Source of the DNA: Camelus dromedarius | Taxonomy: Eukaryota | Direction of reading: 5' to 3' | DNA: 64,000 bases | Assembly: GCF_036321535.1 (NCBI RefSeq) | Contig: NC_087473.1 | Location: 14,384,001-14,448,000, forward strand | Shown here: positions 1 through 64,000 of the stretch, in pieces | Position numbering within the stretch: the first letter of the stretch is position 1 | How the letters are laid out: each line of letters starts with the position of its first letter | The notes under the pieces: generated by a model | What the model was told of the DNA's origin: nothing | Database searches by the model: none | Seen by the model: only the letters and a program-made list of their open reading frames with translations | Position numbers and translations under genes: made by a program

Positions 1-171
1 GAGGCCACGGTGGTGGGGTGGGGGGATGCGGGGAGGAGGGGGCCGGGTGTCCCCGAGGGCCGGGTGCGAGCAGCGGGAGAGCGGAAGGGGAAGTGGTTCA
101 TCCCTGCCGGGCAGGCCAGCTCAGGTGGCCGGGAAGAGCCGTCACTCTTCTCCTGCTGTTGGGCGTGGCAG

Positions 172-1424
172 GCGCAGGAACTGGGCCGCCCCGAGTACCG
201 CTGCAGGTTGATGTTCTTCTTCCGGAGCAACCCCTACTTCTGCAACCAAGTGATCCTTAAGGAGTATCACCTTAGCTTCGCAGGTAGGCGGGCTGTCCCG
301 GGATGGGGGAAGGCGGCGGGGCGGGGCGGTGTGTGCCCGGGAGGCCTTGGATGCTGGGCCAGCGGGATCCCTCCCCTCAGCGTATGCCCCGCTCTTCCTC
401 TAGGCTACAGGGCGTATAGTTCCACTCCAGTGCAGTGGTTCTGGGATTACGAACGGGGAGCCCCCAGCCGCAGGCAGGACGCCGTCAGCCTTAACTTCCT
501 CAACTGGTTGTCAGGCCACGACTGCCCCGGGTCTGACAGGATTGCTGAGGTGGGGGTCCCCCGGGGCCTGGTCGGAAATGGCGACGTCGGCGGTGGCCAG
601 CAGCTCGGGGAAGGGGCGTGGGCCCTGTCCCGACCTGCCCGTTCCCTCCGCCAGATCATCGTCGAGGACCTGTGGCCCAACCCCCTGCGCTACTACCCGA
701 GGGAGCAAGGCGCCGGGAGAGGTAACTGGGAGGGGGGCACGTCCCTGAGGAGCCCCGGGGCAGGGGGTGTTGGCGAAGGGTGTTTCCAGGACCCTTTCCC
801 AATCGGGGTGAGGCAGGCTGAGACAAGCCTGGGAGCGGGGCGACCCCAGGCCGCCCAGGGAGCGGGCGCGAGGGTGAGCCAGGGGCCCGGAGGACCCAGG
901 CGCACGCGCAGAGCACCGAAGCTTTCGGCTTTCGCGGAACGTCCCAGGGGTGTCCGCGAAAGGAGCGGGCCTCCTCAGGCACCCTCGTGTGCGTCGGCAC
1001 ACCCTGGCTTCGGCCCTCCCTGGGGCCTGGTCCGACTGCCTCCGCGCTTGGGATCAGCTGGGCCCCTGCGTCCGCCCCCGGCCGCCTGGCCAAGGCCTCC
1101 AGACGCTGAGGAGGTGGGCTCCCTGAATGTCCAGGCGCATCCCTCAGCGACCCGGCTCCACCCGGACGGTCCTGGAAAGGGCCGCAGGCTGTCTGGAGGC
1201 CACTGGGGAGGCGCCCGGGGAGAAAGGGCGGGGCGTGCCGCCTGTTGCGCGCCATCTCTCCGGTTGTCTGTTGGACACAGGCTGCTTCAGCTGCGCCTTG
1301 GGTTGTTCCCGTGCGTGTCCGTGTCGGTCTGTGCCCGCGTGCCCGCGAGCAGGCTTCCTCATGCGTCGGTGGTCCTGCAGAGCCAGCGGTGAAGGCGACG
1401 GAGCAGGAGAGTTCGGCCGAGTAG
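172..1424 (+). CDS. TSPY: TSPY copy 1, 5'-partial (window starts in intron 2). Exons 172-283, 404-549, 655-721; probable last exon 1381-1424
   Basis: Exon peptides [37 protein letters not shown] / [49 protein letters not shown] / [22 protein letters not shown] contain SET/NAP-domain motifs (FRSNPYF, W..DLWPNPL.YY). All are bounded by AG/GT. The last exon is inferred. Confidence 0.9.
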
Positions 1425-4400
1425 AACGAGAGCCCGGAGGCGTGTGCAGACGCGCGTGAGACCGGCGGCCGGGGTCTGGGGCGCCGGAGAGGAGCGAGGA
1501 AAGCATCGCCAGTGGAGGTTGCAGAGGGTGGGCAGCACGTACCCGGAATGAGGCCGAGAGAGACGTCAACAGGCTAACGAGTGCTCCTGTCTTGCTCGCG
1601 TGCTGTGTGATTGTCCGGGGGTCGCCGAGTGGTGATGTTCCGGCCCAGTCCGGTGGGGCTTTTGAAGCGGCTGCCCGTGTGTGGCAGAGAGGCGGGCCTG
1701 TGGGAGTGGAGGACGTGGGAAGGGCAGGCCTCGGCTGCTGCTCCGGGGAGGCCAGGTTGCCTCCGAACAGGGCAGGGTCCGGGAGCAGGAGGCAACGAAA
1801 GAGACAAGCTGGCGTGCTGGGGACCTGTTGCGCAGGCCGGGGAAGGAGACGGGGACCGGTGCTGGCGGGCAGGGGCCTCGGGGCCCGCTGTGGCTTGGGT
1901 TCAGCGTTCACCCTGCTCGCGGAGCCTCACGCAGCCCCCTCCGTCTGGGGTGTGCGCCACACGTCGGCCCCACGCCAGACGGGCGACTTCTTAAGCCCAG
2001 GGCCCCCGTCCGCCCCCAGGCGCCCCAGGAGGCAGGCTGTGAGTGTGGAATCCTTCCGGGCACGACCCCGCTCAGCCCTGGCTGGGTGGGGCTGTGCAGG
2101 ACTCCAAGCAAGTGTGAGGGAAGGCGTGTGTGAGCTGTGGCTGTGGCCCCGTGCCGGCGCGTGAGGCTGTGCGGGTGAGGGAGCAGGGGAGCAGGCGGGC
2201 AAGAGTGCCGGGCTGTTTGCGGGCAGGGGCTGGGCGAGAGCGGACAAGTCCGGCGCCTCCGGGGGCTGGGGCAGCAGCGAGAGATTGCTGGCTTTCAGGC
2301 TCCGGGGTCTTGGGGAGGGGAGGAACTGGCAGACAGGAGCCCCTTCCCCCTGCTGGAAAGGCCTCCCGGGGCGTGAGCGCCTTCCTTTCCCTGGGGTCTC
2401 CTCGTGGGGCGCAACAGTCCGAGGGGCGAAGGTCAGGGGGCGGGGCCGCAGGGCCCGCGCCGCCCCAGACCGGCAGTGAGCCGCCTCCCCTCTCTCCCAC
2501 GCCGGCGGTGAGCCGCGGCGGGGTATGCCGCTCTTCAGGCTGTGTGACACGTAGGCCGAAAGCTTCTACCCGAGTCTGCGCTGGCTAGCTAAGGGGCCCG
2601 AACGTTCAGAGTAATTCACGCTTCTCCTCGGGACACAGTCCCTGCGGCTCTGTCCTGGTCAGGGAACTGCCACCCACACGTCCCTCCAACACACAGCCCA
2701 GAGCTGCCTGGGCTCCAGGCCACCGGAAGGGGACAGTCCTGGGGCAGACAGATGTCGGGCAAGGGGCCTCTGGGAGGGATGGCGGCAGGCGGTGGCGGGC
2801 TGTTGGGGGGAGCGGGGGGCGAGTGGGCAGGGCTGGGGTGGGGGGCGGGACGGGGCGGGACGGGATGGGGAGGGCAGTCGGTGGCCAGCACCCGGCGGGG
2901 CCCTTCCCGAGGGGACAGCCGCTTTCCGGAGACACCTGAGGTCCCCGCACAAAGCTAGGCACCGTCTCCGCGGCAGCCCGGCCCGGGAGAGAGCGGCGCG
3001 TGCCCCCTCTCTCCCTCCCGGTCCCCTGCAGTCTGGCCGCGTGGTGAGCACCTCTGTCCCCGACGACACCCCACAGCTCCCCTGCTTTGCCGCACTTTGG
3101 GGGTGTGCTTGACCGACTGCCCCAGCAGAACGTTTCACGGTCGTGGAGGGTTGCGGTGGGAGGTTCATGGATCCCAGCCCTCCCTGGCCTCCCAGCGGCA
3201 CCGGCCACCCGCTGCCAGCTGCGGCCTGTCGGGTTTGGGGACCCGAAGGCCGGAGAGCCTCCGTGTACAGTCGTAGGGTGGCAGAGGTCGCCTCTTGTCC
3301 CGCTCGGGCTGCTGCTGTCCCCGCCCCTCCCCCAGGTCAGTGCCTAGGTTCCCCTGCTCGGGAGGCACGAGGGCAGCTGCGTTGCAGGGACCCTGCGGCT
3401 GGGGCCCAGCGGGTGGGCTGAGGCGGCCGCGGTGGGCGCCCCGCAGGGCCGCGGCCCCTCAGGCCTCTAGGCCTGGCCAGGGCTCTTGGGAAGGACCTGC
3501 CAAAGGGGAAAGACTCGAGGAACGACTGGGCGGTGTTCTCACAAGGCTCGCTCCACCTTTGCCGCCCCAAGCGCCCGTAGGCGCCACGGCTGGGGTCGGG
3601 TCCGGCCTGCCCTGCAGTGGAGGCGGGGAACGTGTCGAGCCTGCGACGGGTAGGGGAGGAAGGCTTACAGGCGGCCGGCCCCCGTAGGCTCGGGTGCCGT
3701 GGCCGGGCCTCGCGGTCCCACCCGGAGGACGCGACGCGGCTTAAGTGGGGTTCTGCCTGGGGCTCGGACAAAGCTCAGACGGACGTGGGACCCGGCCAAG
3801 CCTGCTGGGGCGTTTCACCCGGGCAGCCCCAGGCGCGACGACTTGTCCGGCGCGGGTCTCCCTCATCGATGGAAGTGCGCACGGGCAGGCTCCGACTGTC
3901 GCAGGACGGGTGGCGCGTACGGACGTCGGCCAGGGGCTTGCCGGTGTCCTCCGTGGAAGGGCAGTTTCTGGGTGGGCCTTGCCCGTCTTGCTCCCCCCCT
4001 TGCCGCGGGTGCGTCTGTGTCTGTTCGTCTGACTCTGGCCGGGAGCCCCCCTGTCAGATGCCCCGGCTCCCTGCCCTCCCTCACGCCTCACATGCACGCA
4101 CGTCCGTGTGCGGCTGGCGCCTTGCACGTGTCTGGCCTGTGATGCTGCGGCGCGTCCTCCGCTCTTGTCACAGGCGACCCGCGGGAGGTTCTGGGCCAGG
4201 GGGCGCCGACGGGTCACCGCCCGTCTTAAGTCGGCCCCTTGGACGTGGCCTGGCCCACCCGTGACCTGGAGCGTGTGGCCTGAGGGACGTGTAGGCCACG
4301 AGGGAGACCTGAGCCGTGGGCGTGGCCCGCGAAGAAGGATCCAGAGAGGCCGAACGGTAGCCCTGTCATTTAGGAAGCCCCTGAGGCCCCTGAGTGGTAG

Positions 4401-6140
4401 CCAGGGCTCCGGGCACACGAAACGGCATGCTGCCTTCTGCCCGAGGGAGGCGTGAACTGTGGTCCCCGGGGCCTGCAAGGTTCCCCAGGTGGCTCTGCGC
4501 GTGAGCGGGCGCGCGGGCGCGCCTACCCGGGTGTGTCGCGGCAGGCTCTGCGGCAGACGGCAGGACGGGAAGGGTGGCCACCTGACCTTTCCCTCGTCGG
4601 CTTCACTGGCTTCTTCCTTCAGACAGGCGGTGATCCCCACGTTCTTAAGGACCTCGTGTGGGACGCGTCGGCAAGAAAGCTTACACCTGGCCTTCTCGTG
4701 CTACAGCAGGACGGCTCTTGCAAAGGGCCCTGGCTGCCAGGGGCCTCCGAAGGCCGTGTGAGAGGCAACAGGAAGGCAGTTCAGGGCAGACACGTGCTCG
4801 TGCAGAGCCGTGGAGGGCACGAGCATCTCGCTGGGAAGCTCGCTGGGGGCACTGGGGCGCCCGGGCCATCGGCAGGAAGGGACGGGTGAGCTCCAAGACG
4901 GCTAGGCCCCAGTCAGCTCGAGATTCCTCTCCGCTTTGTCGGAGAGGACCAAGGGAAATGGCGTCGTGCCTGTGTGCTTCCCGCCGTCAGGCAGTCGAAG
5001 GCAGACGGGAGAGAAGCCAACCCAGGCGGGCGGAAGGCAGCGGTATCAGAAGCGAGAACAAGGACTCTCACGACGGGCTGCGGGAGCGGGGCGAGAGGGG
5101 CGCAGGTAAAAATCCTTTCCCCTGGAAACACAGACGGCGGGCAGCGTGTAGTCGTATAGGTCTGCACGCGTGCAGGCGTGCCTCCGCTCGTGCGTGCGCG
5201 TCTGGTGAGGAGGCCTGAGAGTGGGGCTCGAAGGCAGGCGTGCGTGCACGGACCCTGAAAACGTGACAGGCTTTCGAAACGGACGTCAACTCTGGGCCAG
5301 CTGGAATCACCGGGCTGCCAGAAGAGGCAGTGGGGAAGTCCCGTGCTTTCTGGAGAGACAGGGAAGGTGCGAAGGACGCAGGAAATAGGATAGGGCAGAT
5401 TGCTTGCCGCGTGCGGAAGACCAGGGCCCCCCGCCCCCGCCCTCAGAGCGACAACCGCCTTGGAACCTCGAGCTCCTTGTCGGCCGCTCACGCGTCCTGT
5501 CCTCCCTCGGAGCAGGCCGGCAGGAAACACCTTGCCTTGCTTGTTTGGTAAGGTTCGGGAGGCCGACCAGCAGCGCTGCCTTAGCGACTGGCACACACTG
5601 GCTTTGTCGGCGAGAAAGGCTGCAGTGAAGGCGAAGGCTGGGACGGGTGCTCACCTGGAGGCTGGGCGAGAGCGGAACCACCTCCAAGGGCGTTCACACT
5701 GCGGGCAGAAGTCACTTCCTTCCGTCTGCGGCGCTGAAGGCGTGCCGTGCGGTGGCCGCCGACGCGGGTGGCGTCCTGAACACCTTACTGTCTGGGCTGC
5801 CAAACACCACCGTTCGGGGGGAGGTGGGGGGTCCAGCGTGCCGGCAAACCGCGTCGTCCCTCTCCCTGTCTCTGTCTGCACAGGCTGGCCAGGGCTTCGT
5901 CTTGCGCGGTGTCGGGCGATCCCGGCGGCGACGGATGCCGGTCACCTTTGCTGGCTGGGAGAAAGGCACGGCCTGGCCGCTCTAGCACAGGAAGGGCGTC
6001 GTGCAATGGTGTGGACGCGCCCACGTCCAGACTGTGGGGTTCCGCTGGCCCGGGCGGAGAGGTCTTCTGTTTCCGGGCAGCGTGGCTTTCCGCAAGACTT
6101 TATGTGTCTGTGGGAGCTAACAGAGATCCCGGGAACGGGA

Positions 6141-6292
6141 GGGGAGGGGGCGAGGGAGGGAGGGAGGGAGCGGAAGGGGAGACACTCACACGCACACGCA
6201 CACACACGCGCACACGCAGAGACACACAGACAGAGACACGGAGAGTCACAGCAAGGGGGAGACAGGGAGAGAGAGCGAGACAAAGAGAGAGC
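6141..6292 (+). repeat. Composite low-complexity tract (GGGA)n-(CA/CACG)n-(GA)n, ~0.9-1.0 kb upstream of the ATG, once per unit
   Basis: gagggagggagggaggga...cacacgcacacgcacacacacgcgcacacgca...gagagagagcgagacaaagagagag. Length is the same in all units (the spanning 313-aa chance ORF is constant in length). Confidence 0.8.
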
Positions 6293-6785
6293 ACTCTGCT
6301 GCATGGCTTTTCTCGTCCTGAGCCCAGCAGTTCACCGCTGACAGACACTGGCTGGAAGCAGAGTACCCAGGCTGTCTTTCCCTCTGGAGCTCAGCAGAGT
6401 TCCCAGGGGGTGAAGTGGCTGCGTGAAACCGGAGCGACAGGTGGTCGGGGCTGGGGAGGGTGGAGGGCACGTGGTGGGAGGTGACAGAACCCGAAGAGGT
6501 GTCAGCGGGCCGCCGGGCAGTGCCAGAGAGATGCAAGGCCGGAGGCCTCCCTGGAGGCAGCGCGCGGCCCAGCTGCCCCCTGGAGGCTGGGCAGGGAGCT
6601 GGGCTGAACGCTGGGGCTGCGGAGGCCAGGCGGCGGGCCGGGTTCCCGGCCGGGGGGGCGGGGCCTTGCAGGGTGACGCCCACTGGCCGCTCCCCGACTG
6701 GTCGGGAGGTGGGGCGAGAGGCCTGGGCCCGACTTGACTCGGGCCTCCTTCCCGCCAAGCTCCAAATTCCCACGGGCCTGCGGGA

Positions 6786-6832
6786 GGCGGGGCGGGGGGC
6801 GGTGGGCGGGCACGAGGCCATGCGCATGCGCC
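6786..6832 (+). promoter_or_regulatory. Putative TSPY proximal promoter, copy 2: GC boxes (Sp/KLF) plus NRF1-type motif
   Basis: GGGCGG repeats followed by TGCGCATGCGCC at 6821-6832, ~320 nt upstream of the ATG. No TATA box. Two hexamer units plus one extra G. Confidence 0.6.
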
Positions 6833-7151
6833 CCAGCTGCCCGGGGGCCGCGCAGCAGGCCGCCGGGGCCGAGTGACAGCGACCCCGACCCCTGGAAGAC
6901 CCAAGCGCCGGCGCCAGCGCCGACGCGCGGGGACCTCGGCCGCTCGGCCGGCTCCTCCGGCCACGTGCTGCGCCTCCGCCTCCCGCTCCTTGCTCCTGGG
7001 CCTTGGCAGCTGCGGCTCGCAGCTCAGGGCCAGGGCCACACGGCCAGTGAGGCGGGGGCCCGGGGAAGGCGGGCCTCCCCAGGAATCCTGGGTGGCCTTA
7101 GCTGTGGGAGGGGGTCTTCAGGAGGCAGGGGCCCGCGGGCGTCCCGCTGCC

Positions 7152-7890
7152 ATGGCAGGGCTGCGGACAGAGCAGGCACTAGCGGGTGGCAGGTGCGAGG
7201 AGGCCAGCAGCCTCAGGGTGGAGGCCGTGCGGCAGGGAGCGTCGGCGGCGGCTGAGGCGGCGGCGGCGGCGGCGGCGGCGGCAGTGGCAGCTGCATCGTC
7301 GGAGGCGGAGGTTGTGGGCATGGGGGAGGCCTTGGTGCTGCTGGCGGACGACATCATGGAGGCTGTGGTGNNNNNNNNNNNNNNNNNNNNNNNNNNNNNN
7401 NNNNNNNNNNNNNNNNNNNNNNNNNNNNNNNNNNNNNNNNNNNNNNNNNNNNNNNNNNNNNNNNNNNNNNNNNNNNNNNNNNNNNNNNNNNNNNNNNNNN
7501 NNNNNNNNNNNNNNGAGGAGGTGGTGCAGGCCAAGGAGCGGGAAGAGAAGCCCCGGAAGCAGGGGCGCGCAGAGCCAGGGCGCGGACCCCCGACCTCCCT
7601 GAGCCCGCTGGAGGCCCTGGGGGCCCTTCAGTTAGAGCTGAGCGCTGTGAACGCCCAAGCCAACAGGGCCTACTTGCGGCTCAAGCGCAGGGTCCGTCGG
7701 AGGCGGGAGCCTCGTTTGGATCGAAGAAGAGCCATCATCCAGGACATCCCCGGCTTCTGGGCCAAAGCTGTATCCTTGCTGCTGCTCCTTGGGGTTGGCT
7801 GCTGCCGGAGGGCAGGAGGGGGAACAGGGCGAGAAGGAGGTTGGGCCAGGGGGAGGGGGAGGAGGAGGGCAGGCGGCAACGGGCTGGGCC

Positions 7891-7921
<31 letters not shown>

Positions 7922-10503
7922 TGGGGGCGGCAAAGGGCAGGGTGGGGAGGGGAAGCAGGAGGAGAAGGAAGAGGAGGACCGGGAGCGGCGGAACCAGGGG
8001 CAGGAGGAAGGGAGGAAGGCGGGCGCCAAGGCCAAGGGAAGAGGGCTGAGAGTGGAGGCATGGAGGCCTGCAAGGGCACAGCATGAGGGCGCTGAGGGCC
8101 AAAGGCCAAACGTGCAGGCGTGGGAGCGCCAACTTTGGGTGGATCCTTCTGGCCTGGGGCCTGCAGGGGAAGCCTTCCTGGGGTCAAGGAGCGCATGGCA
8201 ACAGTGAACAGCGCGTGCAGAGCCCCCAGCACCCTCCCCACAGAGCAGAGAGTGGAAGCGTGCAGTCTCCCGGGGAAATCCCAGGAGACCGGTGGGCGTG
8301 CCAGGACCCATCCCAGTCAGCCAGAGGCTGTGGACTTGTTGCCGCCACGTCCCTGCCGAAGCAGCAGGTCGTCCGCGGCCAGGTGTGAGCTGCAAGAGGC
8401 CCCCGTCCCGGGCAAGACTACGGGACCCCAGACGCCCTCGGGTGGGCTCCCAGCCTGGCCTCCACCGGCCCTTCTCGTGCAGGCAGAAGCACGTGCCCTC
8501 CCCGTTGCACCCTGTGAGTCCCCCGGAGCTGCAGCCCTAGCCACGCAGACAGACTCCTCTCACCCCGGAGGGCGGCTTGAAGGCCCGGGGCTTCCTGTCA
8601 GCACCCGTGGCCCGCCCCCTACTCAGAGGACGCGTGGGTCCACGGGGGCAGGGCACATCCCGACTCCGCGAGCGGTGACGAGCCTGCAGCCAGCACACAC
8701 AGGCCAGCCACAGGTCGGGGACGGTCGGGGAACAGGCCCTCCCCGAGGGGGTGTCGACGGCCCAAGATGCACGGGAAGGCCGGAACCCCGCCGCCACGCG
8801 CCTGTGAGACGGCAGGGCAGGGCCCGAGGAGGTCGGCGGGGCGGGGCGAGGGGGGGGTGGGCAGCAGTGCGCGCCCGGAGTCCTGGCAGATCGCCCGTCC
8901 GGTCTCTTCCTCTGGCCCCAGCCTGGCTGTGTTGGCTGTGGCTCTTCCAGCCGTAGCACGTGAAGGCTCCTTGACCTACTGAAGATTGTGAGTCACCCCC
9001 AGCTGTCGGCCTTGATCAGTGACCAAGACGAAGACGTGCTGAGCTACATGATCACCTTGGAGGTCAGGCCGGGCAGACGGAGGCCACGGTGGTGGGGTGG
9101 GGGGATGCGGGGAGGAGGGGGCCGGGTGTCCCCGAGGGCCGGGTGCGAGCAGCGGGAGAGCGGAAGGGGAAGTGGTTCATCCCTGCCGGGCAGGCCAGCT
9201 CAGGTGGCCGGGAAGAGCCGTCACTCTTCTCCTGCTGTTGGGCGTGGCAGGCGCAGGAACTGGGCCGCCCCGAGTACCGCTGCAGGTTGATGTTCTTCTT
9301 CCGGAGCAACCCCTACTTCTGCAACCAAGTGATCCTTAAGGAGTATCACCTTAGCTTCGCAGGTAGGCGGGCTGTCCCGGGATGGGGGAAGGCGGCGGGG
9401 CGGGGCGGTGTGTGCCCGGGAGGCCTTGGATGCTGGGCCAGCGGGATCCCTCCCCTCAGCGTATGCCCCGCTCTTCCTCTAGGCTACAGGGCGTATAGTT
9501 CCACTCCAGTGCAGTGGTTCTGGGATTACGAACGGGGAGCCCCCAGCCGCAGGCAGGACGCCGTCAGCCTTAACTTCCTCAACTGGTTGTCAGGCCACGA
9601 CTGCCCCGGGTCTGACAGGATTGCTGAGGTGGGGGTCCCCCGGGGCCTGGTCGGAAATGGCGACGTCGGCGGTGGCCAGCAGCTCGGGGAAGGGGCGTGG
9701 GCCCTGTCCCGACCTGCCCGTTCCCTCCGCCAGATCATCGTCGAGGACCTGTGGCCCAACCCCCTGCGCTACTACCCGAGGGAGCAAGGCGCCGGGAGAG
9801 GTAACTGGGAGGGGGGCACGTCCCTGAGGAGCCCCGGGGCAGGGGGTGTTGGCGAAGGGTGTTTCCAGGACCCTTTCCCAATCGGGGTGAGGCAGGCTGA
9901 GACAAGCCTGGGAGCGGGGCGACCCCAGGCCGCCCAGGGAGCGGGCGCGAGGGTGAGCCAGGGGCCCGGAGGACCCAGGCGCACGCGCAGAGCACCGAAG
10001 CTTTCGGCTTTCGCGGAACGTCCCAGGGGTGTCCGCGAAAGGAGCGGGCCTCCTCAGGCACCCTCGTGTGCGTCGGCACACCCTGGCTTCGGCCCTCCCT
10101 GGGGCCTGGTCCGACTGCCTCCGCGCTTGGGATCAGCTGGGCCCCTGCGTCCGCCCCCGGCCGCCTGGCCAAGGCCTCCAGACGCTGAGGAGGTGGGCTC
10201 CCTGAATGTCCAGGCGCATCCCTCAGCGACCCGGCTCCACCCGGACGGTCCTGGAAAGGGCCGCAGGCTGTCTGGAGGCCACTGGGGAGGCGCCCGGGGA
10301 GAAAGGGCGGGGCGTGCCGCCTGTTGCGCGCCATCTCTCCGGTTGTCTGTTGGACACAGGCCGCTTCAGCTGCGCCTTGGGTTGTTCCCGTGCGTGTCCG
10401 TGTCGGTCTGTGCCCGCGTGCCCACGAGCAGGCTTCCTCATGCGTCGGTGGTCCTGCAGAGCCAGCGGTGAAGGCGACGGAGCAGGAGAGTTCGGCCGAG
10501 TAG
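7152..10503 (+). CDS. TSPY: TSPY copy 2. Exons 7152-7769, 8985-9062, 9251-9362, 9483-9628, 9734-9800; probable last exon 10460-10503. Exon 1 contains a 144-N gap
   Basis: ATG in strong Kozak context (gccATGG). Exon 1 ends ...[16 protein letters not shown] and exon 2 reads [26 protein letters not shown]. Internal exon sizes 78/112/146 nt match the TSPY exon structure as I recall it. The spliced frame is open. Confidence 0.88.
7256..7294 (+). repeat. Coding (GCG)n microsatellite (poly-Ala, 11-13 codons) in exon 1 of copies 2-8
   Basis: GCG run after GCT GAG. 13 codons in copies 2, 3, 4 and 6; 11 codons in copies 5, 7 and 8. Confidence 0.9.
7371..7514. other. Assembly gap (144 N) over the GAG/GTG repeat of copy 2 exon 1
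   Basis: Run of N flanked by ...GCTGTGGTG and GAGGAGGTGGTGCAG. The homologous interval is 96-123 nt in the resolved copies. Confidence 0.99.
7770..8984 (+). other. TSPY intron 1, U12-type (minor spliceosome) GT-AG intron. Also at 16817-18034, 25881-27098, 34924-36140, 43942-45158, 52978-54194, 62024-63238
   Basis: 5' splice site GTATCCTTG (U12 consensus RTATCCTT). Branch site TCCTTGAC at 8968-8975 (consensus TCCTTRAC), with its A 10 nt before the 3' end. No polypyrimidine tract between branch site and AG. Confidence 0.88.
7892..7921 (+). repeat. (GGGGTC)5 hexanucleotide repeat in intron 1, potential G-quadruplex, present in copies 2-8
   Basis: Five exact GGGGTC units followed by TGGGGG, giving six G-tracts with 2-3 nt loops. 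Confidence 0.85.
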
Positions 10504-13500
10504 AACGAGAGCCCGGAGGCGTGTGCAGACGCGCGTGAGACCGGCGGCCGGGGTCTGGGGCGCCGGAGAGGAGCGAGGAAAGCATCGCCAGTGGAGGTTG
10601 CAGAGGGTGGGCAGCACGTACCCGGAATGAGGCCGAGAGAGACGTCAACAGGCTAACGAGTGCTCCTGTCTTGCTCGCGTGCTGTGTGATTGTCCGGGGG
10701 TCGCCGAGTGGTGATGTTCCGGCCCAGTCCGGTGGGGCTTTTGAAGCGGCTGCCCGTGTGTGGCAGAGAGGCGGGCCTGTGGGAGTGGAGGACGTGGGAA
10801 GGGCAGGCCTCGGCTGCTGCTCCGGGGATGCCAGGTTGCCTCCGAACAGGGCAGGGTCTGGGAGCAGGAGGCAACGAAAGAGACAAGCTGGCGTGCTGGG
10901 GACCTGTTGCGCAGGCCGGGGAAGGAGACGGGGACCGGTGCTGGCGGGCAGGGGCCTCGGGGCCCGCTGTGGCTTGGGTTCAGCGTTCACCCTGCTCGCG
11001 GAGCCTCACGCAGCCCCCTCCGTCTGGGGTGTGCGCCACACGTCGGCCCCACGCCAGACGGGCGACTTCTTAAGCCCAGGGCCCCCGTCCGCCCCCAGGC
11101 GCCCCAGGAGGCAGGCTGTGAGTGTGGAATCCTTCCGGGCACGACCCCGCTCAGCCCTGGCTGGGTGGGGCTGTGCAGGACTCCAAGCAAGTGTGAGGGA
11201 AGGCGTGTGTGAGCTGTGGCTGTGGCCCCGTGCCGGCGCGTGAGGTTGTGCGGGTGAGGGAGCAGGGGAGCAGGCGGGCAAGGGTGCCGGGCTGTTTGCG
11301 GGCAGGGGCTGGGCGAGAGCGGGAAAGCCCGGCGCCTCCGGGGGCTGGGGCAGCAGCGAGAGATTGCTGGCTTTCAGGCTCCGGGGTCTTGGGGAGGGGA
11401 GGAACTGGCAGACAGGAGCCCCTTCCCCCTGCTGGAAAGGCCTCCCGGGGCGTGAGCGCCTTCCTTTCCCTGGGGTCTCCTCGTGGGGCGCAACAGTCCG
11501 AGGGGCGAAGGTCAGGGGGCGGGGCCGCAGGGCCCGCGCCGCCCCAGACCGGCAGTGTGCCGCCTCCCCTCTCTCCCACGCCGGCGGTGCGCCGCGGCGG
11601 GCTATGCCGCTCTTCAGGCTGTGTGACACGTAGGCCGAAAGCTTCTACCCGAGTCTGCGCTGGCTAGCTAAGGGGCCCGAACATTCAGAGTAACTCACGC
11701 TTCTCCTCGGGACACAGTCCCTGCGGCTCTGTCCTGGTCAGGGAACTGCCACCCACACGTCCCTCCAACACACAGCCCCGAGCTGCCTGGGCTCCAGGCC
11801 ACCGGAAGGGGACAGTCCTGGGGCACACAGATCTCGGGCAAGGGGCCTCTGGGAGGGATGGCGGCAGGCGGTGGGGGTCTGTTGGGGGGGTGGCGGGGGG
11901 CGAGTGGGCAGGGCTGGGGTGGGGTGCGGGACGGGATGGGGAGGGCAGTCGGTGGCCAGCACCCGGCGGGGCCCTTCCCGAGGGGACAGCCGCTTTCCGG
12001 AGACACCTGAGGTCCCCGCACAAAGCTAGGCACCGTCTCCGCGGCAGCCCGGCCCGGGAGAGAGCGGCGCGTGCCCCCTCTCTCCCTCCCGGTCCCCTGC
12101 AGTCTGGCCGCGTGGTGAGCACCTCTGTCCCCGACGACACCCCACAGCGCCCCTGCTTTGCCGCACTTTGGGGGTGTGCTTGACCGACTGCCCCAGCAGA
12201 ACGTTTCACGGTCGTGGAGGGTTGCGGTGGGAGGTTCATGGATCCCAGCCCTCCCTGGCCTCCCAGCGGCACCGGCCACCCGCTGCCAGCTGCGGCCTGT
12301 CGGGTTTGGGGACCCGAAGGCCGGAGAGCCTCCGTGTACAGTCGTAGGGTGGCAGAGGTCGCCTCTTGTCCCGCTCGGGCTGCTGCTGTCCCCGCCCCTC
12401 CCCCAGGTCAGTGCCTAGGTTCCCCTGCTCGGGAGGCACGAGGGCAGCTGCGTTGCAGGGACCCTGCGGCTGGGGCCCAGCGGGTGGGCTGAGGCGGCCG
12501 CGGTGGGCGCCCCGCAGGGCCGCGGCCCCTCAGGCCTCTAGGCCTGGCCAGGGCTCTTGGGAAGGACCTGCCAAAGGGGAAAGACTCGAGGAACGACTGG
12601 GCGGTGTTCTCACAAGGCTCGCTCCACCTTTGCCGCCCCAAGCGCCCGTAGGCGCCACGGCTGGGGTCGGGTCCGGCCTGCCCTGCAGTGGAGGCGGGGA
12701 ACGTGTCGAGCCTGCGACGGGTAGGGGAGGAAGGCTTACAGGCGGCCGGCCCCCGTAGGCTCGGGTGCCGTGGCCGGGCCTCGCGGTCCCACCCGGAGGA
12801 CGCGACGCGGCTTAAGTGGGGTTCTGCCTGGGGCTCGGACAAAGCTCAGACGGACGTGGGACCCGGCCAAGCCTGCTGGGGCGTTTCACCCGGGCAGCCC
12901 CAGGCGCGACGACTTGTCCGGCGCGGGTCTCCCTCATCGATGGAAGTGCGCACGGGCAGGCTCCGACTGTCGCAGGACGGGTGGCGCGTACGGACGTCGG
13001 CCAGGGGCTTGCCGGTGTCCTCCGTGGAAGGGCAGTTTCTGGGTGGGCCTTGCCCGTCTTGCTCCCCCCCTTGCCGCGGGTGCGTCTGTGTCTGTTCGTC
13101 TGACTCTGGCCGGGAGCCCCCCTGTCAGATGCCCCGGCTCCCTGCCCTCCCTCACGCCTCACATGCACGCACGTCCGTGTGCGGCTGGCGCCTTGCACGT
13201 GTCTGGCCTGTGATGCTGCGGCGCGTCCTCCGCTCTTGTCACAGGCGACCCGCGGGAGGTTCTGGGCCAGGGGGCGCCGACGGGTCACCGCCCGTCTTAA
13301 GTCGGCCCCTTGGACGTGGCCTGGCCCACCCGTGACCTGGAGCGTGTGGCCTGAGGGACGTGTAGGCCACGAGGGAGACCTGAGCCGTGGGCGTGGCCCG
13401 CGAAGAAGGATCCAGAGAGGCCGAACGGTAGCCCTGTCATTTAGGAAGCCCCTGAGGCCCCTGAGTGGTAGCCAGGGCTCCGGGCACACGAAACGGCATG

Positions 13501-15856
13501 CTGCCTTCTGCCCGAGGGAGGCGTGAACTGTGGTCCCCGGGGCCTGCAAGGTTCCCCAGGTGGCTCTGCGCGTGAGCGGGCGCGCGGGCGCGCCTACCCG
13601 GGTGTGTCGCGGCAGGCTCTGCGGCAGACGGCAGGACGGGAAGGGTGGCCACCTGACCTTTCCCTCGTCGGCTTCACTGGCTTCTTCCTTCAGACAGGCG
13701 GTGATCCCCACGTTCTTAAGGACCTCGTGTGGGACGCGTCGGCAAGAAAGCTTACACCTGGCCTTCTCGTGCTACAGCAGGACGGCTCTTGCAAAGGGCC
13801 CTGGCTGCCAGGGGCCTCCGAAGGCCGTGTGAGAGGCAACAGGAAGGCAGTTCAGGGCAGACACGTGCTCGTGCAGAGCCGTGGAGGGCACGAGCATCTC
13901 GCTGGGAAGCTCGCTGGGGGCACTGGGGCGCCCGGGCCATCGGCAGGAAGGGACGGGTGAGCTCCAAGACGGCTAGGCCCCAGTCAGCTCGAGATTCCTC
14001 TCCGCTTTGTCGGAGAGGACCAAGGGAAATGGCGTCGTGCCTGTGTGCTTCCCGCCGTCAGGCAGTCGAAGGCAGACGGGAGAGAAGCCAACCCAGGCGG
14101 GCGGAAGGCAGCGGTATCAGAAGCGAGAACAAGGACTCTCACGACGGGCTGCGGGAGCGGGGCGAGAGGGGCGCAGGTAAAAATCCTTTCCCCTGGAAAC
14201 ACAGACGGCGGGCAGCGTGTAGTCGTATAGGTCTGCACGCGTGCAGGCGTGCCTCCGCTCGTGCGTGCGCGTCTGGTGAGGAGGCCTGAGAGTGGGGCTC
14301 GAAGGCAGGCGTGCGTGCACGGACCCTGAAAACGTGACAGGCTTTCGAAACGGACGTCAACTCTGGGCCAGCTGGAATCACCGGGCTGCCAGAAGAGGCA
14401 GTGGGGAAGTCCCGTGCTTTCTGGAGAGACAGGGAAGGTGCGAAGGACGCAGGAAATAGGATAGGGCAGATTGCTTGCCGCGTGCGGAAGACCAGGGCCC
14501 CCCGCCCCCGCCCTCAGAGCGACAACCGCCTTGGAACCTCGAGCTCCTTGTCGGCCGCTCACGCGTCCTGTCCTCCCTCGGAGCAGGCCGGCAGGAAACA
14601 CCTTGCCTTGCTTGTTTGGTAAGGTTCGGGAGGCCGACCAGCAGCGCTGCCTTAGCGACTGGCACACACTGGCTTTGTCGGCGAGAAAGGCTGCAGTGAA
14701 GGCGAAGGCTGGGACGGGTGCTCACCTGGAGGCTGGGCGAGAGCGGAACCACCTCCAAGGGCGTTCACACTGCGGGCAGAAGTCACTTCCTTCCGTCTGC
14801 GGCGCTGAAGGCGTGCCGTGCGGTGGCCGCCGACGCGGGTGGCGTCCTGAACACCTTACTGTCTGGGCTGCCAAACACCACCGTTCGGGGGGAGGTGGGG
14901 GGTCCAGCGTGCCGGCAAACCGCGTCGTCCCTCTCCCTGTCTCTGTCTGCACAGGCTGGCCAGGGCTTCGTCTTGCGCGGTGTCGGGCGATCCCGGCGGC
15001 GACGGATGCCGGTCACCTTTGCTGGCTGGGAGAAAGGCACGGCCTGGCCGCTCTAGCACAGGAAGGGCGTCGTGCAATGGTGTGGACGCGCCCACGTCCA
15101 GACTGTGGGGTTCCGCTGGCCCGGGCGGAGAGGTCTTCTGTTTCCGGGCAGCGTGGCTTTCCGCAAGACTTTATGTGTCTGTGGGAGCTAACAGAGATCC
15201 CGGGAACGGGAGGGGAGGGGGCGAGGGAGGGAGGGAGGGAGCGGAAGGGGAGACACTCACACGCACACGCACACACACGCGCACACGCAGAGACACACAG
15301 ACAGAGACACGGAGAGTCACAGCAAGGGGGAGACAGGGAGAGAGAGCGAGACAAAGAGAGAGCACTCTGCTGCATGGCTTTTCTCGTCCTGAGCCCAGCA
15401 GTTCACCGCTGACAGACACTGGCTGGAAGCAGAGTACCCAGGCTGTCTTTCCCTCTGGAGCTCAGCAGAGTTCCCAGGGGGTGAAGTGGCTGCGTGAAAC
15501 CGGAGCGACAGGTGGTCGGGGCTGGGGAGGGTGGAGGGCACGTGGTGGGAGGTGACAGAACCCGAAGAGGTGTCATCGGGCCGCCGGGCAGTGCCAGAGA
15601 GATGCAAGGCCGGAGGCCTCCCTGGAGGCAGCGCGCGGCCCAGCTGCCCCCTGGAGGCTGGGCAGGGAGCTGGGCTGAACGCTGGGGCTGCGGAGGCCAG
15701 GCGGCGGGCCGGGTTCCCGGCCGGGGGGGCGGGGCCTTGCAGGGTGACGCCCACTGGCCGCTCCCCGACTGGTCGGGAGGTGGGGCGAGAGGCCTGGGCC
15801 CGACTTGACTCGGGCCTCCTTCCCGCCAAGCTCCAAATTCCCACGGGCCTGCGGGA

Positions 15857-15920
15857 GGCGGGGCGGGGGCGGGGGCGGAGGCGGGGGCGGTGGGCGGGCA
15901 CGAGGCCATGCGCATGCGCC
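15857..15920 (+). promoter_or_regulatory. Putative promoter, copy 3: GC-box array plus NRF1-type motif
   Basis: Five RGGCGG units; TGCGCATGCGCC at 15909-15920. Confidence 0.6.
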
Positions 15921-16240
15921 CCAGCTGCCTGGGGGCCGCGCAGCAGGCCGCCGGGGCCGAGTGACAGCGACCCCGACCCCTGGAATACCCAAGCGCCGGC
16001 GCCAGCGCCGACGCGCGGGGGACCTCGGCCGCTCGGCCGGCTCCTCCGGCCACGTGCTGCGCCTCCGCCTCCCGCTCCTTGCTCCTGGGCCTTGGCAGCT
16101 GCGGCTCGCAGCTCAGGGCCAGGGCCACACGGCCAGTGAGGCGGGGGCCCGGGGAAGGCGGGCCTCCCCAGGAATCCTGGGTGGCCTTAGCTGTGGGAGG
16201 GGGTCTTCAGGAGGCAGGGGCCCGCGGGCGTCCCGCTGCC

Positions 16241-16937
16241 ATGGCAGGGCTGCGGACAGAGCAGGCACTAGCGGGTGGCAGGTGCGAGGAGGCCAGCAGC
16301 CTCAGGGTGGAGGCCGTGCGGCAGGGAGCGTCGGCGGCGGCTGAGGCGGCGGCGGCGGCGGCGGCGGCGGCAGTGGCAGCTGCATCGTCGGAGGCGGAGG
16401 TTGTGGGCATGGGGGAGGCCTTGGTGCTGCTGGCGGACGACATCATGGAGGCTGTGGTGGAGGTGGTGGCGGAGGAGCAGGAGGAGCAGGAGTCGCAGGA
16501 GGAGGAGGAGGAGGAGGAGGAGGAGGAGGAGGAGGTGGAGGAGGTGGTGGAGGAGGTGGTGGAGGAGGTGGTGCAGGCCAAGGAGCGGGAAGAGAAGCCC
16601 CGGAAGCAGGGGCGCGCAGAGCCAGGGCGCGGACCCCCGACCTCCCTGAGCCCGCTGGAGGCCCTGGGGGCCCTTCAGTTAGAGCTGAGCGCTGTGAACG
16701 CCCAAGCCAACAGGGCCTACTTGCGGCTCAAGCGCAGGGTCCGTCGGAGGCGGGAGCCTCGTTTGGATCGAAGAAGAGCCATCATCCAGGACATCCCCGG
16801 CTTCTGGGCCAAAGCTGTATCCTTGCTGCTGCTCCTTGGGGTTGGCTGCTGCCGGAGGGCAGGAGGGGGAACAGGGCGAGAAGGAGGTTGGGCCAGGGGG
16901 AGGGGGAGGAGGAGGGCAGGCGGCAACGGGCTGGGCC

Positions 16938-16968
<31 letters not shown>

Positions 16969-19553
16969 TGGGGGCGGCAAAGGGCAGGGTGGGGAGGGGA
17001 AGCAGGAGGAGAAGGAAGAGGAGGACCGGGAGCGGCGGAACCAGGGGCAGGAGGAAGGGAGGAAGGCGGGCGCCAAGGCCAAGGGAAGAGGGCTGAGAGT
17101 GGAGGCATGGAGGCCTGCAAGGGCACAGCATGAGGGCGCTGAGGGCCAAAGGCCAAACGTGCAGGCGTGGGAGCGCCAACTTTGGGTGGATCCTTCTGGC
17201 CTGGGGCCTGCAGGGGAAGCCTTCCTGGGGTCAAGGAGCGCATGGCAACAGTGAACAGCGCGTGCAGAGCCCCCAGCACCCTCCCCACAGAGCAGAGAGT
17301 GGAAGCGTGCAGTCTCCCGGGGAAATCCCAGGAGACCGGTGGGCGTGCCAGGACCCATCCCAGTCAGCCAGAGGCTGTGGACTTGTTGCCGCCACGTCCC
17401 TGCCGAAGCAGCAGGTCGTCCGCGGCCAGGTGTGAGCTGCAAGAGGCCCCCGTCCCGGGCAAGACTACGGGACCCCAGACACGCCCTCGGGTGGGCTCCC
17501 AGCCTGGCCTCCACCGGCCCTTCTCGTGCAGGCAGAAGCACGTGCCCTCCCCGTTGCACCCTGTGAGTCCCCCGGAGCTGCAGCCCTAGCCACGCAGACA
17601 GACTCCTCTCACCCCGGAGGGCGGCTTGAAGGCCCGGGGCTTCCTGTCAGCACCCGTGGCCCGCCCCCTACTCAGAGGACGCGTGGGTCCACGGGGGCAG
17701 GGCACATCCCGACTCCGCGAGCGGTGACGAGCCTGCAGCCAGCACACACAGGCCAGCCACAGGTCGGGGACGGTCGGGGAACAGGCCCTCCCCGAGGGGG
17801 TGTCGACGGCCCAAGATGCACGGGAAGGCCGGAACCCCGCCGCCACGCGCCTGTGAGACGGCAGGGCAGGGCCCGAGGAGGTCGGCGGGGCGGGGCGAGG
17901 GGGGGGGTGGGCAGCAGTGCGCGCCCGGAGTCCTGGCAGATCGCCCGTCCGGTCTCTTCCTCTGGCCCCAGCCTGGCTGTGTTGGCTGTGGCTCTTCCAG
18001 CCGTAGCACGTGAAGGCTCCTTGACCTACTGAAGATTGTGAGTCACCCCCAGCTGTCGGCCTTGATCAGTGACCAAGACGAAGACGTGCTGAGCTACATG
18101 ATCACCTTGGAGGTCAGGCCGGGCAGACGGAGGCCACGGTGGTGGGGTGGGGGGATGCGGGGAGGAGGGGGCCGGGTGTCCCCGAGGGCCGGGTGCGAGC
18201 AGCGGGAGAGCGGAAGGGGAAGTGGTTCATCCCTGCCGGGCAGGCCAGCTCAGGTGGCCGGGAAGAGCCGTCACTCTTCTCCTGCTGTTGGGCGTGGCAG
18301 GCGCAGGAACTGGGCCGCCCCGAGTACCGCTGCAGGTTGATGTTCTTCTTCCGGAGCAACCCCTACTTCTGCAACCAAGTGATCCTTAAGGAGTATCACC
18401 TTAGCTTCGCAGGTAGGCGGGCTGTCCCGGGATGGGGGAAGGCGGCGGGGCGGGGCGGTGTGTGCCCGGGAGGCCTTGGATGCTGGGCCAGCGGGATCCC
18501 TCCCCTCAGCGTATGCCCCGCTCTTCCTCTAGGCTACAGGGCGTATAGTTCCACTCCAGTGCAGTGGTTCTGGGATTACGAACGGGGAGCCCCCAGCCGC
18601 AGGCAGGACGCCGTCAGCCTTAACTTCCTCAACTGGTTGTCAGGCCACGACTGCCCCGGGTCTGACAGGATTGCTGAGGTGGGGGTCCCCCGGGGCCTGG
18701 TCGGAAATGGCGACGTCGGCGGTGGCCAGCAGCTCGGGGAAGGGGCGTGGGCCCTGTCCCGACCTGCCCGTTCCCTCCGCCAGATCATCGTCGAGGACCT
18801 GTGGCCCAACCCCCTGCGCTACTACCCGAGGGAGCAAGGCGCCGGGAGAGGTAACTGGGAGGGGGGCACGTCCCTGAGGAGCCCCGGGGCAGGGGGTGTT
18901 GGCGAAGGGTGTTTCCAGGACCCTTTCCCAATCGGGGTGAGGCAGGCTGAGACAAGCCTGGGAGCGGGGCGACCCCAGGCCGCCCAGGGAGCGGGCGCGA
19001 GGGTGAGCCAGGGGCCCGGAGGACCCAGGCGCACGCGCAGAGCACCGAAGCTTTCGGCTTTCGCGGAACGTCCCAGGGGTGTCCGCGAAAGGAGCGGGCC
19101 TCCTCAGGCACCCTCGTGTGCGTCGGCACACCCTGGCTTCGGCCCTCCCTGGGGCCTGGTCCGACTGCCTCCGCGCTTGGGATCAGCTGGGCCCCTGCGT
19201 CCGCCCCCGGCCGCCTGGCCAAGGCCTCCAGACGCTGAGGAGGTGGGCTCCCTGAATGTCCAGGCGCATCCCTCAGCGACCCGGCTCCACCCGGACGGTC
19301 CTGGAAAGGGCCGCAGGCTGTCTGGAGGCCACTGGGGAGGCGCCCGGGGAGAAAGGGCGGGGCGTGCCGCCTGTTGCGCGCCATCTCTCCGGTTGTCTGT
19401 TGGACACAGGCCGCTTCAGCTGCGCCTTGGGTTGTTCCCGTGCGTGTCCGTGTCGGTCTGTGCCCGCGTGCCCGCGAGCAGGCTTCCTCATGCGTCGGTG
19501 GTCCTGCAGAGCCAGCGGTGAAGGCGACGGAGCAGGAGAGTTCGGCCGAGTAG
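16241..19553 (+). CDS. TSPY: TSPY copy 3, ~340 aa. Exons 16241-16816, 18035-18112, 18301-18412, 18533-18678, 18784-18850, 19510-19553 (last exon inferred)
   Basis: Complete open spliced frame. Exon 1 is 192 codons with an A9-V-A3 tract, E12 and three VEEV blocks. NAP-domain exons translate identically to the other copies. Confidence 0.93.
16499..16534 (+). repeat. Coding (GAG)n microsatellite (poly-Glu) in exon 1. n=12 here; 19 at 25542-25598; 10 at 34612-34641; 12 at 43636-43671; 10 at 52666-52695; 19 at 61697-61753
   Basis: Counted directly. Followed by two or three GTGGAGGAGGTG (VEEV) blocks. Confidence 0.95.
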
Positions 19554-22500
19554 AACGAGAGCCCGGAGGCGTGTGCAGACGCGCGTGAGACCGGCGGCCG
19601 GGGTCTGGGGCGCCGGAGAGGAGCGAGGAAAGCATCGCCAGTGGAGGTTGCAGAGGGTGGGCAGCACGTACCCGGAATGAGGCCGAGAGAGACGTCAACA
19701 GGCTAACGAGTGCTCCTGTCTTGCTCGCGTGCTGTGTGATTGTCCGGGGGTCGCCGAGTGGTGATGTTCCGGCCCAGTCCGGTGGGGCTTTTGAAGCGGC
19801 TGCCCGTGTGTGGCAGAGAGGCGGGCCTGTGGGAGTGGAGGACGTGGGAAGGGCAGGCCTCGGCTGCTGCTCCGGGGATGCCAGGTTGCCTCCGAACAGG
19901 GCAGGGTCTGGGAGCAGGAGGCAACGAAAGAGACAAGCTGGCGTGCTGGGGACCTGTTGCGCAGGCCGGGGAAGGAGACGGGGACCGGTGCTGGCGGGCA
20001 GGGGCCTCGGGGCCCGCTGTGGCTTGGGTTCAGCGTTCACCCTGCTCGCGGAGCCTCACGCAGCCCCCTCCGTCTGGGGTGTGCGCCACACGTCGGCCCC
20101 ACGCCAGACGGGCGACTTCTTAAGCCCAGGGCCCCCGTCCGCCCCCAGGCGCCCCAGGAGGCAGGCTGTGAGTGTGGAATCCTTCCGGGCACGACCCCGC
20201 TCAGCCCTGGCTGGGTGGGGCTGTGCAGGACTCCAAGCAAGTGTGAGGGAAGGCGTGTGTGAGCTGTGGCTGTGGCCCCGTGCCGGCGCGTGAGGGTGTG
20301 CGGGTGAGGGAGCAGGGGAGCAGGCGGGCAAGGGTGCCGGGCTGTTTGCGGGCAGGGGCTGGGCGAGAGCGGGAAAGCCCGGCGCCTCCGGGGGCTGGGG
20401 CAGCAGCGAGAGATTGCTGGCTTTCAGGCTCCGGGGTCTTGGGGAGGGGAGGAACTGGCAGACAGGAGCCCCTTCCCCCTGCTGGAAAGGCCTCCCGGGG
20501 CGTGAGCGCCTTCCTTTCCCTGGGGTCTCCTCGTGGGGCGCAACAGTCCGAGGGGCGAAGGTCAGGGGGCGGGGCCGCAGGGCCCGCGCCGCCCCAGACC
20601 GGCAGTGTGCCGCCTCCCCTCTCTCCCACGCCGGCGGTGCGCCGCGGCGGGCTATGCCGCTCTTCAGGCTGTGTGACACGTAGGCCGAAAGCTTCTACCC
20701 GAGTCTGCGCTGGCTAGCTAAGGGGCCCGAACATTCAGAGTAACTCACACTTCTCCTCGGGACACAGTCCCTGCGGCTCTGTCCTGGTCAGGGAACTGCC
20801 ACCCACACGTCCCTCCAACACACAGCCCCGAGCTGCCTGGGCTCCAGGCCACCGGAAGGGGACAGTCCTGGGGCACACAGATCTCGGGCAAGGGGCCTCT
20901 GGGAGGGATGGCGGCAGGCGGTGGGGGTCTGTTGGGGGGGTGGCGGGGGGCGAGTGGGCAGGGCTGGGGTGGGGTGCGGGACGGGATGGGGAGGGCAGTC
21001 GGTGGCCAGCACCCGGCGGGGCCCTTCCCGAGGGGACAGCCGCTTTCCGGAGACACCTGAGGTCCCCGCACAAAGCTAGGCACCGTCTCCGCGGCAGCCC
21101 GGCCCGGGAGAGAGCGGCGCGTGCCCCCTCTCTCCCTCCCGGTCCCCTGCAGTCTGGCCGCGTGGTGAGCACCTCTGTCCCCGACGACACCCCACAGCTC
21201 CCCTGCTTTGCCGCACTTTGGGGGTGTGCTTGACCGACTGCCCCAGCAGAACGTTTCACGGTCGTGGAGGGTTGCGGTGGGAGGTTCATGGATCCCAGCC
21301 CTCCCTGGCCTCCCAGCGGCACCGGCCACCCGCTGCCAGCTGCGGCCTGTCGGGTTTGGGGACCCGAAGGCCGGAGAGCCTCCGTGTACAGTCGTAGGGT
21401 GGCAGAGGTCGCCTCTTGTCCCGCTCGGGCTGCTGCTGTCCCCGCCCCTCCCCCAGGTCAGTGCCTAGGTTCCCCTGCTCGGGAGGCACGAGGGCAGCTG
21501 CGTTGCAGGGACCCTGCGGCTGGGGCCCAGCGGGTGGGCTGAGGCGGCCGCGGTGGGCGCCCCGCAGGGCCGCGGCCCCTCAGGCCTCTAGGCCTGGCCA
21601 GGGCTCTTGGGAAGGACCTGCCAAAGGGGAAAGACTCGAGGAACGACTGGGCGGTGTTCTCACAAGGCTCGCTCCACCTTTGCCGCCCCAAGCGCCCGTA
21701 GGCGCCACGGCTGGGGTCGGGTCCGGCCTGCCCTGCAGTGGAGGCGGGGAACGTGTCGAGCCTGCGACGGGTAGGGGAGGAAGGCTTACAGGCGGCCGGC
21801 CCCCGTAGGCTCGGGTGCCGTGGCCGGGCCTCGCGGTCCCACCCGGAGGACGCGACGCGGCTTAAGTGGGGTTCTGCCTGGGGCTCGGACAAAGCTCAGA
21901 CGGACGTGGGACCCGGCCAAGCCTGCTGGGGCGTTTCACCCGGGCAGCCCCAGGCGCGACGACTTGTCCGGCGCGGGTCTCCCTCATCGATGGAAGTGCG
22001 CACGGGCAGGCTCCGACTGTCGCAGGACGGGTGGCGCGTACGGACGTCGGCCAGGGGCTTGCCGGTGTCCTCCGTGGAAGGGCAGTTTCTGGGTGGGCCT
22101 TGCCCGTCTTGCTCCCCCCCTTGCCGCGGGTGCGTCTGTGTCTGTTCGTCTGACTCTGGCCGGGAGCCCCCCTGTCAGATGCCCCGGCTCCCTGCCCTCC
22201 CTCACGCCTCACATGCACGCACGTCCGTGTGCGGCTGGCGCCTTGCACGTGTCTGGCCTGTGATGCTGCGGCGCGTCCTCCGCTCTTGTCACAGGCGACC
22301 CGCGGGAGGTTCTGGGCCAGGGGGCGCCGACGGGTCACCGCCCGTCTTAAGTCGGCCCCTTGGACGTGGCCTGGCCCACCCGTGACCTGGAGCGTGTGGC
22401 CTGAGGGACGTGTAGGCCACGAGGGAGACCTGAGCCGTGGGCGTGGCCCGCGAAGAAGGATCCAGAGAGGCCGAACGGTAGCCCTGTCATTTAGGAAGCC

Positions 22501-24906
22501 CCTGAGGCCCCTGAGTGGTAGCCAGGGCTCCGGGCACACGAAACGGCATGCTGCCTTCTGCCCGAGGGAGGCGTGAACTGTGGTCCCCGGGGCCTGCAAG
22601 GTTCCCCAGGTGGCTCTGCGCGTGAGCGGGCGCGCGGGCGCGCCTACCCGGGTGTGTCGCGGCAGGCTCTGCGGCAGACGGCAGGACGGGAAGGGTGGCC
22701 ACCTGACCTTTCCCTCGTCGGCTTCACTGGCTTCTTCCTTCAGACAGGCGGTGATCCCCACGTTCTTAAGGACCTCGTGTGGGACGCGTCGGCAAGAAAG
22801 CTTACACCTGGCCTTCTCGTGCTACAGCAGGACGGCTCTTGCAAAGGGCCCTGGCTGCCAGGGGCCTCCGAAGGCCGTGTGAGAGGCAACAGGAAGGCAG
22901 TTCAGGGCAGACACGTGCTCGTGCAGAGCCGTGGAGGGCACGAGCATCTCGCTGGGAAGCTCGCTGGGGGCACTGGGGCGCCCGGGCCATCGGCAGGAAG
23001 GGACGGGTGAGCTCCAAGACGGCTAGGCCCCAGTCAGCTCGAGATTCCTCTCCGCTTTGTCGGAGAGGACCAAGGGAAATGGCGTCGTGCCTGTGTGCTT
23101 CCCGCCGTCAGGCAGTCGAAGGCAGACGGGAGAGAAGCCAACCCAGGCGGGCGGAAGGCAGCGGTATCAGAAGCGAGAACAAGGACTCTCACGACGGGCT
23201 GCGGGAGCGGGGCGAGAGGGGCGCAGGTAAAAATCCTTTCCCCTGGAAACACAGACGGCGGGCAGCGTGTAGTCGTATAGGTCTGCACGCGTGCAGGCGT
23301 GCCTCCGCTCGTGCGTGCGCGTCTGGTGAGGAGGCCTGAGAGTGGGGCTCGAAGGCAGGCGTGCGTGCACGGACCCTGAAAACGTGACAGGCTTTCGAAA
23401 CGGACGTCAACTCTGGGCCAGCTGGAATCACCGGGCTGCCAGAAGAGGCAGTGGGGAAGTCCCGTGCTTTCTGGAGAGACAGGGAAGGTGCGAAGGACGC
23501 AGGAAATAGGATAGGGCAGATTGCTTGCCGCGTGCGGAAGACCAGGGCCCCCCGCCCCCGCCCTCAGAGCGACAACCGCCTTGGAACCTCGAGCTCCTTG
23601 TCGGCCGCTCACGCGTCCTGTCCTCCCTCGGAGCAGGCCGGCAGGAAACACCTTGCCTTGCTTGTTTGGTAAGGTTCGGGAGGCCGACCAGCAGCGCTGC
23701 CTTAGCGACTGGCACACACTGGCTTTGTCGGCGAGAAAGGCTGCAGTGAAGGCGAAGGCTGGGACGGGTGCTCACCTGGAGGCTGGGCGAGAGCGGAACC
23801 ACCTCCAAGGGCGTTCACACTGCGGGCAGAAGTCACTTCCTTCCGTCTGCGGCGCTGAAGGCGTGCCGTGCGGTGGCCGCCGACGCGGGTGGCGTCCTGA
23901 ACACCTTACTGTCTGGGCTGCCAAACACCACCGTTCGGGGGGAGGTGGGGGGTCCAGCGTGCCGGCAAACCGCGTCGTCCCTCTCCCTGTCTCTGTCTGC
24001 ACAGGCTGGCCAGGGCTTCGTCTTGCGCGGTGTCGGGCGATCCCGGCGGCGACGGATGCCGGTCACCTTTGCTGGCTGGGAGAAAGGCACGGCCTGGCCG
24101 CTCTAGCACAGGAAGGGCGTCGTGCAATGGTGTGGACGCGCCCACGTCCAGACTGTGGGGTTCCGCTGGCCCGGGCGGAGAGGTCTTCTGTTTCCGGGCA
24201 GCGTGGCTTTCCGCAAGACTTTATGTGTCTGTGGGAGCTAACAGAGATCCCGGGAACGGGAGGGGAGGGGGCGAGGGAGGGAGGGAGGGAGCGGAAGGGG
24301 AGACACTCACACGCACACGCACACACACGCGCACACGCAGAGACACACAGACAGAGACACGGAGAGTCACAGCAAGGGGGAGACAGGGAGAGAGAGCGAG
24401 ACAAAGAGAGAGCACTCTGCTGCATGGCTTTTCTCGTCCTGAGCCCAGCAGTTCACCGCTGACAGACACTGGCTGGAAGCAGAGTACCCAGGCTGTCTTT
24501 CCCTCTGGAGCTCAGCAGAGTTCCCAGGGGGTGAAGTGGCTGCGTGAAACCGGAGCGACAGGTGGTCGGGGCTGGGGAGGGTGGAGGGCACGTGGTGGGA
24601 GGTGACAGAACCCGAAGAGGTGTCATCGGGCCGCCGGGCAGTGCCAGAGAGATGCAAGGCCGGAGGCCTCCCTGGAGGCAGCGCGCGGCCCAGCTGCCCC
24701 CTGGAGGCTGGGCAGGGAGCTGGGCTGAACGCTGGGGCTGCGGAGGCCAGGCGGCGGGCCGGGTTCCCTGCCGGGGGGGCGGGGCCTTGCAGGGTGACGC
24801 CCACTGGCCGCTCCCCGACTGGTCGGGAGGTGGGGCGAGAGGCCTGGGCCCGACTTGACTCGGGCCTCCTTCCCGCCAAGCTCCAAATTCCCACGGGCCT
24901 GCGGGA

Positions 24907-24964
24907 GGCGGGGCGGGGGCGGAGGCGGGGGCGGTGGGCGGGCACGAGGCCATGCGCATGCGCC
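24907..24964 (+). promoter_or_regulatory. Putative promoter, copy 4: GC-box array plus NRF1-type motif
   Basis: Four RGGCGG units; TGCGCATGCGCC at 24953-24964. Confidence 0.6.
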
Positions 24965-25283
24965 CCAGCTGCCCGGGGGCCGCGCAGCAGGCCGCCGGGG
25001 CCGAGTGACAGCGACCCCGACCCCTGGAATACCCAAGCGCCGGCGCCAGCGCCGACGCGCGGGGACCTCGGCCGCTCGGCCGGCTCCTCCGGCCACGTGC
25101 TGCGCCTCCGCCTCCCGCTCCTTGCTCCTGGGCCTTGGCAGCTGCGGCTCGCAGCTCAGGGCCAGGGCCACACGGCCAGTGAGGCGGGGGCCCGGGGAAG
25201 GCGGGCCTCCCCAGGAATCCTGGGTGGCCTTAGCTGTGGGAGGGGGTCTTCAGGAGGCAGGGGCCCGCGGGCGTCCCGCTGCC

Positions 25284-26001
25284 ATGGCAGGGCTGCGGAC
25301 AGAGCAGGCACTAGCGGGTGGCAGGTGCGAGGAGGCCAGCAGCCTCAGGGTGGAGGCCGTGCGGCAGGGAGCGTCGGCGGCGGCTGAGGCGGCGGCGGCG
25401 GCGGCGGCGGCGGCAGCGGCAGCTGCATCGTCGGAGGCGGAGGTTGTGGGCATGGGGGAGGCCTTGGTGCTGCTGGCGGACGACATCATGGAGGCTGTGG
25501 TGGAGGTGGTGGCGGAGGAGCAGGAGGAGCAGGAGTCGCAGGAGGAGGAGGAGGAGGAGGAGGAGGAGGAGGAGGAGGAGGAGGAGGAGGAGGAGGAGGT
25601 GGAGGAGGTGGTGGAGGAGGTGGTGGAGGAGGTGGTGCAGGCCAAGGAGCGGGAAGAGAAGCCCCGGAAGCAGGGGCGCGCAGAGCCAGGGCGCGGACCC
25701 CCGACCTCCCTGAGCCCGCTGGAGGCCCTGGGGGCCCTTCAGTTAGAGCTGAGCGCTGTGAACGCCCAAGCCAACAGGGCCTACTTGCGGCTCAAGCGCA
25801 GGGTCCGTCGGAGGCGGGAGCCTCGTTTGGATCGAAGAAGAGCCATCATCCAGGACATCCCCGGCTTCTGGGCCAAAGCTGTATCCTTGCTGCTGCTCCT
25901 TGGGGTTGGCTGCTGCCGGAGGGCAGGAGGGGGAACAGGGCGAGAAGGAGGTTGGGCCAGGGGGAGGGGGAGGAGGAGGGCAGGCGGCAACGGGCTGGGC
26001 C

Positions 26002-26032
<31 letters not shown>

Positions 26033-28617
26033 TGGGGGCGGCAAAGGGCAGGGTGGGGAGGGGAAGCAGGAGGAGAAGGAAGAGGAGGACCGGGAGCGGC
26101 GGAACCAGGGGCAGGAGGAAGGGAGGAAGGCGGGCGCCAAGGCCAAGGGAAGAGGGCTGAGAGTGGAGGCATGGAGGCCTGCAAGGGCACAGCATGAGGG
26201 CGCTGAGGGCCAAAGGCCAAACGTGCAGGCGTGGGAGCGCCAACTTTGGGTGGATCCTTCTGGCCTGGGGCCTGCAGGGGAAGCCTTCCTGGGGTCAAGG
26301 AGCGCATGGCAACAGTGAACAGCGCGTGCAGAGCCCCCAGCACCCTCCCCACAGAGCAGAGAGTGGAAGCGTGCAGTCTCCCGGGGAAATCCCAGGAGAC
26401 CGGTGGGCGTGCCAGGACCCATCCCAGTCAGCCAGAGGCTGTGGACTTGTTGCCGCCACGTCCCTGCCGAAGCAGCAGGTCGTCCGCGGCCAGGTGTGAG
26501 CTGCAAGAGGCCCCCGTCCCGGGCAAGACTACGGGACCCCAGACACGCCCTCGGGTGGGCTCCCAGCCTGGCCTCCACCGGCCCTTCTCGTGCAGGCAGA
26601 AGCACGTGCCCTCCCCGTTGCACCCTGTGAGTCCCCCGGAGCTGCAGCCCTAGCCACGCAGACAGACTCCTCTCACCCCGGAGGGCGGCTTGAAGGCCCG
26701 GGGCTTCCTGTCAGCACCCGTGGCCCGCCCCCTACTCAGAGGACGCGTGGGTCCACGGGGGCAGGGCACATCCCGACTCCGCGAGCGGTGACGAGCCTGC
26801 AGCCAGCACACACAGGCCAGCCACAGGTCGGGGACGGTCGGGGAACAGGCCCTCCCCGAGGGGGTGTCGACGGCCCAAGATGCACGGGAAGGCCGGAACC
26901 CCGCCGCCACGCGCCTGTGAGACGGCAGGGCAGGGCCCGAGGAGGTCGGCGGGGCGGGGCGAGGGGGGGGGTGGGCAGCAGTGCGCGCCCGGAGTCCTGG
27001 CAGATCGCCCGTCCGGTCTCTTCCTCTGGCCCCAGCCTGGCTGTGTTGGCTGTGGCTCTTCCAGCCGTAGCACGTGAAGGCTCCTTGACCTACTGAAGAT
27101 TGTGAGTCACCCCCAGCTGTCGGCCTTGATCAGTGACCAAGACGAAGACGTGCTGAGCTACATGATCACCTTGGAGGTCAGGCCGGGCAGACGGAGGCCA
27201 CGGTGGTGGGGTGGGGGGATGCGGGGAGGAGGGGGCCGGGTGTCCCCGAGGGCCGGGTGCGAGCAGCGGGAGAGCGGAAGGGGAAGTGGTTCATCCCTGC
27301 CGGGCAGGCCAGCTCAGGTGGCCGGGAAGAGCCGTCACTCTTCTCCTGCTGTTGGGCGTGGCAGGCGCAGGAACTGGGCCGCCCCGAGTACCGCTGCAGG
27401 TTGATGTTCTTCTTCCGGAGCAACCCCTACTTCTGCAACCAAGTGATCCTTAAGGAGTATCACCTTAGCTTCGCAGGTAGGCGGGCTGTCCCGGGATGGG
27501 GGAAGGCGGCGGGGCGGGGCGGTGTGTGCCCGGGAGGCCTTGGATGCTGGGCCAGCGGGATCCCTCCCCTCAGCGTATGCCCCGCTCTTCCTCTAGGCTA
27601 CAGGGCGTATAGTTCCACTCCAGTGCAGTGGTTCTGGGATTACGAACGGGGAGCCCCCAGCCGCAGGCAGGACGCCGTCAGCCTTAACTTCCTCAACTGG
27701 TTGTCAGGCCACGACTGCCCCGGGTCTGACAGGATTGCTGAGGTGGGGGTCCCCCGGGGCCTGGTCGGAAATGGCGACGTCGGCGGTGGCCAGCAGCTCG
27801 GGGAAGGGGCGTGGGCCCTGTCCCGACCTGCCCGTTCCCTCCGCCAGATCATCGTCGAGGACCTGTGGCCCAACCCCCTGCGCTACTACCCGAGGGAGCA
27901 AGGCGCCGGGAGAGGTAACTGGGAGGGGGGCACGTCCCTGAGGAGCCCCGGGGCAGGGGGTGTTGGCGAAGGGTGTTTCCAGGACCCTTTCCCAATCGGG
28001 GTGAGGCAGGCTGAGACAAGCCTGGGAGCGGGGCGACCCCAGGCCGCCCAGGGAGCGGGCGCGAGGGTGAGCCAGGGGCCCGGAGGACCCAGGCGCACGC
28101 GCAGAGCACCGAAGCTTTCGGCTTTCGCGGAACGTCCCAGGGGTGTCCGCGAAAGGAGCGGGCCTCCTCAGGCACCCTCGTGTGCGTCGGCACACCCTGG
28201 CTTCGGCCCTCCCTGGGGCCTGGTCCGACTGCCTCCGCGCTTGGGATCAGCTGGGCCCCTGCGTCCGCCCCCGGCCGCCTGGCCAAGGCCTCCAGACGCT
28301 GAGGAGGTGGGCTCCCTGAATGTCCAGGCGCATCCCTCAGCGACCCGGCTCCACCCGGACGGTCCTGGAAAGGGCCGCAGGCTGTCTGGAGGCCACTGGG
28401 GAGGCGCCCGGGGAGAAAGGGCGGGGCGTGCCGCCTGTTGCGCGCCATCTCTCCGGTTGTCTGTTGGACACAGGCCGCTTCAGCTGCGCCTTGGGTTGTT
28501 CCCGTGCGTGTCCGTGTCGGTCTGTGCCCGCGTGCCCGCGAGCAGGCTTCCTCATGCGTCGGTGGTCCTGCAGAGCCAGCGGTGAAGGCGACGGAGCAGG
28601 AGAGTTCGGCCGAGTAG
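25284..28617 (+). CDS. TSPY: TSPY copy 4, ~347 aa. Exons 25284-25880, 27099-27176, 27365-27476, 27597-27742, 27848-27914, 28574-28617 (last exon inferred)
   Basis: Open spliced frame. Exon 1 is 199 codons with A13, E19 and three VEEV blocks. Confidence 0.93.
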
Positions 28618-31600
28618 AACGAGAGCCCGGAGGCGTGTGCAGACGCGCGTGAGACCGGCGGCCGGGGTCTGGGGCGCCGGAGAGGAGCGAGGAAAGCATC
28701 GCCAGTGGAGGTTGCAGAGGGTGGGCAGCACGTACCCGGAATGAGGCCGAGAGAGACGTCAACAGGCTAACGAGTGCTCCTGTCTTGCTCGCGTGCTGTG
28801 TGATTGTCCGGGGGTCGCCGAGTGGTGATGTTCCGGCCCAGTCCGGTGGGGCTTTTGAAGCGGCTGCCCGTGTGTGGCAGAGAGGCGGGCCTGTGGGAGT
28901 GGAGGACGTGGGAAGGGCAGGCCTCGGCTGCTGCTCCGGGGATGCCAGGTTGCCTCCGAACAGGGCAGGGTCTGGGAGCAGGAGGCAACGAAAGAGACAA
29001 GCTGGCGTGCTGGGGACCTGTTGCGCAGGCCGGGGAAGGAGACGGGGACCGGTGCTGGCGGGCAGGGGCCTCGGGGCCCGCTGTGGCTTGGGTTCAGCGT
29101 TCACCCTGCTCGCGGAGCCTCACGCAGCCCCCTCCGTCTGGGGTGTGCGCCACACGTCGGCCCCACGCCAGACGGGCGACTTCTTAAGCCCAGGGCCCCC
29201 GTCCGCCCCCAGGCGCCCCAGGAGGCAGGCTGTGAGTGTGGAATCCTTCCGGGCACGACCCCGCTCAGCCCTGGCTGGGTGGGGCTGTGCAGGACTCCAA
29301 GCAAGTGTGAGGGAAGGCGTGTGTGAGCTGTGGCTGTGGCCCCGTGCCGGCGCGTGAGGTTGTGCGGGTGAGGGAGCAGGGGAGCAGGCGGGCAAGGGTG
29401 CCGGGCTGTTTGCGGGCAGGGGCTGGGCGAGAGCGGGAAAGCCCGGCGCCTCCGGGGGCTGGGGCAGCAGCGAGAGATTGCTGGCTTTCAGGCTCCGGGG
29501 TCTTGGGGAGGGGAGGAACTGGCAGACAGGAGCCCCTTCCCCCTGCTGGAAAGGCCTCCCGGGGCGTGAGCGCCTTCCTTTCCCTGGGGTCTCCTCGTGG
29601 GGCGCAACAGTCCGAGGGGCGAAGGTCAGGGGGCGGGGCCGCAGGGCCCGCGCCGCCCCAGACCGGCAGTGTGCCGCCTCCCCTCTCTCCCACGCCGGCG
29701 GTGCGCCGCGGCGGGCTATGCCGCTCTTCAGGCTGTGTGACACGTAGGCCGAAAGCTTCTACCCGAGTCTGCGCTGGCTAGCTAAGGGGCCCGAACATTC
29801 AGAGTAACTCACGCTTCTCCTCGGGACACAGTCCCTGCGGCTCTGTCCTGGTCAGGGAACTGCCACCCACACGTCCCTCCAACACACAGCCCCGAGCTGC
29901 CTGGGCTCCAGGCCACCGGAAGGGGACAGTCCTGGGGCACACAGATCTCGGGCAAGGGGCCTCTGGGAGGGATGGCGGCAGGCGGTGGGGGTCTGTTGGG
30001 GGGGTGGCGGGGGGCGAGTGGGCAGGGCTGGGGTGGGGTGCGGGACGGGATGGGGAGGGCAGTCGGTGGCCAGCACCCGGCGGGGCCCTTCCCGAGGGGA
30101 CAGCCGCTTTCCGGAGACACCTGAGGTCCCCGCACAAAGCTAGGCACCGTCTCCGCGGCAGCCCGGCCCGGGAGAGAGCGGCGCGTGCCCCCTCTCTCCC
30201 TCCCGGTCCCCTGCAGTCTGGCCGCGTGGTGAGCACCTCTGTCCCCGACGACACCCCACAGCTCCCCTGCTTTGCCGCACTTTGGGGGTGTGCTTGACCG
30301 ACTGCCCCAGCAGAACGTTTCACGGTCGTGGAGGGTTGCGGTGGGAGGTTCATGGATCCCAGCCCTCCCTGGCCTCCCAGCGGCACCGGCCACCCGCTGC
30401 CAGCTGCGGCCTGTCGGGTTTGGGGACCCGAAGGCCGGAGAGCCTCCGTGTACAGTCGTAGGGTGGCAGAGGTCGCCTCTTGTCCCGCTCGGGCTGCTGC
30501 TGTCCCCGCCCCTCCCCCAGGTCAGTGCCTAGGTTCCCCTGCTCGGGAGGCACGAGGGCAGCTGCGTTGCAGGGACCCTGCGGCTGGGGCCCAGCGGGTG
30601 GGCTGAGGCGGCCGCGGTGGGTGCCCCGCAGGGCCGCGGCCCCTCAGGCCTCTAGGCCTGGCCAGGGCTCTTGGGAAGGACCTGCCAAAGGGGAAAGACT
30701 CGAGGAACGACTGGGCGGTGTTCTCACAAGGCTCGCTCCACCTTTGCCGCCCCAAGCGCCCGTAGGCGCCACGGCTGGGGTCGGGTCCGGCCTGCCCTGC
30801 AGTGGAGGCGGGGAACGTGTCGAGCCTGCGACGGGTAGGGGAGGAAGGCTTACAGGCGGCCGGCCCCCGTAGGCTCGGGTGCCGTGGCCGGGCCTCGCGG
30901 TCCCACCCGGAGGACGCGACGCGGCTTAAGTGGGGTTCTGCCTGGGGCTCGGACAAAGCTCAGACGGACGTGGGACCCGGCCAAGCCTGCTGGGGCGTTT
31001 CACCCGGGCAGCCCCAGGCGCGACGACTTGTCCGGCGCGGGTCTCCCTCATCGATGGAAGTGCGCACGGGCAGGCTCCGACTGTCGCAGGACGGGTGGCG
31101 CGTACGGACGTCGGCCAGGGGCTTGCCGGTGTCCTCCGTGGAAGGGCAGTTTCTGGGTGGGCCTTGCCCGTCTTGCTCCCCCCCTTGCCGCGGGTGCGTC
31201 TGTGTCTGTTCGTCTGACTCTGGCCGGGAGCCCCCCTGTCAGATGCCCCGGCTCCCTGCCCTCCCTCACGCCTCACATGCACGCACGTCCGTGTGCGGCT
31301 GGCGCCTTGCACGTGTCTGGCCTGTGATGCTGCGGCGCGTCCTCCGCTCTTGTCACAGGCGACCCGCGGGAGGTTCTGGGCCAGGGGGCGCCGACGGGTC
31401 ACCGCCCGTCTTAAGTCGGCCCCTTGGACGTGGCCTGGCCCACCCGTGACCTGGAGCGTGTGGCCTGAGGGACGTGTAGGCCACGAGGGAGACCTGAGCC
31501 GTGGGCGTGGCCCGCGAAGAAGGATCCAGAGAGGCCGAACGGTAGCCCTGTCATTTAGGAAGCCCCTGAGGCCCCTGAGTGGTAGCCAGGGCTCCGGGCA

Positions 31601-33970
31601 CACGAAACGGCATGCTGCCTTCTGCCCGAGGGAGGCGTGAACTGTGGTCCCCGGGGCCTGCAAGGTTCCCCAGGTGGCTCTGCGCGTGAGCGGGCGCGCG
31701 GGCGCGCCTACCCGGGTGTGTCGCGGCAGGCTCTGCGGCAGACGGCAGGACGGGAAGGGTGGCCACCTGACCTTTCCCTCGTCGGCTTCACTGGCTTCTT
31801 CCTTCAGACAGGCGGTGATCCCCACGTTCTTAAGGACCTCGTGTGGGACGCGTCGGCAAGAAAGCTTACACCTGGCCTTCTCGTGCTACAGCAGGACGGC
31901 TCTTGCAAAGGGCCCTGGCTGCCAGGGGCCTCCGAAGGCCGTGTGAGAGGCAACAGGAAGGCAGTTCAGGGCAGACACGTGCTCGTGCAGAGCCGTGGAG
32001 GGCACGAGCATCTCGCTGGGAAGCTCGCTGGGGGCACTGGGGCGCCCGGGCCATCGGCAGGAAGGGACGGGTGAGCTCCAAGACGGCTAGGCCCCAGTCA
32101 GCTCGAGATTCCTCTCCGCTTTGTCGGAGAGGACCAAGGGAAATGGCGTCGTGCCTGTGTGCTTCCCGCCGTCAGGCAGTCGAAGGCAGACGGGAGAGAA
32201 GCCAACCCAGGCGGGCGGAAGGCAGCGGTATCAGAAGCGAGAACAAGGACTCTCACGACGGGCTGCGGGAGCGGGGCGAGAGGGGCGCAGGTAAAAATCC
32301 TTTCCCCTGGAAACACAGACGGCGGGCAGCGTGTAGTCGTATAGGTCTGCACGCGTGCAGGCGTGCCTCCGCTCGTGCGTGCGCGTCTGGTGAGGAGGCC
32401 TGAGAGTGGGGCTCGAAGGCAGGCGTGCGTGCACGGACCCTGAAAACGTGACAGGCTTTCGAAACGGACGTCAACTCTGGGCCAGCTGGAATCACCGGGC
32501 TGCCAGAAGAGGCAGTGGGGAAGTCCCGTGCTTTCTGGAGAGACAGGGAAGGTGCGAAGGACGCAGGAAATAGGATAGGGCAGATTGCTTGCCGCGTGCG
32601 GAAGACCAGGGCCCCCCGCCCCCGCCCTCAGAGCGACAACCGCCTTGGAACCTCGAGCTCCTTGTCGGCCGCTCACGCGTCCTGTCCTCCCTCGGAGCAG
32701 GCCGGCAGGAAACACCTTGCCTTGCTTGTTTGGTAAGGTTCGGGAGGCCGACCAGCAGCGCTGCCTTAGCGACTGGCACACACTGGCTTTGTCGGCGAGA
32801 AAGGCTGCAGTGAAGGCGAAGGCTGGGACGGGTGCTCACCTGGAGGCTGGGCGAGAGCGGAACCACCTCCAAGGGCGTTCACACTGCGGGCAGAAGTCAC
32901 TTCCTTCCGTCTGCGGCGCTGAAGGCGTGCCGTGCGGTGGCCGCCGACGCGGGTGGCGTCCTGAACACCTTACTGTCTGGGCTGCCAAACACCACCGTTC
33001 GGGGGGAGGTGGGGGGTCCAGCGTGCCGGCAAACCGCGTCGTCCCTCTCCCTGTCTCTGTCTGCACAGGCTGGCCAGGGCTTCGTCTTGCGCGGTGTCGG
33101 GCGATCCCGGCGGCGACGGATGCCGGTCACCTTTGCTGGCTGGGAGAAAGGCACGGCCTGGCCGCTCTAGCACAGGAAGGGCGTCGTGCAATGGTGTGGA
33201 CGCGCCCACGTCCAGACTGTGGGGTTCCGCTGGCCCGGGCGGAGAGGTCTTCTGTTTCCGGGCAGCGTGGCTTTCCGCAAGACTTTATGTGTCTGTGGGA
33301 GCTAACAGAGATCCCGGGAACGGGAGGGGAGGGGGCGAGGGAGGGAGGGAGGGAGCGGAAGGGGAGACACTCACACGCACACGCACACACACGCGCACAC
33401 GCAGAGACACACAGACAGAGACACGGAGAGTCACAGCAAGGGGGAGACAGGGAGAGAGAGCGAGACAAAGAGAGAGCACTCTGCTGCATGGCTTTTCTCG
33501 TCCTGAGCCCAGCAGTTCACCGCTGACAGACACTGGCTGGAAGCAGAGTACCCAGGCTGTCTTTCCCTCTGGAGCTCAGCAGAGTTCCCAGGGGGTGAAG
33601 TGGCTGCGTGAAACCGGAGCGACAGGTGGTCGGGGCTGGGGAGGGTGGAGGGCACGTGGTAGGAGGTGACAGAACCCGAAGAGGTGTCATCGGGCCGCCG
33701 GGCAGTGCCAGAGAGATGCAAGGCCGGAGGCCTCCCTGGAGGCAGCGCGCGGCCCAGCTGCCCCCTGGAGGCTGGGCAGGGAGCTGGGCTGAACGCTGGG
33801 GCTGCGGAGGCCAGGCGGCGGGCCGGGTTCCCTGCCGGGGGGGCGGGGCCTTGCAGGGTGACGCCCACTGGCCGCTCCCCGACTGGTCGGGAGGTGGGGC
33901 GAGAGGCCTGGGCCCGACTTGACTCGGGCCTCCTTCCCGCCAAGCTCCAAATTCCCACGGGCCTGCGGGA

Positions 33971-34040
33971 GGCGGGGCGGGGGCGGGGGCGGGGGCGGAG
34001 GCGGGGGCGGTGGGCGGGCACGAGGCCATGCGCATGCGCC
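33971..34040 (+). promoter_or_regulatory. Putative promoter, copy 5: GC-box array plus NRF1-type motif
   Basis: Six RGGCGG units; TGCGCATGCGCC at 34029-34040. Confidence 0.6.
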
Positions 34041-34359
34041 CCAGCTGCCCGGGGGCCGCGCAGCAGGCCGCCGGGGCCGAGTGACAGCGACCCCGACCCC
34101 TGGAAGACCCAAGCGCCGGCGCCAGCGCCGACGCGCGGGGACCTCGGCCGCTCGGCCGGCTCCTCCGGCCACGTGCTGCGCCTCCGCCTCCCGCTCCTTG
34201 CTCCTGGGCCTTGGCAGCTGCGGCTCGCAGCTCAGGGCCAGGGCCACACGGCCAGTGAGGCGGGGGCCCGGGGAAGGCGGGCCTCCCCAGGAATCCTGGG
34301 TGGCCTTAGCTGTGGGAGGGGGTCTTCAGGAGGCAGGGGCCCGCGGGCGTCCCGCTGCC

Positions 34360-35044
34360 ATGGCAGGGCTGTGGACAGAGCAGGCACTAGCGGGTGGCAG
34401 GTGCGAGGAGGCCAGCAGCCTCAGGGTGGAGGCCGTGCGGCAGGGAGCGTCGGCGGCGGCTGAGGCGGCGGCGGCGACGGCGGCAGCGGCAGCTGCATCG
34501 TCGGAGGCGGAGGTTGTGGGCATGGGGGAGGCCTTGGTGCTGCTGGCGGACGACATCATGGAGGCTGTGGTGGAGGTGGTGGCGGAGGAGCAGGAGGAGC
34601 AGGAGTCGCAGGAGGAGGAGGAGGAGGAGGAGGAGGAGGAGGTGGAGGAGGTGGTGGAGGAGGTGGTGGAGGAGGTGGTGCAGGCCAAGGAGCGGGAAGA
34701 GAAGCCCCGGAAGCAGGGGCGCGCAGAGCCAGGGCGCGGACCCCCGACCTCCCTGAGCCCGCTGGAGGCCCTGGGGGCCCTTCAGTTAGAGCTGAGCGCT
34801 GTGAACGCCCAAGCCAACAGGGCCTACTTGCGGCTCAAGCGCAGGGTCCGTCGGAGGCGGGAGCCTCGTTTGGATCGAAGAAGAGCCATCATCCAGGACA
34901 TCCCCGGCTTCTGGGCCAAAGCTGTATCCTTGCTGCTGCTCCTTGGGGTTGGCTGCTGCCGGAGGGCAGGAGGGGGAACAGGGCGAGAAGGAGGTTGGGC
35001 CAGGGGGAGGGGGAGGAGGAGGGCAGGCGGCAACGGGCTGGGCC

Positions 35045-35075
<31 letters not shown>

Positions 35076-37659
35076 TGGGGGCGGCAAAGGGCAGGGTGGG
35101 GAGGGGAAGCAGGAGGAGAAGGAAGAGGAGGACCGGGAGCGGCGGAACCAGGGGCAGGAGGAAGGGAGGAAGGCGGGCGCCAAGGCCAAGGGAAGAGGGC
35201 TGAGAGTGGAGGCATGGAGGCCTGCAAGGGCACAGCATGAGGGCGCTGAGGGCCAAAGGCCAAACGTGCAGGCGTGGGAGCGCCAACTTTGGGTGGATCC
35301 TTCTGGCCTGGGGCCTGCAGGGGAAGCCTTCCTGGGGTCAAGGAGCGCATGGCAACAGTGAACAGCGCGTGCAGAGCCCCCAGCACCCTCCCCACAGAGC
35401 AGAGAGTGGAAGCGTGCAGTCTCCCGGGGAAATCCCAGGAGACCGGTGGGCGTGCCAGGACCCATCCCAGTCAGCCAGAGGCTGTGGACTTGTTGCCGCC
35501 ACGTCCCTGCCGAAGCAGCAGGTCGTCCGCGGCCAGGTGTGAGCTGCAAGAGGCCCCCGTCCCGGGCAAGACTACGGGACCCCAGACACGCCCTCGGGTG
35601 GGCTCCCAGCCTGGCCTCCACCGGCCCTTCTCGTGCAGGCAGAAGCACGTGCCCTCCCCGTTGCACCCTGTGAGTCCCCCGGAGCTGCAGCCCTAGCCAC
35701 GCAGACAGACTCCTCTCACCCCGGAGGGCGGCTTGAAGGCCCGGGGCTTCCTGTCAGCACCCGTGGCCCGCCCCCTACTCAGAGGACGCGTGGGTCCACG
35801 GGGGCAGGGCACATCCCGACTCCGCGAGCGGTGACGAGCCTGCAGCCAGCACACACAGGCCAGCCACAGGTCGGGGACGGTCGGGGAACAGGCCCTCCCC
35901 GAGGGGGTGTCGACGGCCCAAGATGCACGGGAAGGCCGGAACCCCGCCGCCACGCGCCTGTGAGACGGCAGGGCAGGGCCCGAGGAGGTCGGCGGGGCGG
36001 GGCGAGGGGGGGGTGGGCAGCAGTGCGCGCCCGGAGTCCTGGCAGATCGCCCGTCCGGTCTCTTCCTCTGGCCCCAGCCTGGCTGTGTTGGCTGTGGCTC
36101 TTCCAGCCGTAGCACGTGAAGGCTCCTTGACCTACTGAAGATTGTGAGTCACCCCCAGCTGTCGGCCTTGATCAGTGACCAAGACGAAGACGTGCTGAGC
36201 TACATGATCACCTTGGAGGTCAGGCCGGGCAGACGGAGGCCACGGTGGTGGGGTGGGGGGATGCGGGGAGGAGGGGGCCGGGTGTCCCCGAGGGCCGGGT
36301 GCGAGCAGCGGGAGAGCGGAAGGGGAAGTGGTTCATCCCTGCCGGGCAGGCCAGCTCAGGTGGCCGGGAAGAGCCGTCACTCTTCTCCTGCTGTTGGGCG
36401 TGGCAGGCGCAGGAACTGGGCCGCCCCGAGTACCGCTGCAGGTTGATGTTCTTCTTCCGGAGCAACCCCTACTTCTGCAACCAAGTGATCCTTAAGGAGT
36501 ATCACCTTAGCTTCGCAGGTAGGCGGGCTGTCCCGGGATGGGGGAAGGCGGCGGGGCGGGGCGGTGTGTGCCCGGGAGGCCTTGGATGCTGGGCCAGCGG
36601 GATCCCTCCCCTCAGCGTATGCCCCGCTCTTCCTCTAGGCTACAGGGCGTATAGTTCCACTCCAGTGCAGTGGTTCTGGGATTACGAACGGGGAGCCCCC
36701 AGCCGCAGGCAGGACGCCGTCAGCCTTAACTTCCTCAACTGGTTGTCAGGCCACGACTGCCCCGGGTCTGACAGGATTGCTGAGGTGGGGGTCCCCCGGG
36801 GCCTGGTCGGAAATGGCGACGTCGGCGGTGGCCAGCAGCTCGGGGAAGGGGCGTGGGCCCTGTCCCGACCTGCCCGTTCCCTCCGCCAGATCATCGTCGA
36901 GGACCTGTGGCCCAACCCCCTGCGCTACTACCCGAGGGAGCAAGGCGCCGGGAGAGGTAACTGGGAGGGGGGCACGTCCCTGAGGAGCCCCGGGGCAGGG
37001 GGTGTTGGCGAAGGGTGTTTCCAGGACCCTTTCCCAATCGGGGTGAGGCAGGCTGAGACAAGCCTGGGAGCGGGGCGACCCCAGGCCGCCCAGGGAGCGG
37101 GCGTGAGGGTGAGCCAGGGGCCCGGAGGACCCAGGCGCACGCGCAGAGCACCGAAGCTTTCGGCTTTCGCGGAACGTCCCAGGGGTGTCCGCGAAAGGAG
37201 CGGGCCTCCTCAGGCACCCTCGTGTGCGTCGGCACACCCTGGCTTCGGCCCTCCCTGGGGCCTGGTCCGACTGCCTCCGCGCTTGGGATCAGCTGGGCCC
37301 CTGCGTCCGCCCCCGGCCGCCTGGCCAAGGCCTCCAGACGCTGAGGAGGTGGGCTCCCTGAATGTCCAGGCGCATCCCTCAGCGACCCGGCTCCACCCGG
37401 ACGGTCCTGGAAAGGGCCGCAGGCTGTCTGGAGGCCACTGGGGAGGCGCCCGGGGAGAAAGGGCGGGGCGTGCCGCCTGTTGCGCGCCATCTCTCCGGTT
37501 GTCTGTTGGACACAGGCCGCTTCAGCTGCGCCTTGGGTTGTTCCCGTGCGTGTCCGTGTCGGTCTGTGCCCGCGTGCCCGCGAGCAGGCTTCCTCATGCG
37601 TCGGTGGTCCTGCAGAGCCAGCGGTGAAGGCGACGGAGCAGGAGAGTTCGGCCGAGTAG
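34360..37659 (+). CDS. TSPY: TSPY copy 5, ~336 aa. Exons 34360-34923, 36141-36218, 36407-36518, 36639-36784, 36890-36956, 37616-37659 (last exon inferred)
   Basis: Open spliced frame. Exon 1 is 188 codons with R5W, A4-T-A6, E10 and three VEEV blocks. Confidence 0.93.
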
Positions 37660-40600
37660 AACGAGAGCCCGGAGGCGTGTGCAGACGCGCGTGAGACCGG
37701 CGGCCGGGGTCTGGGGCGCCGGAGAGGAGCGAGGAAAGCATCGCCAGTGGAGGTTGCAGAGGGTGGGCAGCACGTACCCGGAATGAGGCCGAGAGAGACG
37801 TCAACAGGCTAACGAGTGCTCCTGTCTTGCTCGCGTGCTGTGTGATTGTCCGGGGGTCGCCGAGTGGTGATGTTCCGGCCCAGTCCGGTGGGGCTTTTGA
37901 AGCGGCTGCCCGTGTGTGGCAGAGAGGCGGGCCTGTGGGAGTGGAGGACGTGGGAAGGGCAGGCCTCGGCTGCTGCTCCGGGGATGCCAGGTTGCCTCCG
38001 AACAGGGCAGGGTCTGGGAGCAGGAGGCAACGAAAGAGACAAGCTGGCGTGCTGGGGACCTGTTGCGCAGGCCGGGGAAGGAGACGGGGACCGGTGCTGG
38101 CGGGCAGGGGCCTCGGGGCCCGCTGTGGCTTGGGTTCAGCGTTCACCCTGCTCGCGGAGCCTCACGCAGCCCCCTCCGTCTGGGGTGTGCGCCACACGTC
38201 GGCCCCACGCCAGACGGGCGACTTCTTAAGCCCAGGGCCCCCGTCCGCCCCCAGGCGCCCCAGGAGGCAGGCTGTGAGTGTGGAATCCTTCCGGGCACGA
38301 CCCCGCTCAGCCCTGGCTGGGTGGGGCTGTGCAGGACTCCAAGCAAGTGTGAGGGAAGGCGTGTGTGAGCTGTGGCTGTGGCCCCGTGCCGGCGCGTGAG
38401 GTTGTGCGGGTGAGGGAGCAGGGGAGCAGGCGGGCAAGGGTGCCGGGCTGTTTGCGGGCAGGGGCTGGGCGAGAGCGGGAAAGCCCGGCGCCTCCGGGGG
38501 CTGGGGCAGCAGCGAGAGATTGCTGGCTTTCAGGCTCCGGGGTCTTGGGGAGGGGAGGAACTGGCAGACAGGAGCCCCTTCCCCCTGCTGGAAAGGCCTC
38601 CCGGGGCGTGAGCGCCTTCCTTTCCCTGGGGTCTCCTCGTGGGGCGCAACAGTCCGAGGGGCGAAGGTCAGGGGGCGGGGCCGCAGGGCCCGCGCCGCCC
38701 CAGACCGGCAGTGTGCCGCCTCCCCTCTCTCCCACGCCGGCGGTGCGCCGCGGCGGGCTATGCCGCTCTTCAGGCTGTGTGACACGTAGGCCGAAAGCTT
38801 CTACCCGAGTCTGCGCTGGCTAGCTAAGGGGCCCGAACATTCAGAGTAACTCACGCTTCTCCTCGGGACACAGTCCCTGCGGCTCTGTCCTGGTCAGGGA
38901 ACTGCCACCCACACGTCCCTCCAACACACAGCCCCGAGCTGCCTGGGCTCCAGGCCACCGGAAGGGGACAGTCCTGGGGCACACAGATCTCGGGCAAGGG
39001 GCCTCTGGGAGGGATGGCGGCAGGCGGTGGGGGTCTGTTGGGGGGGTGGCGGGGGGCGAGTGGGCAGGGCTGGGGTGGGGTGCGGGACGGGATGGGGAGG
39101 GCAGTCGGTGGCCAGCACCCGGCGGGGCCCTTCCCGAGGGGACAGCCGCTTTCCGGAGACACCTGAGGTCCCCGCACAAAGCTAGGCACCGTCTCCGCGG
39201 CAGCCCGGCCCGGGAGAGAGCGGCGCGTGCCCCCTCTCTCCCTCCCGGTCCCCTGCAGTCTGGCCGCGTGGTGAGCACCTCTGTCCCCGACGACACCCCA
39301 CAGCGCCCCTGCTTTGCCGCACTTTGGGGGTGTGCTTGACCGACTGCCCCAGCAGAACGTTTCACGGTCGTGGAGGGTTGCGGTGGGAGGTTCATGGATC
39401 CCAGCCCTCCCTGGCCTCCCAGCGGCACCGGCCACCCGCTGCCAGCTGCGGCCTGTCGGGTTTGGGGACCCGAAGGCCGGAGAGCCTCCGTGTACAGTCG
39501 TAGGGTGGCAGAGGTCGCCTCTTGTCCCGCTCGGGCTGCTGCTGTCCCCGCCCCTCCCCCAGGTCAGTGCCTAGGTTCCCCTGCTCGGGAGGCACGAGGG
39601 CAGCTGCGTTGCAGGGACCCTGCGGCTGGGGCCCAGCGGGTGGGCTGAGGCGGCCGCGGTGGGCGCCCCGCAGGGCCGCGGCCCCTCAGGCCTCTAGGCC
39701 TGGCCAGGGCTCTTGGGAAGGACCTGCCAAAGGGGAAAGACTCGAGGAACGACTGGGCGGTGTTCTCACAAGGCTCGCTCCACCTTTGCCGCCCCAAGCG
39801 CCCGTAGGCGCCACGGCTGGGGTCGGGTCCGGCCTGCCCTGCAGTGGAGGCGGGGAACGTGTCGAGCCTGCGACGGGTAGGGGAGGAAGGCTTACAGGCG
39901 GCCGGCCCCCGTAGGCTCGGGTGCCGTGGCCGGGCCTCGCGGTCCCACCCGGAGGACGCGACGCGGCTTAAGTGGGGTTCTGCCTGGGGCTCGGACAAAG
40001 CTCAGACGGACGTGGGACCCGGCCAAGCCTGCTGGGGCGTTTCACCCGGGCAGCCCCAGGCGCGACGACTTGTCCGGCGCGGGTCTCCCTCATCGATGGA
40101 AGTGCGCACGGGCAGGCTCCGACTGTCGCAGGACGGGTGGCGCGTACGGACGTCGGCCAGGGGCTTGCCGGTGTCCTCCGTGGAAGGGCAGTTTCTGGGT
40201 GGGCCTTGCCCGTCTTGCTCCCCCCCTTGCCGCGGGTGCGTCTGTGTCTGTTCGTCTGACTCTGGCCGGGAGCCCCCCTGTCAGATGCCCCGGCTCCCTG
40301 CCCTCCCTCACGCCTCACATGCACGCACGTCCGTGTGCGGCTGGCGCCTTGCACGTGTCTGGCCTGTGATGCTGCGGCGCGTCCTCCGCTCTTGTCACAG
40401 GCGACCCGCGGGAGGTTCTGGGCCAGGGGGCGCCGACGGGTCACCGCCCGTCTTAAGTCGGCCCCTTGGACGTGGCCTGGCCCACCCGTGACCTGGAGCG
40501 TGTGGCCTGAGGGACGTGTAGGCCACGAGGGAGACCTGAGCCGTGGGCGTGGCCCGCGAAGAAGGATCCAGAGAGGCCGAACGGTAGCCCTGTCATTTAG

Positions 40601-43012
40601 GAAGCCCCTGAGGCCCCTGAGTGGTAGCCAGGGCTCCGGGCACACGAAACGGCATGCTGCCTTCTGCCCGAGGGAGGCGTGAACTGTGGTCCCCGGGGCC
40701 TGCAAGGTTCCCCAGGTGGCTCTGCGCGTGAGCGGGCGCGCGGGCGCGCCTACCCGGGTGTGTCGCGGCAGGCTCTGCGGCAGACGGCAGGACGGGAAGG
40801 GTGGCCACCTGACCTTTCCCTCGTCGGCTTCACTGGCTTCTTCCTTCAGACAGGCGGTGATCCCCACGTTCTTAAGGACCTCGTGTGGGACGCGTCGGCA
40901 AGAAAGCTTACACCTGGCCTTCTCGTGCTACAGCAGGACGGCTCTTGCAAAGGGCCCTGGCTGCCAGGGGCCTCCGAAGGCCGTGTGAGAGGCAACAGGA
41001 AGGCAGTTCAGGGCAGACACGTGCTCGTGCAGAGCCGTGGAGGGCACGAGCATCTCGCTGGGAAGCTCGCTGGGGGCACTGGGGCACCCGGGCCATCGGC
41101 AGGAAGGGACGGGTGAGCTCCAAGACGGCTAGGCCCCAGTCAGCTCGAGATTCCTCTCCGCTTTGTCGGAGAGGACCAAGGGAAATGGCGTCGTGCCTGT
41201 GTGCTTCCCGCCGTCAGGCAGTCGAAGGCAGACGGGAGAGAAGCCAACCCAGGCGGGCGGAAGGCAGCGGTATCAGAAGCGAGAACAAGGACTCTCACGA
41301 CGGGCTGCGGGAGCGGGGCGAGAGGGGCGCAGGTAAAAATCCTTTCCCCTGGAAACACAGACGGCGGGCAGCGTGTAGTCGTATAGGTCTGCACGCGTGC
41401 AGGCGTGCCTCCGCTCGTGCGTGCGCGTCTGGTGAGGAGGCCTGAGAGTGGGGCTCGAAGGCAGGCGTGCGTGCACGGACCCTGAAAACGTGACAGGCTT
41501 TCGAAACGGACGTCAACTCTGGGCCAGCTGGAATCACCGGGCTGCCAGAAGAGGCAGTGGGGAAGTCCCGTGCTTTCTGGAGAGACAGGGAAGGTGCGAA
41601 GGACGCAGGAAATAGGATAGGGCAGATTGCTTGCCGCGTGCGGAAGACCAGGGCCCCCCGCCCCCGCCCTCAGAGCGACAACCGCCTTGGAACCTCGAGC
41701 TCCTTGTCGGCCGCTCACGCGTCCTGTCCTCCCTCGGAGCAGGCCGGCAGGAAACACCTTGCCTTGCTTGTTTGGTAAGGTTCGGGAGGCCGACCAGCAG
41801 CGCTGCCTTAGCGACTGGCACACACTGGCTTTGTCGGCGAGAAAGGCTGCAGTGAAGGCGAAGGCTGGGACGGGTGCTCACCTGGAGGCTGGGCGAGAGC
41901 GGAACCACCTCCAAGGGCGTTCACACTGCGGGCAGAAGTCACTTCCTTCCGTCTGCGGCGCTGAAGGCGTGCCGTGCGGTGGCCGCCGACGCGGGTGGCG
42001 TCCTGAACACCTTACTGTCTGGGCTGCCAAACACCACCGTTCGGGGGGAGGTGGGGGGTCCAGCGTGCCGGCAAACCGCGTCGTCCCTCTCCCTGTCTCT
42101 GTCTGCACAGGCTGGCCAGGGCTTCGTCTTGCGCGGTGTCGGGCGATCCCGGCGGCGACGGATGCCGGTCACCTTTGCTGGCTGGGAGAAAGGCACGGCC
42201 TGGCCGCTCTAGCACAGGAAGGGCGTCGTGCAATGGTGTGGACGCGCCCACGTCCAGACTGTGGGGTTCCGCTGGCCCGGGCGGAGAGGTCTTCTGTTTC
42301 CGGGCAGCGTGGCTTTCCGCAAGACTTTATGTGTCTGTGGGAGCTAACAGAGATCCCGGGAACGGGAGGGGAGGGGGCGAGGGAGGGAGGGAGGGAGCGG
42401 AAGGGGAGACACTCACACGCACACGCACACACACGCGCACACGCAGAGACACACAGACAGAGACACGGAGAGTCACAGCAAGGGGGAGACAGGGAGAGAG
42501 AGCGAGACAAAGAGAGAGCACTCTGCTGCATGGCTTTTCTCGTCCTGAGCCCAGCAGTTCACCGCTGACAGACACTGGCTGGAAGCAGAGTACCCAGGCT
42601 GTCTTTCCCTCTGGAGCTCAGCAGAGTTCCCAGGGGGTGAAGTGGCTGCGTGAAACCGGAGCGACAGGTGGTCGGGGCTGGGGAGGGTGGAGGGCACGTG
42701 GTGGGAGGTGACAGAACCCGAAGAGGTGTCAGCGGGCCGCCGGGCAGTGCCAGAGAGATGCAAGGCCGGAGGCCTCCCTGGAGGCAGCGCGCGGCCCAGC
42801 TGCCCCCTGGAGGCTGGGCAGGGAGCTGGGCTGAACGCTGGGGCTGCGGAGGCCAGGCGGCGGGCCGGGTTCCCGGCCGGGGGGGCGGGGCCTTGCAGGG
42901 TGACGCCCACTGGCCGCTCCCCGACTGGTCGGGAGGTGGGGCGAGAGGCCTGGGCCCGACTTGACTCGGGCCTCCTTCCCGCCAAGCTCCAAATTCCCAC
43001 GGGCCTGCGGGA

Positions 43013-43058
43013 GGCGGGGCGGGGGCGGTGGGCGGGCACGAGGCCATGCGCATGCGCC
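43013..43058 (+). promoter_or_regulatory. Putative promoter, copy 6: GC-box array plus NRF1-type motif
   Basis: Two RGGCGG units; TGCGCATGCGCC at 43047-43058. Confidence 0.6.
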
Positions 43059-43377
43059 CCAGCTGCCCGGGGGCCGCGCAGCAGGCCGCCGGGGCCGAGT
43101 GACAGCGACCCCGACCCCTGGAAGACCCAAGCGCCGGCGCCAGCGCCGACGCGCGGGGACCTCGGCCGCTCGGCCGGCTCCTCCGGCCACGTGCTGCGCC
43201 TCCGCCTCCCGCTCCTTGCTCCTGGGCCTTGGCAGCTGCGGCTCGCAGCTCAGGGCCAGGGCCACACGGCCAGTGAGGCGGGGGCCCGGGGAAGGCGGGC
43301 CTCCCCAGGAATCCTGGGTGGCCTTAGCTGTGGGAGGGGGTCTTCAGGAGGCAGGGGCCCGCGGGCGTCCCGCTGCC

Positions 43378-44062
43378 ATGGCAGGGCTGCGGACAGAGCA
43401 GGCACTAGCGGGTGGCAGGTGCGAGGAGGCCTGCAGCCTCAGGGTGGAGGCCGTGCGGCAGGGAGCGTCGGCGGCGGCTGAGGCGGCGGCGGCGGCGGCG
43501 GCGGCGGCAGCGGCAGCTGCATCGTCGGAGGCGGAGGTTGTGGGCATGGGGGAGGCCTTGGTGCTGCTGGCGGACGACATCATGGAGGCTGTGGTGGAGG
43601 TGGTGGCGGAGGAGCAGGAGGAGCAGGAGTCGCAGGAAGAGGAGGAGGAGGAGGAGGAGGAGGAGGAGGAGGTGGAGGAGGTGGTGGAGGAGGTGGTGCA
43701 GGCCAAGGAGCGGGAAGAGAAGCCCCGGAAGCAGGGGCGCGCAGAGCCAGGGCGCGGACCCCCGACCTCCCTGAGCCCGCTGGAGGCCCTGGGGGCCCTT
43801 CAGTTAGAGCTGAGCGCTGTGAACGCCCAAGCCAACAGGGCCTACTTGCGGCTCAAGCGCAGGGTCCGTCGGAGGCGGGAGCCTCGTTTGGATCGAAGAA
43901 GAGCCATCATCCAGGACATCCCCGGCTTCTGGGCCAAAGCTGTATCCTTGCTGCTGCTCCTTGGGGTTGGCTGCTGCCGGAGGGCAGGAGGGGGAACAGG
44001 GCGAGAAGGAGGTTGGGCCAGGGGGAGGGGGAGGAGGAGGGCAGGCGGCAACGGGCTGGGCC

Positions 44063-44093
<31 letters not shown>

Positions 44094-46677
44094 TGGGGGC
44101 GGCAAAGGGCAGGGTGGGGAGGGGAAGCAGGAGGAGAAGGAAGAGGAGGACCGGGAGCGGCGGAACCAGGGGCAGGAGGAAGGGAGGAAGGCGGGCGCCA
44201 AGGCCAAGGGAAGAGGGCTGAGAGTGGAGGCATGGAGGCCTGCAAGGGCACAGCATGAGGGCGCTGAGGGCCAAAGGCCAAACGTGCAGGCGTGGGAGCG
44301 CCAACTTTGGGTGGATCCTTCTGGCCTGGGGCCTGCAGGGGAAGCCTTCCTGGGGTCAAGGAGCGCATGGCAACAGTGAACAGCGCGTGCAGAGCCCCCA
44401 GCACCCTCCCCACAGAGCAGAGAGTGGAAGCGTGCAGTCTCCCGGGGAAATCCCAGGAGACCGGTGGGCGTGCCAGGACCCATCCCAGTCAGCCAGAGGC
44501 TGTGGACTTGTTGCCGCCACGTCCCTGCCGAAGCAGCAGGTCGTCCGCGGCCAGGTGTGAGCTGCAAGAGGCCCCCGTCCCGGGCAAGACTACGGGACCC
44601 CAGACACGCCCTCGGGTGGGCTCCCAGCCTGGCCTCCACCGGCCCTTCTCGTGCAGGCAGAAGCACGTGCCCTCCCCGTTGCACCCTGTGAGTCCCCCGG
44701 AGCTGCAGCCCTAGCCACGCAGACAGACTCCTCTCACCCCGGAGGGCGGCTTGAAGGCCCGGGGCTTCCTGTCAGCACCCGTGGCCCGCCCCCTACTCAG
44801 AGGACGCGTGGGTCCACGGGGGCAGGGCACATCCCGACTCCGCGAGCGGTGACGAGCCTGCAGCCAGCACACACAGGCCAGCCACAGGTCGGGGACGGTC
44901 GGGGAACAGGCCCTCCCCGAGGGGGTGTCGACGGCCCAAGATGCACGGGAAGGCCGGAACCCCGCCGCCACGCGCCTGTGAGACGGCAGGGCAGGGCCCG
45001 AGGAGGTCGGCGGGGCGGGGCGAGGGGGGGGTGGGCAGCAGTGCGCGCCCGGAGTCCTGGCAGATCGCCCGTCCGGTCTCTTCCTCTGGCCCCAGCCTGG
45101 CTGTGTTGGCTGTGGCTCTTCCAGCCGTAGCACGTGAAGGCTCCTTGACCTACTGAAGATTGTGAGTCACCCCCAGCTGTCGGCCTTGATCAGTGACCAA
45201 GACGAAGACGTGCTGAGCTACATGATCACCTTGGAGGTCAGGCCGGGCAGACGGAGGCCACGGTGGTGGGGTGGGGGGATGCGGGGAGGAGGGGGCCGGG
45301 TGTCCCCGAGGGCCGGGTGCGAGCAGCGGGAGAGCGGAAGGGGAAGTGGTTCATCCCTGCCGGGCAGGCCAGCTCAGGTGGCCGGGAAGAGCCGTCACTC
45401 TTCTCCTGCTGTTGGGCGTGGCAGGCGCAGGAACTGGGCCGCCCCGAGTACCGCTGCAGGTTGATGTTCTTCTTCCGGAGCAACCCCTACTTCTGCAACC
45501 AAGTGATCCTTAAGGAGTATCACCTTAGCTTCGCAGGTAGGCGGGCTGTCCCGGGATGGGGGAAGGCGGCGGGGCGGGGCGGTGTGTGCCCGGGAGGCCT
45601 TGGATGCTGGGCCAGCGGGATCCCTCCCCTCAGCGTATGCCCCGCTCTTCCTCTAGGCTACAGGGCGTATAGTTCCACTCCAGTGCAGTGGTTCTGGGAT
45701 TACGAACGGGGAGCCCCCAGCCGCAGGCAGGACGCCGTCAGCCTTAACTTCCTCAACTGGTTGTCAGGCCACGACTGCCCCGGGTCTGACAGGATTGCTG
45801 AGGTGGGGGTCCCCCGGGGCCTGGTCGGAAATGGCGACGTCGGCGGTGGCCAGCAGCTCGGGGAAGGGGCGTGGGCCCTGTCCCGACCTGCCCGTTCCCT
45901 CCGCCAGATCATCGTCGAGGACCTGTGGCCCAACCCCCTGCGCTACTACCCGAGGGAGCAAGGCGCCGGGAGAGGTAACTGGGAGGGGGGCACGTCCCTG
46001 AGGAGCCCCGGGGCAGGGGGTGTTGGCGAAGGGTGTTTCCAGGACCCTTTCCCAATCGGGGTGAGGCAGGCTGAGACAAGCCTGGGAGCGGGGCGACCCC
46101 AGGCCGCCCAGGGAGCGGGCGCGAGGGTGAGCCAGGGGCCCGGAGGACCCAGGCGCACGCGCAGAGCACCGAAGCTTTCGGCTTTCGCGGAACGTCCCAG
46201 GGGTGTCCGCGAAAGGAGCGGGCCTCCTCAGGCACCCTCGTGTGCGTCGGCACACCCTGGCTTCGGCCCTCCCTGGGGCCTGGTCCGACTGCCTCCGCGC
46301 TTGGGATCAGCTGGGCCCCTGCGTCCGCCCCCGGCCGCCTGGCCAAGGCCTCCAGACGCTGAGGAGGTGGGCTCCCTGAATGTCCAGGCGCATCCCTCAG
46401 CGACCCGGCTCCACCCGGACGGTCCTGGAAAGGGCCGCAGGCTGTCTGGAGGCCACTGGGGAGGCGCCCGGGGAGAAAGGGCGGGGCGTGCCGCCTGTTG
46501 CGCGCCATCTCTCCGGTTGTCTGTTGGACACAGGCCGCTTCAGCTGCGCCTTGGGTTGTTCCCGTGCGTGTCCGTGTCGGTCTGTGCCCGCGTGCCCGCG
46601 AGCAGGCTTCCTCATGCGTCGGTGGTCCTGCAGAGCCAGCGGTGAAGGCGACGGAGCAGGAGAGTTCGGCCGAGTAG
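43378..46677 (+). CDS. TSPY: TSPY copy 6, ~336 aa. Exons 43378-43941, 45159-45236, 45425-45536, 45657-45802, 45908-45974, 46634-46677 (last exon inferred)
   Basis: Open spliced frame. Exon 1 is 188 codons with S19C, A13, E12 (first codon GAA) and two VEEV blocks. Confidence 0.93.
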
Positions 46678-49600
46678 AACGAGAGCCCGGAGGCGTGTGC
46701 AGACGCGCGTGAGACCGGCGGCCGGGGTCTGGGGCGCCGGAGAGGAGCGAGGAAAGCATCGCCAGTGGAGGTTGCAGAGGGTGGGCAGCACGTACCCGGA
46801 ATGAGGCCGAGAGAGACGTCAACAGGCTAACGAGTGCTCCTGTCTTGCTCGCGTGCTGTGTGATTGTCCGGGGGTCGCCGAGTGGTGATGTTCCGGCCCA
46901 GTCCGGTGGGGCTTTTGAAGCGGCTGCCCGTGTGTGGCAGAGAGGCGGGCCTGTGGGAGTGGAGGACGTGGGAAGGGCAGGCCTCGGCTGCTGCTCCGGG
47001 GATGCCAGGTTGCCTCCGAACAGGGCAGGGTCTGGGAGCAGGAGGCAACGAAAGAGACAAGCTGGCGTGCTGGGGACCTGTTGCGCAGGCCGGGGAAGGA
47101 GACGGGGACCGGTGCTGGCGGGCAGGGGCCTCGGGGCCCGCTGTGGCTTGGGTTCAGCGTTCACCCTGCTCGCGGAGCCTCACGCAGCCCCCTCCGTCTG
47201 GGGTGTGCGCCACACGTCGGCCCCACGCCAGACGGGCGACTTCTTAAGCCCAGGGCCCCCGTCCGCCCCCAGGCGCCCCAGGAGGCAGGCTGTGAGTGTG
47301 GAATCCTTCCGGGCACGACCCCGCTCAGCCCTGGCTGGGTGGGGCTGTGCAGGACTCCAAGCAAGTGTGAGGGAAGGCGTGTGTGAGCTGTGGCTGTGGC
47401 CCCGTGCCGGCGCGTGAGGTTGTGCGGGTGAGGGAGCAGGGGAGCAGGCGGGCAAGGGTGCCGGGCTGTTTGCGGGCAGGGGCTGGGCGAGAGCGGGAAA
47501 GCCCGGCGCCTCCGGGGGCTGGGGCAGCAGCGAGAGATTGCTGGCTTTCAGGCTCCGGGGTCTTGGGGAGGGGAGGAACTGGCAGACAGGAGCCCCTTCC
47601 CCCTGCTGGAAAGGCCTCCCGGGGCGTGAGCGCCTTCCTTTCCCTGGGGTCTCCTCGTGGGGCGCAACAGTCCGAGGGGCGAAGGTCAGGGGGCGGGGCC
47701 GCAGGGCCCGCGCCGCCCCAGACCGGCAGTGTGCCGCCTCCCCTCTCTCCCACGCCGGCGGTGCGCCGCGGCGGGCTATGCCGCTCTTCAGGCTGTGTGA
47801 CACGTAGGCCGAAAGCTTCTACCCGAGTCTGCGCTGGCTAGCTAAGGGGCCCGAACATTCAGAGTAACTCACGCTTCTCCTCGGGACACAGTCCCTGCGG
47901 CTCTGTCCTGGTCAGGGAACTGCCACCCACACGTCCCTCCAACACACAGCCCCGAGCTGCCTGGGCTCCAGGCCACCGGAAGGGGACAGTCCTGGGGCAC
48001 ACAGATCTCGGGCAAGGGGCCTCTGGGAGGGATGGCGGCAGGCGGTGGGGGTCTGTTGGGGGGGTGGCGGGGGGCGAGTGGGCAGGGCTGGGGTGGGGTG
48101 CGGGACGGGATGGGGAGGGCAGTCGGTGGCCAGCACCCGGCGGGGCCCTTCCCGAGGGGACAGCCGCTTTCCGGAGACACCTGAGGTCCCCGCACAAAGC
48201 TAGGCACCGTCTCCGCGGCAGCCCGGCCCGGGAGAGAGCGGCGCGTGCCCCCTCTCTCCCTCCCGGTCCCCTGCAGTCTGGCCGCGTGGTGAGCACCTCT
48301 GTCCCCGACGACACCCCACAGCTCCCCTGCTTTGCCGCACTTTGGGGGTGTGCTTGACCGACTGCCCCAGCAGAACGTTTCACGGTCGTGGAGGGTTGCG
48401 GTGGGAGGTTCATGGATCCCAGCCCTCCCTGGCCTCCCAGCGGCACCGGCCACCCGCTGCCAGCTGCGGCCTGTCGGGTTTGGGGACCCGAAGGCCGGAG
48501 AGCCTCCGTGTACAGTCGTAGGGTGGCAGAGGTCGCCTCTTGTCCCGCTCGGGCTGCTGCTGTCCCCGCCCCTCCCCCAGGTCAGTGCCTAGGTTCCCCT
48601 GCTCGGGAGGCACGAGGGCAGCTGCGTTGCAGGGACCCTGCGGCTGGGGCCCAGCGGGTGGGCTGAGGCGGCCGCGGTGGGCGCCCCGCAGGGCCGCGGC
48701 CCCTCAGGCCTCTAGGCCTGGCCAGGGCTCTTGGGAAGGACCTGCCAAAGGGGAAAGACTCGAGGAACGACTGGGCGGTGTTCTCACAAGGCTCGCTCCA
48801 CCTTTGCCGCCCCAAGCGCCCGTAGGCGCCACGGCTGGGGTCGGGTCCGGCCTGCCCTGCAGTGGAGGCGGGGAACGTGTCGAGCCTGCGACGGGTAGGG
48901 GAGGAAGGCTTACAGGCGGCCGGCCCCCGTAGGCTCGGGTGCCGTGGCCGGGCCTCGCGGTCCCACCCGGAGGACGCGACGCGGCTTAAGTGGGGTTCTG
49001 CCTGGGGCTCGGACAAAGCTCAGACGGACGTGGGACCCGGCCAAGCCTGCTGGGGCGTTTCACCCGGGCAGCCCCAGGCGCGACGACTTGTCCGGCGCGG
49101 GTCTCCCTCATCGATGGAAGTGCGCACGGGCAGGCTCCGACTGTCGCAGGACGGGTGGCGCGTACGGACGTCGGCCAGGGGCTTGCCGGTGTCCTCCGTG
49201 GAAGGGCAGTTTCTGGGTGGGCCTTGCCCGTCTTGCTCCCCCCCTTGCCGCGGGTGCGTCTGTGTCTGTTCGTCTGACTCTGGCCGGGAGCCCCCCTGTC
49301 AGATGCCCCGGCTCCCTGCCCTCCCTCACGCCTCACATGCACGCACGTCCGTGTGCGGCTGGCGCCTTGCACGTGTCTGGCCTGTGATGCTGCGGCGCGT
49401 CCTCCGCTCTTGTCACAGGCGACCCGCGGGAGGTTCTGGGCCAGGGGGCGCCGACGGGTCACCGCCCGTCTTAAGTCGGCCCCTTGGACGTGGCCTGGCC
49501 CACCCGTGACCTGGAGCGTGTGGCCTGAGGGACGTGTAGGCCACGAGGGAGACCTGAGCCGTGGGCGTGGCCCGCGAAGAAGGATCCAGAGAGGCCGAAC

Positions 49601-52030
49601 GGTAGCCCTGTCATTTAGGAAGCCCCTGAGGCCCCTGAGTGGTAGCCAGGGCTCCGGGCACACGAAACGGCATGCTGCCTTCTGCCCGAGGGAGGCGTGA
49701 ACTGTGGTCCCCGGGGCCTGCAAGGTTCCCCAGGTGGCTCTGCGCGTGAGCGGGCGCGCGGGCGCGCCTACCCGGGTGTGTCGCGGCAGGCTCTGCGGCA
49801 GACGGCAGGACGGGAAGGGTGGCCACCTGACCTTTCCCTCGTCGGCTTCACTGGCTTCTTCCTTCAGACAGGCGGTGATCCCCACGTTCTTAAGGACCTC
49901 GTGTGGGACGCGTCGGCAAGAAAGCTTACACCTGGCCTTCTCGTGCTACAGCAGGACGGCTCTTGCAAAGGGCCCTGGCTGCCAGGGGCCTCCGAAGGCC
50001 GTGTGAGAGGCAACAGGAAGGCAGTTCAGGGCAGACACGTGCTCGTGCAGAGCCGTGGAGGGCACGAGCATCTCGCTGGGAAGCTCGCTGGGGGCACTGG
50101 GGCGCCCGGGCCATCGGCAGGAAGGGACGGGTGAGCTCCAAGACGGCTAGGCCCCAGTCAGCTCGAGATTCCTCTCCGCTTTGTCGGAGAGGACCAAGGG
50201 AAATGGCGTCGTGCCTGTGTGCTTCCCGCCGTCAGGCAGTCGAAGGCAGACGGGAGAGAAGCCAACCCAGGCGGGCGGAAGGCAGCGGTATCAGAAGCGA
50301 GAACAAGGACTCTCACGACGGGCTGCGGGAGCGGGGCGAGAGGGGCGCAGGTAAAAATCCTTTCCCCTGGAAACACAGACGGCGGGCAGCGTGTAGTCGT
50401 ATAGGTCTGCACGCGTGCAGGCGTGCCTCCGCTCGTGCGTGCGCGTCTGGTGAGGAGGCCTGAGAGTGGGGCTCGAAGGCAGGCGTGCGTGCACGGACCC
50501 TGAAAACGTGACAGGCTTTCGAAACGGACGTCAACTCTGGGCCAGCTGGAATCACCGGGCTGCCAGAAGAGGCAGTGGGGAAGTCCCGTGCTTTCTGGAG
50601 AGACAGGGAAGGTGCGAAGGACGCAGGAAATAGGATAGGGCAGATTGCTTGCCGCGTGCGGAAGACCAGGGCCCCCCGCCCCCGCCCTCAGAGCGACAAC
50701 CGCCTTGGAACCTCGAGCTCCTTGTCGGCCGCTCACGCGTCCTGTCCTCCCTCGGAGCAGGCCGGCAGGAAACACCTTGCCTTGCTTGTTTGGTAAGGTT
50801 CGGGAGGCCGACCAGCAGCGCTGCCTTAGCGACTGGCACACACTGGCTTTGTCGGCGAGAAAGGCTGCAGTGAAGGCGAAGGCTGGGACGGGTGCTCACC
50901 TGGAGGCTGGGCGAGAGCGGAACCACCTCCAAGGGCGTTCACACTGCGGGCAGAAGTCACTTCCTTCCGTCTGCGGCGCTGAAGGCGTGCCGTGCGGTGG
51001 CCGCCGACGCGGGTGGCGTCCTGAACACCTTACTGTCTGGGCTGCCAAACACCACCGTTCGGGGGGAGGTGGGGGGTCCAGCGTGCCGGCAAACCGCGTC
51101 GTCCCTCTCCCTGTCTCTGTCTGCACAGGCTGGCCAGGGCTTCGTCTTGCGCGGTGTCGGGCGATCCCGGCGGCGACGGATGCCGGTCACCTTTGCTGGC
51201 TGGGAGAAAGGCACGGCCTGGCCGCTCTAGCACAGGAAGGGCGTCGTGCAATGGTGTGGACGCGCCCACGTCCAGACTGTGGGGTTCCGCTGGCCCGGGC
51301 GGAGAGGTCTTCTGTTTCCGGGCAGCGTGGCTTTCCGCAAGACTTTATGTGTCTGTGGGAGCTAACAGAGATCCCGGGAACGGGAGGGGAGGGGGCGAGG
51401 GAGGGAGGGAGGGAGCGGAAGGGGAGACACTCACACGCACACGCACACACACGCGCACACGCAGAGACACACAGACAGAGACACGGAGAGTCACAGCAAG
51501 GGGGAGACAGGGAGAGAGAGCGAGACAAAGAGAGAGCACTCTGCTGCATGGCTTTTCTCGTCCTGAGCCCAGCAGTTCACCGCTGACAGACACTGGCTGG
51601 AAGCAGAGTACCCAGGCTGTCTTTCCCTCTGGAGCTCAGCAGAGTTCCCAGGGGGTGAAGTGGCTGCGTGAAACCGGAGCGACAGGTGGTCGGGGCTGGG
51701 GAGGGTGGAGGGCACGTGGTGGGAGGTGACAGAACCCGAAGAGGTGTCAGCGGGCCGCCGGGCAGTGCCAGAGAGATGCAAGGCCGGAGGCCTCCCTGGA
51801 GGCAGCGCGCGGCCCAGCTGCCCCCTGGAGGCTGGGCAGGGAGCTGGGCTGAACGCTGGGGCTGCGGAGGCCAGGCGGCGGGCCGGGTTCCCTGCCGGGG
51901 GGGCGGGGCCTTGCAGGGTGACGCCCACTGGCCGCTCCCCGACTGGTCGGGAGGTGGGGCGAGAGGCCTGGGCCCGACTTGACTCGGGCCTCCTTCCCGC
52001 CAAGCTCCAAATTCCCACGGGCCTGCGGGA

Positions 52031-52094
52031 GGCGGGGCGGGGGCGGGGGCGGGGGCGGGGGCGGTGGGCGGGCACGAGGCCATGCGCATGCGCC
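52031..52094 (+). promoter_or_regulatory. Putative promoter, copy 7: GC-box array plus NRF1-type motif
   Basis: Five GGGCGG units; TGCGCATGCGCC at 52083-52094. Confidence 0.6.
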
Positions 52095-52413
52095 CCAGCT
52101 GCCCGGGGGCCGCGCAGCAGGCCGCCGGGGCCGAGTGACAGCGACCCCGACCCCTGGAATACCCAAGCGCCGGCGCCAGCGCCGACGCGCGGGGACCTCG
52201 GCCGCTCGGCCGGCTCCTCCGGCCACGTGCTGCGCCTCCGCCTCCCGCTCCTTGCTCCTGGGCCTTGGCAGCTGCGGCTCGCAGCTCAGGGCCAGGGCCA
52301 CACGGCCAGTGAGGCGGGGGCCCGGGGAAGGCGGGCCTCCCCAGGAATCCTGGGTGGCCTTAGCTGTGGGAGGGGGTCTTCAGGAGGCAGGGGCCCGCGG
52401 GCGTCCCGGTGCC

Positions 52414-53098
52414 ATGGCAGGGCTGTGGACAGAGCAGGCACTAGCGGGTGGCAGGTGCGAGGAGGCCAGCAGCCTCAGGGTGGAGGCCGTGCGGCAGGGA
52501 GCGTCGGCGGCGGCTGAGGCGGCGGCGGCGGCGGCGGCAGCGGCAGCTGCATCGTCGGAGGCGGAGGTTGTGGGCATGGGGGAGGCCTTGGTGCTGCTGG
52601 CGGACGACATCATGGAGGCTGTGGTGGAGGTGGTGGCGGAGGAGCAGGAGGAGCAGGAGTCGCAGGAGGAGGAGGAGGAGGAGGAGGAGGAGGAGGTGGA
52701 GGAGGTGGTGGAGGAGGTGGTGGAGGAGGTGGTGCAGGCCAAGGAGCGGGAAGAGAAGCCCCGGAAGCAGGGGCGCGCAGAGCCAGGGCGCGGACCCCCG
52801 ACCTCCCTGAGCCCGCTGGAGGCCCTGGGGGCCCTTCAGTTAGAGCTGAGCGCTGTGAACGCCCAAGCCAACAGGGCCTACTTGCGGCTCAAGCGCAGGG
52901 TCCGTCGGAGGCGGGAGCCTCGTTTGGATCGAAGAAGAGCCATCATCCAGGACATCCCCGGCTTCTGGGCCAAAGCTGTATCCTTGCTGCTGCTCCTTGG
53001 GGTTGGCTGCTGCCGGAGGGCAGGAGGGGGAACAGGGCGAGAAGGAGGTTGGGCCAGGGGGAGGGGGAGGAGGAGGGCAGGCGGCAACGGGCTGGGCC

Positions 53099-53129
<31 letters not shown>

Positions 53130-55713
53130 TGGGGGCGGCAAAGGGCAGGGTGGGGAGGGGAAGCAGGAGGAGAAGGAAGAGGAGGACCGGGAGCGGCGGA
53201 ACCAGGGGCAGGAGGAAGGGAGGAAGGCGGGCGCCAAGGCCAAGGGAAGAGGGCTGAGAGTGGAGGCATGGAGGCCTGCAAGGGCACAGCATGAGGGCGC
53301 TGAGGGCCAAAGGCCAAACGTGCAGGCGTGGGAGCGCCAACTTTGGGTGGATCCTTCTGGCCTGGGGCCTGCAGGGGAAGCCTTCCTGGGGTCAAGGAGC
53401 GCATGGCAACAGTGAACAGCGCGTGCAGAGCCCCCAGCACCCTCCCCACAGAGCAGAGAGTGGAAGCGTGCAGTCTCCCGGGGAAATCCCAGGAGACCGG
53501 TGGGCGTGCCAGGACCCATCCCAGTCAGCCAGAGGCTGTGGACTTGTTGCCGCCACGTCCCTGCCGAAGCAGCAGGTCGTCCGCGGCCAGGTGTGAGCTG
53601 CAAGAGGCCCCCGTCCCGGGCAAGACTACGGGACCCCAGACACGCCCTCGGGTGGGCTCCCAGCCTGGCCTCCACCGGCCCTTCTCGTGCAGGCAGAAGC
53701 ACGTGCCCTCCCCGTTGCACCCTGTGAGTCCCCCGGAGCTGCAGCCCTAGCCACGCAGACAGACTCCTCTCACCCCGGAGGGCGGCTTGAAGGCCCGGGG
53801 CTTCCTGTCAGCACCCGTGGCCCGCCCCCTACTCAGAGGACGCGTGGGTCCACGGGGGCAGGGCACATCCTGACTCCGCGAGCGGTGACGAGCCTGCAGC
53901 CAGCACACACAGGCCAGCCACAGGTCGGGGACGGTCGGGGAACAGGCCCTCCCCGAGGGGGTGTCGACGGCCCAAGATGCACGGGAAGGCCGGAACCCCG
54001 CCGCCACGCGCCTGTGAGACGGCAGGGCAGGGCCCGAGGAGGTCGGCGGGGCGGGGCGAGGGGGGGGTGGGCAGCAGTGCGCGCCCGGAGTCCTGGCAGA
54101 TCGCCCGTCCGGTCTCTTCCTCTGGCCCCAGCCTGGCTGTGTTGGCTGTGGCTCTTCCAGCCGTAGCACGTGAAGGCTCCTTGACCTACTGAAGATTGTG
54201 AGTCACCCCCAGCTGTCGGCCTTGATCAGTGACCAAGACGAAGACGTGCTGAGCTACATGATCACCTTGGAGGTCAGGCCGGGCAGACGGAGGCCACGGT
54301 GGTGGGGTGGGGGGATGCGGGGAGGAGGGGGCCGGGTGTCCCCGAGGGCCGGGTGCGAGCAGCGGGAGAGCGGAAGGGGAAGTGGTTCATCCCTGCCGGG
54401 CAGGCCAGCTCAGGTGGCCGGGAAGAGCCGTCACTCTTCTCCTGCTGTTGGGCGTGGCAGGCGCAGGAACTGGGCCGCCCCGAGTACCGCTGCAGGTTGA
54501 TGTTCTTCTTCCGGAGCAACCCCTACTTCTGCAACCAAGTGATCCTTAAGGAGTATCACCTTAGCTTCGCAGGTAGGCGGGCTGTCCCGGGATGGGGGAA
54601 GGCGGCGGGGCGGGGCGGTGTGTGCCCGGGAGGCCTTGGATGCTGGGCCAGCGGGATCCCTCCCCTCAGCGTATGCCCCGCTCTTCCTCTAGGCTACAGG
54701 GCGTATAGTTCCACTCCAGTGCAGTGGTTCTGGGATTACGAACGGGGAGCCCCCAGCCGCAGGCAGGACGCCGTCAGCCTTAACTTCCTCAACTGGTTGT
54801 CAGGCCACGACTGCCCCGGGTCTGACAGGATTGCTGAGGTGGGGGTCCCCCGGGGCCTGGTCGGAAATGGCGACGTCGGCGGTGGCCAGCAGCTCGGGGA
54901 AGGGGCGTGGGCCCTGTCCCGACCTGCCCGTTCCCTCCGCCAGATCATCGTCGAGGACCTGTGGCCCAACCCCCTGCGCTACTACCCGAGGGAGCAAGGC
55001 GCCGGGAGAGGTAACTGGGAGGGGGGCACGTCCCTGAGGAGCCCCGGGGCAGGGGGTGTTGGCGAAGGGTGTTTCCAGGACCCTTTCCCAATCGGGGTGA
55101 GGCAGGCTGAGACAAGCCTGGGAGCGGGGCGACCCCAGGCCGCCCAGGGAGCGGGCGCGAGGGTGAGCCAGGGGCCCGGAGGACCCAGGCGCACGCGCAG
55201 AGCACCGAAGCTTTCGGCTTTCGCGGAACGTCCCAGGGGTGTCCGCGAAAGGAGCGGGCCTCCTCAGGCACCCTCGTGTGCGTCGGCACACCCTGGCTTC
55301 GGCCCTCCCTGGGGCCTGGTCCGACTGCCTCCGCGCTTGGGATCAGCTGGGCCCCTGCGTCCGCCCCCGGCCGCCTGGCCAAGGCCTCCAGACGCTGAGG
55401 AGGTGGGCTCCCTGAATGTCCAGGCGCATCCCTCAGCGACCCGGCTCCACCCGGACGGTCCTGGAAAGGGCCGCAGGCTGTCTGGAGGCCACTGGGGAGG
55501 CGCCCGGGGAGAAAGGGCGGGGCGTGCCGCCTGTTGCGCGCCATCTCTCCGGTTGTCTGTTGGACACAGGCCGCTTCAGCTGCGCCTTGGGTTGTTCCCG
55601 TGCGTGTCCGTGTCGGTCTGTGCCCGCGTGCCCGCGAGCAGGCTTCCTCATGCGTCGGTGGTCCTGCAGAGCCAGCGGTGAAGGCGACGGAGCAGGAGAG
55701 TTCGGCCGAGTAG
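52414..55713 (+). CDS. TSPY: TSPY copy 7, ~336 aa. Exons 52414-52977, 54195-54272, 54461-54572, 54693-54838, 54944-55010, 55670-55713 (last exon inferred)
   Basis: Open spliced frame. Exon 1 is 188 codons with R5W, A11, E10 and three VEEV blocks. Confidence 0.93.
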
Positions 55714-58700
55714 AACGAGAGCCCGGAGGCGTGTGCAGACGCGCGTGAGACCGGCGGCCGGGGTCTGGGGCGCCGGAGAGGAGCGAGGAAAGCATCGCCA
55801 GTGGAGGTTGCAGAGGGTGGGCAGCACGTACCCGGAATGAGGCCGAGAGAGACGTCAACAGGCTAACGAGTGCTCCTGTCTTGCTCGCGTGCTGTGTGAT
55901 TGTCCGGGGGTCGCCGAGTGGTGATGTTCCGGCCCAGTCCGGTGGGGCTTTTGAAGCGGCTGCCCGTGTGTGGCAGAGAGGCGGGCCTGTGGGAGTGGAG
56001 GACGTGGGAAGGGCAGGCCTCGGCTGCTGCTCCGGGGATGCCAGGTTGCCTCCGAACAGGGCAGGGTCCGGGAGCAGGAGGCAACGAAAGAGACAAGCTG
56101 GCGTGCTGGGGACCTGTTGCGCAGGCCGGGGAAGGAGACGGGGACCGGTGCTGGCGGGCAGGGGCCTCGGGGCCCGCTGTGGCTTGGGTTCAGCGTTCAC
56201 CCTGCTCGCGGAGCCTCACGCAGCCCCCTCCGTCTGGGGTGTGCGCCACACGTCGGCCCCACGCCAGACGGGCGACTTCTTAAGCCCAGGGCCCCCGTCC
56301 GCCCCCAGGCGCCCCAGGAGGCAGGCTGTGAGTGTGGAATCCTTCCGGGCACGACCCCGCTCAGCCCTGGCTGGGTGGGGCTGTGCAGGACTCCAAGCAA
56401 GTGTGAGGGAAGGCGTGTGTGAGCTGTGGCTGTGGCCCCGTGCCGGCGCGTGAGGTTGTGCGGGTGAGGGAGCAGGGGAGCAGGCGGGCAAGGGTGCCGG
56501 GCTGTTTGCGGGCAGGGGCTGGGCGAGAGCGGGAAAGCCCGGCGCCTCCGGGGGCTGGGGCAGCAGCGAGAGATTGCTGGCTTTCAGGCTCCGGGGTCTT
56601 GGGGAGGGGAGGAACTGGCAGACAGGAGCCCCTTCCCCCTGCTGGAAAGGCCTCCCGGGGCGTGAGCGCCTTCCTTTCCCTGGGGTCTCCTCGTGGGGCG
56701 CAACAGTCCGAGGGGCGAAGGTCAGGGGGCGGGGCCGCAGGGCCCGCGCCGCCCCAGACCGGCAGTGTGCCGCCTCCCCTCTCTCCCACGCCGGCGGTGC
56801 GCCGCGGCGGGCTATGCCGCTCTTCAGGCTGTGTGACACGTAGGCCGAAAGCTTCTACCCGAGTCTGCGCTGGCTAGCTAAGGGGCCCGAACATTCAGAG
56901 TAACTCACGCTTCTCCTCGGGACACAGTCCCTGCGGCTCTGTCCTGGTCAGGGAACTGCCACCCACACGTCCCTCCAACACACAGCCCCGAGCTGCCTGG
57001 GCTCCAGGCCACCGGAAGGGGACAGTCCTGGGGCACACAGATCTCGGGCAAGGGGCCTCTGGGAGGGATGGCGGCAGGCGGTGGGGGTCTGTTGGGGGGG
57101 TGGCGGGGGGCGAGTGGGCAGGGCTGGGGTGGGGTGCGGGACGGGATGGGGAGGGCAGTCGGTGGCCAGCACCCGGCGGGGCCCTTCCCGAGGGGACAGC
57201 CGCTTTCCGGAGACACCTGAGGTCCCCGCACAAAGCTAGGCACCGTCTCCGCGGCAGCCCGGCCCGGGAGAGAGCGGCGCGTGCCCCCTCTCTCCCTCCC
57301 GGTCCCCTGCAGTCTGGCCGCGTGGTGAGCACCTCTGTCCCCGACGACACCCCACAGCTCCCCTGCTTTGCCGCACTTTGGGGGTGTGCTTGACCGACTG
57401 CCCCAGCAGAACGTTTCACGGTCGTGGAGGGTTGCGGTGGGAGGTTCATGGATCCCAGCCCTCCCTGGCCTCCCAGCGGCACCGGCCACCCGCTGCCAGC
57501 TGCGGCCTGTCGGGTTTGGGGACCCGAAGGCCGGAGAGCCTCCGTGTACAGTCGTAGGGTGGCAGAGGTCGCCTCTTGTCCCGCTCGGGCTGCTGCTGTC
57601 CCCGCCCCTCCCCCAGGTCAGTGCCTAGGTTCCCCTGCTCGGGAGGCACGAGGGCAGCTGCGTTGCAGGGACCCTGCGGCTGGGGCCCAGCGGGTGGGCT
57701 GAGGCGGCCGCGGTGGGCGCCCCGCAGGGCCGCGGCCCCTCAGGCCTCTAGGCCTGGCCAGGGCTCTTGGGAAGGACCTGCCAAAGGGGAAAGACTCGAG
57801 GAACGACTGGGCGGTGTTCTCACAAGGCTCGCTCCACCTTTGCCGCCCCAAGCGCCCGTAGGCGCCACGGCTGGGGTCGGGTCCGGCCTGCCCTGCAGTG
57901 GAGGCGGGGAACGTGTCGAGCCTGCGACGGGTAGGGGAGGAAGGCTTACAGGCGGCCGGCCCCCGTAGGCTCGGGTGCCGTGGCCGGGCCTCGCGGTCCC
58001 ACCCGGAGGACGCGACGCGGCTTAAGTGGGGTTCTGCCTGGGGCTCGGACAAAGCTCAGACGGACGTGGGACCCGGCCAAGCCTGCTGGGGCGTTTCACC
58101 CGGGCAGCCCCAGGCGCGACGACTTGTCCGGCGCGGGTCTCCCTCATCGATGGAAGTGCGCACGGGCAGGCTCCGACTGTCGCAGGACGGGTGGCGCGTA
58201 CGGACGTCGGCCAGGGGCTTGCCGGTGTCCTCCGTGGAAGGGCAGTTTCTGGGTGGGCCTTGCCCGTCTTGCTCCCCCCCTTGCCGCGGGTGCGTCTGTG
58301 TCTGTTCGTCTGACTCTGGCCGGGAGCCCCCCTGTCAGATGCCCCGGCTCCCTGCCCTCCCTCACGCCTCACATGCACGCACGTCCGTGTGCGGCTGGCG
58401 CCTTGCACGTGTCTGGCCTGTGATGCTGCGGCGCGTCCTCCGCTCTTGTCACAGGCGACCCGCGGGAGGTTCTGGGCCAGGGGGCGCCGACGGGTCACCG
58501 CCCGTCTTAAGTCGGCCCCTTGGACGTGGCCTGGCCCACCCGTGACCTGGAGCGTGTGGCCTGAGGGACGTGTAGGCCACGAGGGAGACCTGAGCCGTGG
58601 GCGTGGCCCGCGAAGAAGGATCCAGAGAGGCCGAACGGTAGCCCTGTCATTTAGGAAGCCCCTGAGGCCCCTGAGTGGTAGCCAGGGCTCCGGGCACACG

Positions 58701-61067
58701 AAACGGCATGCTGCCTTCTGCCCGAGGGAGGCGTGAACTGTGGTCCCCGGGGCCTGCAAGGTTCCCCAGGTGGCTCTGCGCGTGAGCGGGCGCGCGGGCG
58801 CGCCTACCCGGGTGTGTCGCGGCAGGCTCTGCGGCAGACGGCAGGACGGGAAGGGTGGCCACCTGACCTTTCCCTCGTCGGCTTCACTGGCTTCTTCCTT
58901 CAGACAGGCGGTGATCCCCACGTTCTTAAGGACCTCGTGTGGGACGCGTCGGCAAGAAAGCTTACACCTGGCCTTCTCGTGCTACAGCAGGACGGCTCTT
59001 GCAAAGGGCCCTGGCTGCCAGGGGCCTCCGAAGGCCGTGTGAGAGGCAACAGGAAGGCAGTTCAGGGCAGACACGTGCTCGTGCAGAGCCGTGGAGGGCA
59101 CGAGCATCTCGCTGGGAAGCTCGCTGGGGGCACTGGGGCGCCCGGGCCATCGGCAGGAAGGGACGGGTGAGCTCCAAGACGGCTAGGCCCCAGTCAGCTC
59201 GAGATTCCTCTCCGCTTTGTCGGAGAGGACCAAGGGAAATGGCGTCGTGCCTGTGTGCTTCCCGCCGTCAGGCAGTCGAAGGCAGACGGGAGAGAAGCCA
59301 ACCCAGGCGGGCGGAAGGCAGCGGTATCAGAAGCGAGAACAAGGACTCTCACGACGGGCTGCGGGAGCGGGGCGAGAGGGGCGCAGGTAAAAATCCTTTC
59401 CCCTGGAAACACAGACGGCGGGCAGCGTGTAGTCGTATAGGTCTGCACGCGTGCAGGCGTGCCTCCGCTCGTGCGTGCGCGTCTGGTGAGGAGGCCTGAG
59501 AGTGGGGCTCGAAGGCAGGCGTGCGTGCACGGACCCTGAAAACGTGACAGGCTTTCGAAACGGACGTCAACTCTGGGCCAGCTGGAATCACCGGGCTGCC
59601 AGAAGAGGCAGTGGGGAAGTCCCGTGCTTTCTGGAGAGACAGGGAAGGTGCGAAGGACGCAGGAAATAGGATAGGGCAGATTGCTTGCCGCGTGCGGAAG
59701 ACCAGGGCCCCCCGCCCCCGCCCTCAGAGCGACAACCGCCTTGGAACCTCGAGCTCCTTGTCGGCCGCTCACGCGTCCTGTCCTCCCTCGGAGCAGGCCG
59801 GCAGGAAACACCTTGCCTTGCTTGTTTGGTAAGGTTCGGGAGGCCGACCAGCAGCGCTGCCTTAGCGACTGGCACACACTGGCTTTGTCGGCGAGAAAGG
59901 CTGCAGTGAAGGCGAAGGCTGGGACGGGTGCTCACCTGGAGGCTGGGCGAGAGCGGAACCACCTCCAAGGGCGTTCACACTGCGGGCAGAAGTCACTTCC
60001 TTCCGTCTGCGGCGCTGAAGGCGTGCCGTGCGGTGGCCGCCGACGCGGGTGGCGTCCTGAACACCTTACTGTCTGGGCTGCCAAACACCACCGTTCGGGG
60101 GGAGGTGGGGGGTCCAGCGTGCCGGCAAACCGCGTCGTCCCTCTCCCTGTCTCTGTCTGCACAGGCTGGCCAGGGCTTCGTCTTGCGCGGTGTCGGGCGA
60201 TCCCGGCGGCGACGGATGCCGGTCACCTTTGCTGGCTGGGAGAAAGGCACGGCCTGGCCGCTCTAGCACAGGAAGGGCGTCGTGCAATGGTGTGGACGCG
60301 CCCACGTCCAGACTGTGGGGTTCCGCTGGCCCGGGCGGAGAGGTCTTCTGTTTCCGGGCAGCGTGGCTTTCCGCAAGACTTTATGTGTCTGTGGGAGCTA
60401 ACAGAGATCCCGGGAACGGGAGGGGAGGGGGCGAGGGAGGGAGGGAGGGAGCGGAAGGGGAGACACTCACACGCACACGCACACACACGCGCACACGCAG
60501 AGACACACAGACAGAGACACGGAGAGTCACAGCAAGGGGGAGACAGGGAGAGAGAGCGAGACAAAGAGAGAGCACTCTGCTGCATGGCTTTTCGCGTCCT
60601 GAGCCCAGCAGTTCACCGCTGACAGACACTGGCTGGAAGCAGAGTACCCAGGCTGTCTTTCCCTCTGGAGCTCAGCAGAGTTCCCAGGGGGTGAAGTGGC
60701 TGCGTGAAACCGGAGCGACAGGTGGTCGGGGCTGGGGAGGGTGGAGGGCACGTGGTGGGAGGTGACAGAACCCGAAGAGGTGTCAGCGGGCCGCCGGGCA
60801 GTGCCAGAGAGATGCAAGGCCGGAGGCCTCCCTGGAGGCAGCGCGCGGCCCAGCTGCCCCCTGGAGGCTGGGCAGGGAGCTGGGCTGAACGCTGGGGCTG
60901 CGGAGGCCAGGCGGCGGGCCGGGTTCCCTGCCGGGGGGGGCGGGGCCTTGCAGGGTGACGCCCACTGGCCGCTCCCCGACTGGTCGGGAGGTGGGGCGAG
61001 AGGCCTGGGCCCGACTTGACTGGGGCCTCCTTCCCGCCAAGCTCCAAATTCCCACGGGCCTGCGGGA

Positions 61068-61125
61068 GGCGGGGCGGGGGCGGGGGCGGGGGCGGTGGGC
61101 GGGCACGAGGCCATGCGCATGCGCC
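61068..61125 (+). promoter_or_regulatory. Putative promoter, copy 8: GC-box array plus NRF1-type motif
   Basis: Four GGGCGG units; TGCGCATGCGCC at 61114-61125. Confidence 0.6.
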
Positions 61126-61444
61126 CCAGCTGCCCGGGGGCCGCGCAGCAGGCCGCCGGGGCCGAGTGACAGCGACCCCGACCCCTGGAAGACCCAAGCG
61201 CCGGCGCCAGCGCCGACGCGCGGGGACCTCGGCCGCTCGGCCGGCTCCTCCGGCCACGTGCTGCGCCTCCGCCTCCCGCTCCTTGCTCCTGGGCCTTGGC
61301 AGCTGCGGCTCGCAGCTCAGGGCCAGGGCCACACGGCCAGTGAGGCGGGGGCCCGGGGAAGGCGGGCCTCCCCAGGAATCCTGGGTGGCCTTAGCTGTGG
61401 GAGGGGGTCTTCAGGAGGCAGGGGCCCGCGGGCGTCCCGGTGCC

Positions 61445-62144
61445 ATGGCAGGGCTGTGGACAGAGCAGGCACTAGCGGGTGGCAGGTGCGAGGAGGCCAG
61501 CAGCCTCAGGGTGGAGGCCGTGCGGCAGGGAGCGTCGGCGGCGGCTGAGGCGGCGGCGGCGGCGGCGGCAGCGGCAGCTGCATCGTCGGAGGCGGAGGTT
61601 GTGGGCATGGGGGAGGCCTTGGTGCTGCTGGCAGACGACATCATGGAGGCTGTGGTGGAGGTGGTGGCGGAGGAGCAGGAGGAGCAGGAGTCGCAGGAGG
61701 AGGAGGAGGAGGAGGAGGAGGAGGAGGAGGAGGAGGAGGAGGAGGAGGAGGAGGTGGAGGAGGTGGTGGAGGAGGTGGTGCAGGCCAAGGAGCGGGAAGA
61801 GAAGCCCCGGAAGCAGGGGCGCGCAGAGCCAGGGCGCGGACCCCCGACCTCCCTGAGCCCGCTGGAGGCCCTGGGGGCCCTTCAGTTAGAGCTGAGCGCT
61901 GTGAACGCCCAAGCCAACAGGGCCTACTTGCGGCTCAAGCGCAGGGTCCGTCGGAGGCGGGAGCCTCGTTTGGATCGAAGAAGAGCCATCATCCAGGACA
62001 TCCCCGGCTTCTGGGCCAAAGCTGTATCCTTGCTGCTGCTCCTTGGGGTTGGCTGCTGCCGGAGGGCAGGAGGGGGAACAGGGCGAGAAGGAGGTTGGGC
62101 CAGGGGGAGGGGGAGGAGGAGGGCAGGCGGCAACGGGCTGGGCC

Positions 62145-62175
<31 letters not shown>

Positions 62176-64000
62176 TGGGGGCGGCAAAGGGCAGGGTGGG
62201 GAGGGGAAGCAGGAGGAGAAGGAAGAGGAGGACCGGGAGCGGCGGAACCAGGGGCAGGAGGAAGGGAGGAAGGCGGGCGCCAAGGCCAAGGGAAGAGGGC
62301 TGAGAGTGGAGGCATGGAGGCCTGCAAGGGCACAGCATGAGGGCGCTGAGGGCCAAAGGCCAAACGTGCAGGCGTGGGAGCGCCAACTTTGGGTGGATCC
62401 TTCTGGCCTGGGGCCTGCAGGGGAAGCCTTCCTGGGGTCAAGGAGCGCATGGCAACAGTGAACAGCGCGTGCAGAGCCCCCAGCACCCTCCCCACAGAGC
62501 AGAGAGTGGAAGCGTGCAGTCTCCCGGGGAAATCCCAGGAGACCGGTGGGCGTGCCAGGACCCATCCCAGTCAGCCAGAGGCTGTGGACTTGTTGCCGCC
62601 ACGTCCCTGCCGAAGCAGCAGGTCGTCCGCGGCCAGGTGTGAGCTGCAAGAGGCCCCCGTCCCGGGCAAGACTACGGGACCCCAGACGCCCTCGGGTGGG
62701 CTCCCAGCCTGGCCTCCACCGGCCCTTCTCGTGCAGGCAGAAGCACGTGCCCTCCCCGTTGCACCCTGTGAGTCCCCCGGAGCTGCAGCCCTAGCCACGC
62801 AGACAGACTCCTCTCACCCCGGAGGGCGGCTTGAAGGCCCGGGGCTTCCTGTCAGCACCCGTGGCCCGCCCCCTACTCAGAGGACGCGTGGGTCCACGGG
62901 GGCAGGGCACATCCCGACTCCGCGAGCGGTGACGAGCCTGCAGCCAGCACACACAGGCCAGCCACAGGTCGGGGACGGTCGGGGAACAGGCCCTCCCCGA
63001 GGGGGTGTCGACGGCCCAAGATGCACGGGAAGGCCGGAACCCCGCCGCCACGCGCCTGTGAGACGGCAGGGCAGGGCCCGAGGAGGTCGGCGGGGCGGGG
63101 CGAGGGGGGGTTGGGCAGCAGTGCGCGCCCGGAGTCCTGGCAGATCGCCCGTCCGGTCTCTTCCTCTGGCCCCAGCCTGGCTGTGTTGGCTGTGGCTCTT
63201 CCAGCCGTAGCACGTGAAGGCTCCTTGACCTACTGAAGATTGTGAGTCACCCCCAGCTGTCGGCCTTGATCAGTGACCAAGACGAAGACGTGCTGAGCTA
63301 CATGATCACCTTGGAGGTCAGGCCGGGCAGACGGAGGCCACGGTGGTGGGGTGGGGGGATGCGGGGAGGAGGGGGCCGGGTGTCCCCGAGGGCCGGGTGC
63401 GAGCAGCGGGAGAGCGGAAGGGGAAGTGGTTCATCCCTGCCGGGCAGGCCAGCTCAGGTGGCCGGGAAGAGCCGTCACTCTTCTCCTGCTGTTGGGCGTG
63501 GCAGGCGCAGGAACTGGGCCGCCCCGAGTACCGCTGCAGGTTGATGTTCTTCTTCCGGAGCAACCCCTACTTCTGCAACCAAGTGATCCTTAAGGAGTAT
63601 CACCTTAGCTTCGCAGGTAGGCGGGCTGTCCCGGGATGGGGGAAGGCGGCGGGGCGGGGCGGTGTGTGCCCGGGAGGCCTTGGATGCTGGGCCAGCGGGA
63701 TCCCTCCCCTCAGCGTATGCCCCGCTCTTCCTCTAGGCTACAGGGCGTATAGTTCCACTCCAGTGCAGTGGTTCTGGGATTACGAACGGGGAGCCCCCAG
63801 CCGCAGGTAGGACGCCGTCAGCCTTAACTTCCTCAACTGGTTGTCAGGCCACGACTGCCCCGGGTCTGACAGGATTGCTGAGGTGGGGGTCCCCCGGGGC
63901 CTGGTCGGAAATGGCGACGTCGGCGGTGGCCAGCAGCTCGGGGAAGGGGCGTGGGCCCTGTCCCGACCTGCCCGTTCCCTCCGCCAGATCATCGTCGAGG
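61445..64000 (+). pseudogene. TSPY: TSPY copy 8, probable pseudogene (premature TAG at 63808-63810 in exon 4), 3'-truncated by the window. Exons 61445-62023, 63239-63316, 63505-63616, 63737-63882, 63988->
   Basis: Reads cgc agg TAG where all seven other copies read cgc agg CAG. This would truncate the protein at 280 aa inside the NAP domain. A consensus error cannot be excluded. Confidence 0.75.

What the first reader, a model, noticed from the sequence alone, without database searches (positions are those of the whole stretch)
7770..8984. Intron 1 has a minor-spliceosome (U12-type) signature in all seven copies that include it
Seen: donor GTATCCTTG, branch site TCCTTGAC with A at -11, no polypyrimidine tract and an otherwise weak AAG acceptor. 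These are the same in all seven copies that include intron 1 (copies 2-8). Known: RTATCCTT and TCCTTRAC define U11/U12 introns, which are rare and slowly spliced. I recall the paralogue Tspyl2 being listed as a U12-intron gene, so the intron class itself is probably not new. Inference: output from this amplified testis gene would depend on the low-abundance minor spliceosome (U11/U12, ZRSR1/2). Extra copies could then be buffered or gated at the splicing step in spermatogonia.
Basis: partly seen in the sequence, partly recalled or inferred. Interest (0 to 1): 0.7.

Follow-up and report, generated by a model that had tools for sequence, protein, structure and literature searches.

The report
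U12-type intron in TSPY array
The first intron of every copy of this tandemly repeated testis gene (TSPY) carries textbook minor-spliceosome signals and is cut out of RNA exactly where predicted, but the same intron is already catalogued in human TSPY and in human and mouse TSPYL2, so it is an expected orthologue, not a discovery.

Summary
All seven copies of intron 1 in the window (period about 9.04 kb) have:
- the donor GTATCCTTG;
- the branch site TCCTTGAC, with its A 11 nt before exon 2;
- an AAG acceptor.

RTATCCTT occurs nowhere else in the 64 kb.

RNA-library contigs from two studies join 7769 to 8985 exactly. They also support the other four introns, which look U2-type.

The bases before the donor are GCT, not AG, so the intron counts as "minor" rather than "minor-like".

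The class is not new. The supplement of Olthof et al. 2019 (the Minor Intron Database paper) lists human TSPY1/2/3/4/8/10 and human and mouse TSPYL2 as minor-intron genes with nearly the same motifs. A 2025 paper names the TSPY family on the Y as one of two clusters of minor introns in the human genome.

Identity across seven copies is not independent evidence, because whole repeat units are 99.8-99.9% identical.

The idea that minor splicing gates TSPY output was not tested. Unspliced contigs are no more prominent for intron 1 than for U2-type intron 5.

The scan has noted other U12 introns in this genome (LAGE3, ARL16), but not this one.

The parts
7515..7769 (+). 3' part of TSPY exon 1 (copy 2), downstream of the masked N run 7371-7514; ends in phase 0 with ...FWAKA
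   Evidence: Translation in frame; weak Pfam NAP match, profile positions 3-48; RNA contig covers 7515-7769 and joins to 8985
7770..7778 (+). U12-type 5' splice site GTATCCTTG, preceded by GCT (no AG at -2/-1)
7770..8984 (+). Intron 1 of copy 2, 1215 nt, GT-AG U12-type
   Evidence: Joint 7769->8985 (skips 1215, GT..AG) in contigs of runs X4 and X5
8968..8975 (+). U12 branch-point sequence TCCTTGAC; A at 8974, 11 nt before the first base of exon 2
8982..8984 (+). AAG 3' splice site
8985..9062 (+). Exon 2 (78 nt, phase 0 to phase 0)
   Evidence: Joints at both ends
9063..9250 (+). Intron 2, U2-type
9363..9482 (+). Intron 3, U2-type
9629..9733 (+). Intron 4, U2-type
9801..10459 (+). Intron 5, U2-type (alternative acceptor gives 9801-10359)
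16817..18034 (+). Intron 1 of copy 3, same signals
25881..27098 (+). Intron 1 of copy 4, same signals
34924..36140 (+). Intron 1 of copy 5, same signals
43942..45158 (+). Intron 1 of copy 6, same signals
52978..54194 (+). Intron 1 of copy 7, same signals
62024..63238 (+). Intron 1 of copy 8, same signals

Best explanation
Intron 1 of each TSPY copy is a GT-AG U12-type (minor) intron. It is probably the orthologue of the minor intron already catalogued in human TSPY genes and in the X-linked paralogue TSPYL2 of human and mouse. By the established mechanism for this class, the U11/U12 di-snRNP recognises the donor GTATCCTT and the branch site TCCTTGAC together. The 3' splice site is then chosen by its short distance from the branch point, not by a polypyrimidine tract, which explains why a weak AAG acceptor works. 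The intron lies in phase 0 in the N-terminal part of the NAP domain. Introns 2-5 are ordinary U2-type introns. Shown here: the motifs, their spacing, and the exact junction in RNA-library contigs. Inferred: use of the minor spliceosome (from sequence class) and orthology with the human and mouse introns (from shared motifs and gene family).
For: - Motifs and spacing.
- Consensus matching: intron 1 matches the U12 5'ss at 8/9 and the U2 5'ss at 3/9, and the branch site at 8/9 with the A at -11. Introns 2-5 match U12 at 2-4/9 and U2 at 6-7/9, and their best branch-site-like match is 5-6/9 at -19 to -30.
- RNA: joint 7769->8985 (GT..AG, skips 1215) in contigs of two RNA libraries from different studies (X4 depth 310; X5 depth 60.4). 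All four other introns are joined as well. Run X1 has unspliced contigs only.
- Minor versus minor-like: the -3..-1 bases are GCT, so the AG at -2/-1 that marks 'minor-like' introns in Olthof 2024 is absent.
- Literature: the Olthof 2019 supplement lists human TSPY1/2/3/4/8/10 (intron 601-607 nt, GTT|GTATCCTTC, branch site GTCTCTTTGACC, scores 97.1/75.2). It also lists human and mouse TSPYL2 (GCA|GTATCCTTC..ATCCTTGACC, scores about 93/77; intron 1239 and 1159 nt).
- The TSPY family on the Y is named as a cluster of minor-intron genes.
- Pfam NAP matches on exons 1 and 3.
Against: - No experiment or minor-spliceosome knock-down data for this animal, so dependence on U11/U12/U6atac is inferred from sequence class only.
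- No formal PWM or intronIC score was computed; only consensus matching was done.
- Position +9 is G, where the consensus prefers T.
- The acceptor is AAG rather than YAG.
- Orthology of intron position with human TSPY and TSPYL2 was not checked by a protein alignment.
- The RNA evidence comes from assembled contigs, which show presence but not quantity or strand.
Confidence: 0.9

Rival explanations
1. The intron is removed by the major (U2) spliceosome, and its resemblance to U12 signals is chance or a relic.
For: GT-AG termini are compatible with both spliceosomes. No functional test was made here.
Against: The donor matches the U2 consensus at only 3/9 positions: T at -1 and C at +5 and +6. 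There is no polypyrimidine tract and the acceptor is a weak AAG. RTATCCTT occurs only at these donors in 64 kb. A consensus branch site sits at the canonical 11-nt distance. The same signals are kept in human TSPY and in human and mouse TSPYL2, which argues for selection.
Confidence: 0.03
2. It is a 'minor-like' or hybrid intron that either spliceosome can use, on its way from minor to major.
For: Such intermediates exist (Olthof 2024). The human TSPY branch site is slightly degraded (TCTTTGAC), which hints at relaxed constraint in that lineage.
Against: The defining AG at -2/-1 of the donor is absent here (GCT). Both the donor and the branch site are at consensus, closer to it than in human TSPY.
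Confidence: 0.05
3. An addition to the main reading rather than a true rival: the minor intron is rate-limiting, so output of the amplified array is buffered or gated by minor-spliceosome activity in germ cells.
For: Unspliced intron 1 contigs co-occur with the spliced form in RNA libraries X4 and X5. From general knowledge, minor introns can be spliced slowly and U6atac level can act as a switch. Zrsr1-mutant mice have impaired spermatogenesis (cited in Olthof 2019).
Against: In X4 the crude unspliced/(unspliced+spliced) depth is about 0.29 for intron 1 and about 0.32 for U2-type intron 5. In X5, intron 5 is more unspliced than intron 1. DNA carry-over cannot be excluded, and contig depth is a poor measure. 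[quoted passage not shown]
Confidence: 0.1

Closest known systems
Minor intron of human TSPY1/2/3/4/8/10 (Minor Intron Database; Olthof et al. 2019, PMC6717393 supplement)
   Same: Same gene family in a Y-linked tandem array. GT-AG U12-type donor GTATCCTT directly after an Ala/Val codon. Branch site ending TTGACC. One minor intron per copy, repeated across the array.
   Different: The human intron is 601-607 nt, against 1215-1218 nt here. The human branch site is TCTTTGAC (one step off consensus), while here it is the consensus TCCTTGAC. The -3..-1 bases are GTT in human and GCT here, and +9 is C in human and G here.
Minor intron of TSPYL2 (TSPX), human and mouse (same supplement)
   Same: Donor GTATCCTT after an Ala codon. 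Identical branch core TCCTTGACC. Similar length (1239 and 1159 nt, against 1215). This is consistent with one ancestral minor intron that predates the split of the X and Y copies.
   Different: TSPYL2 is a single-copy, broadly expressed X-linked gene. In human it also uses an alternative non-canonical TG acceptor. No alternative acceptor for intron 1 was seen in the contigs here.
GBP gene cluster on human chromosome 1
   Same: The only other genomic cluster of minor introns named in the human genome; it also arose by tandem duplication of a gene carrying a minor intron.
   Different: Unrelated gene family, autosomal, immune function.

Membership tests
U12-type (minor) GT-AG intron | 5' splice site RTATCCTT at +1..+8 | tested here: met
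   GTATCCTT at 7770-7777 and in six more copies, with no other occurrence in the window; 8/9 to RTATCCTTT
U12-type (minor) GT-AG intron | Branch-point sequence TCCTTRAC | tested here: met
   TCCTTGAC at 8968-8975; 8/9 to TTCCTTRAC
U12-type (minor) GT-AG intron | Short, fixed distance from branch point to 3' splice site (about 10-15 nt) | tested here: met
   A at 8974, exon 2 starts at 8985, so the distance is 11
U12-type (minor) GT-AG intron | No polypyrimidine tract between branch site and acceptor | tested here: met
   Only CCTACTGAAG follows the branch A. The longest pyrimidine run in the last 40 nt is 6, and it lies within or next to the branch motif
U12-type (minor) GT-AG intron | No AG at -2/-1 of the donor (separates 'minor' from 'minor-like', Olthof 2024) | tested here: met
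   The -3..-1 bases are GCT; criterion
U12-type (minor) GT-AG intron | Intron is really excised at these sites | tested here: met
   Joint 7769->8985 in RNA-library contigs of X4 and X5, two studies
U12-type (minor) GT-AG intron | Splicing depends on U11/U12/U4atac/U6atac | not testable with these tools
   Needs knock-down or a morpholino with a minigene, or CLIP
U12-type (minor) GT-AG intron | PWM or intronIC score above the minor-intron threshold | not tested
   No PWM set was on hand. A listed 12-mer that differs only at +9 (GCTGTATCCTTT) scores 98.7 in the Olthof 2019 table, so a pass is expected
Orthologue of the TSPY/TSPYL2 minor intron | Same intron position and phase in the protein as in human TSPY and TSPYL2 | tested here: inconclusive
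   Shared motifs, an Ala/Val codon before the donor, and an intron length similar to TSPYL2. No cross-species protein alignment was made
TSPY / NAP-domain gene | Pfam NAP (PF00956) domain | tested here: inconclusive
   Searched exon by exon only. Exon 3 gives 24.4 bits (E 2e-05) and exon 1 gives 13.9 bits, both under the whole-protein cut-off of 28.6. Exons 2, 4 and 5 are too short to hit. The joined protein was not searched, by rule

The most novel reading that the evidence does not exclude
The minor intron is kept at or near consensus in every copy of independently amplified Y-linked TSPY arrays (primates, and this camelid-like genome) because slow or regulated minor splicing throttles TSPY dosage in germ cells, making copy number partly invisible to selection.
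Probability: 0.07. Interest if true: 0.5.

Novelty: already known. Interest (0 to 1): 0.15.

Why it matters
It matters little beyond correct annotation. The gene model for this TSPY array needs a U12-type intron 1 with an AAG acceptor, which U2-trained gene finders may miss or shift. The finding also adds a non-primate example showing that the TSPY/TSPYL2 minor intron is old and survives massive tandem amplification. Each extra Y-linked copy adds one more substrate for the minor spliceosome in testis. Whether that has any regulatory consequence is still untested.

Tried and rejected
- **Raw single-cell RNA run X21:** 0 reads laid at about 1% of the run read. This is no test.
- **Intron retention from contig depth:** intron 1 is unspliced at about 0.29 and intron 5 at about 0.32 in X4. 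In X5, intron 1 is at 27 against a joint depth of 60, and intron 5 at 132 against 55. This cannot be interpreted: contig depth is not quantitative, DNA carry-over is possible, and run X1 looks like DNA or unspliced RNA throughout. No verdict on gating.
- **Conservation from read variants:** about 16 variant places in intron 1 in other samples, none in the donor or in the stretch from branch site to acceptor. By my own estimate (no tool call), about 0.7 of such sets would miss those 26 nt by chance, so this is not evidence.
- **Identity across the seven copies as evidence of constraint:** rejected, because the units are 99.8-99.9% identical overall.
- **Rfam scan of the window:** nothing.
- **Pfam on exons 2, 4 and 5:** nothing, as they are too short.
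- **Paper search 'TSPYL2' + 'minor intron':** 0 papers in main text. The information was in supplements.
- **Supplements of the 2025 iScience paper:** not held.
  - The exons were not joined into a spliced model for any search; each was searched by reference.
  - The N run 7371-7514 was not filled or looked up.
  - The large protein searches were not needed.
  - A PWM was not built from the published 12-mers, to avoid typing sequence lists.

Full report
**1. What is in the sequence**

The window is G+C-rich (66-72%). It holds a head-to-tail array with a period of 9,018-9,064 bases.

Each unit carries a six-exon gene on the + strand. In copy 2 the visible 3' part of exon 1 runs to 7769. The next bases are GTATCCTTG (7770-7778). 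TCCTTGAC lies at 8968-8975, and the intron ends in AAG at 8982-8984.

- GTATCCTTG occurs 7 times in the window, once per unit, against 0.07 expected.
- The looser consensus RTATCCTT gives the same 7 sites and nothing else on either strand.
- TCCTTGAC occurs on the + strand once per unit, at the same offset.
- The flanks of donor, branch site and acceptor are letter-identical in the seven copies, and the intron is 1215-1218 nt long.
- Copy 1 begins inside exon 2 at the window edge. Its acceptor for intron 2 is at 171 and no donor for intron 1 is present, so "seven copies that include it" is correct.

**2. How much the seven copies count**

Whole units are 99.83-99.93% identical. Intron 1 has only five variable alignment columns among the seven copies. 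At that identity any short motif would be the same in every copy. The seven-fold repeat therefore shows recent amplification or homogenisation, not seven independent cases of conservation. Evidence for constraint has to come from other species (section 5).

**3. Is it spliced there?**

I laid contigs of three RNA-labelled runs and the raw reads of one run on 7515-10900.

- Two RNA libraries from different studies (X4 and X5) each hold a contig that joins 7769 to 8985, skipping 1215 bases with GT..AG ends (depth 310 and 60.4).
- The same runs join all the other exons. This gives introns 9063-9250, 9363-9482, 9629-9733 and 9801-10459, with a minor alternative 9801-10359 in X4.
- Run X1 shows only colinear, unspliced contigs and is probably DNA or pre-mRNA.
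- The raw-read single-cell run X21 laid nothing, so it is no test.

The junction is as predicted.

The N run 7371-7514 was left alone, and its counterpart in other copies was not read out.

**4. Which class?**

Consensus matching of all five introns:

| Intron | Donor (-3..+9) | U12 5'ss RTATCCTTT | U2 5'ss MAG\|GTRAGT | Best match to TTCCTTRAC | Branch A position | Acceptor |
|---|---|---|---|---|---|---|
| 1 | gct\|GTATCCTTG | 8/9 | 3/9 | 8/9 | -11 | AAG |
| 2-5 | various | 2-4/9 | 6-7/9 | 5-6/9 | -19 to -30 | CAG or TAG |

- Intron 1 has no pyrimidine run longer than 6 in its last 40 nt. Introns 2-5 have runs of 7-11.
- The bases before the intron 1 donor are GCT. Olthof et al. 2024 separate "minor-like" introns, which both spliceosomes can approach, by an AG at -2/-1. 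That AG is absent here, so the intron falls in the strict "minor" class.
- No formal PWM was run. A 12-mer that differs from ours only at +9 (GCTGTATCCTTT) scores 98.7 in the published table, so a pass is expected.

By the established mechanism for this class, U11/U12 binds the donor and branch site cooperatively. The acceptor is then picked by distance from the branch point, which explains why a poor AAG without a pyrimidine tract is used accurately. That step is inferred from the class, not shown here.

**5. What the gene is, and what is already known**

The exons were searched one by one by reference; the joined model was deliberately not built or searched. Exon 3 matches Pfam NAP (24.4 bits, E 2e-05) and the end of exon 1 matches the start of the same profile (13.9 bits). 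Both are below the whole-protein cut-off, as expected for fragments.

Notes of this scan on other pieces of the same genome call it camel. I did not verify the species. A neighbouring note calls the cluster TSPY.

The literature settles the novelty question.

| Gene (source: Olthof et al. 2019 supplement, PMC6717393) | Intron length | Donor | Branch site | Scores (5'ss / branch site) |
|---|---|---|---|---|
| Human TSPY1, 2, 3, 4, 8, 10 (several TSPY pseudogenes also listed) | 601-607 nt | GTT\|GTATCCTTC | GTCTCTTTGACC | 97.1 / 75.2 |
| Human TSPYL2 | 1239 nt | GCA\|GTATCCTTC | CAATCCTTGACC | about 93 / 77 |
| Mouse Tspyl2 | 1159 nt | GCA\|GTATCCTTC | AAATCCTTGACC | about 92 / 76 |

- The window's intron shares the donor core, the TTGACC end of the branch site and the codon type before the donor with all of these. 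It shares the exact branch core and the length with TSPYL2.
- The simplest reading is one ancestral minor intron in the common ancestor of the X and Y copies, carried along in every amplification.
- Here the branch site is at consensus, while human TSPY has drifted by one base.
- I did not confirm by protein alignment that the intron sits at the same codon, so orthology of position is inferred.

**6. The functional inference**

Nothing here tests this.

- Unspliced intron 1 contigs do occur in X4 and X5, but so do unspliced contigs of U2-type intron 5, at a similar or higher share. In X4 the share is about 0.29 for intron 1 and 0.32 for intron 5. In X5 the depths (unspliced against joint) are 27 against 60 for intron 1, and 132 against 55 for intron 5.
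- The tool itself warns that contig depth is a poor measure and that DNA may be present.
- Olthof 2019 reports that testis expresses the most minor-intron genes, at the highest levels, yet shows few retained minor introns. This does not suggest a bottleneck in that tissue.
- The same paper cites impaired spermatogenesis in Zrsr1 mutant mice, so a link between minor splicing and male germ cells is plausible in general.

I give the gating idea about 0.1.

**7. Verdict**

- The class assignment is confirmed by sequence and by the RNA junction.
- The class is already catalogued for TSPY and TSPYL2 in human and mouse.
- This is the expected orthologue in another mammal, and the regulatory speculation is untested.
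- Interest is low. The practical value is a correct gene model with an AAG acceptor and a U12 donor.

Noticed in passing
window 1-64000: There are at least eight head-to-tail TSPY units of 9.02-9.06 kb at 99.8-99.9% identity. The alpaca draft Y assembly reported only 3 TSPY copies and a marginal qPCR increase (PMC7830431). If this genome is a camelid, its array is much larger than that draft suggested.
   Followed up: partly
window 9801 joined to about 13779-13805 (and the same offset in every unit: 4708, 22829, 31893, 40935, 49953, 58989): RNA contigs in X4 and X5 run from the end of exon 5 into 27-63 letters that do not lie on the stretch laid. They match a site about 4 kb downstream in each unit with 3 mismatches, preceded by an AG. 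This is probably an alternative distal 3' exon used by a slightly diverged copy. It fits the 7-exon alpaca TSPY model.
   Followed up: partly
window 9801-10359: An alternative acceptor for intron 5, 100 nt upstream of the main one, is seen in one contig of X4 (depth 54 against 290 for the main joint).
   Followed up: no
window 9053-9249: A contig of X5 joins 9053 to 9249 with 7 other letters in between, and several contigs differ at many exon and intron places. RNA from a diverged TSPY copy or lineage is present in the same sample. This is consistent with the neighbouring note about two TSPY lineages.
   Followed up: no
window 7891-7930: A (CGGGGT)n microsatellite of about 6.5 units lies inside intron 1. 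Assembled contigs break across 7879-7984. It is G-rich on the sense strand and could form a G-quadruplex.
   Followed up: no
window 7239-7282: A GCG triplet repeat (about 15 units) in exon 1 encodes an alanine run.
   Followed up: no
window 7371-7514: This is the only N run in the window (144 letters), inside exon 1 of copy 2.
   Followed up: no
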